DNA of 64,000 nucleotides from Syntrophaceae bacterium UBA2188 (GCA_002327985.1 DCVM01000058.1:21460-85459), one strand, 5' to 3'. Counted from the stretch's first letter, positions 1 to 64,000 are shown. Translations and numbers: made by a program. Notes: generated by a model not told the origin, from the sequence alone.

Positions 1-509
1 TTATCTTCCCGAAGCATTCTCTCCATATTTTCAAAGCGAAAAGCCCTGTCTGAAACCCCTTTGGGTGAAACACCGTGATCCTGAACCGCAATGGCCATGA
101 TATCCACTTTGAGATCCTCTCCGAAATTTGAAAGGAATTGTCCAAGCAATGATAGATTGACTTCTCGGATTTCCATCTCTTCAAAATGGTCAGCTCCAGG
201 TCTCTTCCCCACCTCAATCCCCATGGATTTGACCTCATCCAGATCATTGCGAATGGAATAGGCCGCAGACTCCTCCATCACCACACGATACCCCTTTTGA
301 ATATGGCGGAGGATTTCCCTGCCAAGGGAACCCCCTCCAATCGTATCCCCATAGATATAGACATGGTTTTTGATTTTTTTTAATATCTCAGCAAAATATT
401 TGGAGGGGGTAGGAAGGACAAAGCTGATACAATTTTCAATCTTTTTCTCTGAATCATAAAGGAGAATATCCTGAGTGCCAGCACCGATATCAATCGCAAG
501 AATCTTCAT
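1..509 (-). CDS. DUF1786-family (actin-fold/ASKHA-like) protein, N-terminal part only; the gene runs off the window start
   Basis: Absent from the ORF track because there is no stop in the window. My translation from ATG (rc of 507-509): MKILAIDIGAGTQDILLYDSEKKIENCISFVLPTPSKYFAEILKK..., open to position 1. D-I-G-x-G-T-Q-D phosphate-1-like motif at the N-terminus. Confidence 0.55.
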   Translation of the reverse strand, partial: MKILAIDIGAGTQDILLYDSEKKIENCISFVLPTPSKYFAEILKKIKNHVYIYGDTIGGGSLGREILRHIQKGYRVVMEESAAYSIRNDLDEVKSMGIEVGKRPGADHFEEMEIREVNLSLLGQFLSNFGEDLKVDIMAIAVQDHGVSPKGVSDRAFRFENMERMLRED

Positions 510-604
510 GTTGGCTTATGGCTTATAGCAGATTGCATATGGCTAACTGCCTTCTACCTTTCATTTTTGCTATTCGCTATCTGCTATTAGCTATTTGCTA
601 TGAT
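510..604. repeat. Intergenic array of degenerate heptamers (GGCTTAT GGCTTAT AGCAGAT TGCATAT ... TGCTATT CGCTATC TGCTATT AGCTATT TGCTATG)
   Basis: Read directly between the DUF1786 start and the rtcB stop. 7-nt periodicity in both halves. Confidence 0.5.
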
Positions 605-2074
605 TTATCCCTTAATCACTCCCATCGGGACAAGCTTGACCACTTTTCGGCTGATGCCGGCATGATGAACCACATCTACTACATCATTGACATCTTTATA
701 TGCATCGGAGATCTCTTCGACAAGGGTTCCCTGGCTTGCCCCCTTTACAACAATACCTTTATCTTCCAATTCCCTTGCAATCGCTCTCCCTTTAGCCGCT
801 TTAATGGCTTGATGCCGGCTCATCACCCGACCCGCTCCATGGCAGGTGCTTCCGAAGGTTTCTTCCATCGCTCTCTCTGTCCCCACCAATACATAGGAAC
901 ATCTACCCATATCCCCTGGGATGAGAACCGGTTGGCCGATGGACTGGTAATCGGATGGAATATCTGGATGATGTGGAGGGAAGGCCCGGGTCGCCCCTTT
1001 TCGGTGGACACAGAGCTTCTTTTTCTTTCCGTTCACCGTATGCGTTTCAATTTTAGCAATATTGTGACAGACATCATAGATCAAATCCAATCTTAAATCT
1101 TTTTGGCTTTTCTGAAAAACTTGTTCAAAGGTCTCCCTCACCCAGTGGGTGATCATCTGCCGATTGGTAAAAGCAAAATTGGCGGCACAGGCCATCGCCT
1201 CGAGATATTCTTTTCCTTCAGACGAAGAAACAGGGGCACAACAGAGTTGAGGATCTGGAAGTTCGATTTGATGTTTTCTGGTAGCATTCATCATGACACG
1301 GATGTAATCATCACAAACCTGGTGGCCTAACCCTCGTGAACCTGTATGGATAATAATGGTGACCTGATCTTTATATAGCCCCAGCGTTCGAGCAATGGCC
1401 TCATCAAAGACCTCAGCCACATACCCCGCTTCAACAAAATGATTTCCAGAACCCAAGGTCCCCAATTGTGCCCTACCCCTTTCCATTGCTTTTTCAGAGA
1501 CGCGATCTGGATTAGCTCCCTCGATGCATCCATGTTCCTCAATGTGTTCAAGGTCTTCTGCTGAACCAAAACCTTTTTCTATGGCCCACTTGGCCCCCTT
1601 TTTAAGGACCCGCCTCTCTTCCTCCCGATTCAATTTGAGATCCTTCCTATGGGACCCTACACCTGAAGGAATGTTGATGAAGAGGCCTTCCACTAACTCC
1701 TTTATTCTTCCCTGGATGTCGGTGCGGCTCAGACCTGAGCGCATCAATCGGACCCCTCAGTTGATGTCGTAACCCACCCCTCCTGGAGAAACGATTCCCT
1801 CCTCCATATCGAAGGCGGCCACCCCTCCAATAGGAAAACCATAACCCCAGTGGATATCCGGCATGGCCAAGGAATGGCCCACAATTCCTGGAAGCCATGC
1901 CACATTAGCCACTTGAACCAGACTTTGGTCCTTGCGGATATCGGTGAACAACCGCTCATCAGAATAGATGATCCCATCGGTTCTCATCTTTCCTTCTCGA
2001 GGAATTCGCCACCGATAATCATCTATCTTCTGGATTTTGATCTTTTCTTCTGGCGTCATCGGGTTGACTCCCAT
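605..2074 (-). CDS. rtcB: RNA 3'-phosphate/2',3'-cyclic phosphate ligase RtcB, predicted selenoprotein (UGA at 1757-1759 read as Sec)
   Basis: ORFs 1757..2074 and 605..1747 are in one frame, separated only by TGA. The joined sequence reads ...[37 protein letters not shown]..., matching the RtcB motif GxDINCGVR. The C-terminal part has typical RtcB blocks ([22 protein letters not shown]). An alternative start is Met6 (2059), which has a GGGAG Shine-Dalgarno (SD) sequence. Confidence 0.9.
1724..1759 (-). other. Recoded UGA (1757-1759) plus SECIS-like hairpin (1724-1742)
   Basis: mRNA: UGA GGGGUCCGAUUGAU GCGCUCAGGUCUGAGC(C)GC. Stem GCG/CGC plus CUCA/UGAG with apical GGUC. The apex CAGGUCUG is identical to the apex of the E. 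coli fdhF SECIS (GCAGGUCUGC). Confidence 0.75.
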
Positions 2075-2104
2075 TGTTTGGTGTTTATCGGTTATCGTGA
2101 TCTA

Positions 2105-2521
2105 TTAAAGATCCAGGATAATCTGTGCCCTCCAGCCTCGATTCTCTCTTTTAACCTGAATTTGATGGTAGGTCACGGCTTTCACCTCTGTTTTGATCGC
2201 ATGGACCCCCTCCTCATAAAGCTCTCCTTTCACGATCGCCTTCAGGCCACTCTCTCCAAGCGATTCCACTTTGAAACTTTTAAAGAGGAGATGCTCTACA
2301 TCATGAAGGTAGAGGAGTTCGCTCAACCAATCTACCATCAGGCGATCCAAACTCTCTCCTCCAATATGAATCTGTCTTTCGATCCGGCCTCTTACTTTTC
2401 GCAAATCCGTGATGAGGTGGAAGAACGCCTTCCCAGCATTCTCGAAAAGAGCCTTAAGATTTTCACCATGAACGATGATGCCAATATCCGCCGTATGATC
2501 CAAAATCTCATACCGCTTCAT
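2105..2521 (-). CDS. Archease (RtcB activator)
   Basis: 138 aa. N-terminal YEILDHTADIGIIVHG motif typical of archease. Sits immediately upstream of rtcB on the same strand. Confidence 0.85.
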   Translation of the reverse strand: MKRYEILDHTADIGIIVHGENLKALFENAGKAFFHLITDLRKVRGRIERQIHIGGESLDRLMVDWLSELLYLHDVEHLLFKSFKVESLGESGLKAIVKGELYEEGVHAIKTEVKAVTYHQIQVKRENRGWRAQIILDL

Positions 2522-2587
2522 CGTTGTCCTGTCCTTTTCTAAATGGATGGCCTCTTCGTCTGTTTATCCCCCTTAATGAAATCGGAG

Positions 2588-2974
2588 TTATCCCCTCCTC
2601 TTTTTCTCCACCCTCTGGAGAAACGATTCTTTGGGCACGAGGACCCTCTCGTGCTCTCCTTCTGCCACCTTTTCCAACTCATCGAAGGCGTCCACCAGGA
2701 AAAAAAGCCGGTTCCTTCTTACTTCTTTTAGAAGGGCATGGGCAGTCACTTTCATCCCAGAGGGTGTGGGAGACAAATGCTTGATTTTTACCTCTGTCCC
2801 AAGGCTCACCTGGTCCGTGGGAATAAAATCATAAATCGCCTTGAGGGCGGCTGCTTCCAAAAGTTGTATCAACCTTGGCGTGGAAAGGACCTTGATGGGG
2901 ACCTCCCCCAATCGGCTGACGAGATCTTCTTCTTGAACGACCATCTCGGATTCTCCGGCTAACCCAGGTATCAT
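2588..2974 (-). CDS. Hotdog-fold thioesterase (FlK/YbgC-like)
   Basis: VLSTPRLIQLLEAAA...SLGTEVKIKHLSPTPSGMKVTAHA...NRLFFLVDAFDE..AEGEHERVLV pattern. Start moved to Met11 (ATG 2972-2974), preceded by GGAGGG. The track start at 3004 is a TTG. Confidence 0.65.
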   Translation of the reverse strand: MIPGLAGESEMVVQEEDLVSRLGEVPIKVLSTPRLIQLLEAAALKAIYDFIPTDQVSLGTEVKIKHLSPTPSGMKVTAHALLKEVRRNRLFFLVDAFDELEKVAEGEHERVLVPKESFLQRVEKKRRG

Positions 2975-3134
2975 TTTCCCTCCACTCCCACTCATGAGTC
3001 CCAAATCTCAAATCCAATTCAGACTCTTCAAAAAGTCAGCCTAAACCCGTTCCTTGTTAAAATGACCCCATCCTGAGATCCTGAAACGGGTTCAAGGGCG
3101 AAATTTATTTGGCATTTGGATTTAAACCCCTGAC

Positions 3135-3584
3135 TTAAAACTCAGTCAAAATTTCTTCGTCGTAAATCTTTTCCAGTTTCTCTTTATGGGTCATTTCTTC
3201 TTGGGCGAGGATCAAAAGCAATTTTTTCAGCTTCGGATCTATAACCCTCTTTTCTGTTGATAAATAAAGGCGATGGGATTTTTCTTCATTTTTGATCGCC
3301 ATTCGAAGGAGGTCCGCATAACTCATATCTGAGCTATACGGGGCATCCTCCATCATGCCACTAATTCCCAACCCTTTCGTCGGTTTCAATTTCATCTTTT
3401 CAATCTTCTTCAAATCAAATCCTTCGAGTTTTTTCTTGTGCCCTTCTTCCATTTTAGCCAATTCTTTGAAGGTCTTTTTCACACCAGGGTTAGAACGATC
3501 CGCTGCCATTTTGTAAAAAGCCGCTGCATCCGCCTCTTTTCGAATAGCCAACCTCAAAATTTCATCCAAGCTGTCCAGTTTCAT
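3135..3584 (-). CDS. Rubrerythrin-like ferritin-fold diiron protein (no rubredoxin domain)
   Basis: Two E...ExxH pairs (KEADAAAFY..MEEGHKKKL; KNEEKSHRLY..QEEMTHKEKL). Start at ATG 3582-3584, preceded by AAGGAGGAGGG. The track start at 3623 is unlikely. Confidence 0.75.
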   Translation of the reverse strand: MKLDSLDEILRLAIRKEADAAAFYKMAADRSNPGVKKTFKELAKMEEGHKKKLEGFDLKKIEKMKLKPTKGLGISGMMEDAPYSSDMSYADLLRMAIKNEEKSHRLYLSTEKRVIDPKLKKLLLILAQEEMTHKEKLEKIYDEEILTEF

Positions 3585-3840
3585 CTTCTCCCTCCTCCTT
3601 AAAAGTTTTTTTGACTTCAGCAATCAGTGTCTCTGTCTGCTCCCTATTTTTTTCAGAAACCATGACGATGCCCCATCCTTTCTGGGGAATATAGAGCCCA
3701 TCATAAGCGGTATCGAGAAAGGATTTAATGAGAAAGGGAATCCCAGCCTCTTGAAGGGCTTGAGAAATCCTATCCCCTTCAAATCGGTTTTCGATCGTCC
3801 CCGCCTTTACCCATTGGTCTATCGTCGCCATTAGATTCAT
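3562..3840 (-). CDS. Small hypothetical protein (DUF2007-like?)
   Basis: ORF 3562..3867. The true start is uncertain (TTG 3867, ATG 3840 or ATG 3831). It overlaps the next gene by 23 nt. The family call rests only on weak resemblance. Confidence 0.35.
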   Translation of the reverse strand: MNLMATIDQWVKAGTIENRFEGDRISQALQEAGIPFLIKSFLDTAYDGLYIPQKGWGIVMVSEKNREQTETLIAEVKKTFKEEGEDETGQLG

Positions 3841-3961
3841 TATATAATGAAATAGGCACAACCCCAAGAATTAATTTTCAGGGATGAAGGAGTAACCAAT
3901 GAGAGAATAAAAGTAAAAATGGTCCATCACCGAAACCCGAACTGAAAACTTAAAAATTAAG

Positions 3962-3989
3962 TTGAAAAATAAAAATTTGTGAATATAAT
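3962..3989 (+). promoter_or_regulatory. Sigma70-like promoter for the XRE-cupin regulator
   Basis: TTGAAA (3962-3967), 16-nt spacer, TATAAT (3984-3989). AGGAGG RBS at about 4018 before ATG 4028. Confidence 0.5.
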
Positions 3990-4027
3990 GAACTTATAAG
4001 GGTAGAGTCTCAAAGCCAGGAGGAAGT

Positions 4028-4582
4028 ATGGCAACCAAAAAGATCGATGAAAAATCTTTCGGGGCGAAGATGAGCCAACTTCGCCTGTTGAGAAAGATAT
4101 CCTTTGAACAACTTGCAAACAAAACAGGATTTTCACAGCGTTATTTAAAAGAGATTGAAGGAGGGATAGCTATCCCTCCTGTCTCAGCCGTGATTCAGAT
4201 CGCAAAGGCTCTTGCGATTGACGCGGGCTCCTTCCTCTCCGCTGAAGAGCAGGAAGCTTCAGTAAAAAGAAGAAGGGAAAGCTTTTACAAACGGACCCAG
4301 GCTTATTCCTACAAAACCCTCACTCCGGATGCGGAGACAAGACACATGAAGGCCTTCCTGGTTACCATCGATCCAAAACAGGATCACAGGATGGTCGATT
4401 ATAAGCATGAGGGAGAGGAATTTCTTTATGTCTTAAAAGGACACATTGAAGTGATGGTAGGAGACAGTCAGAATCTCCTTAAAAAAGGACAAACCCTTCA
4501 TTTCAATTCAGGCCTCGTCCACAAACTGCGGAATGTCAGCGATGAAGAGGCCAAACTCCTAGTGGTGATTTATACCCCGTAA
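4028..4582 (+). CDS. XRE-family HTH transcriptional regulator with C-terminal cupin domain
   Basis: N-terminal HTH_3 (LRLLRKISFEQLANKTGFSQRYLKEIEGG). C-terminal cupin (HEGEEFLYVLKGHIEV...LHFNSGLVHKLRN). Confidence 0.85.
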   Translation: MATKKIDEKSFGAKMSQLRLLRKISFEQLANKTGFSQRYLKEIEGGIAIPPVSAVIQIAKALAIDAGSFLSAEEQEASVKRRRESFYKRTQAYSYKTLTPDAETRHMKAFLVTIDPKQDHRMVDYKHEGEEFLYVLKGHIEVMVGDSQNLLKKGQTLHFNSGLVHKLRNVSDEEAKLLVVIYTP

Positions 4583-4583
4583 C

Positions 4584-4627
4584 ATAGAAACGCTAAGCGC
4601 TTAGCGCTATTCGCATAGCGCTTCTAT
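4584..4627. repeat. Composite palindromic element (CGCTAAGCGCTTAGCG + GCGCTATtcgcATAGCGC, flanked by ATAGAA/TTCTAT)
   Basis: Perfect 16-bp palindrome at 4591-4606. Lies between convergent genes. A near-identical inverted copy is at 30609-30638. Confidence 0.7.
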
Positions 4628-5479
4628 CTATTGTCTCCAGTTTCTGGGGACTCCGGCGAAAGAGGCCTTTCTTTCAACCTCGCTCAACTGATTTTCAAAA
4701 TACCGGATTGCATTGTTGATTCGGGTTAATTCCCCTGTGGCTCCCTGACTTTCGACTTTTGCCCTCTGACGTTTCAACTCCTCTAAGTTTCGATGATAGA
4801 AACGAAATTGCCCAACCCAGTAATCCTTGCTGTATCCACCCGGGAATTCCGGGGAGGGAATCCCCTTCATGGGATAGAGTGTCATCTTTCCATGGTTGGC
4901 ATCGATGACGACTTTAAACTTATTGAGGAAAGAGTTTCCTAAAAGCCCGTCGCCACTGGCCGCCATCGGATAAATCACGGTCTCCACATTCTCTACCTCT
5001 GCATCTCCTACTCGAACAGACCCCAATGTCACCAATGGAACCGAAATAATACCACTGACCGAGGCCGCTCGGATATAAGGGGTGTTTTCATCATCCCTGA
5101 TTCCTAATTCCTTTGCGGTCACCCGATTGATGAGCGTAAAACTTGCCCCCGTATCCACAATAAAATACTTTCTTATCGACCCGTTCAAGACGACCTCTGT
5201 GAACAACAGGTCGCCTTTTCGCGCCAGCTCAACAGTGATTCCTTCGGGTTCAGATCCCTTGGGAGGGAGGGAAGATTTTGGCACCTCCTGTGGTTTGGGA
5301 GTTGAGGTTTCTTTAGCAGGCTTTCGAGTTTCTGCATCTTGACGATATTTTTCTGGAATGCTCGAAAGATCGTCAGTAAAATGAACCGTCCCTTTCTCAT
5401 CCACCCATTTATACATTTCCCCATAACTGGAAGGGACCAGGATGGCGATCATCATGATGGAAAGAAGGAGAAACCTCAT
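4628..5479 (-). CDS. Secreted retropepsin-like (clan AA) aspartic protease with N-terminal DUF4124-like segment
   Basis: Signal peptide MRFLLLSIMMIAILVPSSYG. MYKWVDEKGTVHFTD (DUF4124-like). Active-site FIVDTGAS. Confidence 0.75.
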   Translation of the reverse strand: MRFLLLSIMMIAILVPSSYGEMYKWVDEKGTVHFTDDLSSIPEKYRQDAETRKPAKETSTPKPQEVPKSSLPPKGSEPEGITVELARKGDLLFTEVVLNGSIRKYFIVDTGASFTLINRVTAKELGIRDDENTPYIRAASVSGIISVPLVTLGSVRVGDAEVENVETVIYPMAASGDGLLGNSFLNKFKVVIDANHGKMTLYPMKGIPSPEFPGGYSKDYWVGQFRFYHRNLEELKRQRAKVESQGATGELTRINNAIRYFENQLSEVERKASFAGVPRNWRQ

Positions 5480-5549
5480 TTCCTGTTTCCTTTCCTATAA
5501 ATTTCCTATAAAATGGTGATATTTTAATGAGAATAGACCAGGATGTCAA

Positions 5550-5578
5550 TTGCCGTTTTTAACCTGCTCTGTTACAAT
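5550..5578 (+). promoter_or_regulatory. Putative sigma70-like promoter of rubrerythrin
   Basis: TTGCCG, 17 nt, TACAAT (5573-5578). AAGGAGGG RBS before ATG 5610. Confidence 0.4.
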
Positions 5579-5609
5579 TTCGTATAGTAAAAAATATAAG
5601 GAGGGTGTG

Positions 5610-6107
5610 ATGGGAACCAAGGCAGAAGAACACCTGAAGGAGGCATTTGCAGGGGAGTCCCAAGCCAATCGAAAATATCTCGCTTTTGCCAAAAAAGCAG
5701 ATGAGGAAGGATATTCCCAAGTTGCCAAACTTTTCAGGGCTGCGGCTGAAGCTGAAACCGTTCATGCCCATAACCATCTCCGGGTTTTGAAAGGGATCAA
5801 ATCAACCAAAGAAAACCTCCAGGAGGCCATCGGAGGCGAAACCCATGAGTTCAAGAGCATGTACCCCAGAATGATGGATGCGGCAAAGGCGGAGAAGGAA
5901 AACGCAGCCTTCCGGACATTTCAATTCGCCAATGAGGTAGAAAAGATCCACGCATCGCTTTACTCAAAGGCCCTGGAGAGCCTCGGAAAAAATGAAGTGT
6001 TGGATTATTATGTCTGCCCTATTTGTGGGAACACCGTTGAAAAGGAAGCACCGAATCTGTGCCCGATCTGTGGGGCTTCGGGTAAGAGTTTTATCAAGAT
6101 TACCTGA
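5610..6107 (+). CDS. rbr: Rubrerythrin
   Basis: MGTKAEEHLKEAFAGESQANRKYLAFA, EAETVHAHNH, GETHEF, EVEKIHASLY diiron motifs, plus a C-terminal CPICG...CPICG rubredoxin-like domain. Start chosen at the ATG with a strong RBS. Confidence 0.9.
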   Translation: MGTKAEEHLKEAFAGESQANRKYLAFAKKADEEGYSQVAKLFRAAAEAETVHAHNHLRVLKGIKSTKENLQEAIGGETHEFKSMYPRMMDAAKAEKENAAFRTFQFANEVEKIHASLYSKALESLGKNEVLDYYVCPICGNTVEKEAPNLCPICGASGKSFIKIT

Positions 6108-6133
6108 TCTTCATTTTCCTTTGCAAAAAATCG

Positions 6134-6847
6134 ATGGAAACCTACTTTCTTCGTCCTGATTCGATTCGAAGACTGTTTGATAACATTGCCCCCACCTACG
6201 ACCTCCTCAATCACCTCCTCAGCCTGGGGAGAGATTTTTATTGGAGGAAAAAGGCAGTCCGAGAGCTGAAGGATCTCGAAGGCTGGATATTAGATATCGC
6301 TACAGGAACAGGGGATGTGGCCATCGAGGTGATTCACCAGAATCGTCATCACCGGAGGGTCTTCGGATTGGACTTCTCCCAACCCATGATCAAGCGGGCC
6401 CAGCGAAAGGTGCTGGAAAAAGACCTGTCGCAAACCATTACCTTAGGTCTTGGGGATGCCCTTTTCCTCCCTTTTCGAGACAATACCTTCAGCGCCTCAA
6501 TGATCGCCTTTGGACTGAGAAATATCGTGGAAAAAGAGCAGGCCCTTGCCGAAATGGTCCGAGTGATCAAAAAGGGTGGAAAAGTGATCATTTTAGAATT
6601 CACCTTTCCCCTAAAAGGATGGATGAGAAGTTTATACCCGATCTATTTCCAAAGGATCCTCCCATGGGTGGGTGGCCTCGTCTCTGGTGAACAAGGAGCC
6701 TATGCCTATCTCCCCAAATCGGTATCCCATTTTGCCTCGGCTGAAAATTATGAGAGGATCATGAAAAAAGTTGGATTGGAAGCCGTGGGTTTTCAACCCT
6801 TGACCGGTGGGGTAGCCTCCATTCTTTCGGGAATAAAAAAGTCCTGA
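6134..6847 (+). CDS. ubiE: Demethylmenaquinone/ubiquinone C-methyltransferase (UbiE/MenG family)
   Basis: FDNIAPTYDLLNHLLSLGRDFYWRK...LDIATGTGDVA...GLRNI family signature. Confidence 0.85.
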   Translation: METYFLRPDSIRRLFDNIAPTYDLLNHLLSLGRDFYWRKKAVRELKDLEGWILDIATGTGDVAIEVIHQNRHHRRVFGLDFSQPMIKRAQRKVLEKDLSQTITLGLGDALFLPFRDNTFSASMIAFGLRNIVEKEQALAEMVRVIKKGGKVIILEFTFPLKGWMRSLYPIYFQRILPWVGGLVSGEQGAYAYLPKSVSHFASAENYERIMKKVGLEAVGFQPLTGGVASILSGIKKS

Positions 6848-7290
6848 TGATCCGACCTTTCTCTTTCTCTGATTTAGATTCCCTCCTCCAAATCGAGGGC
6901 CAATCCTTTCCCAAATCGCCTTACGATTGGACCACCTTTCTCAACCTCCATGACCTCTATCCAAAAACCTTTTTAGTTTATGTCGATACGAACCAGAACC
7001 AAACGAAAGAGGCGCTTTGGGGATATATCATCTTTACTCTGGATGGACATATTATATCGATTGCCGTCCACCCCCAACACCGCAGGGAAGGCATTGGGAC
7101 AAGGCTTTTGCAGAGGGCGACGAAAACTCCCTATCTTCAAAAGGTCTGGGCAGAAGTGAGAAGAAGTAATCAAGGGGCACAAGCCTTTTATTCTCAAATG
7201 GGATTTCAAATGACCGGGTGGGTTAAAAACTACTATGGAAATGAAGATGCCCTGATTTTTCAATGGAGCCCCGACCCCCAGGAATTTTAA
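6847..7290 (+). CDS. rimI: Ribosomal-protein-alanine N-acetyltransferase (GNAT)
   Basis: ISIAVHPQHRREGIGTRLL...EVRRSNQGAQAFYSQMGF. The ATG overlaps the ubiE stop (TGATG). Confidence 0.75.
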   Translation: MIRPFSFSDLDSLLQIEGQSFPKSPYDWTTFLNLHDLYPKTFLVYVDTNQNQTKEALWGYIIFTLDGHIISIAVHPQHRREGIGTRLLQRATKTPYLQKVWAEVRRSNQGAQAFYSQMGFQMTGWVKNYYGNEDALIFQWSPDPQEF

Positions 7291-7362
7291 TGATGACAAC
7301 AGGGTTGACAAGGGTCATCCCCTTTGCTATGGATAAAGTTGCTAACTAAAAAGGGAGGAGTT

Positions 7363-8760
7363 ATGAGCGGAATTTTTGGAATCGTATCAAATAAAAATTG
7401 TGCGAACGACTTGCTTTACGGGACCGATTACCATTCCCATATGGGGACGGAATATGGAGGCATGGCCGTTTTCGGAAAACAATTTTACCGCTCTATTCAC
7501 GATATCTCCACCTCCCAATTCAAATCAAAATTTTATGATGATTATAAAGAAATGAAGGGCCATCTTGGTATCGGGGTCATCAGCGATCGGGATCCCCAGC
7601 CTCTGATCATTGGAACCAAGTTCGGGAATTTTGCTATTGCCGTTGCAGGTTTAATAGAGAATGTGAATGAGTTGGGGTCAGAACTTCTCAAAGAAGGGGA
7701 AACATTCGGTGAGATGTCGAGTGGCGGGATCAACTCTGTGGAATTGATTGCCAAGCTGATCACGAGGGGAAGAACCATTCCGAATGGGATTGAAGGAGTA
7801 TATGACCGGATCCAAGGATCCGCTTCTATTCTCCTCTTGAAAAAAGATGGGATTTTTGCAGCTCGAGATCGCCTGGGGCGAACCCCTTTGGTCATCGGTG
7901 AAAAGGATGGAGAATTTGCCATCGCTACAGAAACCTGTTCCTTTTTAAATTTGGGGTTTCAAATTAAAAAATACCTTGACCCGGGTGAAATCGTCTTTGT
8001 AGGAAAATCGGGGTTGGAGGAAAAGTCTCCAGGAAAAAAGACTAACCAGATTTGTGCCTTTTTATGGATCTATACCGGCTATCCTGCCTCAAGTTATGAA
8101 GGCATCAGTGTGGAGTTGGTGAGAGAGCGATGCGGAAGAGCTCTGGCCAAAAACGATGAGGTCCAGGCAGACCTCGTAGCCGGGGTCCCAGACTCAGGTG
8201 TGGGTCATGCCATTGGTTATGCAATGCAATCTGGGCTTCCTTATCGAAGACCCCTGGTTAAATATACCCCCGGATATGGAAGAAGTTACACTCCCCCTTC
8301 TCCAGAAATGCGGGATCTGGTGGCGACGATGAAACTCATCCCGGTCAAGGAAGTCATCTGTGGAAATAGGATTGTCCTCTGTGAGGACTCCATCGTTAGA
8401 GGGACTCAATTGAAAAACTATACGATTAAAAAACTTTGGGAATGTGGGGCAAAGGAAGTCCATATCCGACCTGCCTGCCCTCCCCTGATGTTCCCCTGCC
8501 GATTCGCCCTCTCCACCCGATCCATTAAAGAGCTGGCTGCCCGAAACGCCATCCAGGCTCTGGAAGGAAGAGACACTAATGAGTTGAAGGATTATATTGA
8601 TCAGCGATCAAAAAAGTATCAAAGGATGGTGGAATGGATTGCAAAGGAATTAGGGGTGACTACGTTAAGATATCAAAAAATCGATGACATGGTTGAAGCC
8701 ATCGGTCTTCCAAGAGAAAAACTCTGCCTCTACTGCTGGGTCGGAGACTACGATATTTAA
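7363..8760 (+). CDS. Amidophosphoribosyltransferase (PurF)-like protein with a degenerate glutaminase domain (Ser in place of the N-terminal Cys nucleophile)
   Basis: AGGGAGGAG RBS then ATG AGC GGA = MSGIFGI (canonical PurF is MCGI). PRTase motif IVLCEDSIVRGTQL. C-terminal CPPLMFPC. The LQHRGQ and RYsT motifs are not recognisable. Confidence 0.7.
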   Translation: MSGIFGIVSNKNCANDLLYGTDYHSHMGTEYGGMAVFGKQFYRSIHDISTSQFKSKFYDDYKEMKGHLGIGVISDRDPQPLIIGTKFGNFAIAVAGLIENVNELGSELLKEGETFGEMSSGGINSVELIAKLITRGRTIPNGIEGVYDRIQGSASILLLKKDGIFAARDRLGRTPLVIGEKDGEFAIATETCSFLNLGFQIKKYLDPGEIVFVGKSGLEEKSPGKKTNQICAFLWIYTGYPASSYEGISVELVRERCGRALAKNDEVQADLVAGVPDSGVGHAIGYAMQSGLPYRRPLVKYTPGYGRSYTPPSPEMRDLVATMKLIPVKEVICGNRIVLCEDSIVRGTQLKNYTIKKLWECGAKEVHIRPACPPLMFPCRFALSTRSIKELAARNAIQALEGRDTNELKDYIDQRSKKYQRMVEWIAKELGVTTLRYQKIDDMVEAIGLPREKLCLYCWVGDYDI

Positions 8761-8828
8761 ATTCGGACTTCGGATTGCGGATTTCGGAGTTTAATTCCGC
8801 ACTCCGCCTACTACATTCCGCAATTGTT
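8761..8828. repeat. Imperfect hairpin built from TTCGGA/ATTGCGGA-type octamer words
   Basis: ATTGCGGA...TCCGCAAT and CGGAGT...ACTCCG nested inverted repeats, read directly. Confidence 0.55.
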
Positions 8829-9278
8829 TTATTTAGAAAACCTCACGATATCCCCTACATGGATCGAATTTTTAGCGAACCAACCCTGGTTCATTTCTAA
8901 GGCGTAAAGGATCGGTCTGGGTGGGATGTGGGAATCTAAGGTAAAAGGTTTCATATCAGTCATCCAAACGATCCGGCCCTCCTTGTCAATAAAGGCAATG
9001 CTCAGGGGGATGAGGGTATCTTTCATCCAAAAGCCGTGAAAATCCTCTTTTTCAAAAATAAAGAGCATTCCATCGTCTTTTCCTAAATGTTTTCTGCCCA
9101 TCAATCCCCGGTTTCTCTCTTCCGGAGTGGTAGCGACCTCCACCCATATTTCTTTTTGATGGAAATAGAGAGGGATCTTCGGGAAACTCTGAGAATGCGC
9201 ACTGGACATCCAGAGTAAGAACAGGATGAATAGGAGCCCCTTAATCCTTGGGCCCCGCCATCTCCTTTCTTTTCCCAT
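8829..9278 (-). CDS. DUF192 domain protein (secreted)
   Basis: VEVATTPEERNRGLMGRKHLGKDDGMLFIF...FWMKDTLIPLSIAFID pattern. Signal peptide. Start set at ATG 9276-9278. Confidence 0.7.
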   Translation of the reverse strand: MGKERRWRGPRIKGLLFILFLLWMSSAHSQSFPKIPLYFHQKEIWVEVATTPEERNRGLMGRKHLGKDDGMLFIFEKEDFHGFWMKDTLIPLSIAFIDKEGRIVWMTDMKPFTLDSHIPPRPILYALEMNQGWFAKNSIHVGDIVRFSK

Positions 9279-9471
9279 CCCATTCCTTTTTTTCAAGCTG
9301 ATCAGCAAGGTTCCGAATTTCATCCTTGATCTTTCCTGTATTCCACTGGATGAACAAAACCCAAAGGGGAAGAAGAAGCCAGATAATTAAGAGGATGCCT
9401 AAAAAAACCACCATGGCAATGGCGATCCCAAAAGGAAGTTCTTTAAAAATCTGTTCAATATACCATTCCAT
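9241..9471 (-). CDS. Small membrane protein, hypothetical
   Basis: 76 aa, one long hydrophobic segment (PFGIAIAMVVFLGILLIIWLLLPLWVLFI). No recognisable family. Confidence 0.4.
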   Translation of the reverse strand: MEWYIEQIFKELPFGIAIAMVVFLGILLIIWLLLPLWVLFIQWNTGKIKDEIRNLADQLEKKEWDGKRKEMAGPKD

Positions 9472-9549
9472 TCCTATTCATACCTCCTTCACTCAATCCA
9501 CCAATCCACCAGGAAAAAACGATAAAGGGTGGTGGGCAGGAGCAATCTT

Positions 9550-9837
9550 CTAATTGTGGGGCTCCCCTCCCAATTTTTTTCTCAGCTTTTCATTGACCTT
9601 TAAAATCTGATCTACATCTGAACCCGCCAATTCCCAAGAATAGCTATCCTTTCCATCTTTTTTTAGTTTGATTTTAACCTCTGGAGGAAGGGGAGGGTCC
9701 TTTTCAACGGTTTCTTTTTCCACGATGACCTTCGGGACCGATGGACTCTCGGATTTTCCCTGTGGAGGGGGTGATTTCTGCTCACAGGCAATGAGGGAAA
9801 AAATCAATATCATCAAAATGATGAATAACTTCCACAT
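9550..9837 (-). CDS. Small lipoprotein, hypothetical
   Basis: Lipobox LIAC after the hydrophobic leader MWKLFIILMILIFS. Lys/Pro/Glu-rich mature part. Confidence 0.5.
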   Translation of the reverse strand: MWKLFIILMILIFSLIACEQKSPPPQGKSESPSVPKVIVEKETVEKDPPLPPEVKIKLKKDGKDSYSWELAGSDVDQILKVNEKLRKKLGGEPHN

Positions 9838-9862
9838 ACTCCCTTCGTTCCTTACGATGAGG

Positions 9863-11407
9863 TCAATCCTCTTTGAGAAACAGCCGGCATCCCTTGAGAA
9901 ATTCTTCTTTCGTCCGGGCTTCTTTTGGGTAAGAGTACGATCTAAACTGACAGCTTACCCCTTTGGTAATATAGTTCCCCTGTGTCAATTTCACCTGGAT
10001 CCTTTCACCGATTTCCTTGGCCAATTTCTTATCATTGAAAGAAAAAATATAAACGATGCTGTTTTGAAAAGGAACCACCGTGTCTACAGAACGAACCATT
10101 TTCTGAATGGCATACATCACTCCCTCCCAAGACTCATGGTTGAGCGCCGACTCTCGTTTAGTTCGCTGGTCCCAGAAGTCCACCCGAATCATGGAAAAGG
10201 GGGCCTTATCTCTATCCGCTTCTTCAAGCATTGGATTGAGGAGAAGGTGATAGATCGTCTCTATCCCAAAAATGGGAAGGGTGAAGACAAAGGAAGCGCC
10301 ACTTCCAATCTTGCTCTCTGCATGGATCGTCCCCTGATGACCTTCGATGACCTCCTTGGCAATGGCAAGGCCCAACCCTGTTCCAGTAATGACCCCGGTC
10401 TGGGTTCTCCCCCCCTGATAGAAACGGTCAAAGACTTTTGGCAGGTCCTCTGGTGAAATACCCACCCCTGTATCGGTCACCACGATTTTCAAATAATCCC
10501 GCTTCTCGGTCAGTCCCTTTGAGTCTATTGTAATCTTCCCTCCCGGGGAGGTGAATTTAATTCCATTTCCGATGAGGTTAATGAAGACCTCCACCAATCG
10601 ATTGCGGTCGATCAAAACGGGCGGGATATCTGGATCGAGGCGGTTTTCAAGAGTGATCCTCTTTTCCTCCAACTGCTGAGAAAAAGTCATGACCGCATCC
10701 TCCACGACCTCGATCAGACGCGTCGGTTCAAATCTCAGTTTTAGCCCCTTGCCGGATTCGATCCTGGAAAAATCAAGGAGGGTCTCAATCAGGTTCGTCA
10801 GGCGGATGATATTCTTATTGGCAATGTTTAAATATTCCCGCTGATCTTCGGTGAGGGCTCCCACATGGCCTTCAAGCATGAGGGAGATGAATTCCTTGAT
10901 GACGGTCAGAGGAGTTCGAAGTTCATGGGAAACACTGGAAATGAAGGTGGACTTCAATTGGTCGAGTCGTTTGAGTTCTGCATTGGCCCTTTCCAATTCT
11001 GTCGATTTCTGAGTGAGGTCTGTGACGAGATCCTTTTCACGGACCACTCGATTCACTTTTGCCCTCAACTCATCGATGGTGAAGGGCTTGGTGATATAGT
11101 CCTTGGCTCCCGCTCCAACCACATCCGTGTAAGTATAGGTCCCTCCATGGGCGGTCATACAAATGATGTAGACATCTGGAAATTGATCCCGAACGGCTTT
11201 CATCAATTCAAACCCGTCCATTTCCGGCATCTTGATATCTGTAATCAGGATGCTAAAAGGCTCATGTTTCAAAATCTCCAATGCCTCTTTCCCGCTTCCA
11301 GCGGTCATGGCCTCATGGCCGATGACGTCGATAATTTTAGAGACCATCTCCCGAACGGCCTCCTCATCATCCACTACTAAAATTCTTTCCTTTCCTATAG
11401 TGACCAT
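9863..11407 (-). CDS. Hybrid response-regulator/histidine kinase (REC-HisKA-HATPase_c) with an extra C-terminal domain
   Basis: REC (ILVVDDEE...LITDIKMPEMDG), H-box SHELRTPL, N/G boxes (IGNGIKFT, GTGLGLAI). The roughly 135-aa C-terminal extension resembles a degenerate GGDEF domain. Confidence 0.85.
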   Translation of the reverse strand: MVTIGKERILVVDDEEAVREMVSKIIDVIGHEAMTAGSGKEALEILKHEPFSILITDIKMPEMDGFELMKAVRDQFPDVYIICMTAHGGTYTYTDVVGAGAKDYITKPFTIDELRAKVNRVVREKDLVTDLTQKSTELERANAELKRLDQLKSTFISSVSHELRTPLTVIKEFISLMLEGHVGALTEDQREYLNIANKNIIRLTNLIETLLDFSRIESGKGLKLRFEPTRLIEVVEDAVMTFSQQLEEKRITLENRLDPDIPPVLIDRNRLVEVFINLIGNGIKFTSPGGKITIDSKGLTEKRDYLKIVVTDTGVGISPEDLPKVFDRFYQGGRTQTGVITGTGLGLAIAKEVIEGHQGTIHAESKIGSGASFVFTLPIFGIETIYHLLLNPMLEEADRDKAPFSMIRVDFWDQRTKRESALNHESWEGVMYAIQKMVRSVDTVVPFQNSIVYIFSFNDKKLAKEIGERIQVKLTQGNYITKGVSCQFRSYSYPKEARTKEEFLKGCRLFLKED

Positions 11408-11498
11408 CCCTTCTGCAAAACTCCTTTTATCATGATCTGCATACCCACAAGAGAATATTCTATTTTTACTGCAATTTCAACAAAATAACATGAGAGTG

Positions 11499-11592
11499 AA
11501 ACCCGTTAGAAATTCCAGTCGTTTCGGCTAAAATGATTCTTAAATCTAACTCTGCTGAAAAGAAGTGAAGCATTATTTCCAATGGGGTAAAA
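11499..11592. repeat. Roughly 95-nt intergenic element, copy A (copy B at 57580-57680)
   Basis: Shares ordered blocks AAACCC, GTTAGAAATTCCAG, TCGG, AATGATT, GCATTATTTC and GGGTAAA with copy B. Confidence 0.5.
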
Positions 11593-11599
11593 TTTTTAT

Positions 11600-12667
11600 C
11601 TATTTTCCTTCCCTCTCTTTTTTCCAGGTTGAGAAGAAAATCCAGAATTTTTCAGAGGTTCCAGGAGGGAGATTGAGAAGATGAATGCCTATGGGAAGTG
11701 TGTCTTCGATGAAGTGTGGGTTCATCTCTTTGAGCTCTTTGTAGTAAGATCCAATCGCTTTGGCGATCTCCATGATGGGAAGAGACCGAGGCAACTCAAC
11801 CTGAACTCTCTCCACCTGAAGGGGATGATAAAACTCTTTTTCCTCTAAACGATATCCGTATCTCCCTGGATCTGAAAGGATGATCTTGGCCACAGCAATC
11901 TTATAGATATACCGTTCTGTTTCCAATGGGAGATCGAGATAAAAATAATTCCTTGTCTTTTGAAGATCGATCTCCTTTCGAACTCTGTTCTCCCCTGCGT
12001 TATAGGCAGCCATGGAAAGAATCCAACTATTAAATTCTTCATAGAGGCCTTTGAGATAAGAAATCGCTCCCTCTGTGGCCTTAAAAAAGTCGAACCGCTC
12101 ATCGATGTTTCGGGTTTTCCTCATCCCATATTTCTCTCCAGTGGATGGGATGAATTGCCAGATCCCGGCTGCCCCTGACGAAGAAACGGCCTCAGGTCGA
12201 AGGCTGCTTTCTGTGATCGTCACATACTTTAAATCGTCAGGAAGTCCCATCTCCTTCAACCTGTTCTCGATCAACGGGAAATACCGTCGTGCCCGCTTCA
12301 TCCATAAAAGGACTTGAACCTCGTTGGACAAAACCAAGAGGAATTCCCGATCCAAATTTTCCCAAACATTTCTATCTTCTATCGGAAACCGCTCCCCACA
12401 AAGATAAACCTCTGAGGGAAGTTTGTAAGTGGTGATGGAAGGACGGGTTTGAATAGTATCTAAACGATATTTCAAACTGGCCACCTCGTAGCGGAGGCCA
12501 GAGAGGGATTGTTCCAATTCCGTCAATTTCTCCAACAGGGCATCGTAGGTCCCTGAGGATTCATCTCGAACGATAATTTTCTCGGATTCTCTTTGGACGT
12601 TTGGACCGGTAGCACAACCGATAAAAAATAACCCAATCATCAAAACCAAAAGGACGGTTTTAACCAC
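11600..12667 (-). CDS. Lytic transglycosylase (SLT domain) lipoprotein
   Basis: Lipobox FIGC. ES...GAAGIWQFIPSTG...AYNAG SLT motifs. Confidence 0.8.
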   Translation of the reverse strand: MVKTVLLVLMIGLFFIGCATGPNVQRESEKIIVRDESSGTYDALLEKLTELEQSLSGLRYEVASLKYRLDTIQTRPSITTYKLPSEVYLCGERFPIEDRNVWENLDREFLLVLSNEVQVLLWMKRARRYFPLIENRLKEMGLPDDLKYVTITESSLRPEAVSSSGAAGIWQFIPSTGEKYGMRKTRNIDERFDFFKATEGAISYLKGLYEEFNSWILSMAAYNAGENRVRKEIDLQKTRNYFYLDLPLETERYIYKIAVAKIILSDPGRYGYRLEEKEFYHPLQVERVQVELPRSLPIMEIAKAIGSYYKELKEMNPHFIEDTLPIGIHLLNLPPGTSEKFWIFFSTWKKEREGK

Positions 12668-12733
12668 TTTTGCTTTTCTCCCTTGAAGAAAAATAGGTGA
12701 GTTTCTAATTTTATTTTGAAAGATTAATCCTCA

Positions 12734-13726
12734 TCATTGACTCATCCACGTTGATTTGACGCCCATTTTCGTCCTCACCTCGTCCATCACTTCTGTAACA
12801 ATGGCTTTGCAGCGGTCGGCGCCGGATTTCAATACATCGATCATATATTGGGGTTTTTCATGGATCTCTTGGACCCGATTCTGGATTGGCCCAATTTCCT
12901 CCGCCATGTTCTTAAAGAGAATTTCTTTACATTCAATACAGCCGATTCCAGCCGAACGACAATGAGGATCGACGAAGGCAATCTGATCTGGTTTTGAAAA
13001 AGCCTGATGCATGGTAAAGATATTGCAGTGCTCCGGATGCCCAGGGTCACTTCGACGCTGCCGGTGCTCGCAGGTGGCTGCGGTCCTCAATTTTTCCCGG
13101 ATCATTTCAGGAGGGTCAAGGAGACCAATGGCATTATTCAGGGATTTGGACATCTTCACACCCCCATCCGTTCCAAGAATCCTTGGAGCATCTGAAAGAA
13201 GAACCTTGGGCTCAGGGAACACCTCCCCGAAACGGGCATTAAATTTCCGAGCAATTTCCCTCGAGAGTTCGACATGCTGAATCTGGTCTTCCCCCACGGG
13301 AACATACCCTGCTTTATAGACCAAAATATCTGCTGCCTGGAGCACAGGATAATCCAGAAGTCCCATATTGATATTCTGGCGATGTTGTTTTGCCTTTTCT
13401 TTAAACTGGGTCATTCTTTCTAATTCACCGATCGGGGTGACGCAATTGAAGATCCATGCCAGTTCCGTGTGCTCAGGGACATGAGATTGAACGACGATGA
13501 TACATTTATCCGGAGTCAATCCGCAGGCGACAAGAATCGTTGCGGTATCCAAAATCCTTTTCTGCATTAATTCCACCTCATATTCGATCGTAATGGCATG
13601 ATAGTCCACCACACAGTAGATGCATTCATATTGATCCACCAACTTCACCCAGTTGCGGATAGCACCCACATAATTACCGATATGAATTTCCCCTGAGGGT
13701 TGAATCCCGCTGAAGATACGATCCAT
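12734..13726 (-). CDS. trpS: Tryptophan--tRNA ligase
   Basis: Class I motifs (PSGEIHIGNYVGA, KMSKS). 330 aa of typical TrpS. Confidence 0.92.
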   Translation of the reverse strand: MDRIFSGIQPSGEIHIGNYVGAIRNWVKLVDQYECIYCVVDYHAITIEYEVELMQKRILDTATILVACGLTPDKCIIVVQSHVPEHTELAWIFNCVTPIGELERMTQFKEKAKQHRQNINMGLLDYPVLQAADILVYKAGYVPVGEDQIQHVELSREIARKFNARFGEVFPEPKVLLSDAPRILGTDGGVKMSKSLNNAIGLLDPPEMIREKLRTAATCEHRQRRSDPGHPEHCNIFTMHQAFSKPDQIAFVDPHCRSAGIGCIECKEILFKNMAEEIGPIQNRVQEIHEKPQYMIDVLKSGADRCKAIVTEVMDEVRTKMGVKSTWMSQ

Positions 13727-13787
13727 AAGTCACTCCTTTTCCCTCATCCCTCCAACCCCCCTCTCATAAAGGGGGAAAGGTGGGATT

Positions 13788-13819
13788 AAAAAAAAACCAT
13801 GGGTGGATATTGCCCATGG
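13788..13819 (-). terminator. Rho-independent terminator about 60 nt upstream of the trpS start
   Basis: Minus strand: CCAUGGGcaauauccaCCCAUGG (7-bp stem) followed by U9. Could terminate the upstream selenoprotein gene or attenuate trpS. Confidence 0.65.
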
Positions 13820-13979
13820 CCTCTCTTTATTATAAGGGATTAAATTATAGACATAGAGGCGCCAGGCAAAATCCCTTCCTCGTAATTCCACACCATATCC
13901 AGGCCAATTTCATCACCTTATCTTTTAAATAATGACAGGATAATCTATCTTAATTTCAATAAAAAATCAATGGTTCATT

Positions 13980-14435
13980 TCAGGTCATAAAATCGCAGAG
14001 CATCCCGGCAGTTTTCCCAACAATGTCAGTGCACTTTTCAAGACCCCCTGAAGCCAACCATTTTTGCCGTTCCTCTTCATTATCCAAATGACAATTTATC
14101 AGATCATAGCAATAACAGCTCCCAAACTCCTTTTCGAATTCCTTCCAGAATGCCTGGCATTTTCCGTAGATCTTTGTGAGGGCTTCCTTATCCTTGGGAT
14201 CGGATCTTCCCATCTTCATCCCGATAGCCATCACCGCCCCGGTGAATGCGCCGCAAAGCGACCCTTTTCGACCCACCCCTCCACCAAATCCTGTGGCCAA
14301 TTTTGGGATAAGTGGATCCTGAATCCCGAAATACTCCTTGAAACTCAAGGAGATAGATTCCGCTCAGTTAAATCCCTGCTCAAAATAACCTTTCGCCTTT
14401 TCAGAAATCAATTTCACATTCTCTTTCTCTCCCAT
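13980..14435 (-). CDS. C_GCAxxG_C_C family redox protein, predicted selenoprotein (UGA 14364-14366 read as Sec)
   Basis: The track ORF 13980..14348 starts at a TTG and lacks the family N-terminus. In-frame extension: ATG 14433-14435 (GAGGGG SD) gives MGEKENVKLISEKAKGYFEQGFN-U-AESISLSFKEYFG...GFGGGVGRKGSLCGAFTGAVMAIG. The result is about 151 aa, with U where homologues have GxNC(A)(Q/E). Confidence 0.75.
14321..14366 (-). other. Recoded UGA (14364-14366) plus SECIS-like hairpin
   Basis: 11 nt after the UGA: CUCCUUGA-GUU-UCAAGGAG (14334-14352), a perfect 8-bp stem, extended by GAAUC/GAUUC (14321-14325 / 14356-14360). Confidence 0.65.
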
Positions 14436-14568
14436 TGAGTCTTCCCCTCTTAGCCTTTCTTACCGGAAATGGATTAGGGTAGATTTACCATTTTAAAATT
14501 AAAAAAGCTATATGATCTAGCGAAGGATTCATTGAAGGCAAATAAAAAATGAGTTATACAGAGGTTTA

Positions 14569-16125
14569 ATGGAAACGTGGAGATTATTAGATACTGGCCC
14601 GCGTTCAGCAGCCGAGAATATGGCTCTTGACGAGTTGCTCCTCGAATTAAAGGCCGGGGAAAAGATTCCTCATACCCTCCGATTTCTCCAGTTCTCCTAC
14701 CCAACCGTCCTGGTCGGACATCATCAATCTGCAGAGGAGGAAGTGAGGCTCGACTACTGTCAAACACAAGGAATCGAAATAAACCGAAGACTTACAGGAG
14801 GAGGTGCCCTTTATTGGGGGAAAAAAGAATTAGGGTGGGAGATTTATATCTCAAAAAAAGATCCAAGGGTTCCCTCGAAGATTGAGGACCTTTATAGAAA
14901 GATGGGGGAGGCAGCCGCCCTTGGGCTTCGTCATCTCGGCGTTCGCGCCCATTTTCGGCCAAGAAACGATATTGAAATCCAGGGTCGTAAAATTTCCGGG
15001 ACAGGAGGGACGGAGCTCTCTGGGGCCATCCTCTTCCAAGGCACTCTCTTGGTCGATTTTGATGTCGATGAAATGCTCCGGGCCTTGAGAATTCCCTCTG
15101 AAAAACTTCAACATAAAGAGATTGAATCTTTAAAGGAAAGGGTCACCTGTTTGATGTGGGAGTTGGGCAAATCCCCTTCCCTTTCACAAATCAAAACTTC
15201 TCTCGCCAAGGGTTTTGGAGAGGCCTTTGGAGTTCAATTTCAAGATCAGTCCCTGACAGATGAAGAAGAAACAGAGTTAAAAAGTAAATTGTCTTACTTC
15301 TCTTCTCAGGATTATATTTTCAAGATTAGAAATGCCTTACCCAGGAGAAAAACCTTGAGTTCCATCTTGAAGGCGCCAGGCGGGTTAATTCGAGTCTCTA
15401 TTGCCATGGATAGCAGGACTCAGGTGATGAACCAGATTCTCATCACGGGTGACTTTTTTGCTTATCCCAAAAGGGCGATTTTTGACCTCGAAAGCCTCCT
15501 CAAGAATTCAAAGGCCATCCCCTCCAGCATTGAAGAGACCATCCGATCCTTCTTTTCCAAAACAAAACCTCAGATTCCAGGAGTCAAAGAGATTCATTTC
15601 ATTCAAGCCATTAAAGAAGCGGTGCGGAAAATGGATCTCCTCCCTTATGGATTTGACGAAGAAGAAACACACAATCTCTTTTCTATCTTAAAACATTTTA
15701 GGGAAGTGAAAAACCCCGAAATCCTTCTTCTCCCTTATTGTGCCAAAGAAATAGACTGCGAGTATAGAAATCTAAAAGGCTGTGAAGAGTGTGGTCGTTG
15801 TTCAATAGGAGAGGCCATTCAGATGGCCAGATGTTTCGGAATGGATTCGATTACCATCCAAAGTTACGAAGATCTTGAATCAACCCTTAGCCGATTAAAG
15901 CGATTAGGAGTCCACAACTTTATCGGATCCTGTTGTGAGCCTTTCTATGGGAAGCATCGGCCTGACTTTGAAAGGATCGGGTTACCTGGAATCCTGGTGG
16001 AGGTAGAAAGGACCACCTGCTATGATCTCGACCAAGAGAAAATGGCACACAAAGGTCAATTCATGAACCAAACCCAGCTTAATCTCTCTCTTTTAAGAAG
16101 GGTGCTTGAGTTCACCCATGCCTAA
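14569..16125 (+). CDS. Lipoate/octanoate-protein ligase (LplA/sLpl(AB)-like) fused to a C-terminal Cys-rich DUF116 domain
   Basis: N-terminal BPL_LplA_LipB-like region (RFLQFSYPTVLVGHHQ...RRLTGGGALYW...GRKISGTGG). C-terminal LLLPYCAKEIDCEYRNLKGCEECGRCSIGEA...GSCCEPFY, typical of DUF116. Confidence 0.75.
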   Translation: METWRLLDTGPRSAAENMALDELLLELKAGEKIPHTLRFLQFSYPTVLVGHHQSAEEEVRLDYCQTQGIEINRRLTGGGALYWGKKELGWEIYISKKDPRVPSKIEDLYRKMGEAAALGLRHLGVRAHFRPRNDIEIQGRKISGTGGTELSGAILFQGTLLVDFDVDEMLRALRIPSEKLQHKEIESLKERVTCLMWELGKSPSLSQIKTSLAKGFGEAFGVQFQDQSLTDEEETELKSKLSYFSSQDYIFKIRNALPRRKTLSSILKAPGGLIRVSIAMDSRTQVMNQILITGDFFAYPKRAIFDLESLLKNSKAIPSSIEETIRSFFSKTKPQIPGVKEIHFIQAIKEAVRKMDLLPYGFDEEETHNLFSILKHFREVKNPEILLLPYCAKEIDCEYRNLKGCEECGRCSIGEAIQMARCFGMDSITIQSYEDLESTLSRLKRLGVHNFIGSCCEPFYGKHRPDFERIGLPGILVEVERTTCYDLDQEKMAHKGQFMNQTQLNLSLLRRVLEFTHA

Positions 16126-17221
16126 GGTTTCAAAGATTGGCTTCTATGACATCGTTGTCATCGGGGCGGGCCCAGCCGGATCCAGCGCCGCTCAGGCAGC
16201 TGTCCAAAGAGGAGCGAATGTGCTGATGATTGACCGGAGACAGCGTATTGGGCTCCCGGTCCAGTGTGCAGAGTTCGTGCCCCAATGGATCTCCCGCTAT
16301 GCGCCCTTCTCCCCAAGGTGTGTGCTTCAAACCATTGAAACCATGATCACTCACCTTCCTGATGGAACATCCTATGAGATGAAAAGTCCCGGTTATATGC
16401 TTGACCGATCCCTTTTAGATAAGGAATTAGTGGCTTTAGCTGTTTTATCTGGGGCAAAGATTTCCATTGAAACAAAAGCGGTGGATCTTTCTACCGAGGG
16501 CCTTGTCGTGGAACAGGGGTCAAAAAAAGTTAAGATTCAAGCAAAGGTTTTCATCGGTGCGGATGGAGTTCACTCCTTCACCGCCCGTTGTGTCGGTCAT
16601 CCGTCCCTGAAGACCATCGTCGCCCTCCAGTATGAAGTCGTTCTCCCAAAACCTCAGAATCATGTGGACGTTTTCTTCCACAAAGACTACGAGGGGGGAT
16701 ATGCCTGGTTTTTTCCAAAAGGAAAAACCGCCAATGTGGGGATAGGTGTCATTCCTTCAAAAACATCGGTGTTACCAAATTTACTGAGCGATTTCCTAAA
16801 TTTTCTGCGAGAATCTAAAAAAGTGCCGAGGGTTGAAATCGTTTCGAAAACAGGGGGGTCTATTCCTTGTGCGCCTTATCAAAAAACTTTATTCAAGAAT
16901 ACCCTACTTGTGGGTGATGCAGCCGGACAGGCTCATCCCATCACCGGGGCAGGAATCCTAAACGCTGTCATGGCAGGCGAGATAGCGGGGAGAATTTCTG
17001 CGGAGGCCATTGAAAAAGGAGACCTTCAATATTTGGAAAATTATGAAATCGAATGCCAAGAGGCGTTTGGAAGATCCCTCTCCTATGGTTCGTTAAAGAG
17101 AGAATTTCTTGAAGAAAACTGGAGTAAAGTCGGATCTGATTTTGAAGGTTTGATTCGAAAAACTTGGGTTGGGTTCAAAGAATATTATCAGGATAGAGGA
17201 GAAGTGAATACTCAGGGCTAA
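16118..17221 (+). CDS. Geranylgeranyl-reductase-family FAD oxidoreductase (LipT-like)
   Basis: YDIVVIGAGPAGSSAA dinucleotide fold and GDAAGQAHPITGAGI. ATG 16118 overlaps the upstream stop (ATGCCTAA). Confidence 0.8.
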   Translation: MPKVSKIGFYDIVVIGAGPAGSSAAQAAVQRGANVLMIDRRQRIGLPVQCAEFVPQWISRYAPFSPRCVLQTIETMITHLPDGTSYEMKSPGYMLDRSLLDKELVALAVLSGAKISIETKAVDLSTEGLVVEQGSKKVKIQAKVFIGADGVHSFTARCVGHPSLKTIVALQYEVVLPKPQNHVDVFFHKDYEGGYAWFFPKGKTANVGIGVIPSKTSVLPNLLSDFLNFLRESKKVPRVEIVSKTGGSIPCAPYQKTLFKNTLLVGDAAGQAHPITGAGILNAVMAGEIAGRISAEAIEKGDLQYLENYEIECQEAFGRSLSYGSLKREFLEENWSKVGSDFEGLIRKTWVGFKEYYQDRGEVNTQG

Positions 17222-17272
17222 AGCCCTGAGTGACAGGTAAGGTGAATTTGTAACTCAGCCCTTCAGGGCTGA
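17211..17272. repeat. Pair of GC-rich hairpins (CTCAGGGC-TAAA-GCCCTGAG; TCAGCCC-TTCA-GGGCTGA)
   Basis: The first hairpin contains the stop codon of the LipT-like gene. The 10-mer GGCTAAAGCC recurs at 49555-49564. Confidence 0.6.
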
Positions 17273-17315
17273 TGGTAAAGACATCGAAAATCATCTCGAC
17301 GAAGAAAGGGAAAAA

Positions 17316-18365
17316 GTGAAACAAAAAGTTAGCCCCCAATATATCCAGACCAGTCTTGCTGCCTCGCTCACATTGGACTTCCAACAGGGATCCTTCCACC
17401 GGAATGCAAAGTTGAAAGGATTAAACCTGCTCCTCCACTATGAGGAAGGCTGCTTGGGGAAATGCCATTTCTGTGGTCTTTCGAAATCAAGAAAAGAAGA
17501 TCGGAAGGGAAAAACGTTTATCAGGGTGAACTGGCCCCTTTATCCCTTGGAAGAAATCATTGAAAGGGCAAGGCTTAAAGATCAACTCCATCGTGTCTGT
17601 ATCTCCATGGTGACCCATCCAAAGGCCTTTGAGGATACCCTTTATGTCATTCAAAGATTGAAAGAGAAAACCGATCTTTATATCAGTGTCCTCATCTCTC
17701 CAACATTGATTCACCACAAAGATTCTCTTATGGCGATGAAAAAAACGGGCGCAGGATGGGTTGGAATTGCTATTGATGCGGCCACTCCTGAACTATTCGA
17801 TCAATTGAGAGGCAGTGGAGTGGGAGGCCCTCACCGATGGGATCATTATTGGAAAGTCGTAGAAATGGCGACCTCTGTTTTTGAAAAATTTCATGTAGGG
17901 ATCCATCTCATTGTCGGTTTGGGCGAGACGGAGAAAGAGATGGCCGAGGCGATTCAGAAAGGGCAGGATATGGAAGCTCATACCCACCTTTTCTCCTTCT
18001 TCCCTGAAAAGGGAAGTCCCATGGAGGAATATCCCCCGCCCCCTCTCGGGCAATACCGGAGGATTCAACTTGCCCGCTGGATCATTAACGAGGGCTTAGG
18101 GTCAGCACGCCAGATGAAGTTTGATGAGAATGGAAGATTGATCGATTTTGGAATGGACATTGAACCTCTTATCCAGATGGGAGAACCCTTCATGACTTCT
18201 GGGTGCCCTGGCAGGGATGGAAAAGTCGCCTGCAACCGACCTTATGGTAACGAGCGGCCTTCGGGTCCGATCCGAAATTTCCCGTTTATCCCCGAAAAAG
18301 AAGATATTGAAGAAATTAAGAACCAATTGGAATATTGGGATATTAAAAACAGAGGGTCGGAATAA
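17316..18365 (+). CDS. Radical SAM protein, BioB/LipS-type (LipS1/LipS2 candidate)
   Basis: CLGKCHFCGL CxxxCxxC motif. GTG start. Context with the LplA-like and GGR-like genes. Confidence 0.7.
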   Translation: MKQKVSPQYIQTSLAASLTLDFQQGSFHRNAKLKGLNLLLHYEEGCLGKCHFCGLSKSRKEDRKGKTFIRVNWPLYPLEEIIERARLKDQLHRVCISMVTHPKAFEDTLYVIQRLKEKTDLYISVLISPTLIHHKDSLMAMKKTGAGWVGIAIDAATPELFDQLRGSGVGGPHRWDHYWKVVEMATSVFEKFHVGIHLIVGLGETEKEMAEAIQKGQDMEAHTHLFSFFPEKGSPMEEYPPPPLGQYRRIQLARWIINEGLGSARQMKFDENGRLIDFGMDIEPLIQMGEPFMTSGCPGRDGKVACNRPYGNERPSGPIRNFPFIPEKEDIEEIKNQLEYWDIKNRGSE

Positions 18366-18482
18366 TGGAACGGTGGAATGTTGGGTAGACGTCATTCTTA
18401 ATGGGCTCTGAATTTAACCCATTATTCCATAACCCCAGTATTCCATTGTTCCAGATTCATTTCATCATTCCATTATTCCATT
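18359..18482. repeat. ATTCCA/TGGAAT octamer-word hairpin element (family copy 1)
   Basis: GGAATAATGGAACGGTGGAATG ... CATTATTCCATAACCCCAGTATTCCATTGTTCCAG...CATCATTCCATTATTCCAT. Roughly 85% similar by eye to 42455-42510. Confidence 0.65.
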
Positions 18483-18492
18483 TAGGAGTGCC

Positions 18493-19455
18493 GTGCTAGC
18501 TCAGCTCATTCAAATCCCTTTAAAAGAACTCCAATCCGAGGCCTTCCAGATTCGAAAGGCCCATTTTGGCAACGAGCTCACCTTTTCCATTCCAAGCACT
18601 GTCTCTTACCATGACGATACTCTTTCTTTCCATAAGGATCGCTTTGCGGCGATTAGCGTCACAGGAAGCCATTGCGATCTTCGATGCGGGCATTGCCAAG
18701 GAAAGCTCCTTGAATCAATGATCCCTGCCAAGAGTCCTGAAACTTTTTTACAAGTGGCGGATCGACTTCTGTCCGGTGGCGCTCATGGAATCTTGGTGAG
18801 TGGCGGAGCCAATCAAAACGGCGAAGTTCCTCTTGAGGCATTTATTCCTTCGATCAGAGAAATTAAGGAAAAGAATCCCGAGTTCAAGGTAATAGTCCAC
18901 ACCGGTCTGATTCGAAGAGAGGTGGCTAAGGAGCTGAAAGAAGCTGGAGTCGATCAGATCCTGATCGATGTGATTGGCGATGATGCCACCATTCGAGAGG
19001 TTTACCATCTCAACAAACGGGTGAAAGATTATGAAAAGACGCTCTCGATGTTAAAAGAGATGGGTCACAACCTTGCACCACACATCATCATCGGGCATCA
19101 CTTTGGAGAGATCAGAGGGGAATGGAAGGCATTAGAAATGGTCACCCGTGCCGGTGTTGAGACCATTGTATTGGTCATTCTGAAGCCCCTTTTTTCTGTT
19201 GGAAAAAATCATTTTCGGATTCCGAAGCCTGATGAAACATCAAGGATTTCTGCCGTTGCTCGCATCCTTAATCCTAAGATTCCTATTCGTATGGGTTGCA
19301 TCCGTCCGGCCCATCCCTCAAAAGCGGAGATGGAAAAGGGATTTATTGACTCCGGGGTCAATACCATTGCCTACCCTCTCCAAGGAACGATCGAATATGC
19401 AAAAGAGCTCGGTCTTGGCACCCGCTTTATCGAGATGTGCTGTAGCTTGATTTAA
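18493..19455 (+). CDS. Radical SAM protein (second LipS1/LipS2 candidate)
   Basis: GSHCDLRCGHCQG CxxxCxxC motif. AGGAG RBS then GTG 18493. Confidence 0.7.
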   Translation: MLAQLIQIPLKELQSEAFQIRKAHFGNELTFSIPSTVSYHDDTLSFHKDRFAAISVTGSHCDLRCGHCQGKLLESMIPAKSPETFLQVADRLLSGGAHGILVSGGANQNGEVPLEAFIPSIREIKEKNPEFKVIVHTGLIRREVAKELKEAGVDQILIDVIGDDATIREVYHLNKRVKDYEKTLSMLKEMGHNLAPHIIIGHHFGEIRGEWKALEMVTRAGVETIVLVILKPLFSVGKNHFRIPKPDETSRISAVARILNPKIPIRMGCIRPAHPSKAEMEKGFIDSGVNTIAYPLQGTIEYAKELGLGTRFIEMCCSLI

Positions 19456-19486
19456 TTAAAGCATTGTCATTGCGGAGGCAAGGCCC

Positions 19487-20563
19487 GTGGCAATCGCAAA
19501 GGGTTTATTATTCCCCAACAAAAAACAAATCCAAATCAAACTTCTTCAATGGTTTAAGAAGAATAAGAGAGACCTCCCCTGGAGAAAGACGGATGACCCC
19601 TATTCCATCTGGGTTTCGGAGATCATGCTTCAGCAGACCCAGGTAACTACGGTTATTCCTTACTACAAAAATTTTCTAAAATCTTTTCCAACTATACGGC
19701 ATCTCGCAAAAGCCAATCTCTCAAAAGTCCTAAAGGTATGGGAAGGACTGGGATACTATTCGAGAGCCCGGAATCTCCACGGTGCCTCTAAGATTGTCTT
19801 GAAGCATTTCCATGGAAAAATCCCTGCCACATTGAAAGACCTCCTCGGCCTACCTGGAATCGGCCGATCCACTGCAGGCGCTATCCTTTCTTTTGCCTTT
19901 CAAAAAGAAGCCTCTATCCTCGATGGAAATGCAAAACGGGTTCTTTCCAGACTCTTTGCTGTCTCAGGAAATCCCGAAAAAAGGAAGACAGAGCAACTTC
20001 TTTGGAAAATTTCAGAATCTCTGATTCCAAAAGGATATTCGAATCCCTTCAACCAGGCGCTCATGGACCTGGGTGCCATGATTTGCACACCAAAAGGACC
20101 TCTATGTCCTCGTTGTCCCCTTCATCGTTTTTGTAAAGGAAGCACCTCCGGAAAACCAGAAAGATTCCCATCAAAAACCATTAAAAGGAAGACTCCTCAC
20201 ATCAGGGCGGTCTGCCCCGTAATCCATAAGGATGGAAAAGTTTTGCTCAACCAGAGGCCTCCGAAAGGGCTTTTAGGAGGATTATGGGAATTTCCAAATT
20301 GGAAAATTGAAGGAAAACAAAGGTCAAGATTAAGGTTGAGGTTAAAAAATGACATAAAAAAAGAAATGGGGTTGAATGTTAAGGTGAATGAGTCGATTGG
20401 GATGTTCCGCCAAACCTATTCTCACTTCAAAATTACTCTTGATGTTTTTACCTGCGAAGCGTTTGAGTGGAATAGCAATGGGAAATGGGTTCCCATCCCT
20501 GAACTCCATCTTTTCCCAATGTCCAGAATTCATCGACGAATAGCTGAATCAATTTCAAACTGA
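19487..20563 (+). CDS. mutY: A/G-specific adenine DNA glycosylase
   Basis: WFKKNKRDLPWRKTDDPYSIWVSEIMLQQTQV. HhH-GPD. Fe-S loop CTPKGPLCPRCPLHRFC. C-terminal NUDIX-like domain. Confidence 0.9.
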   Translation: MAIAKGLLFPNKKQIQIKLLQWFKKNKRDLPWRKTDDPYSIWVSEIMLQQTQVTTVIPYYKNFLKSFPTIRHLAKANLSKVLKVWEGLGYYSRARNLHGASKIVLKHFHGKIPATLKDLLGLPGIGRSTAGAILSFAFQKEASILDGNAKRVLSRLFAVSGNPEKRKTEQLLWKISESLIPKGYSNPFNQALMDLGAMICTPKGPLCPRCPLHRFCKGSTSGKPERFPSKTIKRKTPHIRAVCPVIHKDGKVLLNQRPPKGLLGGLWEFPNWKIEGKQRSRLRLRLKNDIKKEMGLNVKVNESIGMFRQTYSHFKITLDVFTCEAFEWNSNGKWVPIPELHLFPMSRIHRRIAESISN

Positions 20564-20639
20564 TGTATTTCTACGATCTTAATTTTGAATCTAAATATTA
20601 TTTTTTCTCTCAATCCCCCTATCTCTATTTCTCCTTATC

Positions 20640-20708
20640 CATGTTCTTCCCATGTCAAGAGTACATCGTCGTATCACCAAGTTGATAGCTGAGGAGAAAG
20701 GAAAATGA
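20640..20708 (+). pseudogene. Orphan fragment encoding a second, divergent MutY C-terminus
   Basis: Translates HVLPMSRVHRRITKLIAEEKGK*, compared with the mutY end HLFPMSRIHRRIAESISN* (20507-20563). The protein-level match has many nucleotide differences. Confidence 0.55.
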
Positions 20709-20819
20709 AGAGATTGGGTGTAAATTTCTAATTACAGTTAACACCTACTTATCCGCGAGGGAAGCTAACCCACAACCTTGATCATTACGGAAAGAAAGCA
20801 AGCATGAAGAGAGCTTGCA

Positions 20820-20853
20820 ACAAAAGAGGCAGGGCCATCTCTAACCCTGCCTC
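20820..20853 (-). terminator. Rho-independent terminator after the short S74 fibre gene
   Basis: Minus strand: GAGGCAGGGuuagagauggCCCUGCCUC followed by UUUUGUU. Confidence 0.7.
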
Positions 20854-20882
20854 GCTTTTAATCACTTATTTATGGTTTCCGA

Positions 20883-21758
20883 TTACCTCACTTTTTCTTT
20901 GAGCTCATTTAATTCCTCTCTCAAAGTTGAAATCGTCTTCTGCTGCTCCTGCATTGCTTTTTGCTGCTCCTGAACCACCTTGGTTAATACCGCCACGATG
21001 TCCATAGGACTTAGTCCCTTCCGATCCCTCGTTGCGATCAGATCAGGCACTTCTTCCGCAATAAACCCCACATGCTTCTCGGTCATGTCTTTCTTATAAG
21101 CAAACTTCACTGGATTAAGCTCCTTCAAAGTATCAAGAGCCTCCTCTGTGGCAAGAGCTTCGATGTGATCCTTATACTCCCTGCTCGAAGCATTGGTCCA
21201 GACCCCTCCGGTGGTCACATGAGCCCCACTGGCCATCTCCAAGGGATATAAAGGACTCTGGGTCCCAATCCCTACATAGCCATTGCCAATGATGGTGAGT
21301 CTTGGGTATCCCGCAGGGGTGGTGGTATTCGGAGCAGTAAAGAGGTCAAGCTGGGTGGCCGCATTGCCAATGGTGTTTCCACCTCCGAATGCAACAAAAT
21401 TATCGGTTAACGTGGAGGCTGCTCCAAACAGATAGACCGGCAATTGAGCATTGTTATAGTGGCGCAAGACCATCCGTGAACCCTTGATCGTGTTGTCCGC
21501 TATCGTGTTCGAGAGGAGAAGAAGCCCATTATCAGGCGCTACAACCTCAAGGTCCCGTGCAGGAGTAGATGTCCCAACACCTACCTTACCATCCTGTGTC
21601 ACGATAAACTTTATCTGACCCACGCCGTCCTTCACCACTAACCTGTCTTCCCCGGAAGCCAAAGTAGATACGAAAAGAACTAAAATGACGACCCAAAAGC
21701 CGACAGGCACAAAGCTCCCCACCACATCCAATCGTTTGATGCTTGCTCTTCTCTTCAT
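20883..21758 (-). CDS. Short secreted fibre protein with C-terminal peptidase-S74 intramolecular chaperone domain (paralog 1)
   Basis: MKRRASIKRL plus a hydrophobic leader, then GKVGVGTSTP...DNGLLLLSNT...GNGYVGIGTQSP...GGVWTNASSREYKDHIE...HVGFIAEEVPDLI...coiled-coil tail. Start at ATG 21756-21758, after AAGGAGGG. Confidence 0.8.
   Translation of the reverse strand: MKRRASIKRLDVVGSFVPVGFWVVILVLFVSTLASGEDRLVVKDGVGQIKFIVTQDGKVGVGTSTPARDLEVVAPDNGLLLLSNTIADNTIKGSRMVLRHYNNAQLPVYLFGAASTLTDNFVAFGGGNTIGNAATQLDLFTAPNTTTPAGYPRLTIIGNGYVGIGTQSPLYPLEMASGAHVTTGGVWTNASSREYKDHIEALATEEALDTLKELNPVKFAYKKDMTEKHVGFIAEEVPDLIATRDRKGLSPMDIVAVLTKVVQEQQKAMQEQQKTISTLREELNELKEKVR
20989..21129 (-). repeat. 141-nt perfect inverted repeat with 57315-57455
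   Basis: The reverse complement of 20989-21129 is identical base-for-base to 57315-57455 (checked by hand across the block). Confidence 0.85.
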
Positions 21759-21799
21759 CTTTGCCCTCCTTATAACTATCATTTGGGTTTTATTTGACC

Positions 21800-24700
21800 C
21801 TATTGCAAAATGATATTTTCAATAATCATCGTTCCATTGGTAATCGTAATGGAACCGTTAATAGTGGTATAAGATGAATTCGATGTAAAATCTGCACCCC
21901 ATCCACCCTGAAGCGTAATCTCTTCGTCAAAATCCAGAATAATATTTTCATTATAAGTTTCTTGAGTGATCTTAATTATGGAGGGAACAGAGGCTATGGC
22001 AATTCCATTCTGGATTTTGGGGAAACAAGGATTGTAACCACTGCATAAACCATCCTTAGAAACATAAATAGTAAACAGATCATAGTAAATCGTAATGGTC
22101 TGAGAAGTTTGATTATGGGTCGGGCAGTTGTCATAGGCAATAACCGTGATCGGATTAGCCCCTGGATTCAATGCCACCTCCTTGCTCCAGTTCGCCGTTC
22201 CGCTTCCCGTCGCCGTATCATTGTTTGCCCGAGCCCCGTTGACCGTCACCTGTTGGAGGCCGTTGTCTCCCTGCCCCGAATCACTCGCGGTTCCGACCAG
22301 GGTAATACTCGGGGTACTGACATGCTGGCCATTGTTGTGACTCGTAATCGATAATGAAGGCCCCGTCGTATCAGGGCACGCTTGAGTAGTTTGAGAGCCC
22401 AGGGACGTCCATTCCGTCTCAAGGCCATCCCCGTTCTTGCCTTTCACCCTGAAGCTATAGGAAGTGTCACAGGCCAAGCTACAGCTATTCCAAGAGATGC
22501 CGGTAGTCCAACCGGAGTTCGTTCCTGCTGTAATATTTTCGCAGTAATACTCTGTACCGCTTCTATTGCCGTTGGCCGTCCAGTTCGCCCGGATGCAAGT
22601 CTGTGTTACGTTCGAGAAAGAAGACGCCCCAGGACCGCTGGCGAGCGTGTATTTGTAAACCGTTAATGAGTAAGAGGTCTCGTTGGGTGTGGAGGCTGAA
22701 TCCCTCGCCTTTACCTGATACCCGTACTGATGGTTAGGCTGAAGCCCCGTATTCGTGTAAGAGGCTGAACTCTGCCAGCCCGCATCCGAGCCACCCGTGC
22801 CCCCTGTTGGACTGTTTACGAAATGGAAGTAATAAGATACAGGTGGGCTTCCGGCGTCCGTTGCCGTGTTCGCTACCATCGATATCGATGATGCGCTTGC
22901 CCCATAAGGAGAGGTTAACCAGGTCATGGGATTCGGCGCCGGTGGAGTTGTATCAACAACAGGGCCCAGGAACTCATAGGCTCCTATGTCCACGATGTAG
23001 GTACCATTGTTGTCGCCATCCATGACCCGTGGATTGCCTTCAACGTCCGTCGTCATGTTAGGAGGAACATCACTATTACTCCCTGCGTCAATACAGGGAG
23101 AAGTGGCCATTAGATGAAAATCTCCCGATGCCCTATTCACAAAAAGGGGATCCATGTGAATATCCGTTGCTCCTCCCGATAGAGGAGAGATATAATCAGG
23201 GCCGGGGGTGTTATAAACATTATTCTTTACAAGAGTTGGGGGAATCATGGGGGTTGTGGGGTGTCCAAAAATCCCTGAAGAATTGAAGGCAATGATGTTG
23301 TTTGCGATGACAATGCGATCCGGAATGGGCACGGGAGGAGTAGTAATAGGAGGAGGAATGGCAACGGCAATACCTCCTCCTTGTTCAATGGTTCCATATG
23401 CTGTGGCTGTATTTCCAACGATTGTGTTATTCAGAATGAAAAGACTCTCAACCGCATCGGTACGAGCAAAGGCGTAGATACCACCTCCAATCCCCCCATT
23501 GCCGGCCGTAGGATCAGAGGCTGCATTATTGATGATCAGGTTATTCAGAATCTTCCCGGTGAGATTGGGTGCCACATGGATTCCCGCTCCCATAGCTGCT
23601 GTATTTCCTTTTATAATATTTCTTTCAATATAAAAGTTGTCCCCAAGTGTTAGTGTTACAGCTCCATGAACAGCTCCCATGTAGAGAGGTTGAAAAACGT
23701 AAAAGGTATTGTTCTCGATGAGGTTATCAACGATCCTGGGTGTTGAAAGGGTAGTAAATATTGCAGGGCCAAATCTTGCCCGATTTTCAGTAATGGTGTT
23801 ATCCTCAATCGTCGGTATCGAATTTCTAAAGTAGATGGCGCCGCCTTCCCCATCGAAGGTGTTCAAAAGTTCATTTTGAGTCAAGGTGTTTCCTGCGATG
23901 ATGGCATGACTTAAATAACCGTAAATCCCGCCCCCCACAGCCGGTTTACTGGCATTTTCAAAAGGATCGCCCAGGGAGTTCCGATGAATGAGGTTGTTTA
24001 ATATATATGGAGAGGTAACGCTGACATGAATGCCTCCGCCTGCGCCTTCATATCGGGGAGGAGAAAATGGACATGCACCACCGGTATAACTGCCTCCATT
24101 CTGAATGGTGAAGCCGTCCAATGCACTAACCAGATAGCCTGATCCTATAATTTTAACGACATTAGGAATGCCGCCGCCATCAAGAATGGTGGGATTGGCA
24201 ATAATGTTCCTTTGAGCTCGACTGCTTTCATTTCCGGCAAACCCCCCATAAAGATAAACGAAGGCAGGAATACTGATTCGCTCCGCATAAGTCCCTGCAG
24301 CTACCCAGACCTCCCCGCCTGTTAAGGCAGTGGCAGCGATTCCTGCGGATACGGTTCTTTTCGCTGTTCCCCAAGTTAAGCCATCCTGGGCATCATTGCC
24401 TCCCGGCTTAACATGAATAATAGGGGTAGGCACATTCCACAGAGTGCCGTCTGATTCATCCGCACCGATATCCACGCTGACTCCAATTACCCTAAGCTGG
24501 CCGTCAATATCCGTCCATTCAGGCTCAACGTCGGACATGGATCCAGCATTACGGCATGGAGAATCCGACTGTAAATGAAATTCCCCAATTTTATAATTGG
24601 CCATCTTGGGATCTGCGGAGATATTTCCATTTAGACCTGTCTGCTCAGCGATCCCTTTATAGTCCGACTTCTCTCCCTGAAGCACATTGCCATACACACA

Positions 24701-25840
24701 GTTGTAACGAATGACAGGATAGGATGGGGTTAATGAAGATTGTTCAAGACCCCAGGTGTTAAAGGCCACCAGGTTATTACTGACAACCGGAAAGCTGTTG
24801 GCCCAGAAAATCCCAGCCCCGTGGTTGGCAAATAATGTGTTATTCATGACCTTGGGAGGTGGGTAAAGGCCCGGATCCAAAGGAGGTGGAGAGTCAATGA
24901 TGCAGATGCCACCCCCTAAATATCCTCCATTTGCCGCAATGACGTTATTGATAATGGTAGGAGCGCTTACTGCATACGAAACGGGCTGGCCAACCACATC
25001 ATTAGTTGTGGCAAAGATCCCCCCTCCACCTATACCAAACACAGTTGTCTGCTTCGCATAGTTGGCAAAGATGAGGTTGTTGGAAATGATTGGGGAGGAA
25101 TGCCCCCAGGAACCAATGCCTCCTCCGTTGTCTGCGGCCTCATTGCGGGCAATAATGTTATAGGCAATGGTCGGAGAAGAACTGGGGAGATGGACAATAT
25201 TATTCGAACCCCAGACAGAAATGCCTCCTCCATCAACAGCCTTATTGTTCACAATCATATTATGGGTAATCACGGAGTGTGCTCTTGGTTGTGTAATTTT
25301 GTATTCCGAAATACTAATGCCCGGCCCATTGTTAGATTTAATGACATTGTTGGTGATGACAGGGCCTGAAGCTATGATGGCTATTCCGGACCCGTTTCCA
25401 TTCATGATATGAAACCCATCCATGCGTGTTTCAGGTCCGGCCATCGCTCGAATGCTCACAACAACGCCGGCGTTGTTCCCGTCCAAGATTGAAATATTGA
25501 GGTTCCAATCTCGCTGGGTACGCACTGTCTCCGTTCCAGCAAACCCACCATAAAGGGCCACATTCACGGCTACGTCAGTTCCTCCTACATTGACTACCTT
25601 GTTCTGGATGTTTTCCTGGTATGTGCCTGCAGCGACCCAGATTTCATCCCCTTCGCTGGCTGCATTAATCGCGGCGGTGACAGTCCTCTTAGCCAAAGAC
25701 CAACTTGCTCCGGAATTCGTATCGTTGCCGTCAGGTTTTACTCGGAGGATCGCAGAGTGAGCGACCGCTTGAAATAAAAACAAACCCATTACAATGAGGG
25801 TTAAAGACAGAGCGATTTTAGAAATGGAATGTCGTTGCAT
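21800..25840 (-). CDS. 1346-aa secreted multidomain protein: two right-handed beta-helix (Pmp/GGxI-repeat, choice-of-anchor-Q-like) units, two FN3-like domains, an Ig-like domain and a 75-aa C-terminal module
   Basis: Signal peptide. Duplicated caps (VKPDGNDTNSGASW...GDEIWVAAGTYQENI and VKPGGNDAQDGLTW...GGEVWVAAGTYAERI). GGGI/GGAIY repeats. DP.F....GDFHL...SPCIDAG...DIGAYE motifs. Confidence 0.8.
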   Translation of the reverse strand: MQRHSISKIALSLTLIVMGLFLFQAVAHSAILRVKPDGNDTNSGASWSLAKRTVTAAINAASEGDEIWVAAGTYQENIQNKVVNVGGTDVAVNVALYGGFAGTETVRTQRDWNLNISILDGNNAGVVVSIRAMAGPETRMDGFHIMNGNGSGIAIIASGPVITNNVIKSNNGPGISISEYKITQPRAHSVITHNMIVNNKAVDGGGISVWGSNNIVHLPSSSPTIAYNIIARNEAADNGGGIGSWGHSSPIISNNLIFANYAKQTTVFGIGGGGIFATTNDVVGQPVSYAVSAPTIINNVIAANGGYLGGGICIIDSPPPLDPGLYPPPKVMNNTLFANHGAGIFWANSFPVVSNNLVAFNTWGLEQSSLTPSYPVIRYNCVYGNVLQGEKSDYKGIAEQTGLNGNISADPKMANYKIGEFHLQSDSPCRNAGSMSDVEPEWTDIDGQLRVIGVSVDIGADESDGTLWNVPTPIIHVKPGGNDAQDGLTWGTAKRTVSAGIAATALTGGEVWVAAGTYAERISIPAFVYLYGGFAGNESSRAQRNIIANPTILDGGGIPNVVKIIGSGYLVSALDGFTIQNGGSYTGGACPFSPPRYEGAGGGIHVSVTSPYILNNLIHRNSLGDPFENASKPAVGGGIYGYLSHAIIAGNTLTQNELLNTFDGEGGAIYFRNSIPTIEDNTITENRARFGPAIFTTLSTPRIVDNLIENNTFYVFQPLYMGAVHGAVTLTLGDNFYIERNIIKGNTAAMGAGIHVAPNLTGKILNNLIINNAASDPTAGNGGIGGGIYAFARTDAVESLFILNNTIVGNTATAYGTIEQGGGIAVAIPPPITTPPVPIPDRIVIANNIIAFNSSGIFGHPTTPMIPPTLVKNNVYNTPGPDYISPLSGGATDIHMDPLFVNRASGDFHLMATSPCIDAGSNSDVPPNMTTDVEGNPRVMDGDNNGTYIVDIGAYEFLGPVVDTTPPAPNPMTWLTSPYGASASSISMVANTATDAGSPPVSYYFHFVNSPTGGTGGSDAGWQSSASYTNTGLQPNHQYGYQVKARDSASTPNETSYSLTVYKYTLASGPGASSFSNVTQTCIRANWTANGNRSGTEYYCENITAGTNSGWTTGISWNSCSLACDTSYSFRVKGKNGDGLETEWTSLGSQTTQACPDTTGPSLSITSHNNGQHVSTPSITLVGTASDSGQGDNGLQQVTVNGARANNDTATGSGTANWSKEVALNPGANPITVIAYDNCPTHNQTSQTITIYYDLFTIYVSKDGLCSGYNPCFPKIQNGIAIASVPSIIKITQETYNENIILDFDEEITLQGGWGADFTSNSSYTTINGSITITNGTMIIENIILQ

Positions 25841-26158
25841 GACGAATTCTCCCTTCTACGGGGTCAATTTCAAATATCCTCTACCATTCCTGAGATCTCA
25901 ATAATTGGCAGATGCTTTGAGTGAATTCTGTGGACATACTACTATTTTAAAGTTTGTTCTTTTAACTTTTCCCATTTTTCTGGTGCCAGGTGACCTTTCT
26001 GTCTTTTGGTTGGAATATACACGATTTTTAAAACATAGGGAAGCAAAACATTAGGCGAAGGGAAAGGGGTACAATCGGAAAAAGGGAAACATTTGAAAAA
26101 TTCACCTCCTACTCATCAGGTGCAGCATGTGAAATCTACCGAAGATTTACAATTGAAA

Positions 26159-26737
26159 TTATCTCAGGCCGTCTTCTCTTTTAGCCTCTTCTTTTTTCAA
26201 ACCACCAATTCTTGCATGAGGTCTGCCTGAATCCGTGACCACGATGGCAACGAGGATTTCATCGGACCGGGGGGCATCGGGAACTCGGACAGTCATGGCA
26301 TCGAAATGAGTACGGACAAAGGCAGCGTCTTTATAATGAAGGGGTACATCAATCTCAGTCCCCGGACCACCCATTTTCTTGGCGGAAGGAATAATCGCCT
26401 TTCCTCCACCAACTGCTTCTCTTAAAGGCGTTCCCAATTTGGGATGCAAGATGGCTGCGGCGTGTTCCAGTTCACCATCTCCCCCCACAATCGCTGCCTT
26501 CCCATAACTCTCTGCATCCTTAGGAGGAATTTTCAATACCTCAACAGCCCTTTTCCCAAGGATTCCCCCCAACTCTTCACCGATATCGATGAGTTCATCC
26601 AATTTTTCTACATACTTCCCTGCAAAAGGATTCTTAATCACTGCGATGGCTGCCGCCTTTCGAGTTGGCGGATCAACTTTTTTCCCTCCTTCGACTGCTG
26701 TCTCCTCTACAATGGTGACATATTTTCTGACTTCCAT
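26159..26737 (-). CDS. Amino-acid-synthesis family protein (PF06684/DUF1185-like)
   Basis: MEVRKYVTIVEETAVEGGKKVDPPTRKAAAIAVIKNPFAG..., recognised as the AA_synth family. Has its own GGGAGGTG RBS. Confidence 0.65.
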   Translation of the reverse strand: MEVRKYVTIVEETAVEGGKKVDPPTRKAAAIAVIKNPFAGKYVEKLDELIDIGEELGGILGKRAVEVLKIPPKDAESYGKAAIVGGDGELEHAAAILHPKLGTPLREAVGGGKAIIPSAKKMGGPGTEIDVPLHYKDAAFVRTHFDAMTVRVPDAPRSDEILVAIVVTDSGRPHARIGGLKKEEAKREDGLR

Positions 26738-26740
26738 ATT

Positions 26741-26827
26741 TCACCTCCCACCCCTCACCCCTGCCTACCGGCTGGCAGGCTATCCCTCTTCCTCAAGGGG
26801 AGAGGGAAACGTGAGGCGGATTTCTTT
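26741..26827. repeat. GC-rich composite palindromic element
   Basis: CCTGCCtaccggctGGCAGG and CCCTCTtcctcaagGGGAGAGGG inverted repeats between two co-directional genes. Confidence 0.55.
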
Positions 26828-27718
26828 TTATAATTTAGTTAACCAAGAACTCAAAATATTTGTCCAAACCACTCTCCCTTTTAAAGCAATTAAAGCTCCA
26901 TGAATCAACCCTTTCTGATAGAGCATGCTTGCTTTTGATAAACCGTTATTCAATGCCTGTTCAATCTTTTCTTGAGTTAATTCTCTAACTTTAATGGTGA
27001 TCCATTCTCCAGCAATGTCTGTATCGGGATAAATTCTTTCAGCAGGGGTTCTGTTAATATTCGGATCATCAATGTTGGTGAAATTTCCTACAACCGTCGC
27101 CGCGGCGTCAGCCAGTGAAGCCTTCTCCGCAAGCACGGTTGCGGCTGAGGCAATCCCTTTGGTGAAACTCCTTCCTCCCAGTCCACTCGTAGCTACTCCA
27201 CCTATCCCCATGGTGGAATCAATTGAAAGGAGATAAATAGGTTGCTTTGCATCGATCTCTGTTTTTACTCCTACTTTTGCCACCTCCTTTTCTCTCAATC
27301 GGATGGCAACATCTCCTCCATTATCCACAATGATTTTTGTTCCCCCTTGACTGAACATAAAATCAGCCACCACATCAGAGGCCGTTCCGGCAACGGCAGA
27401 TAGAGGAGTTAAATCCGGTTCTTCCATTTTCTTTGTGGCTTCAATCATCCTTCGAACTACATCAGGGAACTCCTCCTCGATTTCCAACTCCTGTGATTTC
27501 CTTTTTATTATCGGAAGACACTTTGCTAAATCCTCAAGAACCCCCATAGCGAAACGAGCCCCTTCTTCTGCCAATGTAACAAGAGGTTTTCCATTTTCTG
27601 AGGCATTGATGAACATATGCATGGGACCATAATCCACAAGGACAATCCCATTGTGTAAAACTTGAATAGGATCATGGGTATATATTTTTTCGGCCAATTG
27701 CATAATCATATCAGCCAA
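26828..27718 (-). CDS. UPF0280 family protein (ApbE superfamily)
   Basis: 296 aa. The family assignment is by overall resemblance and by typical co-occurrence with Hnr-like and AA_synth genes; not verified by search. Confidence 0.5.
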   Translation of the reverse strand: MADMIMQLAEKIYTHDPIQVLHNGIVLVDYGPMHMFINASENGKPLVTLAEEGARFAMGVLEDLAKCLPIIKRKSQELEIEEEFPDVVRRMIEATKKMEEPDLTPLSAVAGTASDVVADFMFSQGGTKIIVDNGGDVAIRLREKEVAKVGVKTEIDAKQPIYLLSIDSTMGIGGVATSGLGGRSFTKGIASAATVLAEKASLADAAATVVGNFTNIDDPNINRTPAERIYPDTDIAGEWITIKVRELTQEKIEQALNNGLSKASMLYQKGLIHGALIALKGRVVWTNILSSWLTKL

Positions 27719-27750
27719 ACCACATTAGCTGTGGAAATACACTTTTTAAA

Positions 27751-27812
27751 ATCCCTCCCCACCTCCCTTTGCTAAAGGGAGGAGAAAATTCACCCTCTTT
27801 AATAAAGGGGGG
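27751..27812. repeat. Two GC-rich hairpins (CCTCCCTTT-GCT-AAAGGGAGG; CCCTCTTTAATAAAGGGGGG)
   Basis: Read directly. The second unit resembles 13757-13777 (CCCTCTCATAAAGGGGG). Confidence 0.55.
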
Positions 27813-27850
27813 ACAAGTGGTGATTATGTTTGAATATTGGTCATTGAAAT

Positions 27851-29407
27851 TTATTTGGGTATTGATGCTTGGGGTTTGGTGCTTCTTCCTATCTCCTTCA
27901 ATACTTGCTTCAGCTTCCGTATCTTCTCTTGATGGCCGCCCATTTCCAAATATTCTTTCAATCTCATTGTATATTCGAGGGGAACAACGGTGGCTGGAGT
28001 GGGAACATAGGTAAAAGCCCTGACCATAACCTTTTCAACGTCCACCAAGAAAGTGATTCCTCCCCCCGGAAGGATGTAGGTCGGTGCTCCGCCTACAGTC
28101 AATTTCGCCCGATTTTGATGAATGGCTTGGTTGAGTTTAACAGGAACCTTGGTGACCCCTGCTCTTGCGCTTCCGCCCGAGCCACCAACAAAAACGGCTG
28201 AAACCCTTGACGCCTGACAGTTGGAAGCAATCATATCCACTGCTATTTTCGCCTTGGGAGTTAATTCAATTTGAGTAAACTTTCCATCCTTTCCCAGACG
28301 AAACATAACAGCTCTCTCTGCGGTCGTCTCGGTGATTAGAACCGTCGTCCCAGATTTAGCAATCTTCGTATCGAATCCTTCAATAATTTGAATGGGGTCT
28401 TCAATGGGTGTACCTCCCCAACCCCGGCCAGGCTCACCGAAATATCTGCCTGGGGTGGATTTTCTTGCCTTTAACTTGATCCCACTATATTTTGCCCCCA
28501 GCTCTCTTCCTGCCGCATGCTCTGTAAATTGCCCAATCAGGTGAGCATCGAGGACAATCACTTCGTCTGCTGCATCTAAAAAATACCTTCCGAAAAGCCC
28601 CATGGAGGCACTGCCACACCCTACCCTCATCCTCCTTCCCGTCTCACCATCAATGATCGGGGGTTTAGCCACCTGGAGAACCAGCTCAGCACCCTCCTCG
28701 ACATTAAGATGAACCTCTTTCCTATTCGCAATGTCAACAATGAGTCTCGCCACAGCAATGCCATCCTTGCCTGTTAAAAGATTGACTCCTCCCAGGGAAA
28801 GAATTTTTGAACCATATTCCTCTGTGCAGAGATGACCCACCTTCTTTTTCCCGATCCGAATGGGCGCACCTTCGTTCCCCATATGGAGATCTGTATCGAC
28901 CTTCACCTTGATACCACTGTAGCTCAACGGCGCCTCTGTGACAACGGTGACCACATCGATTCCCTTCAACCGGGATTGGACAATATACGGGGCGGGTTTG
29001 GTATCCGGATAAGTAGTTCCAGCTCCAATACCTGTAATCAACGGCCGACGAATGACCTCCTCATGATCTTCACCGACAATCTCCCTCACATCTTCATAAG
29101 GTTGAAGCGGGATATTCCGGACGAGTTCTCCATCTCGATTGACAAACCGTTGACAGGCTCCCGTATTGCCGACCTTGATCGTGCAGTTGATTGGGCACGA
29201 TGGGCACTGAATGCCCCTTTCTTTCGGCCCTGGCTCAGCTCCGATGGCTTCTTTGGGACAGACCTTGGTGCAAGCCTGACAGTCGACACAGATTTCAGAA
29301 ATGGATGCTTTTTTATCTTTCCTCTCTAGCGCCATAGATATGGCCCCGAGGGGACAAACCTCCATACATAAGCCACATCCAATACAGGTCTCCCAATCAA
29401 CTATCAT
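27851..29407 (-). CDS. Ferredoxin-domain reductase, 6-hydroxynicotinate reductase (Hnr)-like
   Basis: N-terminal 2x[4Fe-4S] motifs (CIGCGLCMEVCP; CVDCQACTKVCP) plus further Cys clusters. Size and context (next to an enamidase homologue) fit Hnr. Confidence 0.6.
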   Translation of the reverse strand: MIVDWETCIGCGLCMEVCPLGAISMALERKDKKASISEICVDCQACTKVCPKEAIGAEPGPKERGIQCPSCPINCTIKVGNTGACQRFVNRDGELVRNIPLQPYEDVREIVGEDHEEVIRRPLITGIGAGTTYPDTKPAPYIVQSRLKGIDVVTVVTEAPLSYSGIKVKVDTDLHMGNEGAPIRIGKKKVGHLCTEEYGSKILSLGGVNLLTGKDGIAVARLIVDIANRKEVHLNVEEGAELVLQVAKPPIIDGETGRRMRVGCGSASMGLFGRYFLDAADEVIVLDAHLIGQFTEHAAGRELGAKYSGIKLKARKSTPGRYFGEPGRGWGGTPIEDPIQIIEGFDTKIAKSGTTVLITETTAERAVMFRLGKDGKFTQIELTPKAKIAVDMIASNCQASRVSAVFVGGSGGSARAGVTKVPVKLNQAIHQNRAKLTVGGAPTYILPGGGITFLVDVEKVMVRAFTYVPTPATVVPLEYTMRLKEYLEMGGHQEKIRKLKQVLKEIGRSTKPQASIPK

Positions 29408-29424
29408 GGTTTCAGTCCTTTTAT

Positions 29425-30591
29425 TTATTGTTTACTGGTTACGACCTTCCCATTAGGTGGTGGAGTATTTCTGCTCACTCCGATCTTCATCACCCCATCA
29501 ATCAACACACCTGCAATCCCTGGGATATCACCCACTTCAATAGCAGAGAGGGCATCTTTGCCAACCGATCCCATGGGTGCATCCATAATCACCAGATCTG
29601 CTTCCTTCCCCACTTCAATGACTCCCCTATTCAATCTGTAAACTCTGGCAGTGTTGCCTGTGGCCATAGCAATGGCTTCCTCTGCTTTCACATTGCAGAG
29701 GGAGGCTAAAAAGTTAATCACCCTGAGAATGCCCAAAGGGATCACGCCCGTTCCAGAGGGAGCATCGTTACCAATAATCATTCTTGGATAAGCCTTGACC
29801 TCTTTTACAATTTTCATCACATCTACAATCATCTTTGAGTTCCCACAGTGGGCAATTTCTAAAATCAAAGAGGTTTTTCGAATCAATTTATCTGCTTCCT
29901 GAAAAGAAATCGCCGTGGGACCTCCATTAATATGGGAGACGATATCTGGACCGGCAGCAATCACATCATCAGCAGGAACGGTTGTACTCCCAGGAATAGA
30001 CGTCCCCCCGGTATGCATCATTACCACCATTCCATATTTCTTTGCCCATTTGACCATGGGGGCTGCATCCTTTGGTGTTTTGATGCCTCCCAAACCAATC
30101 TCCCCCACAACCTTCACTCCTTCTTTGGCCAATTCCTCAAAATCTTTTTCCTGCAAACCAGGCTCAAGAATGAGGCTCCCACCTAATACCTTCACCCCTG
30201 CGGGTCGAGCGCTTGCAAAGGATTTTGCAGCCAGGATCGCAAGGGCTTTTGTTCCTGCTACATCCTTAGGTCTCCCCGGGAGATGAACCTCACCTGCTGA
30301 GATAAGAGTGGTTACCCCCCCGTGAAGCGAGGATTCGATAAAATCTAACATCTTTTGCCTGGGTGTAAAATCTCCAAGAACAGGGTGGCAGTGAGAATCA
30401 ATGAGTCCCGGAGTGATGGTCATCCCCCCAATGTCCAAAACCTGATCTATTCCCTTCGTGTCAAGAGCCTTCTCCTTGCCCAAAGCTTGAATCAATCCTC
30501 CATCTATAATGATGGTGTCTGCATTCAAGACAGGATTAGAAATATCCCCAGAAACCAAAGCGCCAATATTCTTAATCATCAGTTTAGCCAT
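29425..30591 (-). CDS. Enamidase-like amidohydrolase (1,4,5,6-tetrahydro-6-oxonicotinate amidohydrolase family)
   Basis: IKNIGALVSGDISNPVL...GGVTTLISAGEVHLPGRPKDVAGTKALA...MHTGGTSIPGS...VSHINGGPTAI...GNDAPSGTGVIPLGILR closely follows my recollection of the Eubacterium barkeri enamidase sequence. Confidence 0.75.
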   Translation of the reverse strand: MAKLMIKNIGALVSGDISNPVLNADTIIIDGGLIQALGKEKALDTKGIDQVLDIGGMTITPGLIDSHCHPVLGDFTPRQKMLDFIESSLHGGVTTLISAGEVHLPGRPKDVAGTKALAILAAKSFASARPAGVKVLGGSLILEPGLQEKDFEELAKEGVKVVGEIGLGGIKTPKDAAPMVKWAKKYGMVVMMHTGGTSIPGSTTVPADDVIAAGPDIVSHINGGPTAISFQEADKLIRKTSLILEIAHCGNSKMIVDVMKIVKEVKAYPRMIIGNDAPSGTGVIPLGILRVINFLASLCNVKAEEAIAMATGNTARVYRLNRGVIEVGKEADLVIMDAPMGSVGKDALSAIEVGDIPGIAGVLIDGVMKIGVSRNTPPPNGKVVTSKQ

Positions 30592-30608
30592 TTAAAACCT
30601 CCCCATAT

Positions 30609-30638
30609 CGCTATGCGCATAGCGCTAAGCGCTTAGCG
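30609..30638. repeat. Palindromic element CGCTATGCGCATAGCG + CGCTAAGCGCTTAGCG (inverted copy of 4584-4627)
   Basis: Two overlapping perfect 16-bp palindromes. The second contains the stop codon of the hydroxylase large subunit. Confidence 0.7.
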
Positions 30639-32873
30639 TTGTTTACTTTTATGAATCGCTTCCAACACTCGTTCCAAGTTTGCTGGCAAATGGTAAATTC
30701 TCTCCCCAATGGCATCTGCAATCGCATTCAGGATCGCTGGGGCAGAGGGAATAAGGGCTGGTTCTCCAACCCCTTTCGCTCCAAAGGGACCGGTGGGTTC
30801 TTTCTCTTCAACGACAATCGGGATCACTTCCGGAACGTCCTTAGAAGTCGGGATGAGATAATTGACAAAAGAGGTTGTCTTTCCCGGAATGAATTCCTCC
30901 ATCAAGGCAAAACCCGTACCCATGGCGACACCACCCATAATCTGACCCATCACATTTTTTGGATGAATGGCTTTACCCACATCATGGCTGGCAACCATCC
31001 GATTGACCCTCACCTTACCCGTTTCTAAATCCACCTCCACTTCTGCTAAATGAGTGGCAAAGGCATAAGTCGCATAAGGAGCTCCCTGCCCGGTTTCAGG
31101 ATCAAGCCGGGTCGTCTCAGGATCGAAATACCCTTCTCCTCTTATCACCCTTCCACACCTTTTTGCTATCTCTTTAATTGGAATAGATGTCGTTAAGCAG
31201 GTCCTCGATTTGACCTTCCCCTCTTCATAAAAAAGGTCCTTTTCATCAATGCTTAATAGCTGACTTGCTTCTCCGATGGCAACCTCTTTCAAATTTTTAA
31301 TGGCATTAAGGATGGCATTTCCGGAAATATAAGTCTGGCGACTCGCTGAGGTTGCACCTGCATCGGTGGTTATAGCTGTATCCGCCCGAATCAGACGGAA
31401 ATCTTTTAAAGAAACCCCTATTGTTTCAGAAGCAATTTGAAGAAGGATTGTATCAGACCCCTGCCCGATATCTGCCACCCCTGTAAAAAGTCGAATCTCT
31501 CCATTTGGATCAACCTCTACCTGGGCAGTCGAAGGGTTGGCAATCCCTGTATTTCCCACTCCATACCACATCGAACCAATCCCAATGCCTTTTTTAATAA
31601 AGGGTCTTTTTGGATTGTTTTTAGAGAAGAACCCTCGCTCCCTCCACTCTTTTACCTTGTTTAAGGTCTCCCCTATTCCAACACTGGCCATCAACGTTTG
31701 ACCCGTCGCTGTTTCAGATCCCACACGGAGGCAATTTTTAAGACGAATCTCTATTGGGTCCATGTTCAAGGCCTGGGCGAGGAGATCCATCTGTGACTCG
31801 TGGGCGAAGGCCATCTGGGGAACTCCAAAACCGCGCATCGCACCAGACCATGAATTATTGGTATAGACCATCCGGCTTCTAACCTTTACGTTGGGCACCT
31901 GGTAAGGGCCTGTGGCATGGACAGCAGATCGGATGGCTACAGTGGAACCGTAAGAAGCGTAGGCACCCGTATCTCCCAGGATGTCAACCTCCACAGCGGA
32001 AAGGGTCCCATCCCTCTTTGCGCCGCTTTTATATCGAATCTTCAAAGGATGACGTTTAGAGGTAATCTGGAAAACTTCCTCCCTCGAGTAAATAATCTTC
32101 ACTGGCCTTTTCAGATGAAAAACGGCCAGGGCCAGTAAACACTGGACAGTGATGTCTAATCTTCCCCCAAACCCTCCGCCCGTAACAGACTGAATGATTC
32201 TCACCTGATCCAACGGCAAAGAGAGAACAGAAGCCACCTCTTTCTGATCGTAATGGACATTCTGGGTGGGGCAAACTACCGTAATTCTTCCTTGCTCATC
32301 CAGGTAGGAAATCCCTGCATCGGGCTCTAAATAAGCGTGATCCACCCAAGTGGTCGTATAGGTTTCTTCGACAATGACATCCGCTTCTTTAAATCCTCTC
32401 GGGCTATCTCCTTTTATCACATGAAATTCGAGAAGCAGATTTCCTTTATCATGAATCAGAGGAGCATAAGGCTGGAGGGCTTCTTCTGGTTGGAAAACGG
32501 CAGGGAGATCTTCATAGATAACTCTCAATTTCTTCGTTGCCTGTTCTGCAAACTCCTCTCCATTGGCCACCACCAATGCAACGGGATCTCCGATATATCT
32601 CACCCGGTCTGAGGCTAAAATGGGCTGATCCTTGGTAATGGTTCCAACCAGATTTTTCCCGGGAATATCTTTGGCTATGAAGATTTTCTCCACACCTGGA
32701 ACTCGAAGGGCTTCATCCATTTCGATTCTTACAATTTTGGCATGAGGTTTTGGACTGCGGAGGACTTTAAGGAAAAGGAGTTCCCCTGTAGGCAAATCTG
32801 CCCCATACTTCGCTTCACCCAAGGCCTTCTCTAAAACATCCACTTTGGGAACTTCAATCCCTACCTGTCTCAT
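30633..32873 (-). CDS. Molybdopterin-dependent hydroxylase large subunit (xanthine dehydrogenase/nicotinate dehydrogenase family)
   Basis: 746 aa. a/b-hammerhead plus MoCo-binding blocks (GGGFGGR, GQGS, EPxxxGPFGAKGVGE). Confidence 0.85.
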   Translation of the reverse strand: MRQVGIEVPKVDVLEKALGEAKYGADLPTGELLFLKVLRSPKPHAKIVRIEMDEALRVPGVEKIFIAKDIPGKNLVGTITKDQPILASDRVRYIGDPVALVVANGEEFAEQATKKLRVIYEDLPAVFQPEEALQPYAPLIHDKGNLLLEFHVIKGDSPRGFKEADVIVEETYTTTWVDHAYLEPDAGISYLDEQGRITVVCPTQNVHYDQKEVASVLSLPLDQVRIIQSVTGGGFGGRLDITVQCLLALAVFHLKRPVKIIYSREEVFQITSKRHPLKIRYKSGAKRDGTLSAVEVDILGDTGAYASYGSTVAIRSAVHATGPYQVPNVKVRSRMVYTNNSWSGAMRGFGVPQMAFAHESQMDLLAQALNMDPIEIRLKNCLRVGSETATGQTLMASVGIGETLNKVKEWRERGFFSKNNPKRPFIKKGIGIGSMWYGVGNTGIANPSTAQVEVDPNGEIRLFTGVADIGQGSDTILLQIASETIGVSLKDFRLIRADTAITTDAGATSASRQTYISGNAILNAIKNLKEVAIGEASQLLSIDEKDLFYEEGKVKSRTCLTTSIPIKEIAKRCGRVIRGEGYFDPETTRLDPETGQGAPYATYAFATHLAEVEVDLETGKVRVNRMVASHDVGKAIHPKNVMGQIMGGVAMGTGFALMEEFIPGKTTSFVNYLIPTSKDVPEVIPIVVEEKEPTGPFGAKGVGEPALIPSAPAILNAIADAIGERIYHLPANLERVLEAIHKSKQR

Positions 32874-33733
32874 GCCTGTTCTTCCAGGGCCTTTCTCATC
32901 GCTCTAATAAAAAGGGCTTCCACCACTGGCTTTTTATAGGAGGTGGTGGGCCGGATTCCACTTTGGGAAATCATCTTCTCAGAAACCTTGTGTGAAGCTT
33001 TTTGAAAAGATGCTTCATCCAGTGGTTTTCCTTTTAAAAAAGTTTCTGCCTCTAACATCCTTTGAGGAGTGGGTGTCACTGATCCGACTGCGATGCGAAT
33101 ATCCTCTATTTTGCCTCTTTCTATCTGAAAGACAACGGCCACACTCATCCTGGCAATGGCCATGGCCTCCCTTCTGGCAAGTCGAACAAAGCTGCTTCTC
33201 ATATCGGAAGGAAGTTTTAGAAATATGACTTGGGTCAGAAGTTCATAGGGTTTTAAATTCGTTTCATAGGGACCTTTAAATAGTTGATAAAGTGGAACCT
33301 GCCTTTCACCTTCCTTGGACACCACCCTTCCCATCGCATTCAATACCATGAGAGGGGGAATGGTATCTGCTGCGGGAGAAGCATTGATGATATTCCCACC
33401 AATCGTTCCAAGATTTCTGACCTGTGGAGAACCAATCTCCGAAGCTGCGTCGGATAAAACTTTTCCATATTTTTTCACCCAAGAAGACGAAGCCAGTTCA
33501 GAATGAGTAATGGCAGCGCCAATCGAAAGGACACCATTCATTTCCCCAATCTTCCGAAGTTCTTCTATTCTTGTGATGTCGATGATGACCTGAGGGCTCT
33601 GATCCCCATTGCGGAGACCGATCACCAAATCTGTTCCTCCGGCAATGATCTTTGATTTCCCCTCAGCCTGCCACAACAAATCGCAGGCCTCTTCAATGGT
33701 CTTTGGAATTTTATATTCAAAAGGAGGAATCAT
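32870..33733 (-). CDS. Hydroxylase FAD-binding medium subunit (CoxM/XdhB-like)
   Basis: IIAGGTDLVIGLR and NLGTIGGNIINASPAADT motifs. The stop overlaps the large-subunit start. Confidence 0.85.
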   Translation of the reverse strand: MIPPFEYKIPKTIEEACDLLWQAEGKSKIIAGGTDLVIGLRNGDQSPQVIIDITRIEELRKIGEMNGVLSIGAAITHSELASSSWVKKYGKVLSDAASEIGSPQVRNLGTIGGNIINASPAADTIPPLMVLNAMGRVVSKEGERQVPLYQLFKGPYETNLKPYELLTQVIFLKLPSDMRSSFVRLARREAMAIARMSVAVVFQIERGKIEDIRIAVGSVTPTPQRMLEAETFLKGKPLDEASFQKASHKVSEKMISQSGIRPTTSYKKPVVEALFIRAMRKALEEQA

Positions 33734-33827
33734 ATGATCCTACTTAATGTTGGAGGAAAGAGGAGCACTTTGTTTGAGGTAAAAAATTTTTGCCTCTTGC
33801 CTCAAATCCTCCGAAGAAGAACGATCC
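33734..33827. repeat. TTGAGG/CGATCCTCAA word element inserted between hydroxylase subunit genes
   Basis: CGATCCTCAA at 33822-33831 overlaps the S-subunit stop. Contains a TTGAGG...CCTCAA hairpin. The same 10-mer occurs at 40431-40440. Confidence 0.55.
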
Positions 33828-34289
33828 TCAAACCTCTGACGCTTTTGCTATCGCTTCGATGATTTGATGATACCCTGTACACCGGCAGAGATGTCCTGAG
33901 ATCGCCTCCTTGATTTCCTCTATGGTGGGATTCGAATTTTTTCCCAATAATGCCTTTGAAGACATCAATATCCCCGGGGTGCAAAAACCACACTGAATCG
34001 CTCCATGGTCGATAAACGATTTTTGTAATGGATGAAGAGACTCTTGACTTCCAAGGCTCTCTACTGTCTCGACTTTCCTCCCTTCAACTTTTGGAGCCAA
34101 GATCAGACAGGCATTGACAGGCATTCCATCCAATAATACGGTGCAGGCCCCGCATTCACCAATTCCACAACCCTCTTTCGTGCCGGTAAGTCCAAGTTTA
34201 TCTCGAAGGAGCTTTAGAAGGGTCCAGTGAGGAGGCACCTCCACCTGAATTTCTTCTCCATTTAAAATAAACTTAATCATTAAATCCAC
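33828..34289 (-). CDS. Hydroxylase [2Fe-2S] small subunit (CoxS/XdhC-type)
   Basis: GCGIGECGACTV and CGFCTPG cluster motifs. Confidence 0.9.
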   Translation of the reverse strand: MDLMIKFILNGEEIQVEVPPHWTLLKLLRDKLGLTGTKEGCGIGECGACTVLLDGMPVNACLILAPKVEGRKVETVESLGSQESLHPLQKSFIDHGAIQCGFCTPGILMSSKALLGKNSNPTIEEIKEAISGHLCRCTGYHQIIEAIAKASEV

Positions 34290-35764
34290 CTTGTGACGAC
34301 AGTCTTCTCGTCCATAAACATCCTCATCGAGGCCATCCTCGATTTGGCTGTCCCAACAAAGGATTCCCTTCTCGATCCAAGCGGAAAGAAGGCATAGGGT
34401 TGTGCCACACCTACATTGACACCCACATTACCTACATTGACCTCCCTAATGAATTTACGGGCAATCCTGCCATCTCTTGTCATAATACATGCTGTATGAC
34501 CGAGATTAGTTTTTGTATTAATCCACTCGATAACCTGGTCAAGACGTTCACCTCTGATCAAAGCGGCGACTGGGCCGAAAGCCTCCTCTTTCGCCATAGG
34601 CATATCCACATTTACCTCTCCAAGGATCGTGGGACCGAGAAAATAACCCTTTGGGTAATCCTTTACCTTAACGCCCCTTCCATCAAGAACCATCTTGGCT
34701 CCTTCAGACAAGGATTTCTCGATCCATCCAACTACCTTCTCCTTTCCTGCCTGGGTTGTCATGGGCCCTAACTCGATCTCCGTATCCAGTCCATAACCCA
34801 GCTTCATTTTCGCGGCAGCTTCTTTAAACTTTACTTTAACCTCATCATAGATATCACCCATGACAACAATGTTATCGACTCCCAAACAGCGCTGCCCTGA
34901 CATCCCAAAACAGCCTCTGAGCAGCCATTGAATTCCAGAATTGAGATCAGCATCGGGCATGATCACAACGTGGTTCTTACCGTTCCCATTAATGGAAGAA
35001 GTTTTCCCAAGCTTGCCACAAAGCTCGAAAAGCTCCCAGCCTGCCCGATTGGACCCTATAAAACCCACACCTTTCACTTCTGGTTGGGATAATATCTCTT
35101 TATTGATCGTCCTTCCTCCATGGATCAAATTTAAAACACCAGGTGGAAAACCTGCTTCTTGAGCTACTTTGCAGATGGCCTCTGCCGCAACCGGGCACTG
35201 CCTACTGGGACTGACCACCATGGTACACCCAGCCGCAAGACCGTATGGAACAAAAGATGACCAAGCATGCATTGGAATATTGCCTGGCGTAATGATCAGG
35301 AAAGCACCCAGAGGTTCCCAGATGAGGTACTGATCGATGCCGTCTGCGACTTGATCCATGTGTTCATTCCTTTGGGTCAACCCATAAACAGCAGAACAAG
35401 CAGACTCGATATTCTCAATGACCCTTCTCACCGATCCTCTTGCCTCTTCGATCGTCCGACCATGATCCTGAACAAGGATTCGTGAAAGTTCTTCAAAATG
35501 TTCTTCAAATTTTCCCCTCATATCGAAAAGAAGGCGGGCCCGATCTCGAAGAGGCACATTTTTCCATCCCTCAAATGCCCTTTGAGCTGCCACCACTGCA
35601 GCTCGCGCTTCTTCTCTTGTAGCTTCTGGGAATTCCGAAATCACTTCCCCTGTGGCTGGGTTAGGATTTTGATGGAGAATAATGGATTTCGCCTCCACCC
35701 ATTTCCCATCGATAAAAAATCTTTGCTTTCCATAATGATTCTTAACTTCCGGTAGCATGGCCAT
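34280..35764 (-). CDS. CoA-acylating (methyl)malonate-semialdehyde dehydrogenase family aldehyde dehydrogenase (MmsA-like)
   Basis: GNGKNHVVIMPDAD (the MmsA-type block, with Asn in place of the general-base Glu) and the catalytic GQRCLG. Confidence 0.75.
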   Translation of the reverse strand: MAMLPEVKNHYGKQRFFIDGKWVEAKSIILHQNPNPATGEVISEFPEATREEARAAVVAAQRAFEGWKNVPLRDRARLLFDMRGKFEEHFEELSRILVQDHGRTIEEARGSVRRVIENIESACSAVYGLTQRNEHMDQVADGIDQYLIWEPLGAFLIITPGNIPMHAWSSFVPYGLAAGCTMVVSPSRQCPVAAEAICKVAQEAGFPPGVLNLIHGGRTINKEILSQPEVKGVGFIGSNRAGWELFELCGKLGKTSSINGNGKNHVVIMPDADLNSGIQWLLRGCFGMSGQRCLGVDNIVVMGDIYDEVKVKFKEAAAKMKLGYGLDTEIELGPMTTQAGKEKVVGWIEKSLSEGAKMVLDGRGVKVKDYPKGYFLGPTILGEVNVDMPMAKEEAFGPVAALIRGERLDQVIEWINTKTNLGHTACIMTRDGRIARKFIREVNVGNVGVNVGVAQPYAFFPLGSRRESFVGTAKSRMASMRMFMDEKTVVTRWI

Positions 35765-35856
35765 ATGTTACCTCTCCTTTTGATTGAATATTTTCTTCCC
35801 TCTTCCTTTCCTCCTCCTCTTGAGTGATAAGGTGGGGATGATGGCAAATATTAAAG

Positions 35857-37164
35857 CTACCTCCCCATCATTGAAGGTAAAAAGAGAGCAATTTTTGGGA
35901 ATATAGTTATAAAAATGACAACCATAATCATGGAGATCAAAAAAGGCATCGCCCCCCTGAAAATGGTTTGCATGGGAACATCTTTCACGACCCCGGCAAG
36001 AGTATAGACATTGAGCCCAACAGGCGGTGTAATCAGTCCTGCCTCCATCATGATCACGCAGATGACGCCAAACCAGATTGGGTCAAAGCCTAAGGCTTTA
36101 ATCACAGGAAAGATGACAGGCATGGTCAGAACCATCATGGAAATCGCATCCAAGAAACAGCCGAGCATCATGTAAATCAGGATAATGATAGCAAGAATGA
36201 TATATCGCGAGATGTGAAGCCCGGCCATCCAGCTCGAAACCGCCATGGGAATGGTAGAAAGGGCAAGAAAATAACTGAAAACATTTGCTCCCGCCACGAG
36301 AAAGAGAACCAATACTGAAATCCGGACCGCTTCAAGAAGGGAAACAGAAAGACTATGCAAACTCAATTTCTTCTTCAGGAGAACAATGACAAAAAGGGCG
36401 GTCGCACCGATCGCACCAGCCTCTGTCGGATTGATGACCCCCCCATAGATTCCCCCCATGACAATGAAAAAAACCAGCAGTGTTTCCCATATGCCCGAAA
36501 AGGCCTTTAGTTTCTCCTTAAAACTCACCTCTCCAGGAGTGGCTGGAGCTAAACTCGGGTTCAATTTCACCTGACAGACAATAATGGTGACAAAGGCCAG
36601 GGAAAGGAGGATTCCCGGAAAAATCCCCGAGATTAAAAGTTTTCCAATCGATTGCTCGGTAAGCATGCCATAGACCACAAAACCAAGAGAGGGTGGAATG
36701 AGAAAACTTAGCGTCCCGCCTGCTGCCACCGTGCCAACAGCTAATCTTGGAGCATAATTGAACCGTCTCATCTCAGGAATGGCAATCGTCCCCATCGCTG
36801 CTGAGGCTGCAACCGAGGAGCCGCTCAAAGCGGCAAAAAAAGCACAGGCTGAAATCGTGGCAATCCCTAATCCCCCGGGCAATTTCCTGAACCATTTATC
36901 AAAGGATCGATAGAGCTCCCTTGTAATCCCGGCGTTTCCTGCAAATCCTCCCATCAGGATGAAGAGAGGAATGATCGTATAGGGATAATAAGAGGCGGTC
37001 TCATAAACGGTTTTGGCGATAACAGGCAATGCAGCATTGAGGGAGGTCAAATAACTAATGCCCAGAAATCCTACCAACATCATGACAAAGGCAATGGGCA
37101 TCCCAAGAAACAATAAGATGACAAGCAGTACACTCCCCAATATTCCTACCGTAATGGGATTCAC
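35857..37164 (-). CDS. dctM: TRAP transporter large permease
   Basis: 435-aa polytopic protein with typical DctM blocks. Overlaps the dctQ stop. Confidence 0.85.
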   Translation of the reverse strand: MNPITVGILGSVLLVILLFLGMPIAFVMMLVGFLGISYLTSLNAALPVIAKTVYETASYYPYTIIPLFILMGGFAGNAGITRELYRSFDKWFRKLPGGLGIATISACAFFAALSGSSVAASAAMGTIAIPEMRRFNYAPRLAVGTVAAGGTLSFLIPPSLGFVVYGMLTEQSIGKLLISGIFPGILLSLAFVTIIVCQVKLNPSLAPATPGEVSFKEKLKAFSGIWETLLVFFIVMGGIYGGVINPTEAGAIGATALFVIVLLKKKLSLHSLSVSLLEAVRISVLVLFLVAGANVFSYFLALSTIPMAVSSWMAGLHISRYIILAIIILIYMMLGCFLDAISMMVLTMPVIFPVIKALGFDPIWFGVICVIMMEAGLITPPVGLNVYTLAGVVKDVPMQTIFRGAMPFLISMIMVVIFITIFPKIALFLPSMMGR

Positions 37165-37652
37165 CCTTCCCTCCTCTTGAGTTTTCCTATTGAATTAACA
37201 AGGTCTGTCAGAAGTTCCAGCCATAGAAGGAAGCCTCCCACGGCAACGAGGATCCGGAATGGATATTGGGGAATTCTCAGCATGTCCGAGACAGTACGTT
37301 CTCGGATGCCTTCTAACCAACCGTACCATATGACGATGGCAATGATGAACAAACTAAGTATCGTTGTGATGATCTCGCAGACAACTCGAACACGGGGAGA
37401 TAACCGGGAGGTAAGAAAATCAACCCCGACGTGCCCCTTCACCTGCTGGGTGTAAGCGGCACCCAACAGGATGAAGGTGGCTAAGATATATTCGGATATT
37501 TCAAAGGTCCCCGGGATTGTTTTAGAAAGAAATTTTCTACCTATGATATCGCCAGTGGTGAGCAACATCAATGGAATGATAAAAAACATCCCTATGACAC
37601 AGACATAAAAATTGATGCGGTGAATCATCTTTTGAGTTTTAGCCCACCACAT
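37161..37652 (-). CDS. dctQ: TRAP transporter small permease
   Basis: 163 aa, four hydrophobic segments, positioned between dctP and dctM. Confidence 0.8.
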   Translation of the reverse strand: MWWAKTQKMIHRINFYVCVIGMFFIIPLMLLTTGDIIGRKFLSKTIPGTFEISEYILATFILLGAAYTQQVKGHVGVDFLTSRLSPRVRVVCEIITTILSLFIIAIVIWYGWLEGIRERTVSDMLRIPQYPFRILVAVGGFLLWLELLTDLVNSIGKLKRREG

Positions 37653-37679
37653 GTCCTGCCACTCCTAAAAATTCGATCG

Positions 37680-38747
37680 TTACTTCCATTCAGGTGGGAA
37701 GGCTGCCACCTTTACACCTCGTTTTTCACATTCCTCATTGTACATACGGACCACTTCTTTAGCCTTCAGACCCTTCCCTTCAAGATCTGATACCCACTTT
37801 CTTGTTACATCTCTGAAGCGGTCATACCATCGTTCCGCCTCCTTTGATGGAAGATTATAGAGTTCCACTTTCTTGTCAGTAATTTCATTCAACATCGTTT
37901 TATAAACTTCTCTGGTCAATCCTCCTGTTGTGTGGAAGGGATTGTGGCATACATCCTCGACGACGGGCTTAAGGTCATCAGGTGTCTTTTTCCAGCTTTC
38001 CTGATTCATAATGACACCTTCAGAAACGCAACCAAAGGTTGTGACGACTGCATGCTTTGTCACCTCATAGAGTTTGAAAGAAAGGATCAAGGGGGGACAG
38101 GTTACGATTCCATCAATTGTTCCTGTTTCCATTGCCATATAGACGTCCCCGAGAGGCATGAAGATTGGCTCTGCTCCAAGTGACTTAATATAATGGGTTT
38201 GATGACCCCCAGGGCTCCTTATCTTGAGGCCCTTCACATCCTCGAGGGTTCTCACGGGTTTTTTGGTCCACATGAAAGCCTGGATGCATCCATTCAACTC
38301 CACCATTTTTACTCCAGGAAATTCCTGGTTAAGAACACGTTTATACATGGCATTTCCTATATCTGTCGCAATATCCTTCCCATCAACCCATGCAGCCAAA
38401 GAAAGAACATCGGTCAATGGAAAGCGGCCTGGCGTCCAGGTGGCGGTAAAGTAACCCATATCCGAAAGGCCTTTCGCGACGATATCAAAATGTTCTGGCC
38501 CCTTCCCGAGGGCACCTCCTGCGTACATCGTCGATGTAATTCTCCCCTTGCTCTTCTTCTTCAGCTCTTCAAGCATCGGCTCCCAGACGGTCTTGACCTC
38601 CCGGCTAACCGGAACATGCCAGGTGCTAAACCTTAAATTAGTAGCTTGACCATAAGCCAAATGAGAATGGCCTAATCCCGTTCCTACTGCGATACCCCCC
38701 ACCACTGAACTTTTTATAAAATCCCTTCTTGTGATTTTTCTAGACAT
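37680..38747 (-). CDS. dctP: TRAP transporter substrate-binding protein (Tat signal)
   Basis: SRKITRRDFIKSSVVGG twin-arginine leader. DctP-family body. Confidence 0.8.
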   Translation of the reverse strand: MSRKITRRDFIKSSVVGGIAVGTGLGHSHLAYGQATNLRFSTWHVPVSREVKTVWEPMLEELKKKSKGRITSTMYAGGALGKGPEHFDIVAKGLSDMGYFTATWTPGRFPLTDVLSLAAWVDGKDIATDIGNAMYKRVLNQEFPGVKMVELNGCIQAFMWTKKPVRTLEDVKGLKIRSPGGHQTHYIKSLGAEPIFMPLGDVYMAMETGTIDGIVTCPPLILSFKLYEVTKHAVVTTFGCVSEGVIMNQESWKKTPDDLKPVVEDVCHNPFHTTGGLTREVYKTMLNEITDKKVELYNLPSKEAERWYDRFRDVTRKWVSDLEGKGLKAKEVVRMYNEECEKRGVKVAAFPPEWK

Positions 38748-38873
38748 TTTACACCTCCTGCCTGAATGATCTCTTGATGAGTTTTAAAAAAAATTCACCT
38801 CCTCTCTCTAAAGATATCTTTTTTCTACATGCTTGATTTAGCATTAAATTTGTACCTTTTAGTCTTTATTTAA

Positions 38874-39425
38874 TCAAAAGGTCGGTGGACTCACCACCCA
38901 TATGACGACCGCCTTTTTTTTACTTGGGTTTGACCAGCTATGAGGTTCCTGGGATGAAAAATAGAAACTTTCGTTTTTCTTCAGTCGATACGCCTTCCCA
39001 TTTAGGTTGATTTCCAGATTTCCCTTCAAAACAATTCCACATTCTTCTCCGATATGGGAGTAAAATCCTTTCGACCCACCTCCGGGTTCGATGGTTGTAT
39101 AAAAAGGTTGCATTCTTTTATTTTGAATATTTCGAACAAGCATCTGTATTTTAGCTTCCCCTCGTTTAAACCTTATCTTTACCCTTTCCGCCTCTTTGCA
39201 GACCACATCGTTCTCTTTTGTTTCTGGCTCAAGGAAGAAATCAACCACTTTTACCTGAAGGGCAGAAGCAATTTTTTTCAGGATCATGATAGAAGGGTTT
39301 GCACGACCCCTTTCGAGCTGGGAAAGGTAGGCATCTGTGCAGCCAGCTTTGTTAGCCAGTTGTTTGAGGGTCATTCGGTTCGCCAAGCGGAAGACCTTGA
39401 GTTTTTCGGCAATCTCTTTCATCAA
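38874..39425 (-). CDS. XRE-family HTH regulator with cupin domain (probable regulator of the catabolic island)
   Basis: LRLANRMTLKQLANKAGCTDAYLSQLERG HTH. C-terminal cupin (HIGEECGIVLKGNLEI). First gene of the minus-strand island. Confidence 0.8.
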   Translation of the reverse strand: MMKEIAEKLKVFRLANRMTLKQLANKAGCTDAYLSQLERGRANPSIMILKKIASALQVKVVDFFLEPETKENDVVCKEAERVKIRFKRGEAKIQMLVRNIQNKRMQPFYTTIEPGGGSKGFYSHIGEECGIVLKGNLEINLNGKAYRLKKNESFYFSSQEPHSWSNPSKKKAVVIWVVSPPTF

Positions 39426-39566
39426 AGCAACATTAAATATAATTACATCTAATTAACAAATATTTAATATCTAAAAATTTGTCAAGCAGAAAAATAGTCC
39501 TTGTTTTTGTCATTCTGGACTTGATTCAGAATCCCTATAAAGAGACCCTGATTAGAGGTCAGCCAA

Positions 39567-40328
39567 TTACACATTCCCCCCTTCGCAAGAATGACCTTTA
39601 GGGGTCAGTGTGTAATCTATCTTAATGTTGGAAAGGGCGCGGAAGATATTTCCTTTGACCCGACGGTCCTTCTTATTTAAAGACCCAATGATATCCTTGA
39701 TCACTTTCCTTTTTGTCTTTCCGGAACTCGGGCAACCGCTTGGACCGAAAGGCAAATCCATCTCTCGGGCGAATCTCTCAACTTTTTTCTCCTCCAATAA
39801 GGCAAAGGGACGAATCAAAGTAATCTTCCCCTTAAAGAGGGTTTGAAGGGGGACCATCGTGCTGATTTCAGCACTATAAAAAATATTAAGAAGAAGAGTT
39901 TCAATGATATCATCCTGGTGATGGCCAAGAGCAATCTTGTTACATTTGAAACGTTGCACAAGATGAAACAGATGTTTTCTTCTCTCCCATGAGCAGAGGA
40001 AACAGGGGTTTTCTCTATTCTCAGGGCTGTTTGCTCTTCTCCCAATATCGGTGAACTCAATGTGATAAGCAAGCCCTTTATTTTCAAAATAATTCTTCAG
40101 GATCTCGGCTCGGCCGGAACCAAAACCGAGGTCAATGTAGACCGGGAAAAGTTCATAACGGATGGGAACCCGTTTGCTCCGTTCATGGAGGAGATGGAAC
40201 AATGAAAGGCTATCTTTCCCTCCAGAGACTCCCACCATAATCCGGTCTCCCTCCTGGATCAAACCATAACGGTGGATCGCCTTTCCCATCAAGCTTCGAA
40301 TCTCTTTCTGCCAGTATGCCATTGTCAT
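39567..40328 (-). CDS. ttcA: tRNA 2-thiocytidine biosynthesis protein TtcA-like PP-loop ATPase
   Basis: VGVSGGKDSLSL PP-loop. CFLCSWERR and GCPSSG Cys motifs. Confidence 0.75.
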   Translation of the reverse strand: MTMAYWQKEIRSLMGKAIHRYGLIQEGDRIMVGVSGGKDSLSLFHLLHERSKRVPIRYELFPVYIDLGFGSGRAEILKNYFENKGLAYHIEFTDIGRRANSPENRENPCFLCSWERRKHLFHLVQRFKCNKIALGHHQDDIIETLLLNIFYSAEISTMVPLQTLFKGKITLIRPFALLEEKKVERFAREMDLPFGPSGCPSSGKTKRKVIKDIIGSLNKKDRRVKGNIFRALSNIKIDYTLTPKGHSCEGGNV

Positions 40329-40457
40329 GTTCGAGGATCGCTCCGCTTGAGGTGCGTTTCACTTGAGGACCGCTGCGCTCGAGGGCCTTAATACACGAGA
40401 TCTTTGGCCTCTTCCCTCAAGTCAGAAGGACGATCCTCAAGGCCTCAGGGCCGCTCC
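40329..40457. repeat. TTGAGG/GAGGATCG word hairpin element
   Basis: GAGGATCG (40333-40340) and its complement CGATCCTC (40431-40438), plus several CTTGAGG/CCTCAAG copies. Confidence 0.55.
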
Positions 40458-41114
40458 TTAAACGAAGTGGTCCCATCCTCTTATGCCTTTTAATGGACAT
40501 ATATCACATCTCGGTATCTTTTGACACACAGTCTTCCCTAAATAAACGAAAAGGGCATGGTATTCATTGAATAACTTTTCATTGCTTGGAAGATGATCCA
40601 TAAAAAGTTTCTGGACGTCCTCATAGGAAGTTTTCTCTGAAATCACACCGTGACGCGAAAGGATTCTCTTCGTATAGGCATCGATAACAAAGATGGGTTT
40701 CCTCAGGCCATAAAGGAGAATGCTATCTGCAGTTTCAGGCCCAATTCCATTAACCCTGAGAAGTTTTTCCCTTAATGCTACAGTGTTCTCCTTCCCCATC
40801 ACCTTTATATTCCCGTCATATTCTTCAAACAAGAAATCGACAAAAGACTTCAAACGATCCGTTTTGATTCGATAGTAGCCTGACGATTTAATGAGTGGGG
40901 CCAACTGTGGTTTCTTAAGATGATGAATCCCTTCCGGATTTAAAACCCCCTTCCCTTTCAGCTTCTGAATCGCCTTCTCAACATTTCTCCAGGAGGTATT
41001 CTGGGTAAGAATGGCCCCTACCATGACCTCAAAAGGGGTTTCTGCAGGCCACCAGTGTCGAGGGCCATAGGCCTGGTAAAGGATTCGGTAAATGTTCATT
41101 AAGAGCCGTTGCAT
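40458..41114 (-). CDS. Endonuclease III-related HhH-GPD protein (COG2231-like) with Fe-S loop
   Basis: AILTQNTSWRNVEKAI, NGIGPETADSILLY, C-terminal CQKIPRCDICPL. Confidence 0.75.
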   Translation of the reverse strand: MQRLLMNIYRILYQAYGPRHWWPAETPFEVMVGAILTQNTSWRNVEKAIQKLKGKGVLNPEGIHHLKKPQLAPLIKSSGYYRIKTDRLKSFVDFLFEEYDGNIKVMGKENTVALREKLLRVNGIGPETADSILLYGLRKPIFVIDAYTKRILSRHGVISEKTSYEDVQKLFMDHLPSNEKLFNEYHALFVYLGKTVCQKIPRCDICPLKGIRGWDHFV

Positions 41115-41139
41115 GAAATTTCACCTGTAGCGCACGGTT

Positions 41140-41240
41140 CTGGAAAAATGGAATGCTGGAATAATGACACAAAAAAGACTATTCCTAACTTCCTTGCCCA
41201 ATATTCCAATATTCCAGTATTCCAACATTCCATTACTCAT
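41140..41240. repeat. ATTCCA/TGGAAT octamer-word hairpin element (family copy 2)
   Basis: CTGGAAAAATGGAATGCTGGAATAATG ... CCAATATTCCAATATTCCAGTATTCCAACATTCCATTACTC. 41181-41207 is the reverse complement of 42409-42434, apart from 1 mismatch and 1 indel. Confidence 0.7.
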
Positions 41241-41241
41241 C

Positions 41242-42372
41242 TTATTTCAGCCTCTTTTGAAATCTCAGGGAACTTAATAAGATCGTGAACCCACCCAGAA
41301 TAACTAATGCCAGCATCTCAGGCCAGAGGATATCCAATCCATTCCCCTTTAAAAAGACACCTCGGATAATGATTAAAAAGTACCGTAATGGGTTTACATA
41401 CGTAATGGTTTGAAGCCATTCTGGCATATTTTCTAAGGGGAAAGCAAAACCTGAGAGGATAAAGGCTGGCATCATAAAAAAGAATGTTGAAATCTGGGCT
41501 TGCTGCTGTGTGGAAGAGATAGTGGAGATGAAGAGACCTATTCCTACGGAACTCATTAAGAAGAAGACATTCCCTAAAAGAAGGATAAGAGGGTTTCCTC
41601 GAAAAGGAACTTCAAACCAAAATACTCCGATCAGGGCGATCATCATGGCATCTGCAAGCCCAATCATCGCAAAAGGAAAGGTCTTCCCCAACATCAACTC
41701 CCACGACCGGATAGGGCTCACCATGATCTGTTCAAGAGTACCCATCTCCCTCTCCCTGACAATGGCCTGTGCCGTAAGAATAATAGGAAGGAGAAAAGCA
41801 ATGGAGGCGATGACCCCTGGAACATAAAAAAGTCGACTCTCGACGTTGGGGTTAAACCAGATCCGATGCTCGAGTTCCACTCCGGCCTCCTCGAAACCGA
41901 CGATCCCTTCCCGATTCAACCTTTTGATCATCATCATGGTTGAATACTCTGAAAGAATCCGACCGATGTAGCCCAGGGCAATCATGGCCGTATTCGATTC
42001 AGTTCCATCGAGGATGATCTGCACAATCCCTGTATCTCCCTTCTTCAATTTTCTTGAAAAATCGCTTGGGATTTCGATACAGAGAGTGACAGCTCCCCTA
42101 CGAATAAGGGTCTCAATCTCTGCTGGGGTCTTCGGATAAGAAACTATATCAAAATATTTAGAACTCCCGAACCGACTGGTCAATTCTCTTGATTCCACAC
42201 TCTGATCCAGGTCCCGTAAAGCAGTCTGAATGTGTTTTACATCCAGATTGGCCGCATATCCAAAGACGATCAATTGAAAAATAGGCGGGAAGATAAGAAT
42301 CATCCTCAACCGCTTATCTCTCAGGACCTGAATCATCTCTTTGACAAATAGGTATCGAACACGGTGAAACAT
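41242..42372 (-). CDS. ABC-2 type transporter permease (YbhR/YbhS-like)
   Basis: 376 aa. N-terminal TM, large periplasmic loop, then five C-terminal TMs. Confidence 0.8.
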   Translation of the reverse strand: MFHRVRYLFVKEMIQVLRDKRLRMILIFPPIFQLIVFGYAANLDVKHIQTALRDLDQSVESRELTSRFGSSKYFDIVSYPKTPAEIETLIRRGAVTLCIEIPSDFSRKLKKGDTGIVQIILDGTESNTAMIALGYIGRILSEYSTMMMIKRLNREGIVGFEEAGVELEHRIWFNPNVESRLFYVPGVIASIAFLLPIILTAQAIVREREMGTLEQIMVSPIRSWELMLGKTFPFAMIGLADAMMIALIGVFWFEVPFRGNPLILLLGNVFFLMSSVGIGLFISTISSTQQQAQISTFFFMMPAFILSGFAFPLENMPEWLQTITYVNPLRYFLIIIRGVFLKGNGLDILWPEMLALVILGGFTILLSSLRFQKRLK

Positions 42373-42382
42373 AAATACCTTC

Positions 42383-42525
42383 TTGGAATATTGGGATGCT
42401 GGAAAATTGGAATATTGGGCAAGAAAGTTAGAATTAGCTTGTTTGTGTCTTTATTCCAACATTCCATTATTCCATTGTTCCAGCTTTTTTCATGATTCCA
42501 TCATTCCATAATTCCATCATTCTTT
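42383..42525. repeat. ATTCCA/TGGAAT octamer-word hairpin element (family copy 3)
   Basis: GGAATATTGGGATGCTGGAAAATTGGAATATTGGG ... TTATTCCAACATTCCATTATTCCATTGTTCCAG ... GATTCCATCATTCCATAATTCCATCATTC. Confidence 0.7.
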
Positions 42526-42531
42526 ATATTC

Positions 42532-43665
42532 TTATCTCAATTCTTTTTTAAAACTCTTGGTCGCTACCCAAAGTCCTGCCACAGCCATCCCGATCAGGAT
42601 TAACGTTTCGGTCCAGAGAAAAGAGAAATCTGCTCCTTTTAGAAATATTTCCTTGAGTATGGTGACATAATATCTGGGTGCAATCCCATAGGTGATGAGC
42701 TGAAGCCAAAATGGCATATTCGCGATGACGAAAGTGAACCCTGATAACAAGAAGGTCGGAAGGAAACCGATGACCATGGCCATCTGATTGGCCAGAATTT
42801 GAGTCTTTGCTACAGTAGAGATGGTCATGCCCAGTGCCAGGGCAACAAAGATATAGATGCAGGAAAGAAGAAAAAGGAGAGCGATGCTCCCCCTCAGGGG
42901 CACCTCAAAGACCCATTTCCCCATCCATATCGCCAATGCTAAATCGATAAGACACAAGAAAAAATATGGAAACAATTTCCCGATAATCAATTCCTCTTTT
43001 CGGACGGGGGTGGAGATGAGAAGTTCCATTGTTCCCTGCTCCCATTCACGAACAATCACCTGTCCTGTGAGGAGCACTCCGATGATGGACATGATCACCG
43101 CCACCAACCCCGGTATAAAATAATTCTTTGATTCCAGTTCTTCATTGAACCAGATTCTTGGCCGGCCTTCGACAGGTGCTTTGAGTCTTTGCCCACCCAA
43201 TCGGTCTATCTTCAGAAAGGTTTTCTCAAGATTGTATTCCCGGACCACCCCCTGGATATACGTCAGAATGATATTGGCGGTATTGGAATCCGAGCCGTCC
43301 AGTAATATCTGAATGGTTGCCTTTTTCCCGCCCTTGATCGTTTTGGAGAAATCCCATGGAAGAATCAATCCCATCTTGGTCTCACCCCGATCAATCCATC
43401 GTTGAATCTCTTTCTCATCCTGTGCAAAAAAGAGAAGATGAAAATAGGGAGAGGCGCTGAACCGATGGATAAAGGATAAACTTTCCTGACTTTTATCGCG
43501 ATCCAAAACAGCCATGGGTACCTTCTTTACATCAAGGCTGACCGCATAACCAAAGAGGAGCATGAGCAAGACGGGCATCAGGATCACCAATCCCAGACTT
43601 CTCCAGTCTCGTAGGATGTGGAACCATTCTTTTCGTGCGATGGCCCAGATGCGAGAAAAATTCAT
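42532..43665 (-). CDS. ABC-2 type transporter permease (second paralog)
   Basis: 377 aa, same architecture as 41242..42372. Confidence 0.8.
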   Translation of the reverse strand: MNFSRIWAIARKEWFHILRDWRSLGLVILMPVLLMLLFGYAVSLDVKKVPMAVLDRDKSQESLSFIHRFSASPYFHLLFFAQDEKEIQRWIDRGETKMGLILPWDFSKTIKGGKKATIQILLDGSDSNTANIILTYIQGVVREYNLEKTFLKIDRLGGQRLKAPVEGRPRIWFNEELESKNYFIPGLVAVIMSIIGVLLTGQVIVREWEQGTMELLISTPVRKEELIIGKLFPYFFLCLIDLALAIWMGKWVFEVPLRGSIALLFLLSCIYIFVALALGMTISTVAKTQILANQMAMVIGFLPTFLLSGFTFVIANMPFWLQLITYGIAPRYYVTILKEIFLKGADFSFLWTETLILIGMAVAGLWVATKSFKKELR

Positions 43666-44603
43666 ATTCTTCCTTCTTTGGCGATCAATGAAACAAAGAC
43701 ATCCTCCAGGGAAGGCCTGATGCGGTCCATCTGTTTCAGCATGATCCCATACTTCTGAAAAAGAAGGGTAACCTCTTTCTCTATATCCGTTTCCTCCCGA
43801 CCGATCACATGAAGGGAATTCCCAAAGACAGCTGCCTCAGAGACCCAGGGTTCCTTCTTCAACAGGTCCAGGGCAGAAATGAGGGGTTCGCATATCACTT
43901 CCAGTACGCCTTGGGCAATCGTTTTCAACTTGAGTTCAGAAGGAGTTCCAAGGGCGATGATCTTACCTTGATAGATCAAAGCCAATCGGTCACAATATTC
44001 TGCTTCATCCATGTAGTGGGTCGTCACGAAAGTAGTCACCCCCTTTTCCCCCATCTGCTGGATGAGGTTCCAGAAATTTCTTCTGGAGATGGGATCGACT
44101 CCGGAAGTCGGTTCATCCAAGAAAAGAATGGATGGCTCATGGAGGATTGAACATCCCAAGGCGAGCCTCTGTTTCCATCCAACAGCCAGTGTCTGGGTCA
44201 TTCGATCTCGGAACTCCTTGAGATGTATCATGTCCAAAACCAGATCCTCTCTTTTTCTTTGAAGGAAACCGGAGAGGCCATAAATCCCGCCAAAAAAATG
44301 AAGGTTTTCCGTCACGGTCAGGTCTTCGTAGAGTGAAAACTTTTGGGACATATAACCAATCACGTTCTTAATTTTTTCTGGCTCACCCATGATGTCAAAC
44401 CCTGCAACCTTCCCTTCCCCAGCGGTGGGCATCAGGAGGCCGCAAAGCATACGGATGGTTGTGGATTTCCCGGACCCATTGGGTCCCAGAAATCCAAAGA
44501 TCTCTCCCTTCTTGACCTGAAAACGGATATGATCCACAGTGACGAAGTCCCCGAAGGTTTTCACGAGGTCTTCCACTTCCACAGCAAAAGTTGGCATCGT
44601 CAT
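43662..44603 (-). CDS. ABC transporter ATP-binding protein
   Basis: Walker A GPNGSGKST, signature region, Walker B ILFLDEPTSGVD. Confidence 0.9.
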   Translation of the reverse strand: MTMPTFAVEVEDLVKTFGDFVTVDHIRFQVKKGEIFGFLGPNGSGKSTTIRMLCGLLMPTAGEGKVAGFDIMGEPEKIKNVIGYMSQKFSLYEDLTVTENLHFFGGIYGLSGFLQRKREDLVLDMIHLKEFRDRMTQTLAVGWKQRLALGCSILHEPSILFLDEPTSGVDPISRRNFWNLIQQMGEKGVTTFVTTHYMDEAEYCDRLALIYQGKIIALGTPSELKLKTIAQGVLEVICEPLISALDLLKKEPWVSEAAVFGNSLHVIGREETDIEKEVTLLFQKYGIMLKQMDRIRPSLEDVFVSLIAKEGRI

Positions 44604-44673
44604 GAGTTATGGGTTCGGAGTTAGGAGTTAAGAATTTAAAGTTAATTCATGATTCTCAATTCATAATTCACAA
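44604..44673. repeat. Heptamer-word imperfect hairpin (GAGTTAT GGGTTCG GAGTTAG GAGTTAA ... ATTCATG ATTCTCA ATTCATA ATTCACA)
   Basis: Read directly between the two ATPase genes. Confidence 0.5.
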
Positions 44674-45597
44674 TTATTTTTCTTTCTTTCTCACTATCGA
44701 AACAAAGGCATCTTCAAGAGAAGGTCTGACCACCGCAAGGTTAAAAATAGGCATTTGACTAGCTTTTAATACATCCCGAATCGTTCTTTCACCTTCTTGG
44801 GGATCACTGACGTGGACATGAATCTTATCGCCGGATAAGACGAAGCCCTGAAATGATTCAATCCCTTCAAGCATTCTCATGCTCTTCTGATTATTTTCTG
44901 TGCGAAGCTCCAAAATCGTCCCCTCGATTTGAGCTTTGATGGCAGCCGGAGTATCCGCAATAAATAGCTCTCCTTGGTAAATCATTCCGATGCGATTGCA
45001 TCGCTCTGCCTCATCCAGATAAGAGGTTGAAAAAAGGATGGTCACTCCCTCTTTCAACAAGTCATAGAGGATAACCCAGAAATCCCTCCGCGAGAGGGGA
45101 TCGACTCCAGTGGTCGGTTCATCGAGAAAAAGGATTTGAGGCGTATGGATCAAGGCGCAGATAAGCCCCAACTTCTGCTTCATGCCGCCAGAGAGATCCT
45201 GAGCCTTTCGTTTTCCGAAGGGTTTTAGACTGGCAAATTGAAGAAGCCTTTCGATCCGTTCCATTCTACTTTTCTTTGACACCTGATAGAGGTCAGCATA
45301 AAAATGGATGTTTTCAAGGACAGTGAGATCCCTATAGAGTCCGAAACGCTGAGGAAGATATCCTACCTTCCCTTTCAAAATCTCTGCCTCTCTTCGGACA
45401 TTACACCCTGCGACAATTGCCTCTCCTCCATCCGGTGGCAGAATTCCGCAAAGCATCCGAAGCGTCGTCGTTTTCCCAGAGGCATCCGGACCGACCAGAC
45501 CGAAGATCTCTCCCGCCCTCACTTCCAAGTTCAGGCCTTTGACAGCTGTCAATGATACAAAAGATTTAGTCAGATTGTTGGTTTGAATGGCTAACAT
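44674..45597 (-). CDS. ABC transporter ATP-binding protein
   Basis: Walker A GPDASGKTT, LSGGMKQKL signature, Walker B ILFLDEPTTGVD. Confidence 0.9.
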   Translation of the reverse strand: MLAIQTNNLTKSFVSLTAVKGLNLEVRAGEIFGLVGPDASGKTTTLRMLCGILPPDGGEAIVAGCNVRREAEILKGKVGYLPQRFGLYRDLTVLENIHFYADLYQVSKKSRMERIERLLQFASLKPFGKRKAQDLSGGMKQKLGLICALIHTPQILFLDEPTTGVDPLSRRDFWVILYDLLKEGVTILFSTSYLDEAERCNRIGMIYQGELFIADTPAAIKAQIEGTILELRTENNQKSMRMLEGIESFQGFVLSGDKIHVHVSDPQEGERTIRDVLKASQMPIFNLAVVRPSLEDAFVSIVRKKEK

Positions 45598-45711
45598 CAG
45601 ATCGTATGCACTTTAATAACAGCAAATGTAAGTAAGAAATAAATAAATCGTAGGGTGAGTTTAGGGAGTCTGTAAAGTCGAAGTCGGATTTGTTTCCCAT
45701 TGCTTAAATCT

Positions 45712-46716
45712 CTAAGGCTCTAGCGATGAAGACGGTGCCAACACAATCTTCCCATCGGCTGGCATCCCCGGTTTCAATTCTCGGTTTGGATTTGGAATAT
45801 CCACTTTAATTCGATAGACTAGTGTCACTCTCTCTTTTTCCGTCTGAATGCTTTTGGGAGTGAATTCGGCCTGAGAGGAGATAAAGGAGATTTTTCCTTT
45901 ATACTCCTTTTTCGGTTGAAGGTCCGTCGTGATGATGACCTCCTGCCCCCATTTTATTTTACTCAGATCGGTCTCCGGGATGTAAGCCTTCAACCAAACA
46001 TTTTCGATATCGGCTAAGGTGAGCACGGAGGTTCCAGGATTCACCACTTCACCGACTTCACTCGATTTGACTAAAACAACACCTGAAAGCGGTGAATGGA
46101 GAACGGCGTAACTGAGCTGAGTCTCCGATAGCTTCAATGACGCCCGTGCTTGCCCGACCTGCGCCTTGGCATCTTCAATGTCTTCTTTTCTTGGTCCTTG
46201 TTTCACCAAGAGATAATTTTCCGTCGCCCTCTGAAAAGATGCCTGGGCAATCTTAAACCCGGCTTCGGCGTTGTCAAGGGTATCTTTAGGAATCACCCCT
46301 CTCTCAAAAAGGGGCTTTAACCGTTCGTAATGAGCCTGCTTATTCTCCAAATCGGATTTGGCCTGATAAAGTACTGCCTCTGCCTCTCTAATTTCCTCTG
46401 GTCTCGAACCCGCCAACAATTTACTCAATTTCGCCTGCCCAGAATGTAAAGTGGCTTGGGCCAATTCAAAACGGTGGCGGAGGTCTTCGTCATCCAATTT
46501 TGCCAGAATCTTCCCGCTTTCTACCCAATCTCCTTCTTGAACCAAGAGGTGGATAATCCTTCCGGAAATCTTGAACCCCACATTCACTTCTGTGGTCTCA
46601 ATATTTCCGGAAACCTTGATGAAGTCGTCCCCTTCCTTTTGATCTCGAGTGAAGAAATAATAGACAAACCCACCGATGACCCCAACGAGGATCACCATCA
46701 ATAAAATCCGTTTCAT
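45712..46716 (-). CDS. HlyD-family periplasmic adaptor (YbhG-like)
   Basis: N-terminal TM, coiled-coil hairpin, beta-barrel. First gene of the adaptor/2x ATPase/2x ABC-2 permease operon. Confidence 0.85.
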   Translation of the reverse strand: MKRILLMVILVGVIGGFVYYFFTRDQKEGDDFIKVSGNIETTEVNVGFKISGRIIHLLVQEGDWVESGKILAKLDDEDLRHRFELAQATLHSGQAKLSKLLAGSRPEEIREAEAVLYQAKSDLENKQAHYERLKPLFERGVIPKDTLDNAEAGFKIAQASFQRATENYLLVKQGPRKEDIEDAKAQVGQARASLKLSETQLSYAVLHSPLSGVVLVKSSEVGEVVNPGTSVLTLADIENVWLKAYIPETDLSKIKWGQEVIITTDLQPKKEYKGKISFISSQAEFTPKSIQTEKERVTLVYRIKVDIPNPNRELKPGMPADGKIVLAPSSSLEP

Positions 46717-46935
46717 CTCCCAAAGACTCCTAACCCATCAGGCAAACCATTATAGATTCTATTTCTTTCACTGTCAAAATTTTTCCCATTCCCCTTTAAG
46801 ACTGAGGCACCATCGAAGGGGGTAAATAATAGGGCATCCTCTCTTCGGGAGGGAAATCCACCTGGGGCAGGGAAGAAGAAAGGATAAGAAAAACCTCTTG
46901 AATTTTCTTAAGGTTATGAGTAAGATGGTTTTAAA

Positions 46936-49110
46936 ATGTTGAGATTTAATGACATCTTAGAAAGGCTGACCTCCTATAACCCCAATGCAGATACAGAGCT
47001 CCTGAAAAAGGCCTATGTCTTTTCTGCCAAAGTTCATTTAGGACAGGTCCGCCTCTCCGGAGAACCTTACCTCAATCATCCCTTGGAAGTCGCTGGAATT
47101 TTGACCCAACTGAAAGTCGATGTGTCCAGTGTGGCCACCGGCCTGCTTCATGATACCATTGAGGACACTCTGACCACTCCCAAAGAGATTCATGAAAACT
47201 TTGGCGAAGAAATCTCTCACCTGGTAGATGGTCTGACCAAGATCAGCCAAATTTCTCTACGATCCTCTGAAGAAAATCAGGCAGAAAATTTTCGCAAGAT
47301 GATTCTGGCGATGGTGAAGGACATTCGGGTCATCTTGATTAAACTGGCTGACCGTCTACACAACATGCGAACCCTCAAGTTTCACACTTCTGAAAAACAA
47401 GTGGAGATCGCCCAGGAAACCCTTGACATCTACGCTCCCCTGGCTCACCGCCTCGGGATCGACTGGGTGAGATCGGAGTTGGAGGATCTTGCTTTCCAAT
47501 ACCTCCATCCTGAAATCTACGAAGACATTAAGCGGAAAATTGTAAAAAGAGAGAAGGAAAGAGAACGATATATTGATGATGTAAAGCGGATCTTGATGAA
47601 GAAACTTTACGAAAATCGAATCGTCGGGGAGGTGAATGGACGCCTTAAACAGATTTACAGTATCTACTTAAAAATGAAAGACCAGAACATCGATTTTGAT
47701 CAAGTCTATGACATCACCGCCTTCCGTGTGATCGTCAGCTCCATTAAAGATTGTTACGATGTGCTGGGCATCATCCATTCCCTCTGGAAACCCATTCCAG
47801 GTAAATTCAAAGATTACATCGGCCTTCCCAAAGAGAACATGTACCAGTCCCTGCATACCGCCGTCATTGGACCCTATGGGGAACGAATTGAGATTCAGAT
47901 TCGAACTCATGAAATGCATCGGATCGCCGAGGAGGGGATCGCCGCTCATTGGAAATACAAAGAAGGGAAAGTGGTGGAAGAGGCGGATGATAAACGGTTT
48001 ACCTGGCTGAGGCAACTCTTGGAGTGGCAACGAGATCTCAAGGATGATCGAGAATTTATCGAAAGCGTGAAGGTGGACCTCTTTCCCCATGAGGTCTATA
48101 TCTTTACCCCCAAGGGAGAGGTCAAACAGTTCCCCATCGGTTCCACACCTATCGATTTTGCATACAGCATTCATTCCGACATCGGAAACCATTGTGTGGG
48201 AGCAAAGGTGAATGGAAAGATCGTCCCGCTGAAATATGAATTTCGAAGCGGGGATACGGTGGAGATCATGACGTCTCCCAATCAGAAACCCAGCAAGGAT
48301 TGGCTTAAATTTGTCAAAACCTCACGAGCTAAAACGAAAATCCGCCAATGGTTTACAGCAGAAGAAAGAGAAAAATCCATCACCCTCGGGAAAGAGATTT
48401 TGGACAAGGAACTTCGAAAATATGACCTTCAGCAGGCCAAATTAATAAAGTCAGGCGACTTGGCCAGGGTGGCAAGCGAATTTAGCTTCCAGGGGATTGA
48501 GGATCTCATCGCAGCGGTCGGTTACGGAAAGTTAACCGTCAATCAAATTATTGGGAAGATTCTTCCCCAGGAGAAGTTGGAGCAGCAAAAAGAGGAACTG
48601 AAGGAGGGGCGTTTCAAGCACTTCGTTCAAAAAATCACCCACACCCCCAAGGATGCCTTGCTGATCAAGGGAATTGATAATGTGATGGTACGCTATGCAG
48701 GGTGTTGCAATCCCGTCCCTGGAGATAAAGTGGTGGGATTCATCACCCGGGGCAGAGGGGTGACCATCCATACCATCGACTGCCAAAATGCCATGGACGA
48801 TGATCCTAACCGCATGGTCCAAGTGGAATGGGATTCGACGAAAGAATATAGCTATCCGGTAAGGATCCGGGTCTTTTCAGAGGACAAGAAAGGATTGCTG
48901 GCCGAGATCAGCAATTCACTCTCTTCCCATGAAGCCAATATCAAGAATGCCAGGGTGGATACAACAGAAGATAAAAAAGCCATCAGTACTTTTGAGGTAG
49001 AGATTCGAGATTTACACCACCTCAACAAAGTGATCAAGGCTCTTGCAAAGATTAAGGGGATCCATCGAGTAGAAAGATTGAGGGCGGAGACAGAGGCTGA
49101 AACCCTGTAG
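46936..49110 (+). CDS. rel: Bifunctional (p)ppGpp synthetase/hydrolase (RelA/SpoT homologue)
   Basis: HD domain (HLGQVRLSGEPYLNHPLEVA...HDTIEDT), synthetase block, TGS and ACT domains. 724 aa. Confidence 0.92.
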   Translation: MLRFNDILERLTSYNPNADTELLKKAYVFSAKVHLGQVRLSGEPYLNHPLEVAGILTQLKVDVSSVATGLLHDTIEDTLTTPKEIHENFGEEISHLVDGLTKISQISLRSSEENQAENFRKMILAMVKDIRVILIKLADRLHNMRTLKFHTSEKQVEIAQETLDIYAPLAHRLGIDWVRSELEDLAFQYLHPEIYEDIKRKIVKREKERERYIDDVKRILMKKLYENRIVGEVNGRLKQIYSIYLKMKDQNIDFDQVYDITAFRVIVSSIKDCYDVLGIIHSLWKPIPGKFKDYIGLPKENMYQSLHTAVIGPYGERIEIQIRTHEMHRIAEEGIAAHWKYKEGKVVEEADDKRFTWLRQLLEWQRDLKDDREFIESVKVDLFPHEVYIFTPKGEVKQFPIGSTPIDFAYSIHSDIGNHCVGAKVNGKIVPLKYEFRSGDTVEIMTSPNQKPSKDWLKFVKTSRAKTKIRQWFTAEEREKSITLGKEILDKELRKYDLQQAKLIKSGDLARVASEFSFQGIEDLIAAVGYGKLTVNQIIGKILPQEKLEQQKEELKEGRFKHFVQKITHTPKDALLIKGIDNVMVRYAGCCNPVPGDKVVGFITRGRGVTIHTIDCQNAMDDDPNRMVQVEWDSTKEYSYPVRIRVFSEDKKGLLAEISNSLSSHEANIKNARVDTTEDKKAISTFEVEIRDLHHLNKVIKALAKIKGIHRVERLRAETEAETL

Positions 49111-49134
49111 TGAACGCAGATCTGCGTTCACTAC
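49107..49134. terminator. Perfect 28-bp palindrome between convergent rel and rpmB (hairpin, no U-tract)
   Basis: GTAGTGAACGCAGA|TCTGCGTTCACTAC. Overlaps the rel stop codon. Confidence 0.4.
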
Positions 49135-49151
49135 ATCTTATCCACACATCA

Positions 49152-49343
49152 TCAAGCAGCTTTGGTGACAAACCCTGAGCGAAGGCATCTGGAACAAATT
49201 TTCATTCGAATGGTCCTTCCCTCTTTGAGGGTTTTCACCTTATGAAGGTTAGGGTACCAGATTCTTTGGGTCTTGTTATTGGCATGACTAACATTATGTC
49301 CAAAGACAGGCCCTTTTCCGCAAATGTCACAAACTTTTGCCAT
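49152..49343 (-). CDS. rpmB: 50S ribosomal protein L28
   Basis: [33 protein letters not shown]... Confidence 0.92.
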
Positions 49344-49499
49344 GATCGAACCTCAAAATATTTAATTGTTTAATATTAACATAATATAAAAATACTTCAA
49401 TAAATATTTTTTCCCACGAAAAAATTTTTTCCCCTCTCTATTCACCTCACTTCCCTACCTCTTCTATGAGAATCCACCCCCACCTTCTCCCTATTGCAA

Positions 49500-49602
49500 G
49501 TAATGCCTCACCTGAACGGGGTAGGGGCGACTTCAGTCGCCCTTTAGAAAGGGAGGCTAAAGCCTCCCCTACCCATGGCCCCCCGCTTCAGTGACGCATT
49601 AC
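49500..49602. repeat. Nested palindrome: roughly 28-37-nt imperfect outer arms enclosing three small hairpins
   Basis: GTAATGCCTCACCTGAACGGGGTAGGGG ... CCCCTACCCatggccCCCCGCTTCAGTGACGCATTAC. Inner hairpins: CGACttcaGTCG, CCCTTTagAAAGGG, GGGAGGCtaaaGCCTCCC. Confidence 0.6.
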
Positions 49603-49844
49603 TATTACAATTATTTTACAATTGACAATTATGACATGACTTGATAAATAAATGTTATCTTGGAAATAAAAGCTTATACCTTTTTAGAGGAACAGATGAG
49701 GCACAAATCGAAAAAGGGGGTGATAGATGGCCCCTGAATGGGGTTTATGACCTCTTGAGGGGGCAAAATGTTAGAGATAAATTTTCAAATTTAAATATGT
49801 AAGAATTTAAACAGTCTAATATTCAAATCAAAAAGGAGGTTGCC

Positions 49845-51467
49845 ATGGATAAGATTAAGATCATTTGCGTGTTAGTTGTAATTGGAGTGCTCCTTTGTGT
49901 CACACCGTCAATTGCACAGGTAGCTGTTGATTGTACCTCAGTAAGCCTTCAAACTGCAATCAGCAATAATGGTGCTGGAACAACGTTCAATGTGACCGGA
50001 ACTTGTAATGAGAACATAACGATTCATGAGTCGAAAGAAAGGATTACTATAAATGGGGGTGGTACAGCAGCTATCAGTGGCCCGAGTGCAACCAGTCCAG
50101 TTGTCACGATAAGGGGGCAAGGGGTTGTGGTAACGGGCTTTACCATTTCGGGAGGCCAGGATGGGATACAGTTGTTCAGAGGCGGGTCCGCGACAATATA
50201 TGGGAATACAATCCAAAGCACTGGCAGAAATGGGATCACTGTAGCCGGAAATAGCTATGCCGCAATTTTTAGTAATTCGATACACGATAACCCCCAACGT
50301 GGGATATCTGTATCTGAAAATTCGGCTGCGCGCATAGGGTTTTACAGCTATTCAGATACGAGCGCTTCACCTAACAGCATTTATAACAATGGAAGCTACG
50401 GGATCGAAGTTTACCGGACTTCCAGGGCACACATTGTAGGAAATACCATCAGTAGTAATGACATAACTGGGATCTTGGTTAGCGCGGGTTCGCAAGCCGG
50501 CATTTCTTACAATACAATTAATGACAATGGAGGAAGCGGGATTTACGTAGGCTACGATTCTTCCGCTGGTCTGGGATCTCTTAGTGGGTCTACCATCTTC
50601 GATTCACCTAACACCACGACTCTCAATAACGTATATAACGGTTTGCGATGCGAGATGGGAGCAACGATTTCCGGCCGAATAGGGACCCTCAATGGTAACG
50701 AAGGAAACATCGGCAACACTGGCATAGGAATTAAGACCTCCGAGCTCGCAGACGACTATGGCATCGATATTCTGACTGCCAGCACCGGTTCAAAGGCAGG
50801 TTTAATACTGTTAGGGAATGCAACTGCCAATAATGCTGATAAAGTAGCCCGAATGGTTGTTCGCCATTATAACAACGCTGAGGAGCCATTATATCTTTTT
50901 GGTGCCTACTCAGGTCCAACAGATAACTTTGTTGCTTTTGGTGGAGGCAGTGTTCTGGGGAATGCAGCAACACAGTTAGATTTCTTCACCGCTCCAACCA
51001 CTACCACTCAAGCGGGTTTGCCCAGGATTACAATAAAAGGAAATGGATATGTCGGCATCGGCAGACAGGATCCTTCCTATCCATTACACATGGCCAGTGG
51101 AGCCCATGTGACCACAGGAGGGGTGTGGACCAATGCTTCGAGCAGGGAGTATAAGGATCACATCGAAGCTCTTGCCACGGAGGAGGCCCTTGATACATTG
51201 AAGGAGCTTAATCCTGTTAAATTTGCCTATAGATTAGATCCGACTGAAAAGCATGTGGGATTTATTTCTGAGGAAGCGCCCGAACTTATCGCAACGAAAG
51301 ACAGAAAAGGGTTAAGCCCGATGGATATCGTAGCGGTTTTAACAAAGGTCATTCAGGAACAGCAGAGGGTTGCCGAAGAGCAGCAGAAGACCATCTCGGT
51401 GCTTTCTGAGAAAATCGCTGAGCTTGAAAGAGGACTAAAATTGAGAGAGGGGCTCTCGCAGCCGTGA
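49845..51467 (+). CDS. Secreted fibre protein: NosD-like parallel beta-helix head plus fibre module plus peptidase-S74 intramolecular chaperone domain (paralog 2)
   Basis: Signal peptide. PbH1 repeats (GNTIQSTGRNGITV, NSIHDNPQRGISV, GNTISSNDITGILV, NTINDNGGSGIYV). Then RMVVRHYNNAEEPLYLFGA...GNGYVGIG...GGVWTNASSREYKDHIE...HVGFISEEAPELI. Confidence 0.8.
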   Translation: MDKIKIICVLVVIGVLLCVTPSIAQVAVDCTSVSLQTAISNNGAGTTFNVTGTCNENITIHESKERITINGGGTAAISGPSATSPVVTIRGQGVVVTGFTISGGQDGIQLFRGGSATIYGNTIQSTGRNGITVAGNSYAAIFSNSIHDNPQRGISVSENSAARIGFYSYSDTSASPNSIYNNGSYGIEVYRTSRAHIVGNTISSNDITGILVSAGSQAGISYNTINDNGGSGIYVGYDSSAGLGSLSGSTIFDSPNTTTLNNVYNGLRCEMGATISGRIGTLNGNEGNIGNTGIGIKTSELADDYGIDILTASTGSKAGLILLGNATANNADKVARMVVRHYNNAEEPLYLFGAYSGPTDNFVAFGGGSVLGNAATQLDFFTAPTTTTQAGLPRITIKGNGYVGIGRQDPSYPLHMASGAHVTTGGVWTNASSREYKDHIEALATEEALDTLKELNPVKFAYRLDPTEKHVGFISEEAPELIATKDRKGLSPMDIVAVLTKVIQEQQRVAEEQQKTISVLSEKIAELERGLKLREGLSQP

Positions 51468-51502
51468 ACATTTTCTCCAATCAAATCTGATCAGAGACTC
51501 CT

Positions 51503-51533
51503 GCTGTCCCACTTGGTTTCCAGGTGGGACAGC
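51503..51533 (+). terminator. 10-bp hairpin after paralog 2 (no U-tract); left edge of the GC-rich segment
   Basis: GCTGTCCCACttggtttccagGTGGGACAGC. Confidence 0.35.
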
Positions 51534-51565
51534 TGACCACAAACGTGATTGTTGTAAAGACACAT

Positions 51566-52171
51566 ATGAGTGACCCATACGACGATTTAAGAGGTTCCCG
51601 GAACTTCCAACCTTCTGGCAACGATGCTGAGTCGATGGAGGAGTTTTTCTCACGGTGCGAGGACCCTTGGCGCCTCAAAGACCTCGCTCGCCACGGCCCT
51701 CGGATTGAGATCTTCAGGGCGATGCTTCAACAACATGGTCCGAAATTTCGCCGTCTCTTGGATATCGGCTGCGCCGAAGGATTTATCACCTACCACCTGC
51801 ACGACCTATCAGAGTTCACTCTTGGAATTGATGTCTCTCCCACTGCGATTCAGCGAGCCATCCGGGATTACGGTCGCACCTGCAGTTTCGAGGTTGGTGG
51901 AATCAGCGATTTTCGGCCAGATGAGCCGTTCGACGCCGTCGTGATCACTGGGGTGCTTTACTACCTGAGCGATCAACGCCAACTGATCAACGAGAATGTG
52001 TCACTCTATCTCGCGAGCGGCGGCTTGTTGCTGATTTCACACATAAAGGAATCGAGCGGCCATACCGGTTTCGTCGAATTATTTGACCCGGAGCGATTCC
52101 AACTTATTACTTCCAAGGAGTTCCCATGCGATGAGTACGACCAGTCCCTACATCTCTTCCGTAAACGTTAA
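51566..52171 (+). CDS. Class I SAM-dependent methyltransferase (NodS-like)
   Basis: DPWRLKD...RRLLDIGCAEGFIT motif I...AVVITGVLYYL. The start is uncertain (ATG 51566, versus the track's GTG 51524 inside the hairpin). Confidence 0.7.
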   Translation: MSDPYDDLRGSRNFQPSGNDAESMEEFFSRCEDPWRLKDLARHGPRIEIFRAMLQQHGPKFRRLLDIGCAEGFITYHLHDLSEFTLGIDVSPTAIQRAIRDYGRTCSFEVGGISDFRPDEPFDAVVITGVLYYLSDQRQLINENVSLYLASGGLLLISHIKESSGHTGFVELFDPERFQLITSKEFPCDEYDQSLHLFRKR

Positions 52172-53168
52172 GTCGGTCGGTTTTGGGAATGATCAAGCTG
52201 CTTTCAACCCTCTTAACGGCCACCTCTGGTTCTTTAGGGATTCTTTGCTGCTTTCGTGGGATGACAGTGGGATCGAGACAGTCAACTGGTTCAAACCGAA
52301 TCAGCCAGGTCGAATGCTCTACTTCACTCCGGAAGGTGGCGTCCTTGTTTCAATGGAGCTCTCCGGCGAAGTCCTTCTCTCAGAGGATCAGGGAAGGAGT
52401 TTTTACCGTGTGCTGAACTTGGCGGGTGCGAATTCCTGGGTTCAAAACTGGGCAATTGAGCGGGTTGATCCTTATTTACTCCTTGGTGAGTATCATCTGG
52501 ATTGGGACGAACGCGCGATTCTTTATGCTTCGCCTGATGGGGGGCACTCATGGCAAGGCGTTTTCAAGATACCAGATCGCCACATTCACTTTCTCCGTTC
52601 GGACCCCTTCTCTGACCAGTTTTTTGTTTCGTATGGTGACAGCGCCAAAGGTGTTTTTAGAATCCCGCGACAGATTCTTGCGGATGCACTGGGTGAAGTC
52701 TTCGCCGGAAGGCTCAGTTCGATACCGCCTGATCTGTTCACCCGCGTCAACCCTGGTCACGAAGGGTTGATGTCCATCGGCTTTACTCCCGAGGTCTTAC
52801 TCTATGGAACCGATCTGGCAGTCGGCAATTCCATTGTTGTAGAAGCCAGAGACGGGACCACCCGTGTATTTCAGCTTGAGCCGCCGTTCGATCTGATGTC
52901 ATACGAGTTCCTCTGGCTTGGCGGACTTCCTCTAGTCACGATGCGGTTGACTATCGGATTACCCGGGCGCAACCACAACAAGCCCTGTATCGCAACGCTC
53001 AACCCGGAAACGGGAGAACTCAATCGCATCAGCGAAAACGAGGCTTTCTACTTCACCTTACCTCACGCAGGGAAAGTCGTGACAGCGAGAACGGACCAAA
53101 CGCTGCTGATTTCGAGCACGACAGAGTCCAAGGCTGCCGTCATGGAAGGTACTAACGCCTACGGTTAA
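52131..53168 (+). CDS. Hypothetical beta-propeller-like protein with BNR/Asp-box motifs
   Basis: SPDGGHSW and SEDQGRSF Asp-box-like motifs. AAGGAG RBS 10 nt before ATG 52131. Overlaps the methyltransferase 3' end. No signal peptide seen. Confidence 0.5.
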   Translation: MSTTSPYISSVNVKSVGFGNDQAAFNPLNGHLWFFRDSLLLSWDDSGIETVNWFKPNQPGRMLYFTPEGGVLVSMELSGEVLLSEDQGRSFYRVLNLAGANSWVQNWAIERVDPYLLLGEYHLDWDERAILYASPDGGHSWQGVFKIPDRHIHFLRSDPFSDQFFVSYGDSAKGVFRIPRQILADALGEVFAGRLSSIPPDLFTRVNPGHEGLMSIGFTPEVLLYGTDLAVGNSIVVEARDGTTRVFQLEPPFDLMSYEFLWLGGLPLVTMRLTIGLPGRNHNKPCIATLNPETGELNRISENEAFYFTLPHAGKVVTARTDQTLLISSTTESKAAVMEGTNAYG

Positions 53169-53186
53169 AATCCAGCATAGCGGTTA

Positions 53187-53285
53187 TCTACCACTCCAGG
53201 AGGTTATCCGAGGATTACAATAAAAGGGAATGGTTATGTTGGTATTGGTACCCAAACTCCCTCCTATCTATTACAGATGGCGAGT
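53187..53285 (+). pseudogene. Decayed internal fragment of an S74 fibre paralog
   Basis: Translates ..STTPGGYPRITIKGNGYVGIGTQTPSYLLQMAS, then loses homology and stops. It matches PRITIKGNGYVGIGRQDPSYPLHMAS of paralog 2. An in-frame TAG lies immediately upstream (53178-53180). Confidence 0.65.
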
Positions 53286-53391
53286 ATGGATTTTCTTTTT
53301 ACTTTCAAATAGTCTTTTACGAGGGGCAAGCCAACAGCTTGCCCCTCTAATTATGTAGAAGAGCCTCTGTTCGTGTTTCGGAGGATATAAG

Positions 53392-55128
53392 ATGAAACAA
53401 TTCGATGGGGCATCTTGCAAGGCTTTGATTACCATTTCCATAATATCTCTTTTGGTCATCTCACTCAAGACAAGACCCATTTTAGCACAAGAAAAAATAA
53501 TAGACCGGGGGAAAATAGTTTCTATTGCTATGACAAAAGGGTTTGTCAAAGTGATCGTTCAAATAGAAGTCCCCAAAATTAGAGAACTGACGGGACATTC
53601 TACAAAATATAGGAATATAGAGCCAGGTCAGATATTTTCAAGAGATGGCATCAAAGCTGACATGGCACTTGATGCGGCAATCAGTGAGGCCTCACATGGG
53701 TTATTGTCAAGATTAAGATCCACGAACGCCTTATTCAGGGTGAACCATACTTATATAACGCTACCCATTGTAGCCCTGGACGTCTCTGAAGAGACACTCC
53801 TAACCTTGGAGATTGACCCTTCTGTAATACGAATTGTTGAAGATCGTCCGCTCCCTCTCGTTGATACCTCTATCTATAAAAAATATATTGCTGATGTGGT
53901 TCCACCGTCACTTTACGATACGGTCAACATCATTGGCGCCAACGAGGCATGGGCAACAGGATACACAGGTTCAGGTTGGTATGTGGCGGTTCTGGATACT
54001 GGAATACGATCAAGCCATGAGTTCTTTTCAGCGAAGACCATCGTAGAAGCGTGTTTCTCAGCCCTGGGAGACTGCCCGAATGGTTTAACCGAGATGCACG
54101 GTCCTGGAGCCGCCACACATTATGAAAATACTTATAGAGGATGGGATCATGGGACGCATGTCACCGGAATAGCCGCTGGAAATAAGGAAAATGCCCTCTA
54201 CGGAGTGGCCAAAGATGCAGATATTATCGCGATTCAGGTCTTCTCACGTTTTACGGCTGAGGAGTGTGATGGTAGTCCCTGTATCATGAGCTATACTTCG
54301 GATCAGATCAAAGGTTTAGAATATTTATATACACTGCGCGGAATTTACAGTATAGCCTCAGCAAATATGAGTCTCGGTGGTGGACGCTACTCCAATCAAA
54401 CAACCTGCGATCGGGAAAACGCTTCGACTAAGTCGGCCATTGACCATCTTCGCTCTATTGGTATTGCAACCGTTATAGCATCAGGGAATGATGGTTTCTG
54501 TGATGGATTAAATGCACCCGGCTGTATTTCTTCAGCCGTTGCCATAGGTGCCACCACCAAGTCTGATCAGCAAACACGGTTTAGCAACTGGCATGAAAGC
54601 ATGTTAGATTTATTTGCCCCTGGCCAAAGTATATTTTCCTCAACCGGTGATTCTGACACGAGTTATGAATACTGGAGTGGTACTTCTATGGCCGCGCCCC
54701 ATGTCGCCGGAGCGTGGGCCATACTAAAGCAGAAAAACCCAAGTGAGACAGTACCTGGAATTTTAAATTCATTGTCTACCACTGGTGTACCGGTCACAAC
54801 CCTGTGTACTAAACAACTCGGCTCAAAACCCAGGATAAAGGTAGATGCCACTTTAGCCGCTTTAAGTTGTGATAACCCTCCCCTGAAGGTAGATACCCAA
54901 TATTTTAATACAGTCCAGGTGGCCTACGATAGCGCTCCAGAGGGGAGTATCATTCAGGTCCAGTCAGTGGGATTTACCGAGGACCTAATTTTTGATCGAA
55001 ATATTACAGCTACCTTTAAAGGGGGTTATGATTGTGACTACACAGCTAATCCTGGATACACAATAGTGAACGGATCGCTAAAAATCAGTAACGGGATGCT
55101 GATGATTGAGAATCTGGCAATAAAGTAG
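53392..55128 (+). CDS. Secreted subtilisin-like serine protease (peptidase S8) with a 75-aa C-terminal module shared with the 1346-aa protein
   Basis: Catalytic triad contexts VAVLDTGI, HGTHVTGIAAG, GTSMAAPHVAG. Hydrophobic leader. GGAGGA RBS. Confidence 0.88.
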   Translation: MKQFDGASCKALITISIISLLVISLKTRPILAQEKIIDRGKIVSIAMTKGFVKVIVQIEVPKIRELTGHSTKYRNIEPGQIFSRDGIKADMALDAAISEASHGLLSRLRSTNALFRVNHTYITLPIVALDVSEETLLTLEIDPSVIRIVEDRPLPLVDTSIYKKYIADVVPPSLYDTVNIIGANEAWATGYTGSGWYVAVLDTGIRSSHEFFSAKTIVEACFSALGDCPNGLTEMHGPGAATHYENTYRGWDHGTHVTGIAAGNKENALYGVAKDADIIAIQVFSRFTAEECDGSPCIMSYTSDQIKGLEYLYTLRGIYSIASANMSLGGGRYSNQTTCDRENASTKSAIDHLRSIGIATVIASGNDGFCDGLNAPGCISSAVAIGATTKSDQQTRFSNWHESMLDLFAPGQSIFSSTGDSDTSYEYWSGTSMAAPHVAGAWAILKQKNPSETVPGILNSLSTTGVPVTTLCTKQLGSKPRIKVDATLAALSCDNPPLKVDTQYFNTVQVAYDSAPEGSIIQVQSVGFTEDLIFDRNITATFKGGYDCDYTANPGYTIVNGSLKISNGMLMIENLAIK

Positions 55129-55206
55129 ATTAAGAGGAGATTAAATTTGTAAGGAATATGGTTAACAATGAGACATAGATCCAGAAAATATGCTGAGGAG
55201 GAAGAA

Positions 55207-56061
55207 ATGAAAAGAAGATTAAGCATAAGGCCATTGAACTTTATCAAGACCTTCATCCCTGCCGGCCCTTTGATGGTAATTTTAGTTATTCTCGCTCACA
55301 CTCTGGCTTTCAGTGCAGACAGATTAGTGGTTCAGAACGCTTTGGGTGAAACAAAGTTCGTTGTAACACAGGAGGGTAAGGTAGGTGTGGGGACATCTAT
55401 TCCCGGACAGGACCTTGACATCGTTGCCCCTGACAATGGGCTGCTTCTCCTCTCAAACACGATCACAGACAGTACGACCAAGGTCTCCCGAATTGTTTTA
55501 CGTCACTATTCTAATGCTCAATTGCCTGTCTATTTTTTCGGTGCCGCCTCCACATCCACCGATAATTTTGTTGCCCTTGGTGGTGGAGCCCCCATCGGCA
55601 ATGCTGCCACCCAAATTGACCTCTTTACAACAGAAAATACGACCACACCGGTTGGGACACCACGATTGACCATCATTGGCAATGGCTATGTGGGGATTGG
55701 GATTCAGGATCCTGAGTATCCCTTGGAGATGGCCAGTGGGGCCTATGTGACCACAGGTGGGGTCTGGACCAATGCTTCGAGCCGGGAGTATAAGGATAAC
55801 ATCGAAACCCTTGCCACAGAGGAAGCTCTTGATGCGTTAAAGGAACTTAATCCCGTGAAGTTTGGTTATAAAAAAGACGTGACTGAGAAGCACGTAGGAT
55901 TTATAGCGGAAGAGGTTCCTGATCTTATCGCAACAAAAGACAGAAAAGGGTTAAGTCCGATGGACATCGTGGCGGTGCTCACCAAAGTGGTTCAGGAGCA
56001 GCAGAAAGCGATTTCAACTCTTTATGAAAAAGTATCTGAGCTTGAAAAAACGCTCAAATAA
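55207..56061 (+). CDS. Short secreted fibre protein with peptidase-S74 intramolecular chaperone domain (paralog 3)
   Basis: MKRRLSIRPL leader. Same architecture as paralog 1 (GKVGVGTSIP...DNGLLLLSNT...GGVWTNASSREYKDNIE...HVGFIAEEVPDLI). GAGGAGG RBS before ATG 55207. Confidence 0.8.
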   Translation: MKRRLSIRPLNFIKTFIPAGPLMVILVILAHTLAFSADRLVVQNALGETKFVVTQEGKVGVGTSIPGQDLDIVAPDNGLLLLSNTITDSTTKVSRIVLRHYSNAQLPVYFFGAASTSTDNFVALGGGAPIGNAATQIDLFTTENTTTPVGTPRLTIIGNGYVGIGIQDPEYPLEMASGAYVTTGGVWTNASSREYKDNIETLATEEALDALKELNPVKFGYKKDVTEKHVGFIAEEVPDLIATKDRKGLSPMDIVAVLTKVVQEQQKAISTLYEKVSELEKTLK

Positions 56062-56267
56062 AATTCTTCAAGCTTTTAGGTGGGTGTTATTTCCTTCTTA
56101 AAATAACCTCTTGTTATCTCCACTTATAAGTTGATAGCACTTTCTTTTTTCTCAATTTCCGATTGACAAAAAATGGTATTTCTTTTAGTCTTTACACAGA
56201 AAATAATTTTCAAATCCCTCATCATCCTTTTATCTAAAGGAATGATGAGGTAAAAAGGGAGGGTAAA

Positions 56268-57581
56268 ATGAAAAAAAAGATCATGATTTGTGCAATGGTT
56301 CTGTTTTTGTCTGCATTTTCAGGGATTGCCTTTGGAGGGACAGAGGGAACTATCAACACTTTCTATGGCACAGGGGCTGGGGGAACTACAACCGGAGATG
56401 ATGACTATGACACCTTTATAGGTGCGGGTGCCGGTTACTCAAACACCACCGGTTATTACAACACCTTCCTAGGATTTGGGGCTGGCTACCTCAACACCAC
56501 CGGTTATGCTAACACCTTCCTGGGGTACCGTGCCGGCTATAACACCAACGGTATCTCTAACACCTTCCTGGGGTTTGAGGCCGGCTACTCCAACACCACA
56601 GGTAACAGTAACATTTTCCTGGGGCCTTTGGCCGGCTACTCCAGCACCACCGGTTACTTCAACACCTTCCTGGGGGAGGCTGCCGGCTATTTCAACAGCA
56701 CCGGTATCTCTAACACCTTCCTGGGGTATGCTGCCGGATACAACAACACCGGCTCCGGAAACGTTTTCCTTGGCAATAAAGCAGGGTATTATGAGGCAGG
56801 CTCAAACAAACTCTACATAGACTACTCACAAACCTCTACCCCCCTCATCTATGGAGAGTTTGATAATAGGATATTGACCATCCACGGGAACCTTGAGGTA
56901 ATCGGCCCTGACAATGGACTGGTCTATCTGTCAAACACCACTGCTGACAACACGGACAAAGGATCCCGGATGGTCTTAAATCACTATTCAAACGCCCAAT
57001 TGCCGGTTTACCTTTTCGGGGCATACTCAGGCCCAACGGATAACTTTGTTGCCTTTGGCGGAGGAGCCCTCATCGGCAATGCAGCCACCCAGCTTGACCT
57101 CTTCACCGCTCCGAATACCACCACCCCTGCGGGATACCCAAGACTCACCATCATTGGCAATGGGTATGTGGGGATTGGGACCCAGAGTCCTTTTTATCCC
57201 TTGGAGATGGCCAGTGGGGCTCATGTGACCACCGGAGGGGTCTGGACCAATGCTTCGAGCAGGGAGTATAAGGAAAACATCATAGCTCTTGCCACGGAGG
57301 AGGCCCTTGATACCTTGAAGGAGCTTAATCCAGTGAAGTTTGCTTATAAGAAAGACATGACCGAGAAGCATGTGGGGTTTATTGCGGAAGAAGTGCCTGA
57401 TCTGATCGCAACGAGGGATCGGAAGGGACTAAGTCCTATGGACATCGTGGCGGTACTCACCAAGGTGGTTCAAGAACAGCAGAAGGTTATTGAGGAACAA
57501 CAGAAGACCGCGCAAGAGCAGCGCAATGCCATTTCTTTGCTCAAAGAGGAGTTGAATGAACTAAAGGAGAAAGTCAGATAA
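56268..57581 (+). CDS. Secreted fibre protein: tandem NTFLG-x-AGY-x-NTTG repeat head plus fibre module plus peptidase-S74 chaperone domain (paralog 4)
   Basis: Signal peptide. About 7-8 repeats of 16-17 aa. C-terminal 225 aa are nearly identical to paralog 1. Confidence 0.8.
   Translation: MKKKIMICAMVLFLSAFSGIAFGGTEGTINTFYGTGAGGTTTGDDDYDTFIGAGAGYSNTTGYYNTFLGFGAGYLNTTGYANTFLGYRAGYNTNGISNTFLGFEAGYSNTTGNSNIFLGPLAGYSSTTGYFNTFLGEAAGYFNSTGISNTFLGYAAGYNNTGSGNVFLGNKAGYYEAGSNKLYIDYSQTSTPLIYGEFDNRILTIHGNLEVIGPDNGLVYLSNTTADNTDKGSRMVLNHYSNAQLPVYLFGAYSGPTDNFVAFGGGALIGNAATQLDLFTAPNTTTPAGYPRLTIIGNGYVGIGTQSPFYPLEMASGAHVTTGGVWTNASSREYKENIIALATEEALDTLKELNPVKFAYKKDMTEKHVGFIAEEVPDLIATRDRKGLSPMDIVAVLTKVVQEQQKVIEEQQKTAQEQRNAISLLKEELNELKEKVR
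56413..56790 (+). repeat. In-frame tandem coding repeats (about 48-51 nt period) in the paralog 4 head
   Basis: AACACCTTCCTGGGG recurs at a 48-51-nt spacing. Protein repeat: NTFLGxxAGYxNTTGxx. Confidence 0.75.
57315..57455 (+). repeat. 141-nt perfect inverted repeat partner of 20989-21129
   Basis: See 20989-21129. Confidence 0.85.
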
Positions 57582-57680
57582 ACCCTGTTAGAAATTCCAG
57601 GGAAGGCGTTAAACTCAGTCGGAATGATTGAGAATGTTACCTTTTGCAGAGCAACAGGGCATTATTTCTGACAGGGTAAA
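57580..57680. repeat. Roughly 100-nt intergenic element, copy B (copy A at 11499-11592)
   Basis: CCCUGUUAGAAA (5') can pair with UUUCUGACAGGG (3') as a 12-bp closing stem. Shares ordered blocks with copy A. Confidence 0.5.
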
Positions 57681-57731
57681 CAAGAAGCAACAGTGAAGTG
57701 AATGGAAGTGAGATGATGAGAGGCTAATTTG

Positions 57732-57765
57732 AGGCAGGATCAAACATGATCCTGCCTTTTCATTT
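57732..57765 (+). terminator. Rho-independent terminator
   Basis: AGGCAGGATCaaacatGATCCTGCCT followed by TTTTCATTT. Confidence 0.7.
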
Positions 57766-57773
57766 ATTAAGGG

Positions 57774-58853
57774 ATGGGGATAACACAGTTCATCTCTCCG
57801 ACGATGTCGTACTTGCAGGGAATAGAGTGGCAAGTTAAAATAGCGAGACGCGAGGAAGTGAATAAGACCCGGAGGTCCTATTCCTTGAAGAAGAAAGTTT
57901 TATTGCCTGTTATTGCTCTTGCCTTGGTTCTTCTTGTATTTTGCTATGTACACCTTATTCCAAGGATTCAAACCGTGGTGGGAAAAAGGATTTATCGGAG
58001 TTCTCAGCTTTCAGCTCATTTCCTGGAAAAAGTAATAAGAGAAAAGGGCATTAAGACAATGATTAATCTAAGGGGAGAGGATAAAGATTCGAAGTGGTAC
58101 ATCGAAGAAAATGAAATATGTAGAAAAAATAACGTAACACTGTATGATTGTAGGCTGCATGCCTCTGATCTCCCCAAAACTCGTATCCTCATGAAGATAA
58201 TAAATATACTTCTTACGTCTGAACGACCTCTCTTGATTCATTGTGTTGCAGGGGTTGATAGGACTGGGTTCGTCAGCGCCTTAGCTCTGGCCATCGAAAA
58301 GGATCTTCCACTCTTTGAACTAAAGAAACAATTTTCGTGGAGATATGGTGTCTTTCCTTTTAATAGATTAATCGGGCCGCTTTTTTTTTCTAAATATGAA
58401 CAATGGCTTGAAAAAATGCAGAGGCCCCATAGCAAAGAAAATCTAATTTATTGGATTAACCTTGAATATGTTGATAGCCAGGAAAATATCGAATTTAACA
58501 TTGACCACATTAATGGGAAACATTCTAAGAAAATAATTACTTTATCTAAAAACTCAAAAACGATATGGATGGAGGGTTGGGCTTTTAACACCCGTACCAA
58601 CTCACCCTTAGAAGACCTCCGGGTTATCATTGATAATCGAATTTCATTAAAAGCTGATAGGGTGAACAGGCCTGACGTTGCCACGTTCTTCGAATTAAAA
58701 AAACATGAAGATCATTTTATGGTGGGTTGGAGGGTGTCACCTGATAGAAACACCATAGGCGAAGGATGTCACAAAATATCTTTCAGAATCAATGATAACC
58801 AATCAGGGAGTTTGGATATCCCAACAGATTTAGCATTTTGTATTGAAGATTAA
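57774..58853 (+). CDS. Membrane-anchored protein-tyrosine/dual-specificity phosphatase-like protein with an uncharacterised C-terminal domain
   Basis: CX5R motif HCVAGVDRTG. One TM (VLLPVIALALVLLVFCYVHL). The start is uncertain because the terminator lies only 10-40 nt upstream. Confidence 0.6.
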   Translation: MGITQFISPTMSYLQGIEWQVKIARREEVNKTRRSYSLKKKVLLPVIALALVLLVFCYVHLIPRIQTVVGKRIYRSSQLSAHFLEKVIREKGIKTMINLRGEDKDSKWYIEENEICRKNNVTLYDCRLHASDLPKTRILMKIINILLTSERPLLIHCVAGVDRTGFVSALALAIEKDLPLFELKKQFSWRYGVFPFNRLIGPLFFSKYEQWLEKMQRPHSKENLIYWINLEYVDSQENIEFNIDHINGKHSKKIITLSKNSKTIWMEGWAFNTRTNSPLEDLRVIIDNRISLKADRVNRPDVATFFELKKHEDHFMVGWRVSPDRNTIGEGCHKISFRINDNQSGSLDIPTDLAFCIED

Positions 58854-58946
58854 ATTCGGAGTCGTTTCACAGGGGCGAGACATTGTCTCGCCCTTTTTGA
58901 TATCCTTATCCACTTCTCAACTACCTTTATAAAAATCCATCGAATA

Positions 58947-59645
58947 CTAAAAAATTAATTTCGAAACTTGCTCTTCACTCTGTTCCGCTGTATCAATCTC
59001 AATAAGTTTAAATGGCATTTTAACCCGTGCCATCTGTAAGGTGTCTCTAAATTTCTGATCCAAGGACCGAAGAGACTCTTCATGCTCATGAAGGTGCAGC
59101 CAGTAGTCCCTTCCGTAAGTAATCTTAGGGTGATCACCCGAAATCCTCTTATAGATTCGTTCCATGGCTATTTGGACAGGAGTATTTAGGAAGAAGTATA
59201 GATCTCGGAATGGAAGTCGAGAATAAAGCTGGGCGAATCTCAACTTGCTCTCGGTCGTCATTCTCCGGCTGATCCAGGGGTAGTAAAATTCACTATAAAT
59301 GGACGAATCAATAATCATACATCGAGTGCCCATAACCAACTCCGGATGGTATTTCTTGATCATGTAGGGTTCTAACCATCCTTGGAAAAAGAAGAAAAGT
59401 AGCCTGGTCAGTCCAATCCACTGTCTTTTCTTGGTTGCATCGACCCTCTTAAAAAGACCTTCGAAAAAATTGCCTATGATCGGAAGACAGGGAATAACAT
59501 TTCCTCTCCAGATGAAAAAAGAACCTCTGCCTGTCTTACAGGCAGGAATTTGGTGACTCAGGGCATCAATCACTTTAAGAGTAGTAGTGCTTTTCCCAGA
59601 ATCATCGATACCAATAATAGAAATGCGAAGGGGTTTCATATCCAT
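58947..59645 (-). CDS. P-loop NTPase, thymidylate/nucleoside-kinase-like
   Basis: ISIIGIDDSGKSTT Walker A. The ATG abuts the stop of the upstream GT gene (TAGATG). Confidence 0.5.
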   Translation of the reverse strand: MDMKPLRISIIGIDDSGKSTTTLKVIDALSHQIPACKTGRGSFFIWRGNVIPCLPIIGNFFEGLFKRVDATKKRQWIGLTRLLFFFFQGWLEPYMIKKYHPELVMGTRCMIIDSSIYSEFYYPWISRRMTTESKLRFAQLYSRLPFRDLYFFLNTPVQIAMERIYKRISGDHPKITYGRDYWLHLHEHEESLRSLDQKFRDTLQMARVKMPFKLIEIDTAEQSEEQVSKLIF

Positions 59646-61151
59646 CTATTGAATCCTTTTATAGACAATAATCTTTTCCATCCCCTTCCCTTCAAATCGA
59701 GCGAGTTCAACAAAATCCCTTTTAATGGCTTCACCATTTTTAGGAAAGTCGATGATTTCCCTTTCCTCAATCGCCAAATAGAGAGCATTTCTTTCTACCA
59801 TGGAGGCCATTATCCTATCAAAACTGTCTTTATTTAAATCAATATATTCACCGTCTCCATTGGCGTAGTAGACGACACGGGGCACTGTTGTGAAAATGGT
59901 TATCCCTTTCCCAAATTGGTTTCTCATCCACACTCCTGCCCACTTCTCGGGTAAACGGTCGTACCTTTGAGGCTTGAAGGTCTTAGGAAGAACGATCGCC
60001 GCCACGATGAAGAATAATATCCCCCATACGATTAGAGATCTGTTCCCTGTTTGGGATCGGAGAAATAAACGAAGTGTTCCGGTCTTTTCGTCAATCCAGT
60101 TGTGGATCACCAGAATGCCCTGGCCAACCCAATAGACTGAAAACAATAATAAAGGCAACACATATCTTCCGCTAAAATAGTCAGCCTGAATGGCCCCCTT
60201 CCTGACCCATACCGTTATATTCAGTAGGAATAAGAATAAAACTGCATAATGTAAGATGCAAAAGGATAAAAGAAAGCCCTCCCCTTTTCTAAAATGAGGA
60301 GAAGACCTTTTCACCAAACCAACGACCGCCAAAAAAATGTACAGAGGGTGAACGATAAAGAAGATTTCAAGGTTCAATCTCCTGAAGCTGAACAGGAGCT
60401 TATCGATGAATGGAGTTTCGCCTCCGGTTATTCCCAAACCCAAAAACCAGGCCATTGTCTTTGCTCTGCTCAAAGTCCATACGCCAGTCGTTTCCCTCAA
60501 ATAAATGAGATAAGGGAGAAAAAAGAGGAGAGAGGATAAGACCATCAGGAGGATGATCGTCCATTTATTTTTGGCTCCATTGACCTGTCTCATAAAAAGA
60601 ACATAAAAGAAAACAACTAAAACCACTTCAATGCCATCAGGTCTGGCCAGATAAGCGATCGCAGAGTAAAGGGGGATGAAAAAAAACGGAAATTTTCTTC
60701 CCTTCTCAATCGTCTCCCAGGCAAACCAGAGGCCTGCCACCAGAAAGAAGAGGTAAGTCGATTCCTTAAGGACGTCCGCTGAAAACCTTCGAATATAAGG
60801 ATGGACAAGCAAAAGAAGAGTGGAAAGGAAGGCAATTCTTTGATCAAATATTTGCCTGCCCAGAAAATAGGCAGGGAAGATCAGTAAGATACCGAAAAGA
60901 GTGGATACCCATTTCCCGGCTAATTCAAAATCAGATGCCCATTGGAAAATAAAGGCAATCAAAAAGGGATACAGAGGTTGCTGGTTATGGCTGAACCCCT
61001 TCTTGAAAAGGCCTGAGGCAAAATCTTTGGCAATGGGGATATATTGAAACGCCCCATCCAGGGAAATGACATAAGTTCGAAAGAAAAGATAGAGGCTTAG
61101 AATGATGGAAAACAAGAGAAGCAGGGCAAGATTTATTTTTTCGTTTCTCAT
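59646..61151 (-). CDS. Polytopic glycosyltransferase of the ArnT/PMT (GT39/GT83-like) type
   Basis: 501 aa, at least 10 hydrophobic segments followed by a soluble C-terminal domain. Family call by architecture only. Confidence 0.55.
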   Translation of the reverse strand: MRNEKINLALLLLFSIILSLYLFFRTYVISLDGAFQYIPIAKDFASGLFKKGFSHNQQPLYPFLIAFIFQWASDFELAGKWVSTLFGILLIFPAYFLGRQIFDQRIAFLSTLLLLVHPYIRRFSADVLKESTYLFFLVAGLWFAWETIEKGRKFPFFFIPLYSAIAYLARPDGIEVVLVVFFYVLFMRQVNGAKNKWTIILLMVLSSLLFFLPYLIYLRETTGVWTLSRAKTMAWFLGLGITGGETPFIDKLLFSFRRLNLEIFFIVHPLYIFLAVVGLVKRSSPHFRKGEGFLLSFCILHYAVLFLFLLNITVWVRKGAIQADYFSGRYVLPLLLFSVYWVGQGILVIHNWIDEKTGTLRLFLRSQTGNRSLIVWGILFFIVAAIVLPKTFKPQRYDRLPEKWAGVWMRNQFGKGITIFTTVPRVVYYANGDGEYIDLNKDSFDRIMASMVERNALYLAIEEREIIDFPKNGEAIKRDFVELARFEGKGMEKIIVYKRIQ

Positions 61152-61313
61152 TCAGTCACGGGACCCTACTGCCTGCCCTGTACCAGCACGGTTCAGGGCT
61201 GTCACCAGACAAATACATGATCAAATCTTATAAGGAAACTGGATGATCGAGCCTCCTCTTTCGAGCTTCGTGCTTCGATACCAGCATCGTCACCCATAAC
61301 CGTTCATAAAAAA

Positions 61314-62720
61314 TTAATAGGCTGATTTACTGAAGAGTCCTCTCCAGAGGGTCATCGAAAGAATCCTCAGATCAAAACCAATCGACCAATTCTGAATGTA
61401 ATAAAGATCATGCTCGATCCTTTTTTCCAGAGAGGTATTTCCCCTCCACCCATTCACTTGAGCCCAACCGGTCATTCCGGCTTTGATCTTGTGCCGAAGC
61501 ATATAGAGAGGAATTTTATTTCTAAATTCTTGAACAAAATTGGGTCTCTCTGGCCGGGGGCCAACCAGACTCATCTCTCCCTTGAGCACGTTGAACAACT
61601 GAGGAAGTTCATCCAGACTGGTTTCTCGCAAGAAGACACCGCTTTTTGTCCTTCTGGGATCGTTTTCCTTAGCCCAAACGGGCCCGGTTTCACTTTCAGC
61701 CCCCACACGCATGGTTCTGAATTTCAACATCCGAAAAAGATGGCCATCAAATCCTAAACGCTCCTGTTTGTATAAGACCGGACCTTTGGAGGTCAATTTG
61801 ATTATAAGGCCGATGATCAGCATGATAGGAGATAGGATTACCAATATCAGACTTCCTATGAAGAGATCGAATGTCCTCTTAAACACACGATCCCAACCAT
61901 AGAGAGGCGAAGTTTGAAGGCTGATGATTGGAAGATCACCCAATTCGTCCATACCCCCTCTCAAGCTCAGGAATTCATAAGATCCTGGCACCACCTTAAT
62001 CTCTGGTAAACGTCCCCAGAGTTTTTTATACAGGCTTTCAAAACAGTCATATTCATTGATAGAAAGGGCAATAAAGAAAATATCAACCTCCATCTGACTT
62101 AGGAATTGATCAAGGTCTTCATATAATCCCAGCACTGGAATATTTTTAATCTTTTTTCCAACCTCCTCGACGTTATGTGTCAAAAATCCGATTACCTCTA
62201 TTCCTAATTCCGGATAGAGTTCAAATTTTTCCAATACCTTTTGACCCAGTGAACCTGTTCCAGCAATGAGGACAAACCGCCGGTTATATCCTCGGCTACG
62301 AAAAACCTTAAGCGTCTTTCGAGCAAAATATCTCACTAAAAGAACTCCCAAAAAACTGATCACCCAAAAATAAAAGAATGCCAATCGGGAAAACTCAAAC
62401 CTTCCAAAAAGGTAGATCACTGCGATCAAGAGAAAAAGGGTCAACGTGAGACTTTTCAAAACATCTAAATATTCTTTTAAAAAATGCTCGATTCTCCGGG
62501 GACGATATAATTTGGACCTTTCCGAAACCAAACCCCATATCAGCCAAAGAGGTAATAAAAATCCAATGTAAGTCAGAAAAGGAGGAGTTCCCAATGTTGG
62601 AGGGATGATCAGGTCTGTGTAAAATCTCAAAAAGTAAGAGAGGATCCAGGCCAGGGCAAGAATGAACAAGTCTGAAATAATGAACAGAGATTTAAAGAAT
62701 CGGGCATGCCTTTTTAGCAT
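61314..62720 (-). CDS. Polyprenyl glycosylphosphotransferase (WbaP/EPS sugar transferase family)
   Basis: N-terminal TMs, central Rossmann-like region, C-terminal KRTFDL...LVGPRPERP...GMTGWAQVNG motifs. Confidence 0.85.
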   Translation of the reverse strand: MLKRHARFFKSLFIISDLFILALAWILSYFLRFYTDLIIPPTLGTPPFLTYIGFLLPLWLIWGLVSERSKLYRPRRIEHFLKEYLDVLKSLTLTLFLLIAVIYLFGRFEFSRLAFFYFWVISFLGVLLVRYFARKTLKVFRSRGYNRRFVLIAGTGSLGQKVLEKFELYPELGIEVIGFLTHNVEEVGKKIKNIPVLGLYEDLDQFLSQMEVDIFFIALSINEYDCFESLYKKLWGRLPEIKVVPGSYEFLSLRGGMDELGDLPIISLQTSPLYGWDRVFKRTFDLFIGSLILVILSPIMLIIGLIIKLTSKGPVLYKQERLGFDGHLFRMLKFRTMRVGAESETGPVWAKENDPRRTKSGVFLRETSLDELPQLFNVLKGEMSLVGPRPERPNFVQEFRNKIPLYMLRHKIKAGMTGWAQVNGWRGNTSLEKRIEHDLYYIQNWSIGFDLRILSMTLWRGLFSKSAY

Positions 62721-62726
62721 CTCAAA

Positions 62727-63659
62727 TCACCTCGATCCAGAAGAGGAGGTGCCATATTCCCAAAAGTTTTTATTGAAACTTAACTTTTTTTTAATAGCTA
62801 AGGGTAAGCTTTCTTCCAAGAGCCCTGTCCTATATCCAAGAAAACGGCTGGCGGTATCGGCTAAGGCATAGGGTATCCAGCCTTTTTGACCATTTGCAGA
62901 CAGAAATCGAATCTCTTCCTTCAGATATCTGATCCCCTCTTTTTCCGATCTGGCCATCTCCCTAATCCACTGGTTTCTATGGAAAAAGACTCCGATATCA
63001 AAATATCTTTTAAATTGTGTGGTGAAGGAGTAATGATGTGAATGGTATACCACCGCATCCGCTTGATAGGCTATCTTATAACCTTTTTGGAGGAGCTTTG
63101 CGGCCAGAAACATGTCTTCATTCATGATGGTTTTTCCCGGAAACCCACCCACCTCTTCATAAGCTCTTTTTTTTATCGCGGAGCAGGCATTTGAAAAGAA
63201 AAAGGTCCTGACTCCAAGTTTCGGTAAATCCTCTATCCCCTTCATCATCTCCGCAGAAGGGTAATTGAAAGACTTTGCAAATACCTGTATGGGATTGGCC
63301 TCCTCATCGTGGATCTGCCTACCGTAGGAAGCGGCGATCATGGGATGCTTCAATGGACTGATCAGGTTCTTAAGACATTCCTTGTTTTCGAAAAAAGCAT
63401 CCTGAGTCATAAAAACAAAAACATCCCCAATGACTCTTGAGGCAGCGAGATTTCTCGTTCCCCCATGGTCGAAGGCTTTTGCATCAATTTGAATGAAGTC
63501 AGCACCGAAGGTTCTGCAAATATTTTGGGTATCATCATCAGAAGATGAATCAACAACTAATATCTGGACTGGCCTGAACATCTGCTCTTTTAATGTTGTA
63601 AAGAGCCGCCCTAAATATCTTGCCCCATTTTTAGTCGGAATAATAATTGAAACTTTCAT
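62727..63659 (-). CDS. Glycosyltransferase family 2
   Basis: VSIIIPTKNGARYL...VVDSSSDDDT...DAFF GT-A motifs. Confidence 0.8.
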   Translation of the reverse strand: MKVSIIIPTKNGARYLGRLFTTLKEQMFRPVQILVVDSSSDDDTQNICRTFGADFIQIDAKAFDHGGTRNLAASRVIGDVFVFMTQDAFFENKECLKNLISPLKHPMIAASYGRQIHDEEANPIQVFAKSFNYPSAEMMKGIEDLPKLGVRTFFFSNACSAIKKRAYEEVGGFPGKTIMNEDMFLAAKLLQKGYKIAYQADAVVYHSHHYSFTTQFKRYFDIGVFFHRNQWIREMARSEKEGIRYLKEEIRFLSANGQKGWIPYALADTASRFLGYRTGLLEESLPLAIKKKLSFNKNFWEYGTSSSGSR

Positions 63660-63734
63660 CCCTTCCTCTAATCATGAGCTTCTGGATTCCTTCATTATCG
63701 AACGTCTCCCGTCCTCTCGAATTAAATATTGAGA

Positions 63735-64000
63735 CTACGCATACAAAAACTTTTTAACCTTTGCAATCAAGAAATCTTTTTGCCATAAAGGAGTCATTAC
63801 GCTCAGCAAATATCTATGGGTCACTTTTCTCTTCTTCATTATCACGGCTCTCTTTTTTAACATCCAGGGAAACATTCTTACCGCATCCATCTTAGCTTTA
63901 AGATACAACCTTAAACGTTTGTGTTTTACAGCAAAATAGATGAATTCCGCTAACAACCCGATAATGAATTCGGGAAAACATTTTACAAAAACAGTAAGCG
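63735..64000 (-). CDS. C-terminal part of a further glycosyltransferase-like gene; the ORF is open to the window end
   Basis: The frame of the track ORF 63735..63956 stays open upstream to 64000 (..LTVFVKCFPEFIIGLLAEF..). The basic C-terminal tail is typical of GT2 enzymes. Confidence 0.35.
   Translation of the reverse strand, partial: LTVFVKCFPEFIIGLLAEFIYFAVKHKRLRLYLKAKMDAVRMFPWMLKKRAVIMKKRKVTHRYLLSVMTPLWQKDFLIAKVKKFLYA

Follow-up and report, generated by a model that had tools for sequence, protein, structure and literature searches.

Four genes in the 64-kb stretch of Syntrophaceae bacterium UBA2188 DNA analysed here (the window) end in a Peptidase_S74 chaperone domain of the kind found in phage tail fibres. 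Do they belong to a phage or to the cell, and what might such proteins do? We consider it probable that all four (A-D; Table 1) are chromosomal, host-owned, Sec-exported homotrimeric fibre-like proteins, and extend this judgement to the mechanism proposed below.

The shared C-terminal unit and its N-terminal modules

The first-pass annotation had described four full genes and one fragment with a common C-terminal unit, and a tblastn search of the window with each paralog recovers these and no more (extents 20886-21782(-), 49845-51464(+), 55168-56058(+) and 56268-57578(+) for the full copies). The unit common to A-D spans 213-228 aa and is 70-90% identical in pairwise comparisons between copies, and the remnant is 70-76% identical to the paralogs. 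Protein lengths across the family here range from 284 to 540 aa. Strong Shine-Dalgarno sequences precede the shorter starts of A (AAGGAGG) and C (GAGGAGG), and orthologues begin at the same point, in agreement with the starts proposed earlier, which are likely the true ones. A strong terminator-like hairpin lies 3' of D (57731-57758); this hairpin excepted, the promoter and terminator scan gave nothing above shuffled expectation, and the whole window has no Rfam match at gathering score.

Table 1. Members of the S74 family in the window and the secreted-protein genes next to A and C
Feature	Coordinates	Strand	Description
Paralog A ('headless')	20883..21758	-	ORF open to 21782; likely start 21758; signal peptide, short stub with capping loop VGVGTSTPARDL, beta-helix tip ~21189-21602, S74 and coiled-coil tail 20886-21188; cleavage predicted before Ser codon 21186-21188; Lys codon 21171-21173
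1346-aa secreted multidomain protein	21800..25840	-	DUF1565 beta-helix, fn3, Glucodextran_B, choice-of-anchor Q; 41 nt upstream of A
CTD of 1346-aa protein	21803-22069	-	shared ~90-aa C-terminal domain
Paralog B	49845..51467	+	signal peptide, right-handed beta-helix (Beta_helix/NosD, residues ~35-255), tip 50781-51137, S74 and tail to 51464; predicted catalytic Ser 51138-51140; Lys 51153-51155
Fifth-copy remnant, 33 aa	53187..53285	+	distal capping-loop region STTPGGYPRITIKGNGYVGIGTQTPSYLLQMAS; intergenic, in no ORF
578-aa secreted S8 subtilase	53392..55128	+	78 nt upstream of C
CTD of S8 subtilase	54883-55125	+	same ~90-aa domain as in the 1346-aa protein
Paralog C ('headless')	55207..56061	+	ORF open from 55168; likely start 55207; capping loops VGVGTSIPGQDL and VGIGIQDPEYPL; tip 55420-55776; predicted catalytic Ser 55777-55779; Lys 55792-55794
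Paralog D	56268..57581	+	signal peptide, NTFLG/AGY repeats (17 aa; 51-nt unit) 56430-56750, neck, tip 56898-57254, S74; predicted catalytic Ser 57255-57257; Lys 57270-57272

The C-terminus had been assigned to S74 from its motifs, and Pfam bears this out: PF13884 matches the last ~100 aa of A-D at 27.8-42.3 bits (gathering cutoff 22 bits) with the Ser-x4-Lys dyad intact, and 120 of 120 relatives also score above the cutoff. The dyad lies in the motif SSREYK, in which Ser199, Ser200 and Lys204 (numbered on the 299-aa reading of A) are invariant across 120 sequences. The dyad Ser is the first residue of the S74 domain and is followed by a second Ser, where Peptidase S74 domains usually have Asp. 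Trimerisation and autoproteolytic cleavage of A-D may be expected from this homology.

What precedes the unit differs from copy to copy, as was first noted. In A and C, just ~20-25 residues separate the signal peptide from the first capping loop, B carries a beta-helix that matches Pfam Beta_helix/NosD, and D carries 6.4 copies of a 51-nt (17-aa) tandem repeat with no significant match among PDB sequences. The modules are also swapped among relatives, consistent with the interchangeability claimed at first: the N-termini of 120 relatives fall into at least four classes on one C-terminal unit, the fourth having Cys-containing repeats. D was considered as a trimeric autotransporter and rejected, given that it has no YadA, Hep_Hag or anchor Pfam match and that its C-terminus is S74 and not a barrel.

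By inspection, A-D and their orthologues have Sec-type signal peptides, as had been reported for all four, and we suspect that the proteins are secreted and sit at the cell surface. Neither an anchor nor a route across the outer membrane was found for them. A KRR motif in A and C suggested Tat export, a reading that was dropped, as orthologues lack a conserved RR. The n-regions of A and C are unusually long and their hydrophobic stretches span 19-20 residues, so these N-termini could be uncleaved signal anchors that hold periplasmic trimers at the inner membrane, never to reach the surface. However, the divergent headless orthologues P0064, P0071 and P0082 have short classical signal peptides with A-x-A-like sites, and those of B and D are classical too, which makes an inner-membrane anchor very unlikely.

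Host genes and the phage alternative

The neighbours of A-D in the window are housekeeping genes (MutY, TrpRS, RelA/SpoT, L28, ABC and TRAP transporters, glycosyltransferases), GC content is uniform (0.44-0.49), and the 64 kb contain no phage, tailocin, integrase or lysis genes. Virion, tail structural, integrase and lysis genes are likewise missing from related loci with annotated neighbours. At least 2520 related proteins share the architecture in chromosomal contexts, and dN/dS values of 0.05-0.18 indicate strong purifying selection. IMG/VR holds no close relatives, only partial matches of 26-36%, and GenBank phages give no tblastn match at E<=1e-5. The first-pass annotation, having seen no capsid, terminase, baseplate, sheath, integrase or lysis gene, took the genes for host-owned and not for a prophage; the neighbours, the composition and the lack of close phage-borne relatives support real, chromosomal, non-phage genes that belong to the host.

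These observations argue against tail-fibre genes left over from the decay of a prophage or tailocin, as do the signal peptides, which virion proteins lack. Distant homologues of all the modules do occur in phage tail-fibre PHROGs, and one copy is reduced to a 33-aa remnant; even so, we regard decay from a phage as largely refuted and barely credible. It is also highly improbable that A-D are swappable fibres of a particle resembling a phage tail (eCIS, tailocin or GTA) whose genes lie elsewhere in the genome. The genome is seen only in part, the window being 64 kb of a 112-kb contig, and S74 ends with swappable modules are often found on eCIS and tailocin fibres (bioRxiv 10.1101/2025.05.13.653841). 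However, Sec signal peptides are incompatible with assembly of a particle in the cytoplasm, attachment to a particle needs a constant N-terminus whereas the N-termini here vary, and the retrieved loci with annotated neighbours show no gene for a sheath, tube or baseplate.

Relation to Bdellovibrio fibres and a proposed mechanism

Host ownership of S74 fibres is not a new idea, because the mosaic adhesive trimeric (MAT) fibres of Bdellovibrio bacteriovorus, an S74 subgroup of which includes Bd3182, have been published (Caulton et al. 2024, PMC10769870). Sequence comparison points to them as the closest solved relatives of the family. The ~120 aa that precede S74 are homologous in sequence to the triple beta-helix tips of Bd3182 and Bd2133, and the best PDB matches of the family profile are Bd2133 (8OND, E=7.4e-11), Bd3182 (8OJN, 1.3e-6) and 8OML (1e-5), followed by the T5 L-shaped fibre (8HQZ, E=7e-5) and MYRF (7DC3, E=0.027). 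A single-sequence alignment to Bd3182 spans the first capping loop to WTNAS (WTVAS in Bd3182), and the dyad Ser pairs with the Ser that ends the Bd3182 chain in 8OJN; this is Ser782, the proven catalytic and cleavage residue (PMC10769870). The paired capping loops of A and C (VGVGTSTPARDL / VGIGTQSPLYPL and equivalents), of the type V-G-x-G-T-x-x-P-x-x-x-L, align to the Bd3182 loops, and B and D keep the distal one. Several tail-fibre families in PHROGs match both tip and chaperone, distantly. An AlphaFold2 monomer of A (38-sequence alignment) reached a pLDDT of only 50.5, a poor result that is expected for an intertwined trimer.

Like the MAT fibres, the family is chromosomal, non-phage and multi-copy, with a signal peptide and a triple beta-helix tip that is capped by two loops with the same motif and leads into S74 with an aligned Ser. 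MAT proteins, however, are ~1000 aa long and combine an invariant, beta-rich N-terminal domain of ~130 aa, the presumed cell anchor, with variable C-terminal tips. Here proteins of 284-540 aa have a conserved tip, within a unit whose conservation across 120 relatives is 55-90%, and a variable or absent N-terminus, so that the polarity is reversed. Judged by its description, the ~130-aa domain is missing; its place is taken by ~20-25 residues in A and C, by the NosD-type beta-helix in B and by the 17-aa repeats in D. The family further differs in having SSxxxK where MAT fibres have SDxxxK, in pairing headless forms with the CTD-bearing genes described below, and in its host, a bacterium of anoxic hydrocarbon or sediment communities that is not known as a predator. 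The family can be described as a variant of the Bdellovibrio fibre adhesins that is shorter and differently arranged. The N-terminal modules do differ as the earlier term 'heads' implied, but the term may mislead, because by homology the conserved part is the distal tip.

The chaperones of phage tail fibres and tailspikes (K1F endosialidase, 3GW6; T5 pb1, 4UW8/8HQZ; MEROPS S74) belong to the same domain family, share the Ser-Lys dyad and also follow a triple beta-helix. Unlike phage fibres, the proteins described here have signal peptides, no virion gene module and no close phage-borne relatives, and it is the tip and chaperone that stay constant while the N-terminal module varies. The eukaryotic MYRF ICA domain (7DC3) is a weak match, with the same trimerising, self-cleaving domain and the capping-loop motif. 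MYRF is a membrane-bound transcription factor whose cleavage frees the N-terminal part for nuclear entry, an unrelated role.

In the mechanism that we favour, each chain would be exported via its N-terminal signal peptide. By homology with Bd3182, T5 pb1 and K1F endosialidase, the S74 domain would bring three chains into register and nucleate the folding of the ~120-aa intertwined triple beta-helix tip, bounded by its two capping loops. The Ser199/Lys204 dyad may then cut between ...VWTNA and SSREYK, which would release the ~100-aa chaperone and leave a very stable trimer. It is because tip and chaperone are constant and the N-terminus varies that we read the tip, speculatively, as a common trimerisation and docking cassette for one constant partner. 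This partner would most likely be a glycan from the envelope or matrix of the cell itself, and the various activities would come from the N-terminal modules. Each headless form is co-encoded with the secreted enzyme or adhesin of the gene just upstream, and the two would probably work together.

To our knowledge, experimental work on S74 fibres encoded by a host has so far been confined to the predator Bdellovibrio. Here the same tip-plus-chaperone cassette is expanded in members of anaerobic communities not known as predators, and this expansion, together with the reversed polarity, suggests that bacteria in general use the self-cleaving trimerisation cassette to build stable extracellular trimers, and that it is not only a receptor-binding tool of phages and predators. 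The compact headless form, 150 aa when mature, could conveniently serve as a minimal system for studying how a chaperone drives the folding of a triple beta-helix.

Secreted proteins upstream and the evolution of copies

The window's only two copies of a ~90-aa C-terminal domain (CTD) end the secreted proteins encoded directly before its only two headless genes. Across the family, the upstream DNA is readable at 10 headless loci, and in 9 of them the headless gene is immediately preceded, on its own strand, by a gene for a secreted protein that ends in the CTD. This holds even though the cargo differs (beta-helix/fn3, S8 protease, Calx-beta, PKD/BACON, others without a Pfam match), and genes of the B and D classes are never preceded by such a gene.

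This arrangement raises the possibility that headless trimers such as A and C are docking platforms bound by the CTD of the upstream protein, the 'head' being supplied in trans as on branched phage tailspike adaptors. Should this be so, the pair would form a previously undescribed two-part display system, a modular 'plug-in head' of bacterial origin, in which CTD-tagged proteases, lectin-like and beta-helix proteins dock on a minimal phage-derived tip, itself bound to the envelope or matrix of the cell. We put this forward tentatively and think it rather unlikely. CTD genes also occur without an S74 gene nearby (four in locus L072, one in L073), the headless locus L075 has no CTD gene upstream, and the CTD family, at ~5126 cluster representatives, is far larger than the headless set. 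That count comes from an exhaustive search of representatives, whereas a word-indexed search gave 18 short proteins; some of the domains are N-terminal or internally repeated. Adjacency may mean co-regulation only, and the AlphaFold model of the CTD is poor (pLDDT 48.3). The CTD has no significant match among PDB sequences, and its likeness to the start of the B beta-helix head (BLASTP E=0.013, hhalign probability 2.6%) is at most a motif-level resemblance. The tight pairing with CTD-tagged secreted enzymes nevertheless gives a starting point for working out what a large, unannotated family of terminal domains does.

Two independent datasets give the same assembly of the locus. Among species-representative genomes there is one close relative only, on a 2.9-kb contig of a 'Bathyarchaeia' MAG that is probably misbinned. 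Other relatives adjoin genes for LptE, EF-P or LeuRS, and some stand in arrays, with units at ~8 positions in 20 kb and some of them frameshifted. We suspect that copies diversify by duplication into such arrays, by module swapping and by gene conversion. The last of these is indicated for A and D, whose nucleotide identity is 65-80% in the 5' half of the unit and 95-100% in its 3' half, including an identical run of 141 nt.

The shared C-terminal unit and its heads

The first-pass annotation had described four full genes and one fragment with a common C-terminal unit, and searching each candidate ORF against the six-frame translation of the window gave the same set (paralogs A to D and a 33-aa remnant; table below). 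The unit forms the final 213-228 aa of the paralogs, with 70-90% protein and 68-85% DNA identity between copies. The shorter starts that the first-pass annotation gave for A and C are backed by strong Shine-Dalgarno sequences and by orthologues that begin at the same points. Two independent public datasets yield the locus again in their unitig-level contigs, whose breaks fall only within the repeated units; it is therefore no assembly artefact.

Features of the window and of related loci (L-numbers are retrieved loci of relatives; CTD, see below)
Feature	Position	Strand	Basis or remark
Paralog A	20883-21782	-	likely start 21758; ORF listing and six-frame search
Paralog B	49845-51467	+	ORF listing and six-frame search
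Paralog C	55168-56061	+	likely start 55207; ORF listing and six-frame search
Paralog D	56268-57581	+	ORF listing and six-frame search
S74 remnant, 33 aa	53187-53285	+	outside any ORF
Gene-conversion tract, A side	20886-21188	-	DNA identity pattern
Gene-conversion tract, D side	57255-57578	+	DNA identity pattern
CTD, upstream of A	21803-22069	-	tblastn
CTD, upstream of C	54883-55125	+	tblastn
CTD	L008 9682-9948
CTD	L074 ~5450-5685
CTD	L076 ~2690-2963
CTD	L072		four copies
relA/spoT with S74 gene	46936-51467
relA/spoT with S74 gene	L074 5741-12625
Tandem S74 units	L010 1-20156		one strand
rpmB	49152-49343	-
Nested palindrome	49517-49580	+	between rpmB and B
Interval between B and remnant	51524-53168	+	two ORFs
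NodS-type SAM methyltransferase	51524-52171	+
361-aa ORF	52083-53168	+
Alternative-frame ORFs	56476-56820	+	over head repeat of D
Phosphatase-domain protein, 359 aa	57774-58853	+	just downstream of D

That the C-terminus is a peptidase S74 domain was confirmed by the profile search proposed for it: Pfam Peptidase_S74 (PF13884) exceeds its gathering score in all four paralogs and in 120 of 120 close relatives, and the match begins exactly at the first Ser of SSREYK. Ser199, Ser200 and Lys204 (numbered on the 299-aa reading of A) are invariant in the 120-sequence alignment. Ser199 and Lys204 correspond to the Ser-x4-Lys dyad of the S74 family, and the residue following the nucleophile is Ser, where Asp is usual.

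The ~120 aa preceding SSREYK have their best PDB-sequence matches, in a single-sequence search, in two mosaic adhesive trimeric (MAT) fibre proteins of Bdellovibrio, Bd2133 (8OND, E=7e-5) and Bd3182 (8OJN, 1.5e-3). A family-profile search of the PDB gave 7.4e-11 and 1.3e-6 for these and 1e-5 for a third MAT protein (8OML); the same profile also matches the T5 L-shaped tail fibre (7e-5) and MYRF (0.027). Bd3182 self-cleaves at Ser782, and its tip is an intertwined trimeric beta-helix held between two capping loops with conserved motifs (PMC10769870). Its alignment with our unit spans the first capping loop to WTNAS, which lies opposite the WTVAS that ends the Bd3182 tip. Both capping loops occur in A and C (VGVGTSTPARDL, VGIGTQSPLYPL), and B and D retain the distal one. 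Given this homology and the S74 domain, we read the unit as a probable triple beta-helix tip followed by its own self-cleaving folding chaperone, with a predicted cleavage site at ...VWTNA / SSREYK.

All paralogs carry signal peptides by sequence, and the N-terminal modules (heads) differ as first described. A and C have nothing but the signal peptide and a stub of ~20-25 residues before the unit (headless genes), B has a right-handed beta-helix (Beta_helix 1.7e-17, NosD 2.8e-10), and D has 6.4 copies of a 17-aa repeat that matches phage virion and tailspike entries in PHROGs and has no relative in Pfam or PDB sequences. The proposed interchangeability of heads is borne out among the 120 best relatives, in which ~63 repeat-type, ~22 headless, two NosD-type helix and ~9 members of a fourth class absent from the window (GRWCTSNGS..C repeats, then NYVPRWNGS) share the common unit, along with mosaics of these classes. 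The 51-nt head repeat of D also leaves long alternative-frame ORFs open (TPSWG... repeats), with comparable ones in L026, L027, L017 and L041; these are repeat by-products, not genes.

Chromosomal setting, selection and gene conversion

The genes were proposed to be chromosomal rather than phage-borne, and their surroundings agree. Annotated ORFs in the window are housekeeping or metabolic (MutY, TrpRS, lipoate ligase, radical-SAM enzymes, xanthine-dehydrogenase-like subunits, aldehyde dehydrogenase), with TRAP and ABC transporters, RelA/SpoT, ribosomal protein L28 and glycosyltransferases as further neighbours, and GC is flat across both loci (0.44-0.49). IMG/VR yielded only partial matches of 26-36% and no close relative, and GenBank phages no match at E<=1e-5. 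Relatives adjoin LptE, EF-P and LeuRS on a 129-kb contig. On a 20-kb contig (L010) the unit occurs at ~8 positions in tandem, several of them frameshifted, possibly through long-read assembly errors. In the window, as in the distant relative L074 (GCA_040960175.1; headless gene 63% identical), an S74 gene and relA/spoT are no more than a few kb apart, which suggests an old, conserved chromosomal location.

Values of dN/dS between paralogs are 0.05-0.18, in tip and chaperone alike, which shows purifying selection, and synonymous sites are near saturation for B; the S74 genes are old and functional. A and D are inverted and 35 kb apart, and the 3' half of their unit is 95-100% identical at the DNA level, including a 141-nt identical run, compared with just 65-80% in the 5' half. 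This pattern reads as a clear, recent gene-conversion tract. In principle the inverted tract could also allow the segment between A and D to flip; the contigs show no inversion joint.

The 361-aa ORF that precedes the remnant contains an Asp-box-like SPDGGHSW motif, lacks an obvious signal peptide and has no match in Pfam or NCBIfam; the remnant begins 19 nt past its stop codon. The protein encoded downstream of D combines an N-terminal hydrophobic segment with a dual-specificity or tyrosine phosphatase domain, and its matches include the 'polymorphic toxin system DSP-PTPase' family Tc-R-P (1.5e-7). The short GC-rich palindrome upstream of B consists of an outer stem (GGGGTAGGGG/CCCCTACCC) and two inner hairpins (-45 kcal/mol fold, z = -4.9). 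It is single-copy in the window, and contig depth there is ~8-13x the flanking depth and loose ends are numerous; it is therefore a REP- or MITE-like element, multi-copy elsewhere in the genome.

Headless genes follow genes for CTD proteins

A lies 41 nt downstream of the gene for a 1346-aa secreted multidomain protein and C 78 nt downstream of an S8 subtilase gene. These two proteins, otherwise unrelated, end in a common domain of ~90 aa (CTD; 38% identical, tblastn E=4e-13), of which the window holds only these two copies. A CTD gene directly precedes the headless S74 gene in nine of the ten headless loci with readable upstream DNA. Its product is an 809-aa protein at L008, an S8 subtilase at L013 and L014, a 1438-aa PKD/BACON protein at L074 and an 801-aa Calx-beta protein at L076; CTD genes also precede headless genes at L001, L015, L016 and L036. 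The exception is L075, where the headless gene follows a secreted beta-helix-like gene without a CTD. Upstream of B- and D-class genes a CTD gene was never found in the loci examined. The converse fails: no S74 gene lies within 12 kb of the four CTD genes at L072, which encode two papain-like proteases, an S8 protease and a protein of unknown type.

The CTD has no Pfam model. An exhaustive profile search found it in 5126 cluster representatives at E<=1e-3 and 1091 at E<=1e-10, almost always at the extreme C-terminus, occasionally just after the signal peptide or internally repeated, on diverse secreted cargo, among it papain-like proteases and proteins with concanavalin-like lectin, Calx-beta and TIG/beta-propeller domains. 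Within its consensus (...IQ.GI..AS..SII.ITQETY.ENIILD....I.L.GGWD..FTSNSSYTTI.GS.TI.NG...IENI.L), the motif IQ.GI..A....I.I....Y.E.I.L......L.GG looks like the beginning of a right-handed beta-helix; similarity to the beta-helix head of B is weak and at motif level (BLASTP E=0.013; hhalign probability 2.6%). The 1346-aa protein also bears an NCBIfam 'choice-of-anchor Q' domain, a label that marks proteins with a varying C-terminal anchor.

Relation to known fibres, and the wider family

Of the known systems, the S74 subgroup of Bdellovibrio MAT fibres comes closest: the family resembles it in the tip with its capping loops, the chaperone and the signal peptide, and in being chromosomal and multi-copy. 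We considered membership in MAT and rejected it because two defining features are missing: the family has neither the invariant N-terminal domain of ~130 aa nor a long fibre with variable tips. In the window family the tip is constant and the N-terminus variable, whereas phage and MAT fibres show the reverse. We therefore treat the family as a distinct variant of host-encoded S74 fibres. The idea of host-owned S74 fibres is supported, although it is already known from the published MAT precedent; what is new is the reversed polarity, the minimal headless form, the size of this uncharacterised family and the pairing of headless and CTD genes.

By homology, the chaperone would nucleate trimerisation, the intertwined beta-helix tip would form in the trimer, and autocleavage before Ser would leave a stable mature trimer of head and tip, of 150 aa in the headless form. 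Since the tip is constant and the N-terminus variable, we suspect that it most likely acts as a shared cassette for trimerisation and for docking to a constant partner. Diverse functions would then come from the N-terminal modules or, in headless forms, from the co-encoded CTD protein.

A word-indexed search found at least 2520 related proteins at E<=1e-3, nearly all unnamed and metagenomic; the relatives listed have 55-88% identity across the unit and lengths of 179-521 aa. Runs from 2013 labelled 'hydrocarbon metagenome' contain the window sequence, as does a 5-Mb dataset dating from 2017; the genome thus belongs to a hydrocarbon-degrading enrichment. SPRUCE peat MAGs and many JGI metagenomes are sources of relatives. 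Only one close relative occurs in 185,579 species-representative genomes, and the lineage is thus poorly represented. The presence of LptE and DsbC on related contigs points to a diderm bacterial host. The single relative (L001, JBEKOM010000049.1, 2963 bp) was binned into a 'Candidatus Bathyarchaeia' MAG; its content is identical to that of metagenome contig L015, a bacterial-type pair of CTD gene and headless S74 gene, and it is probably misbinned.
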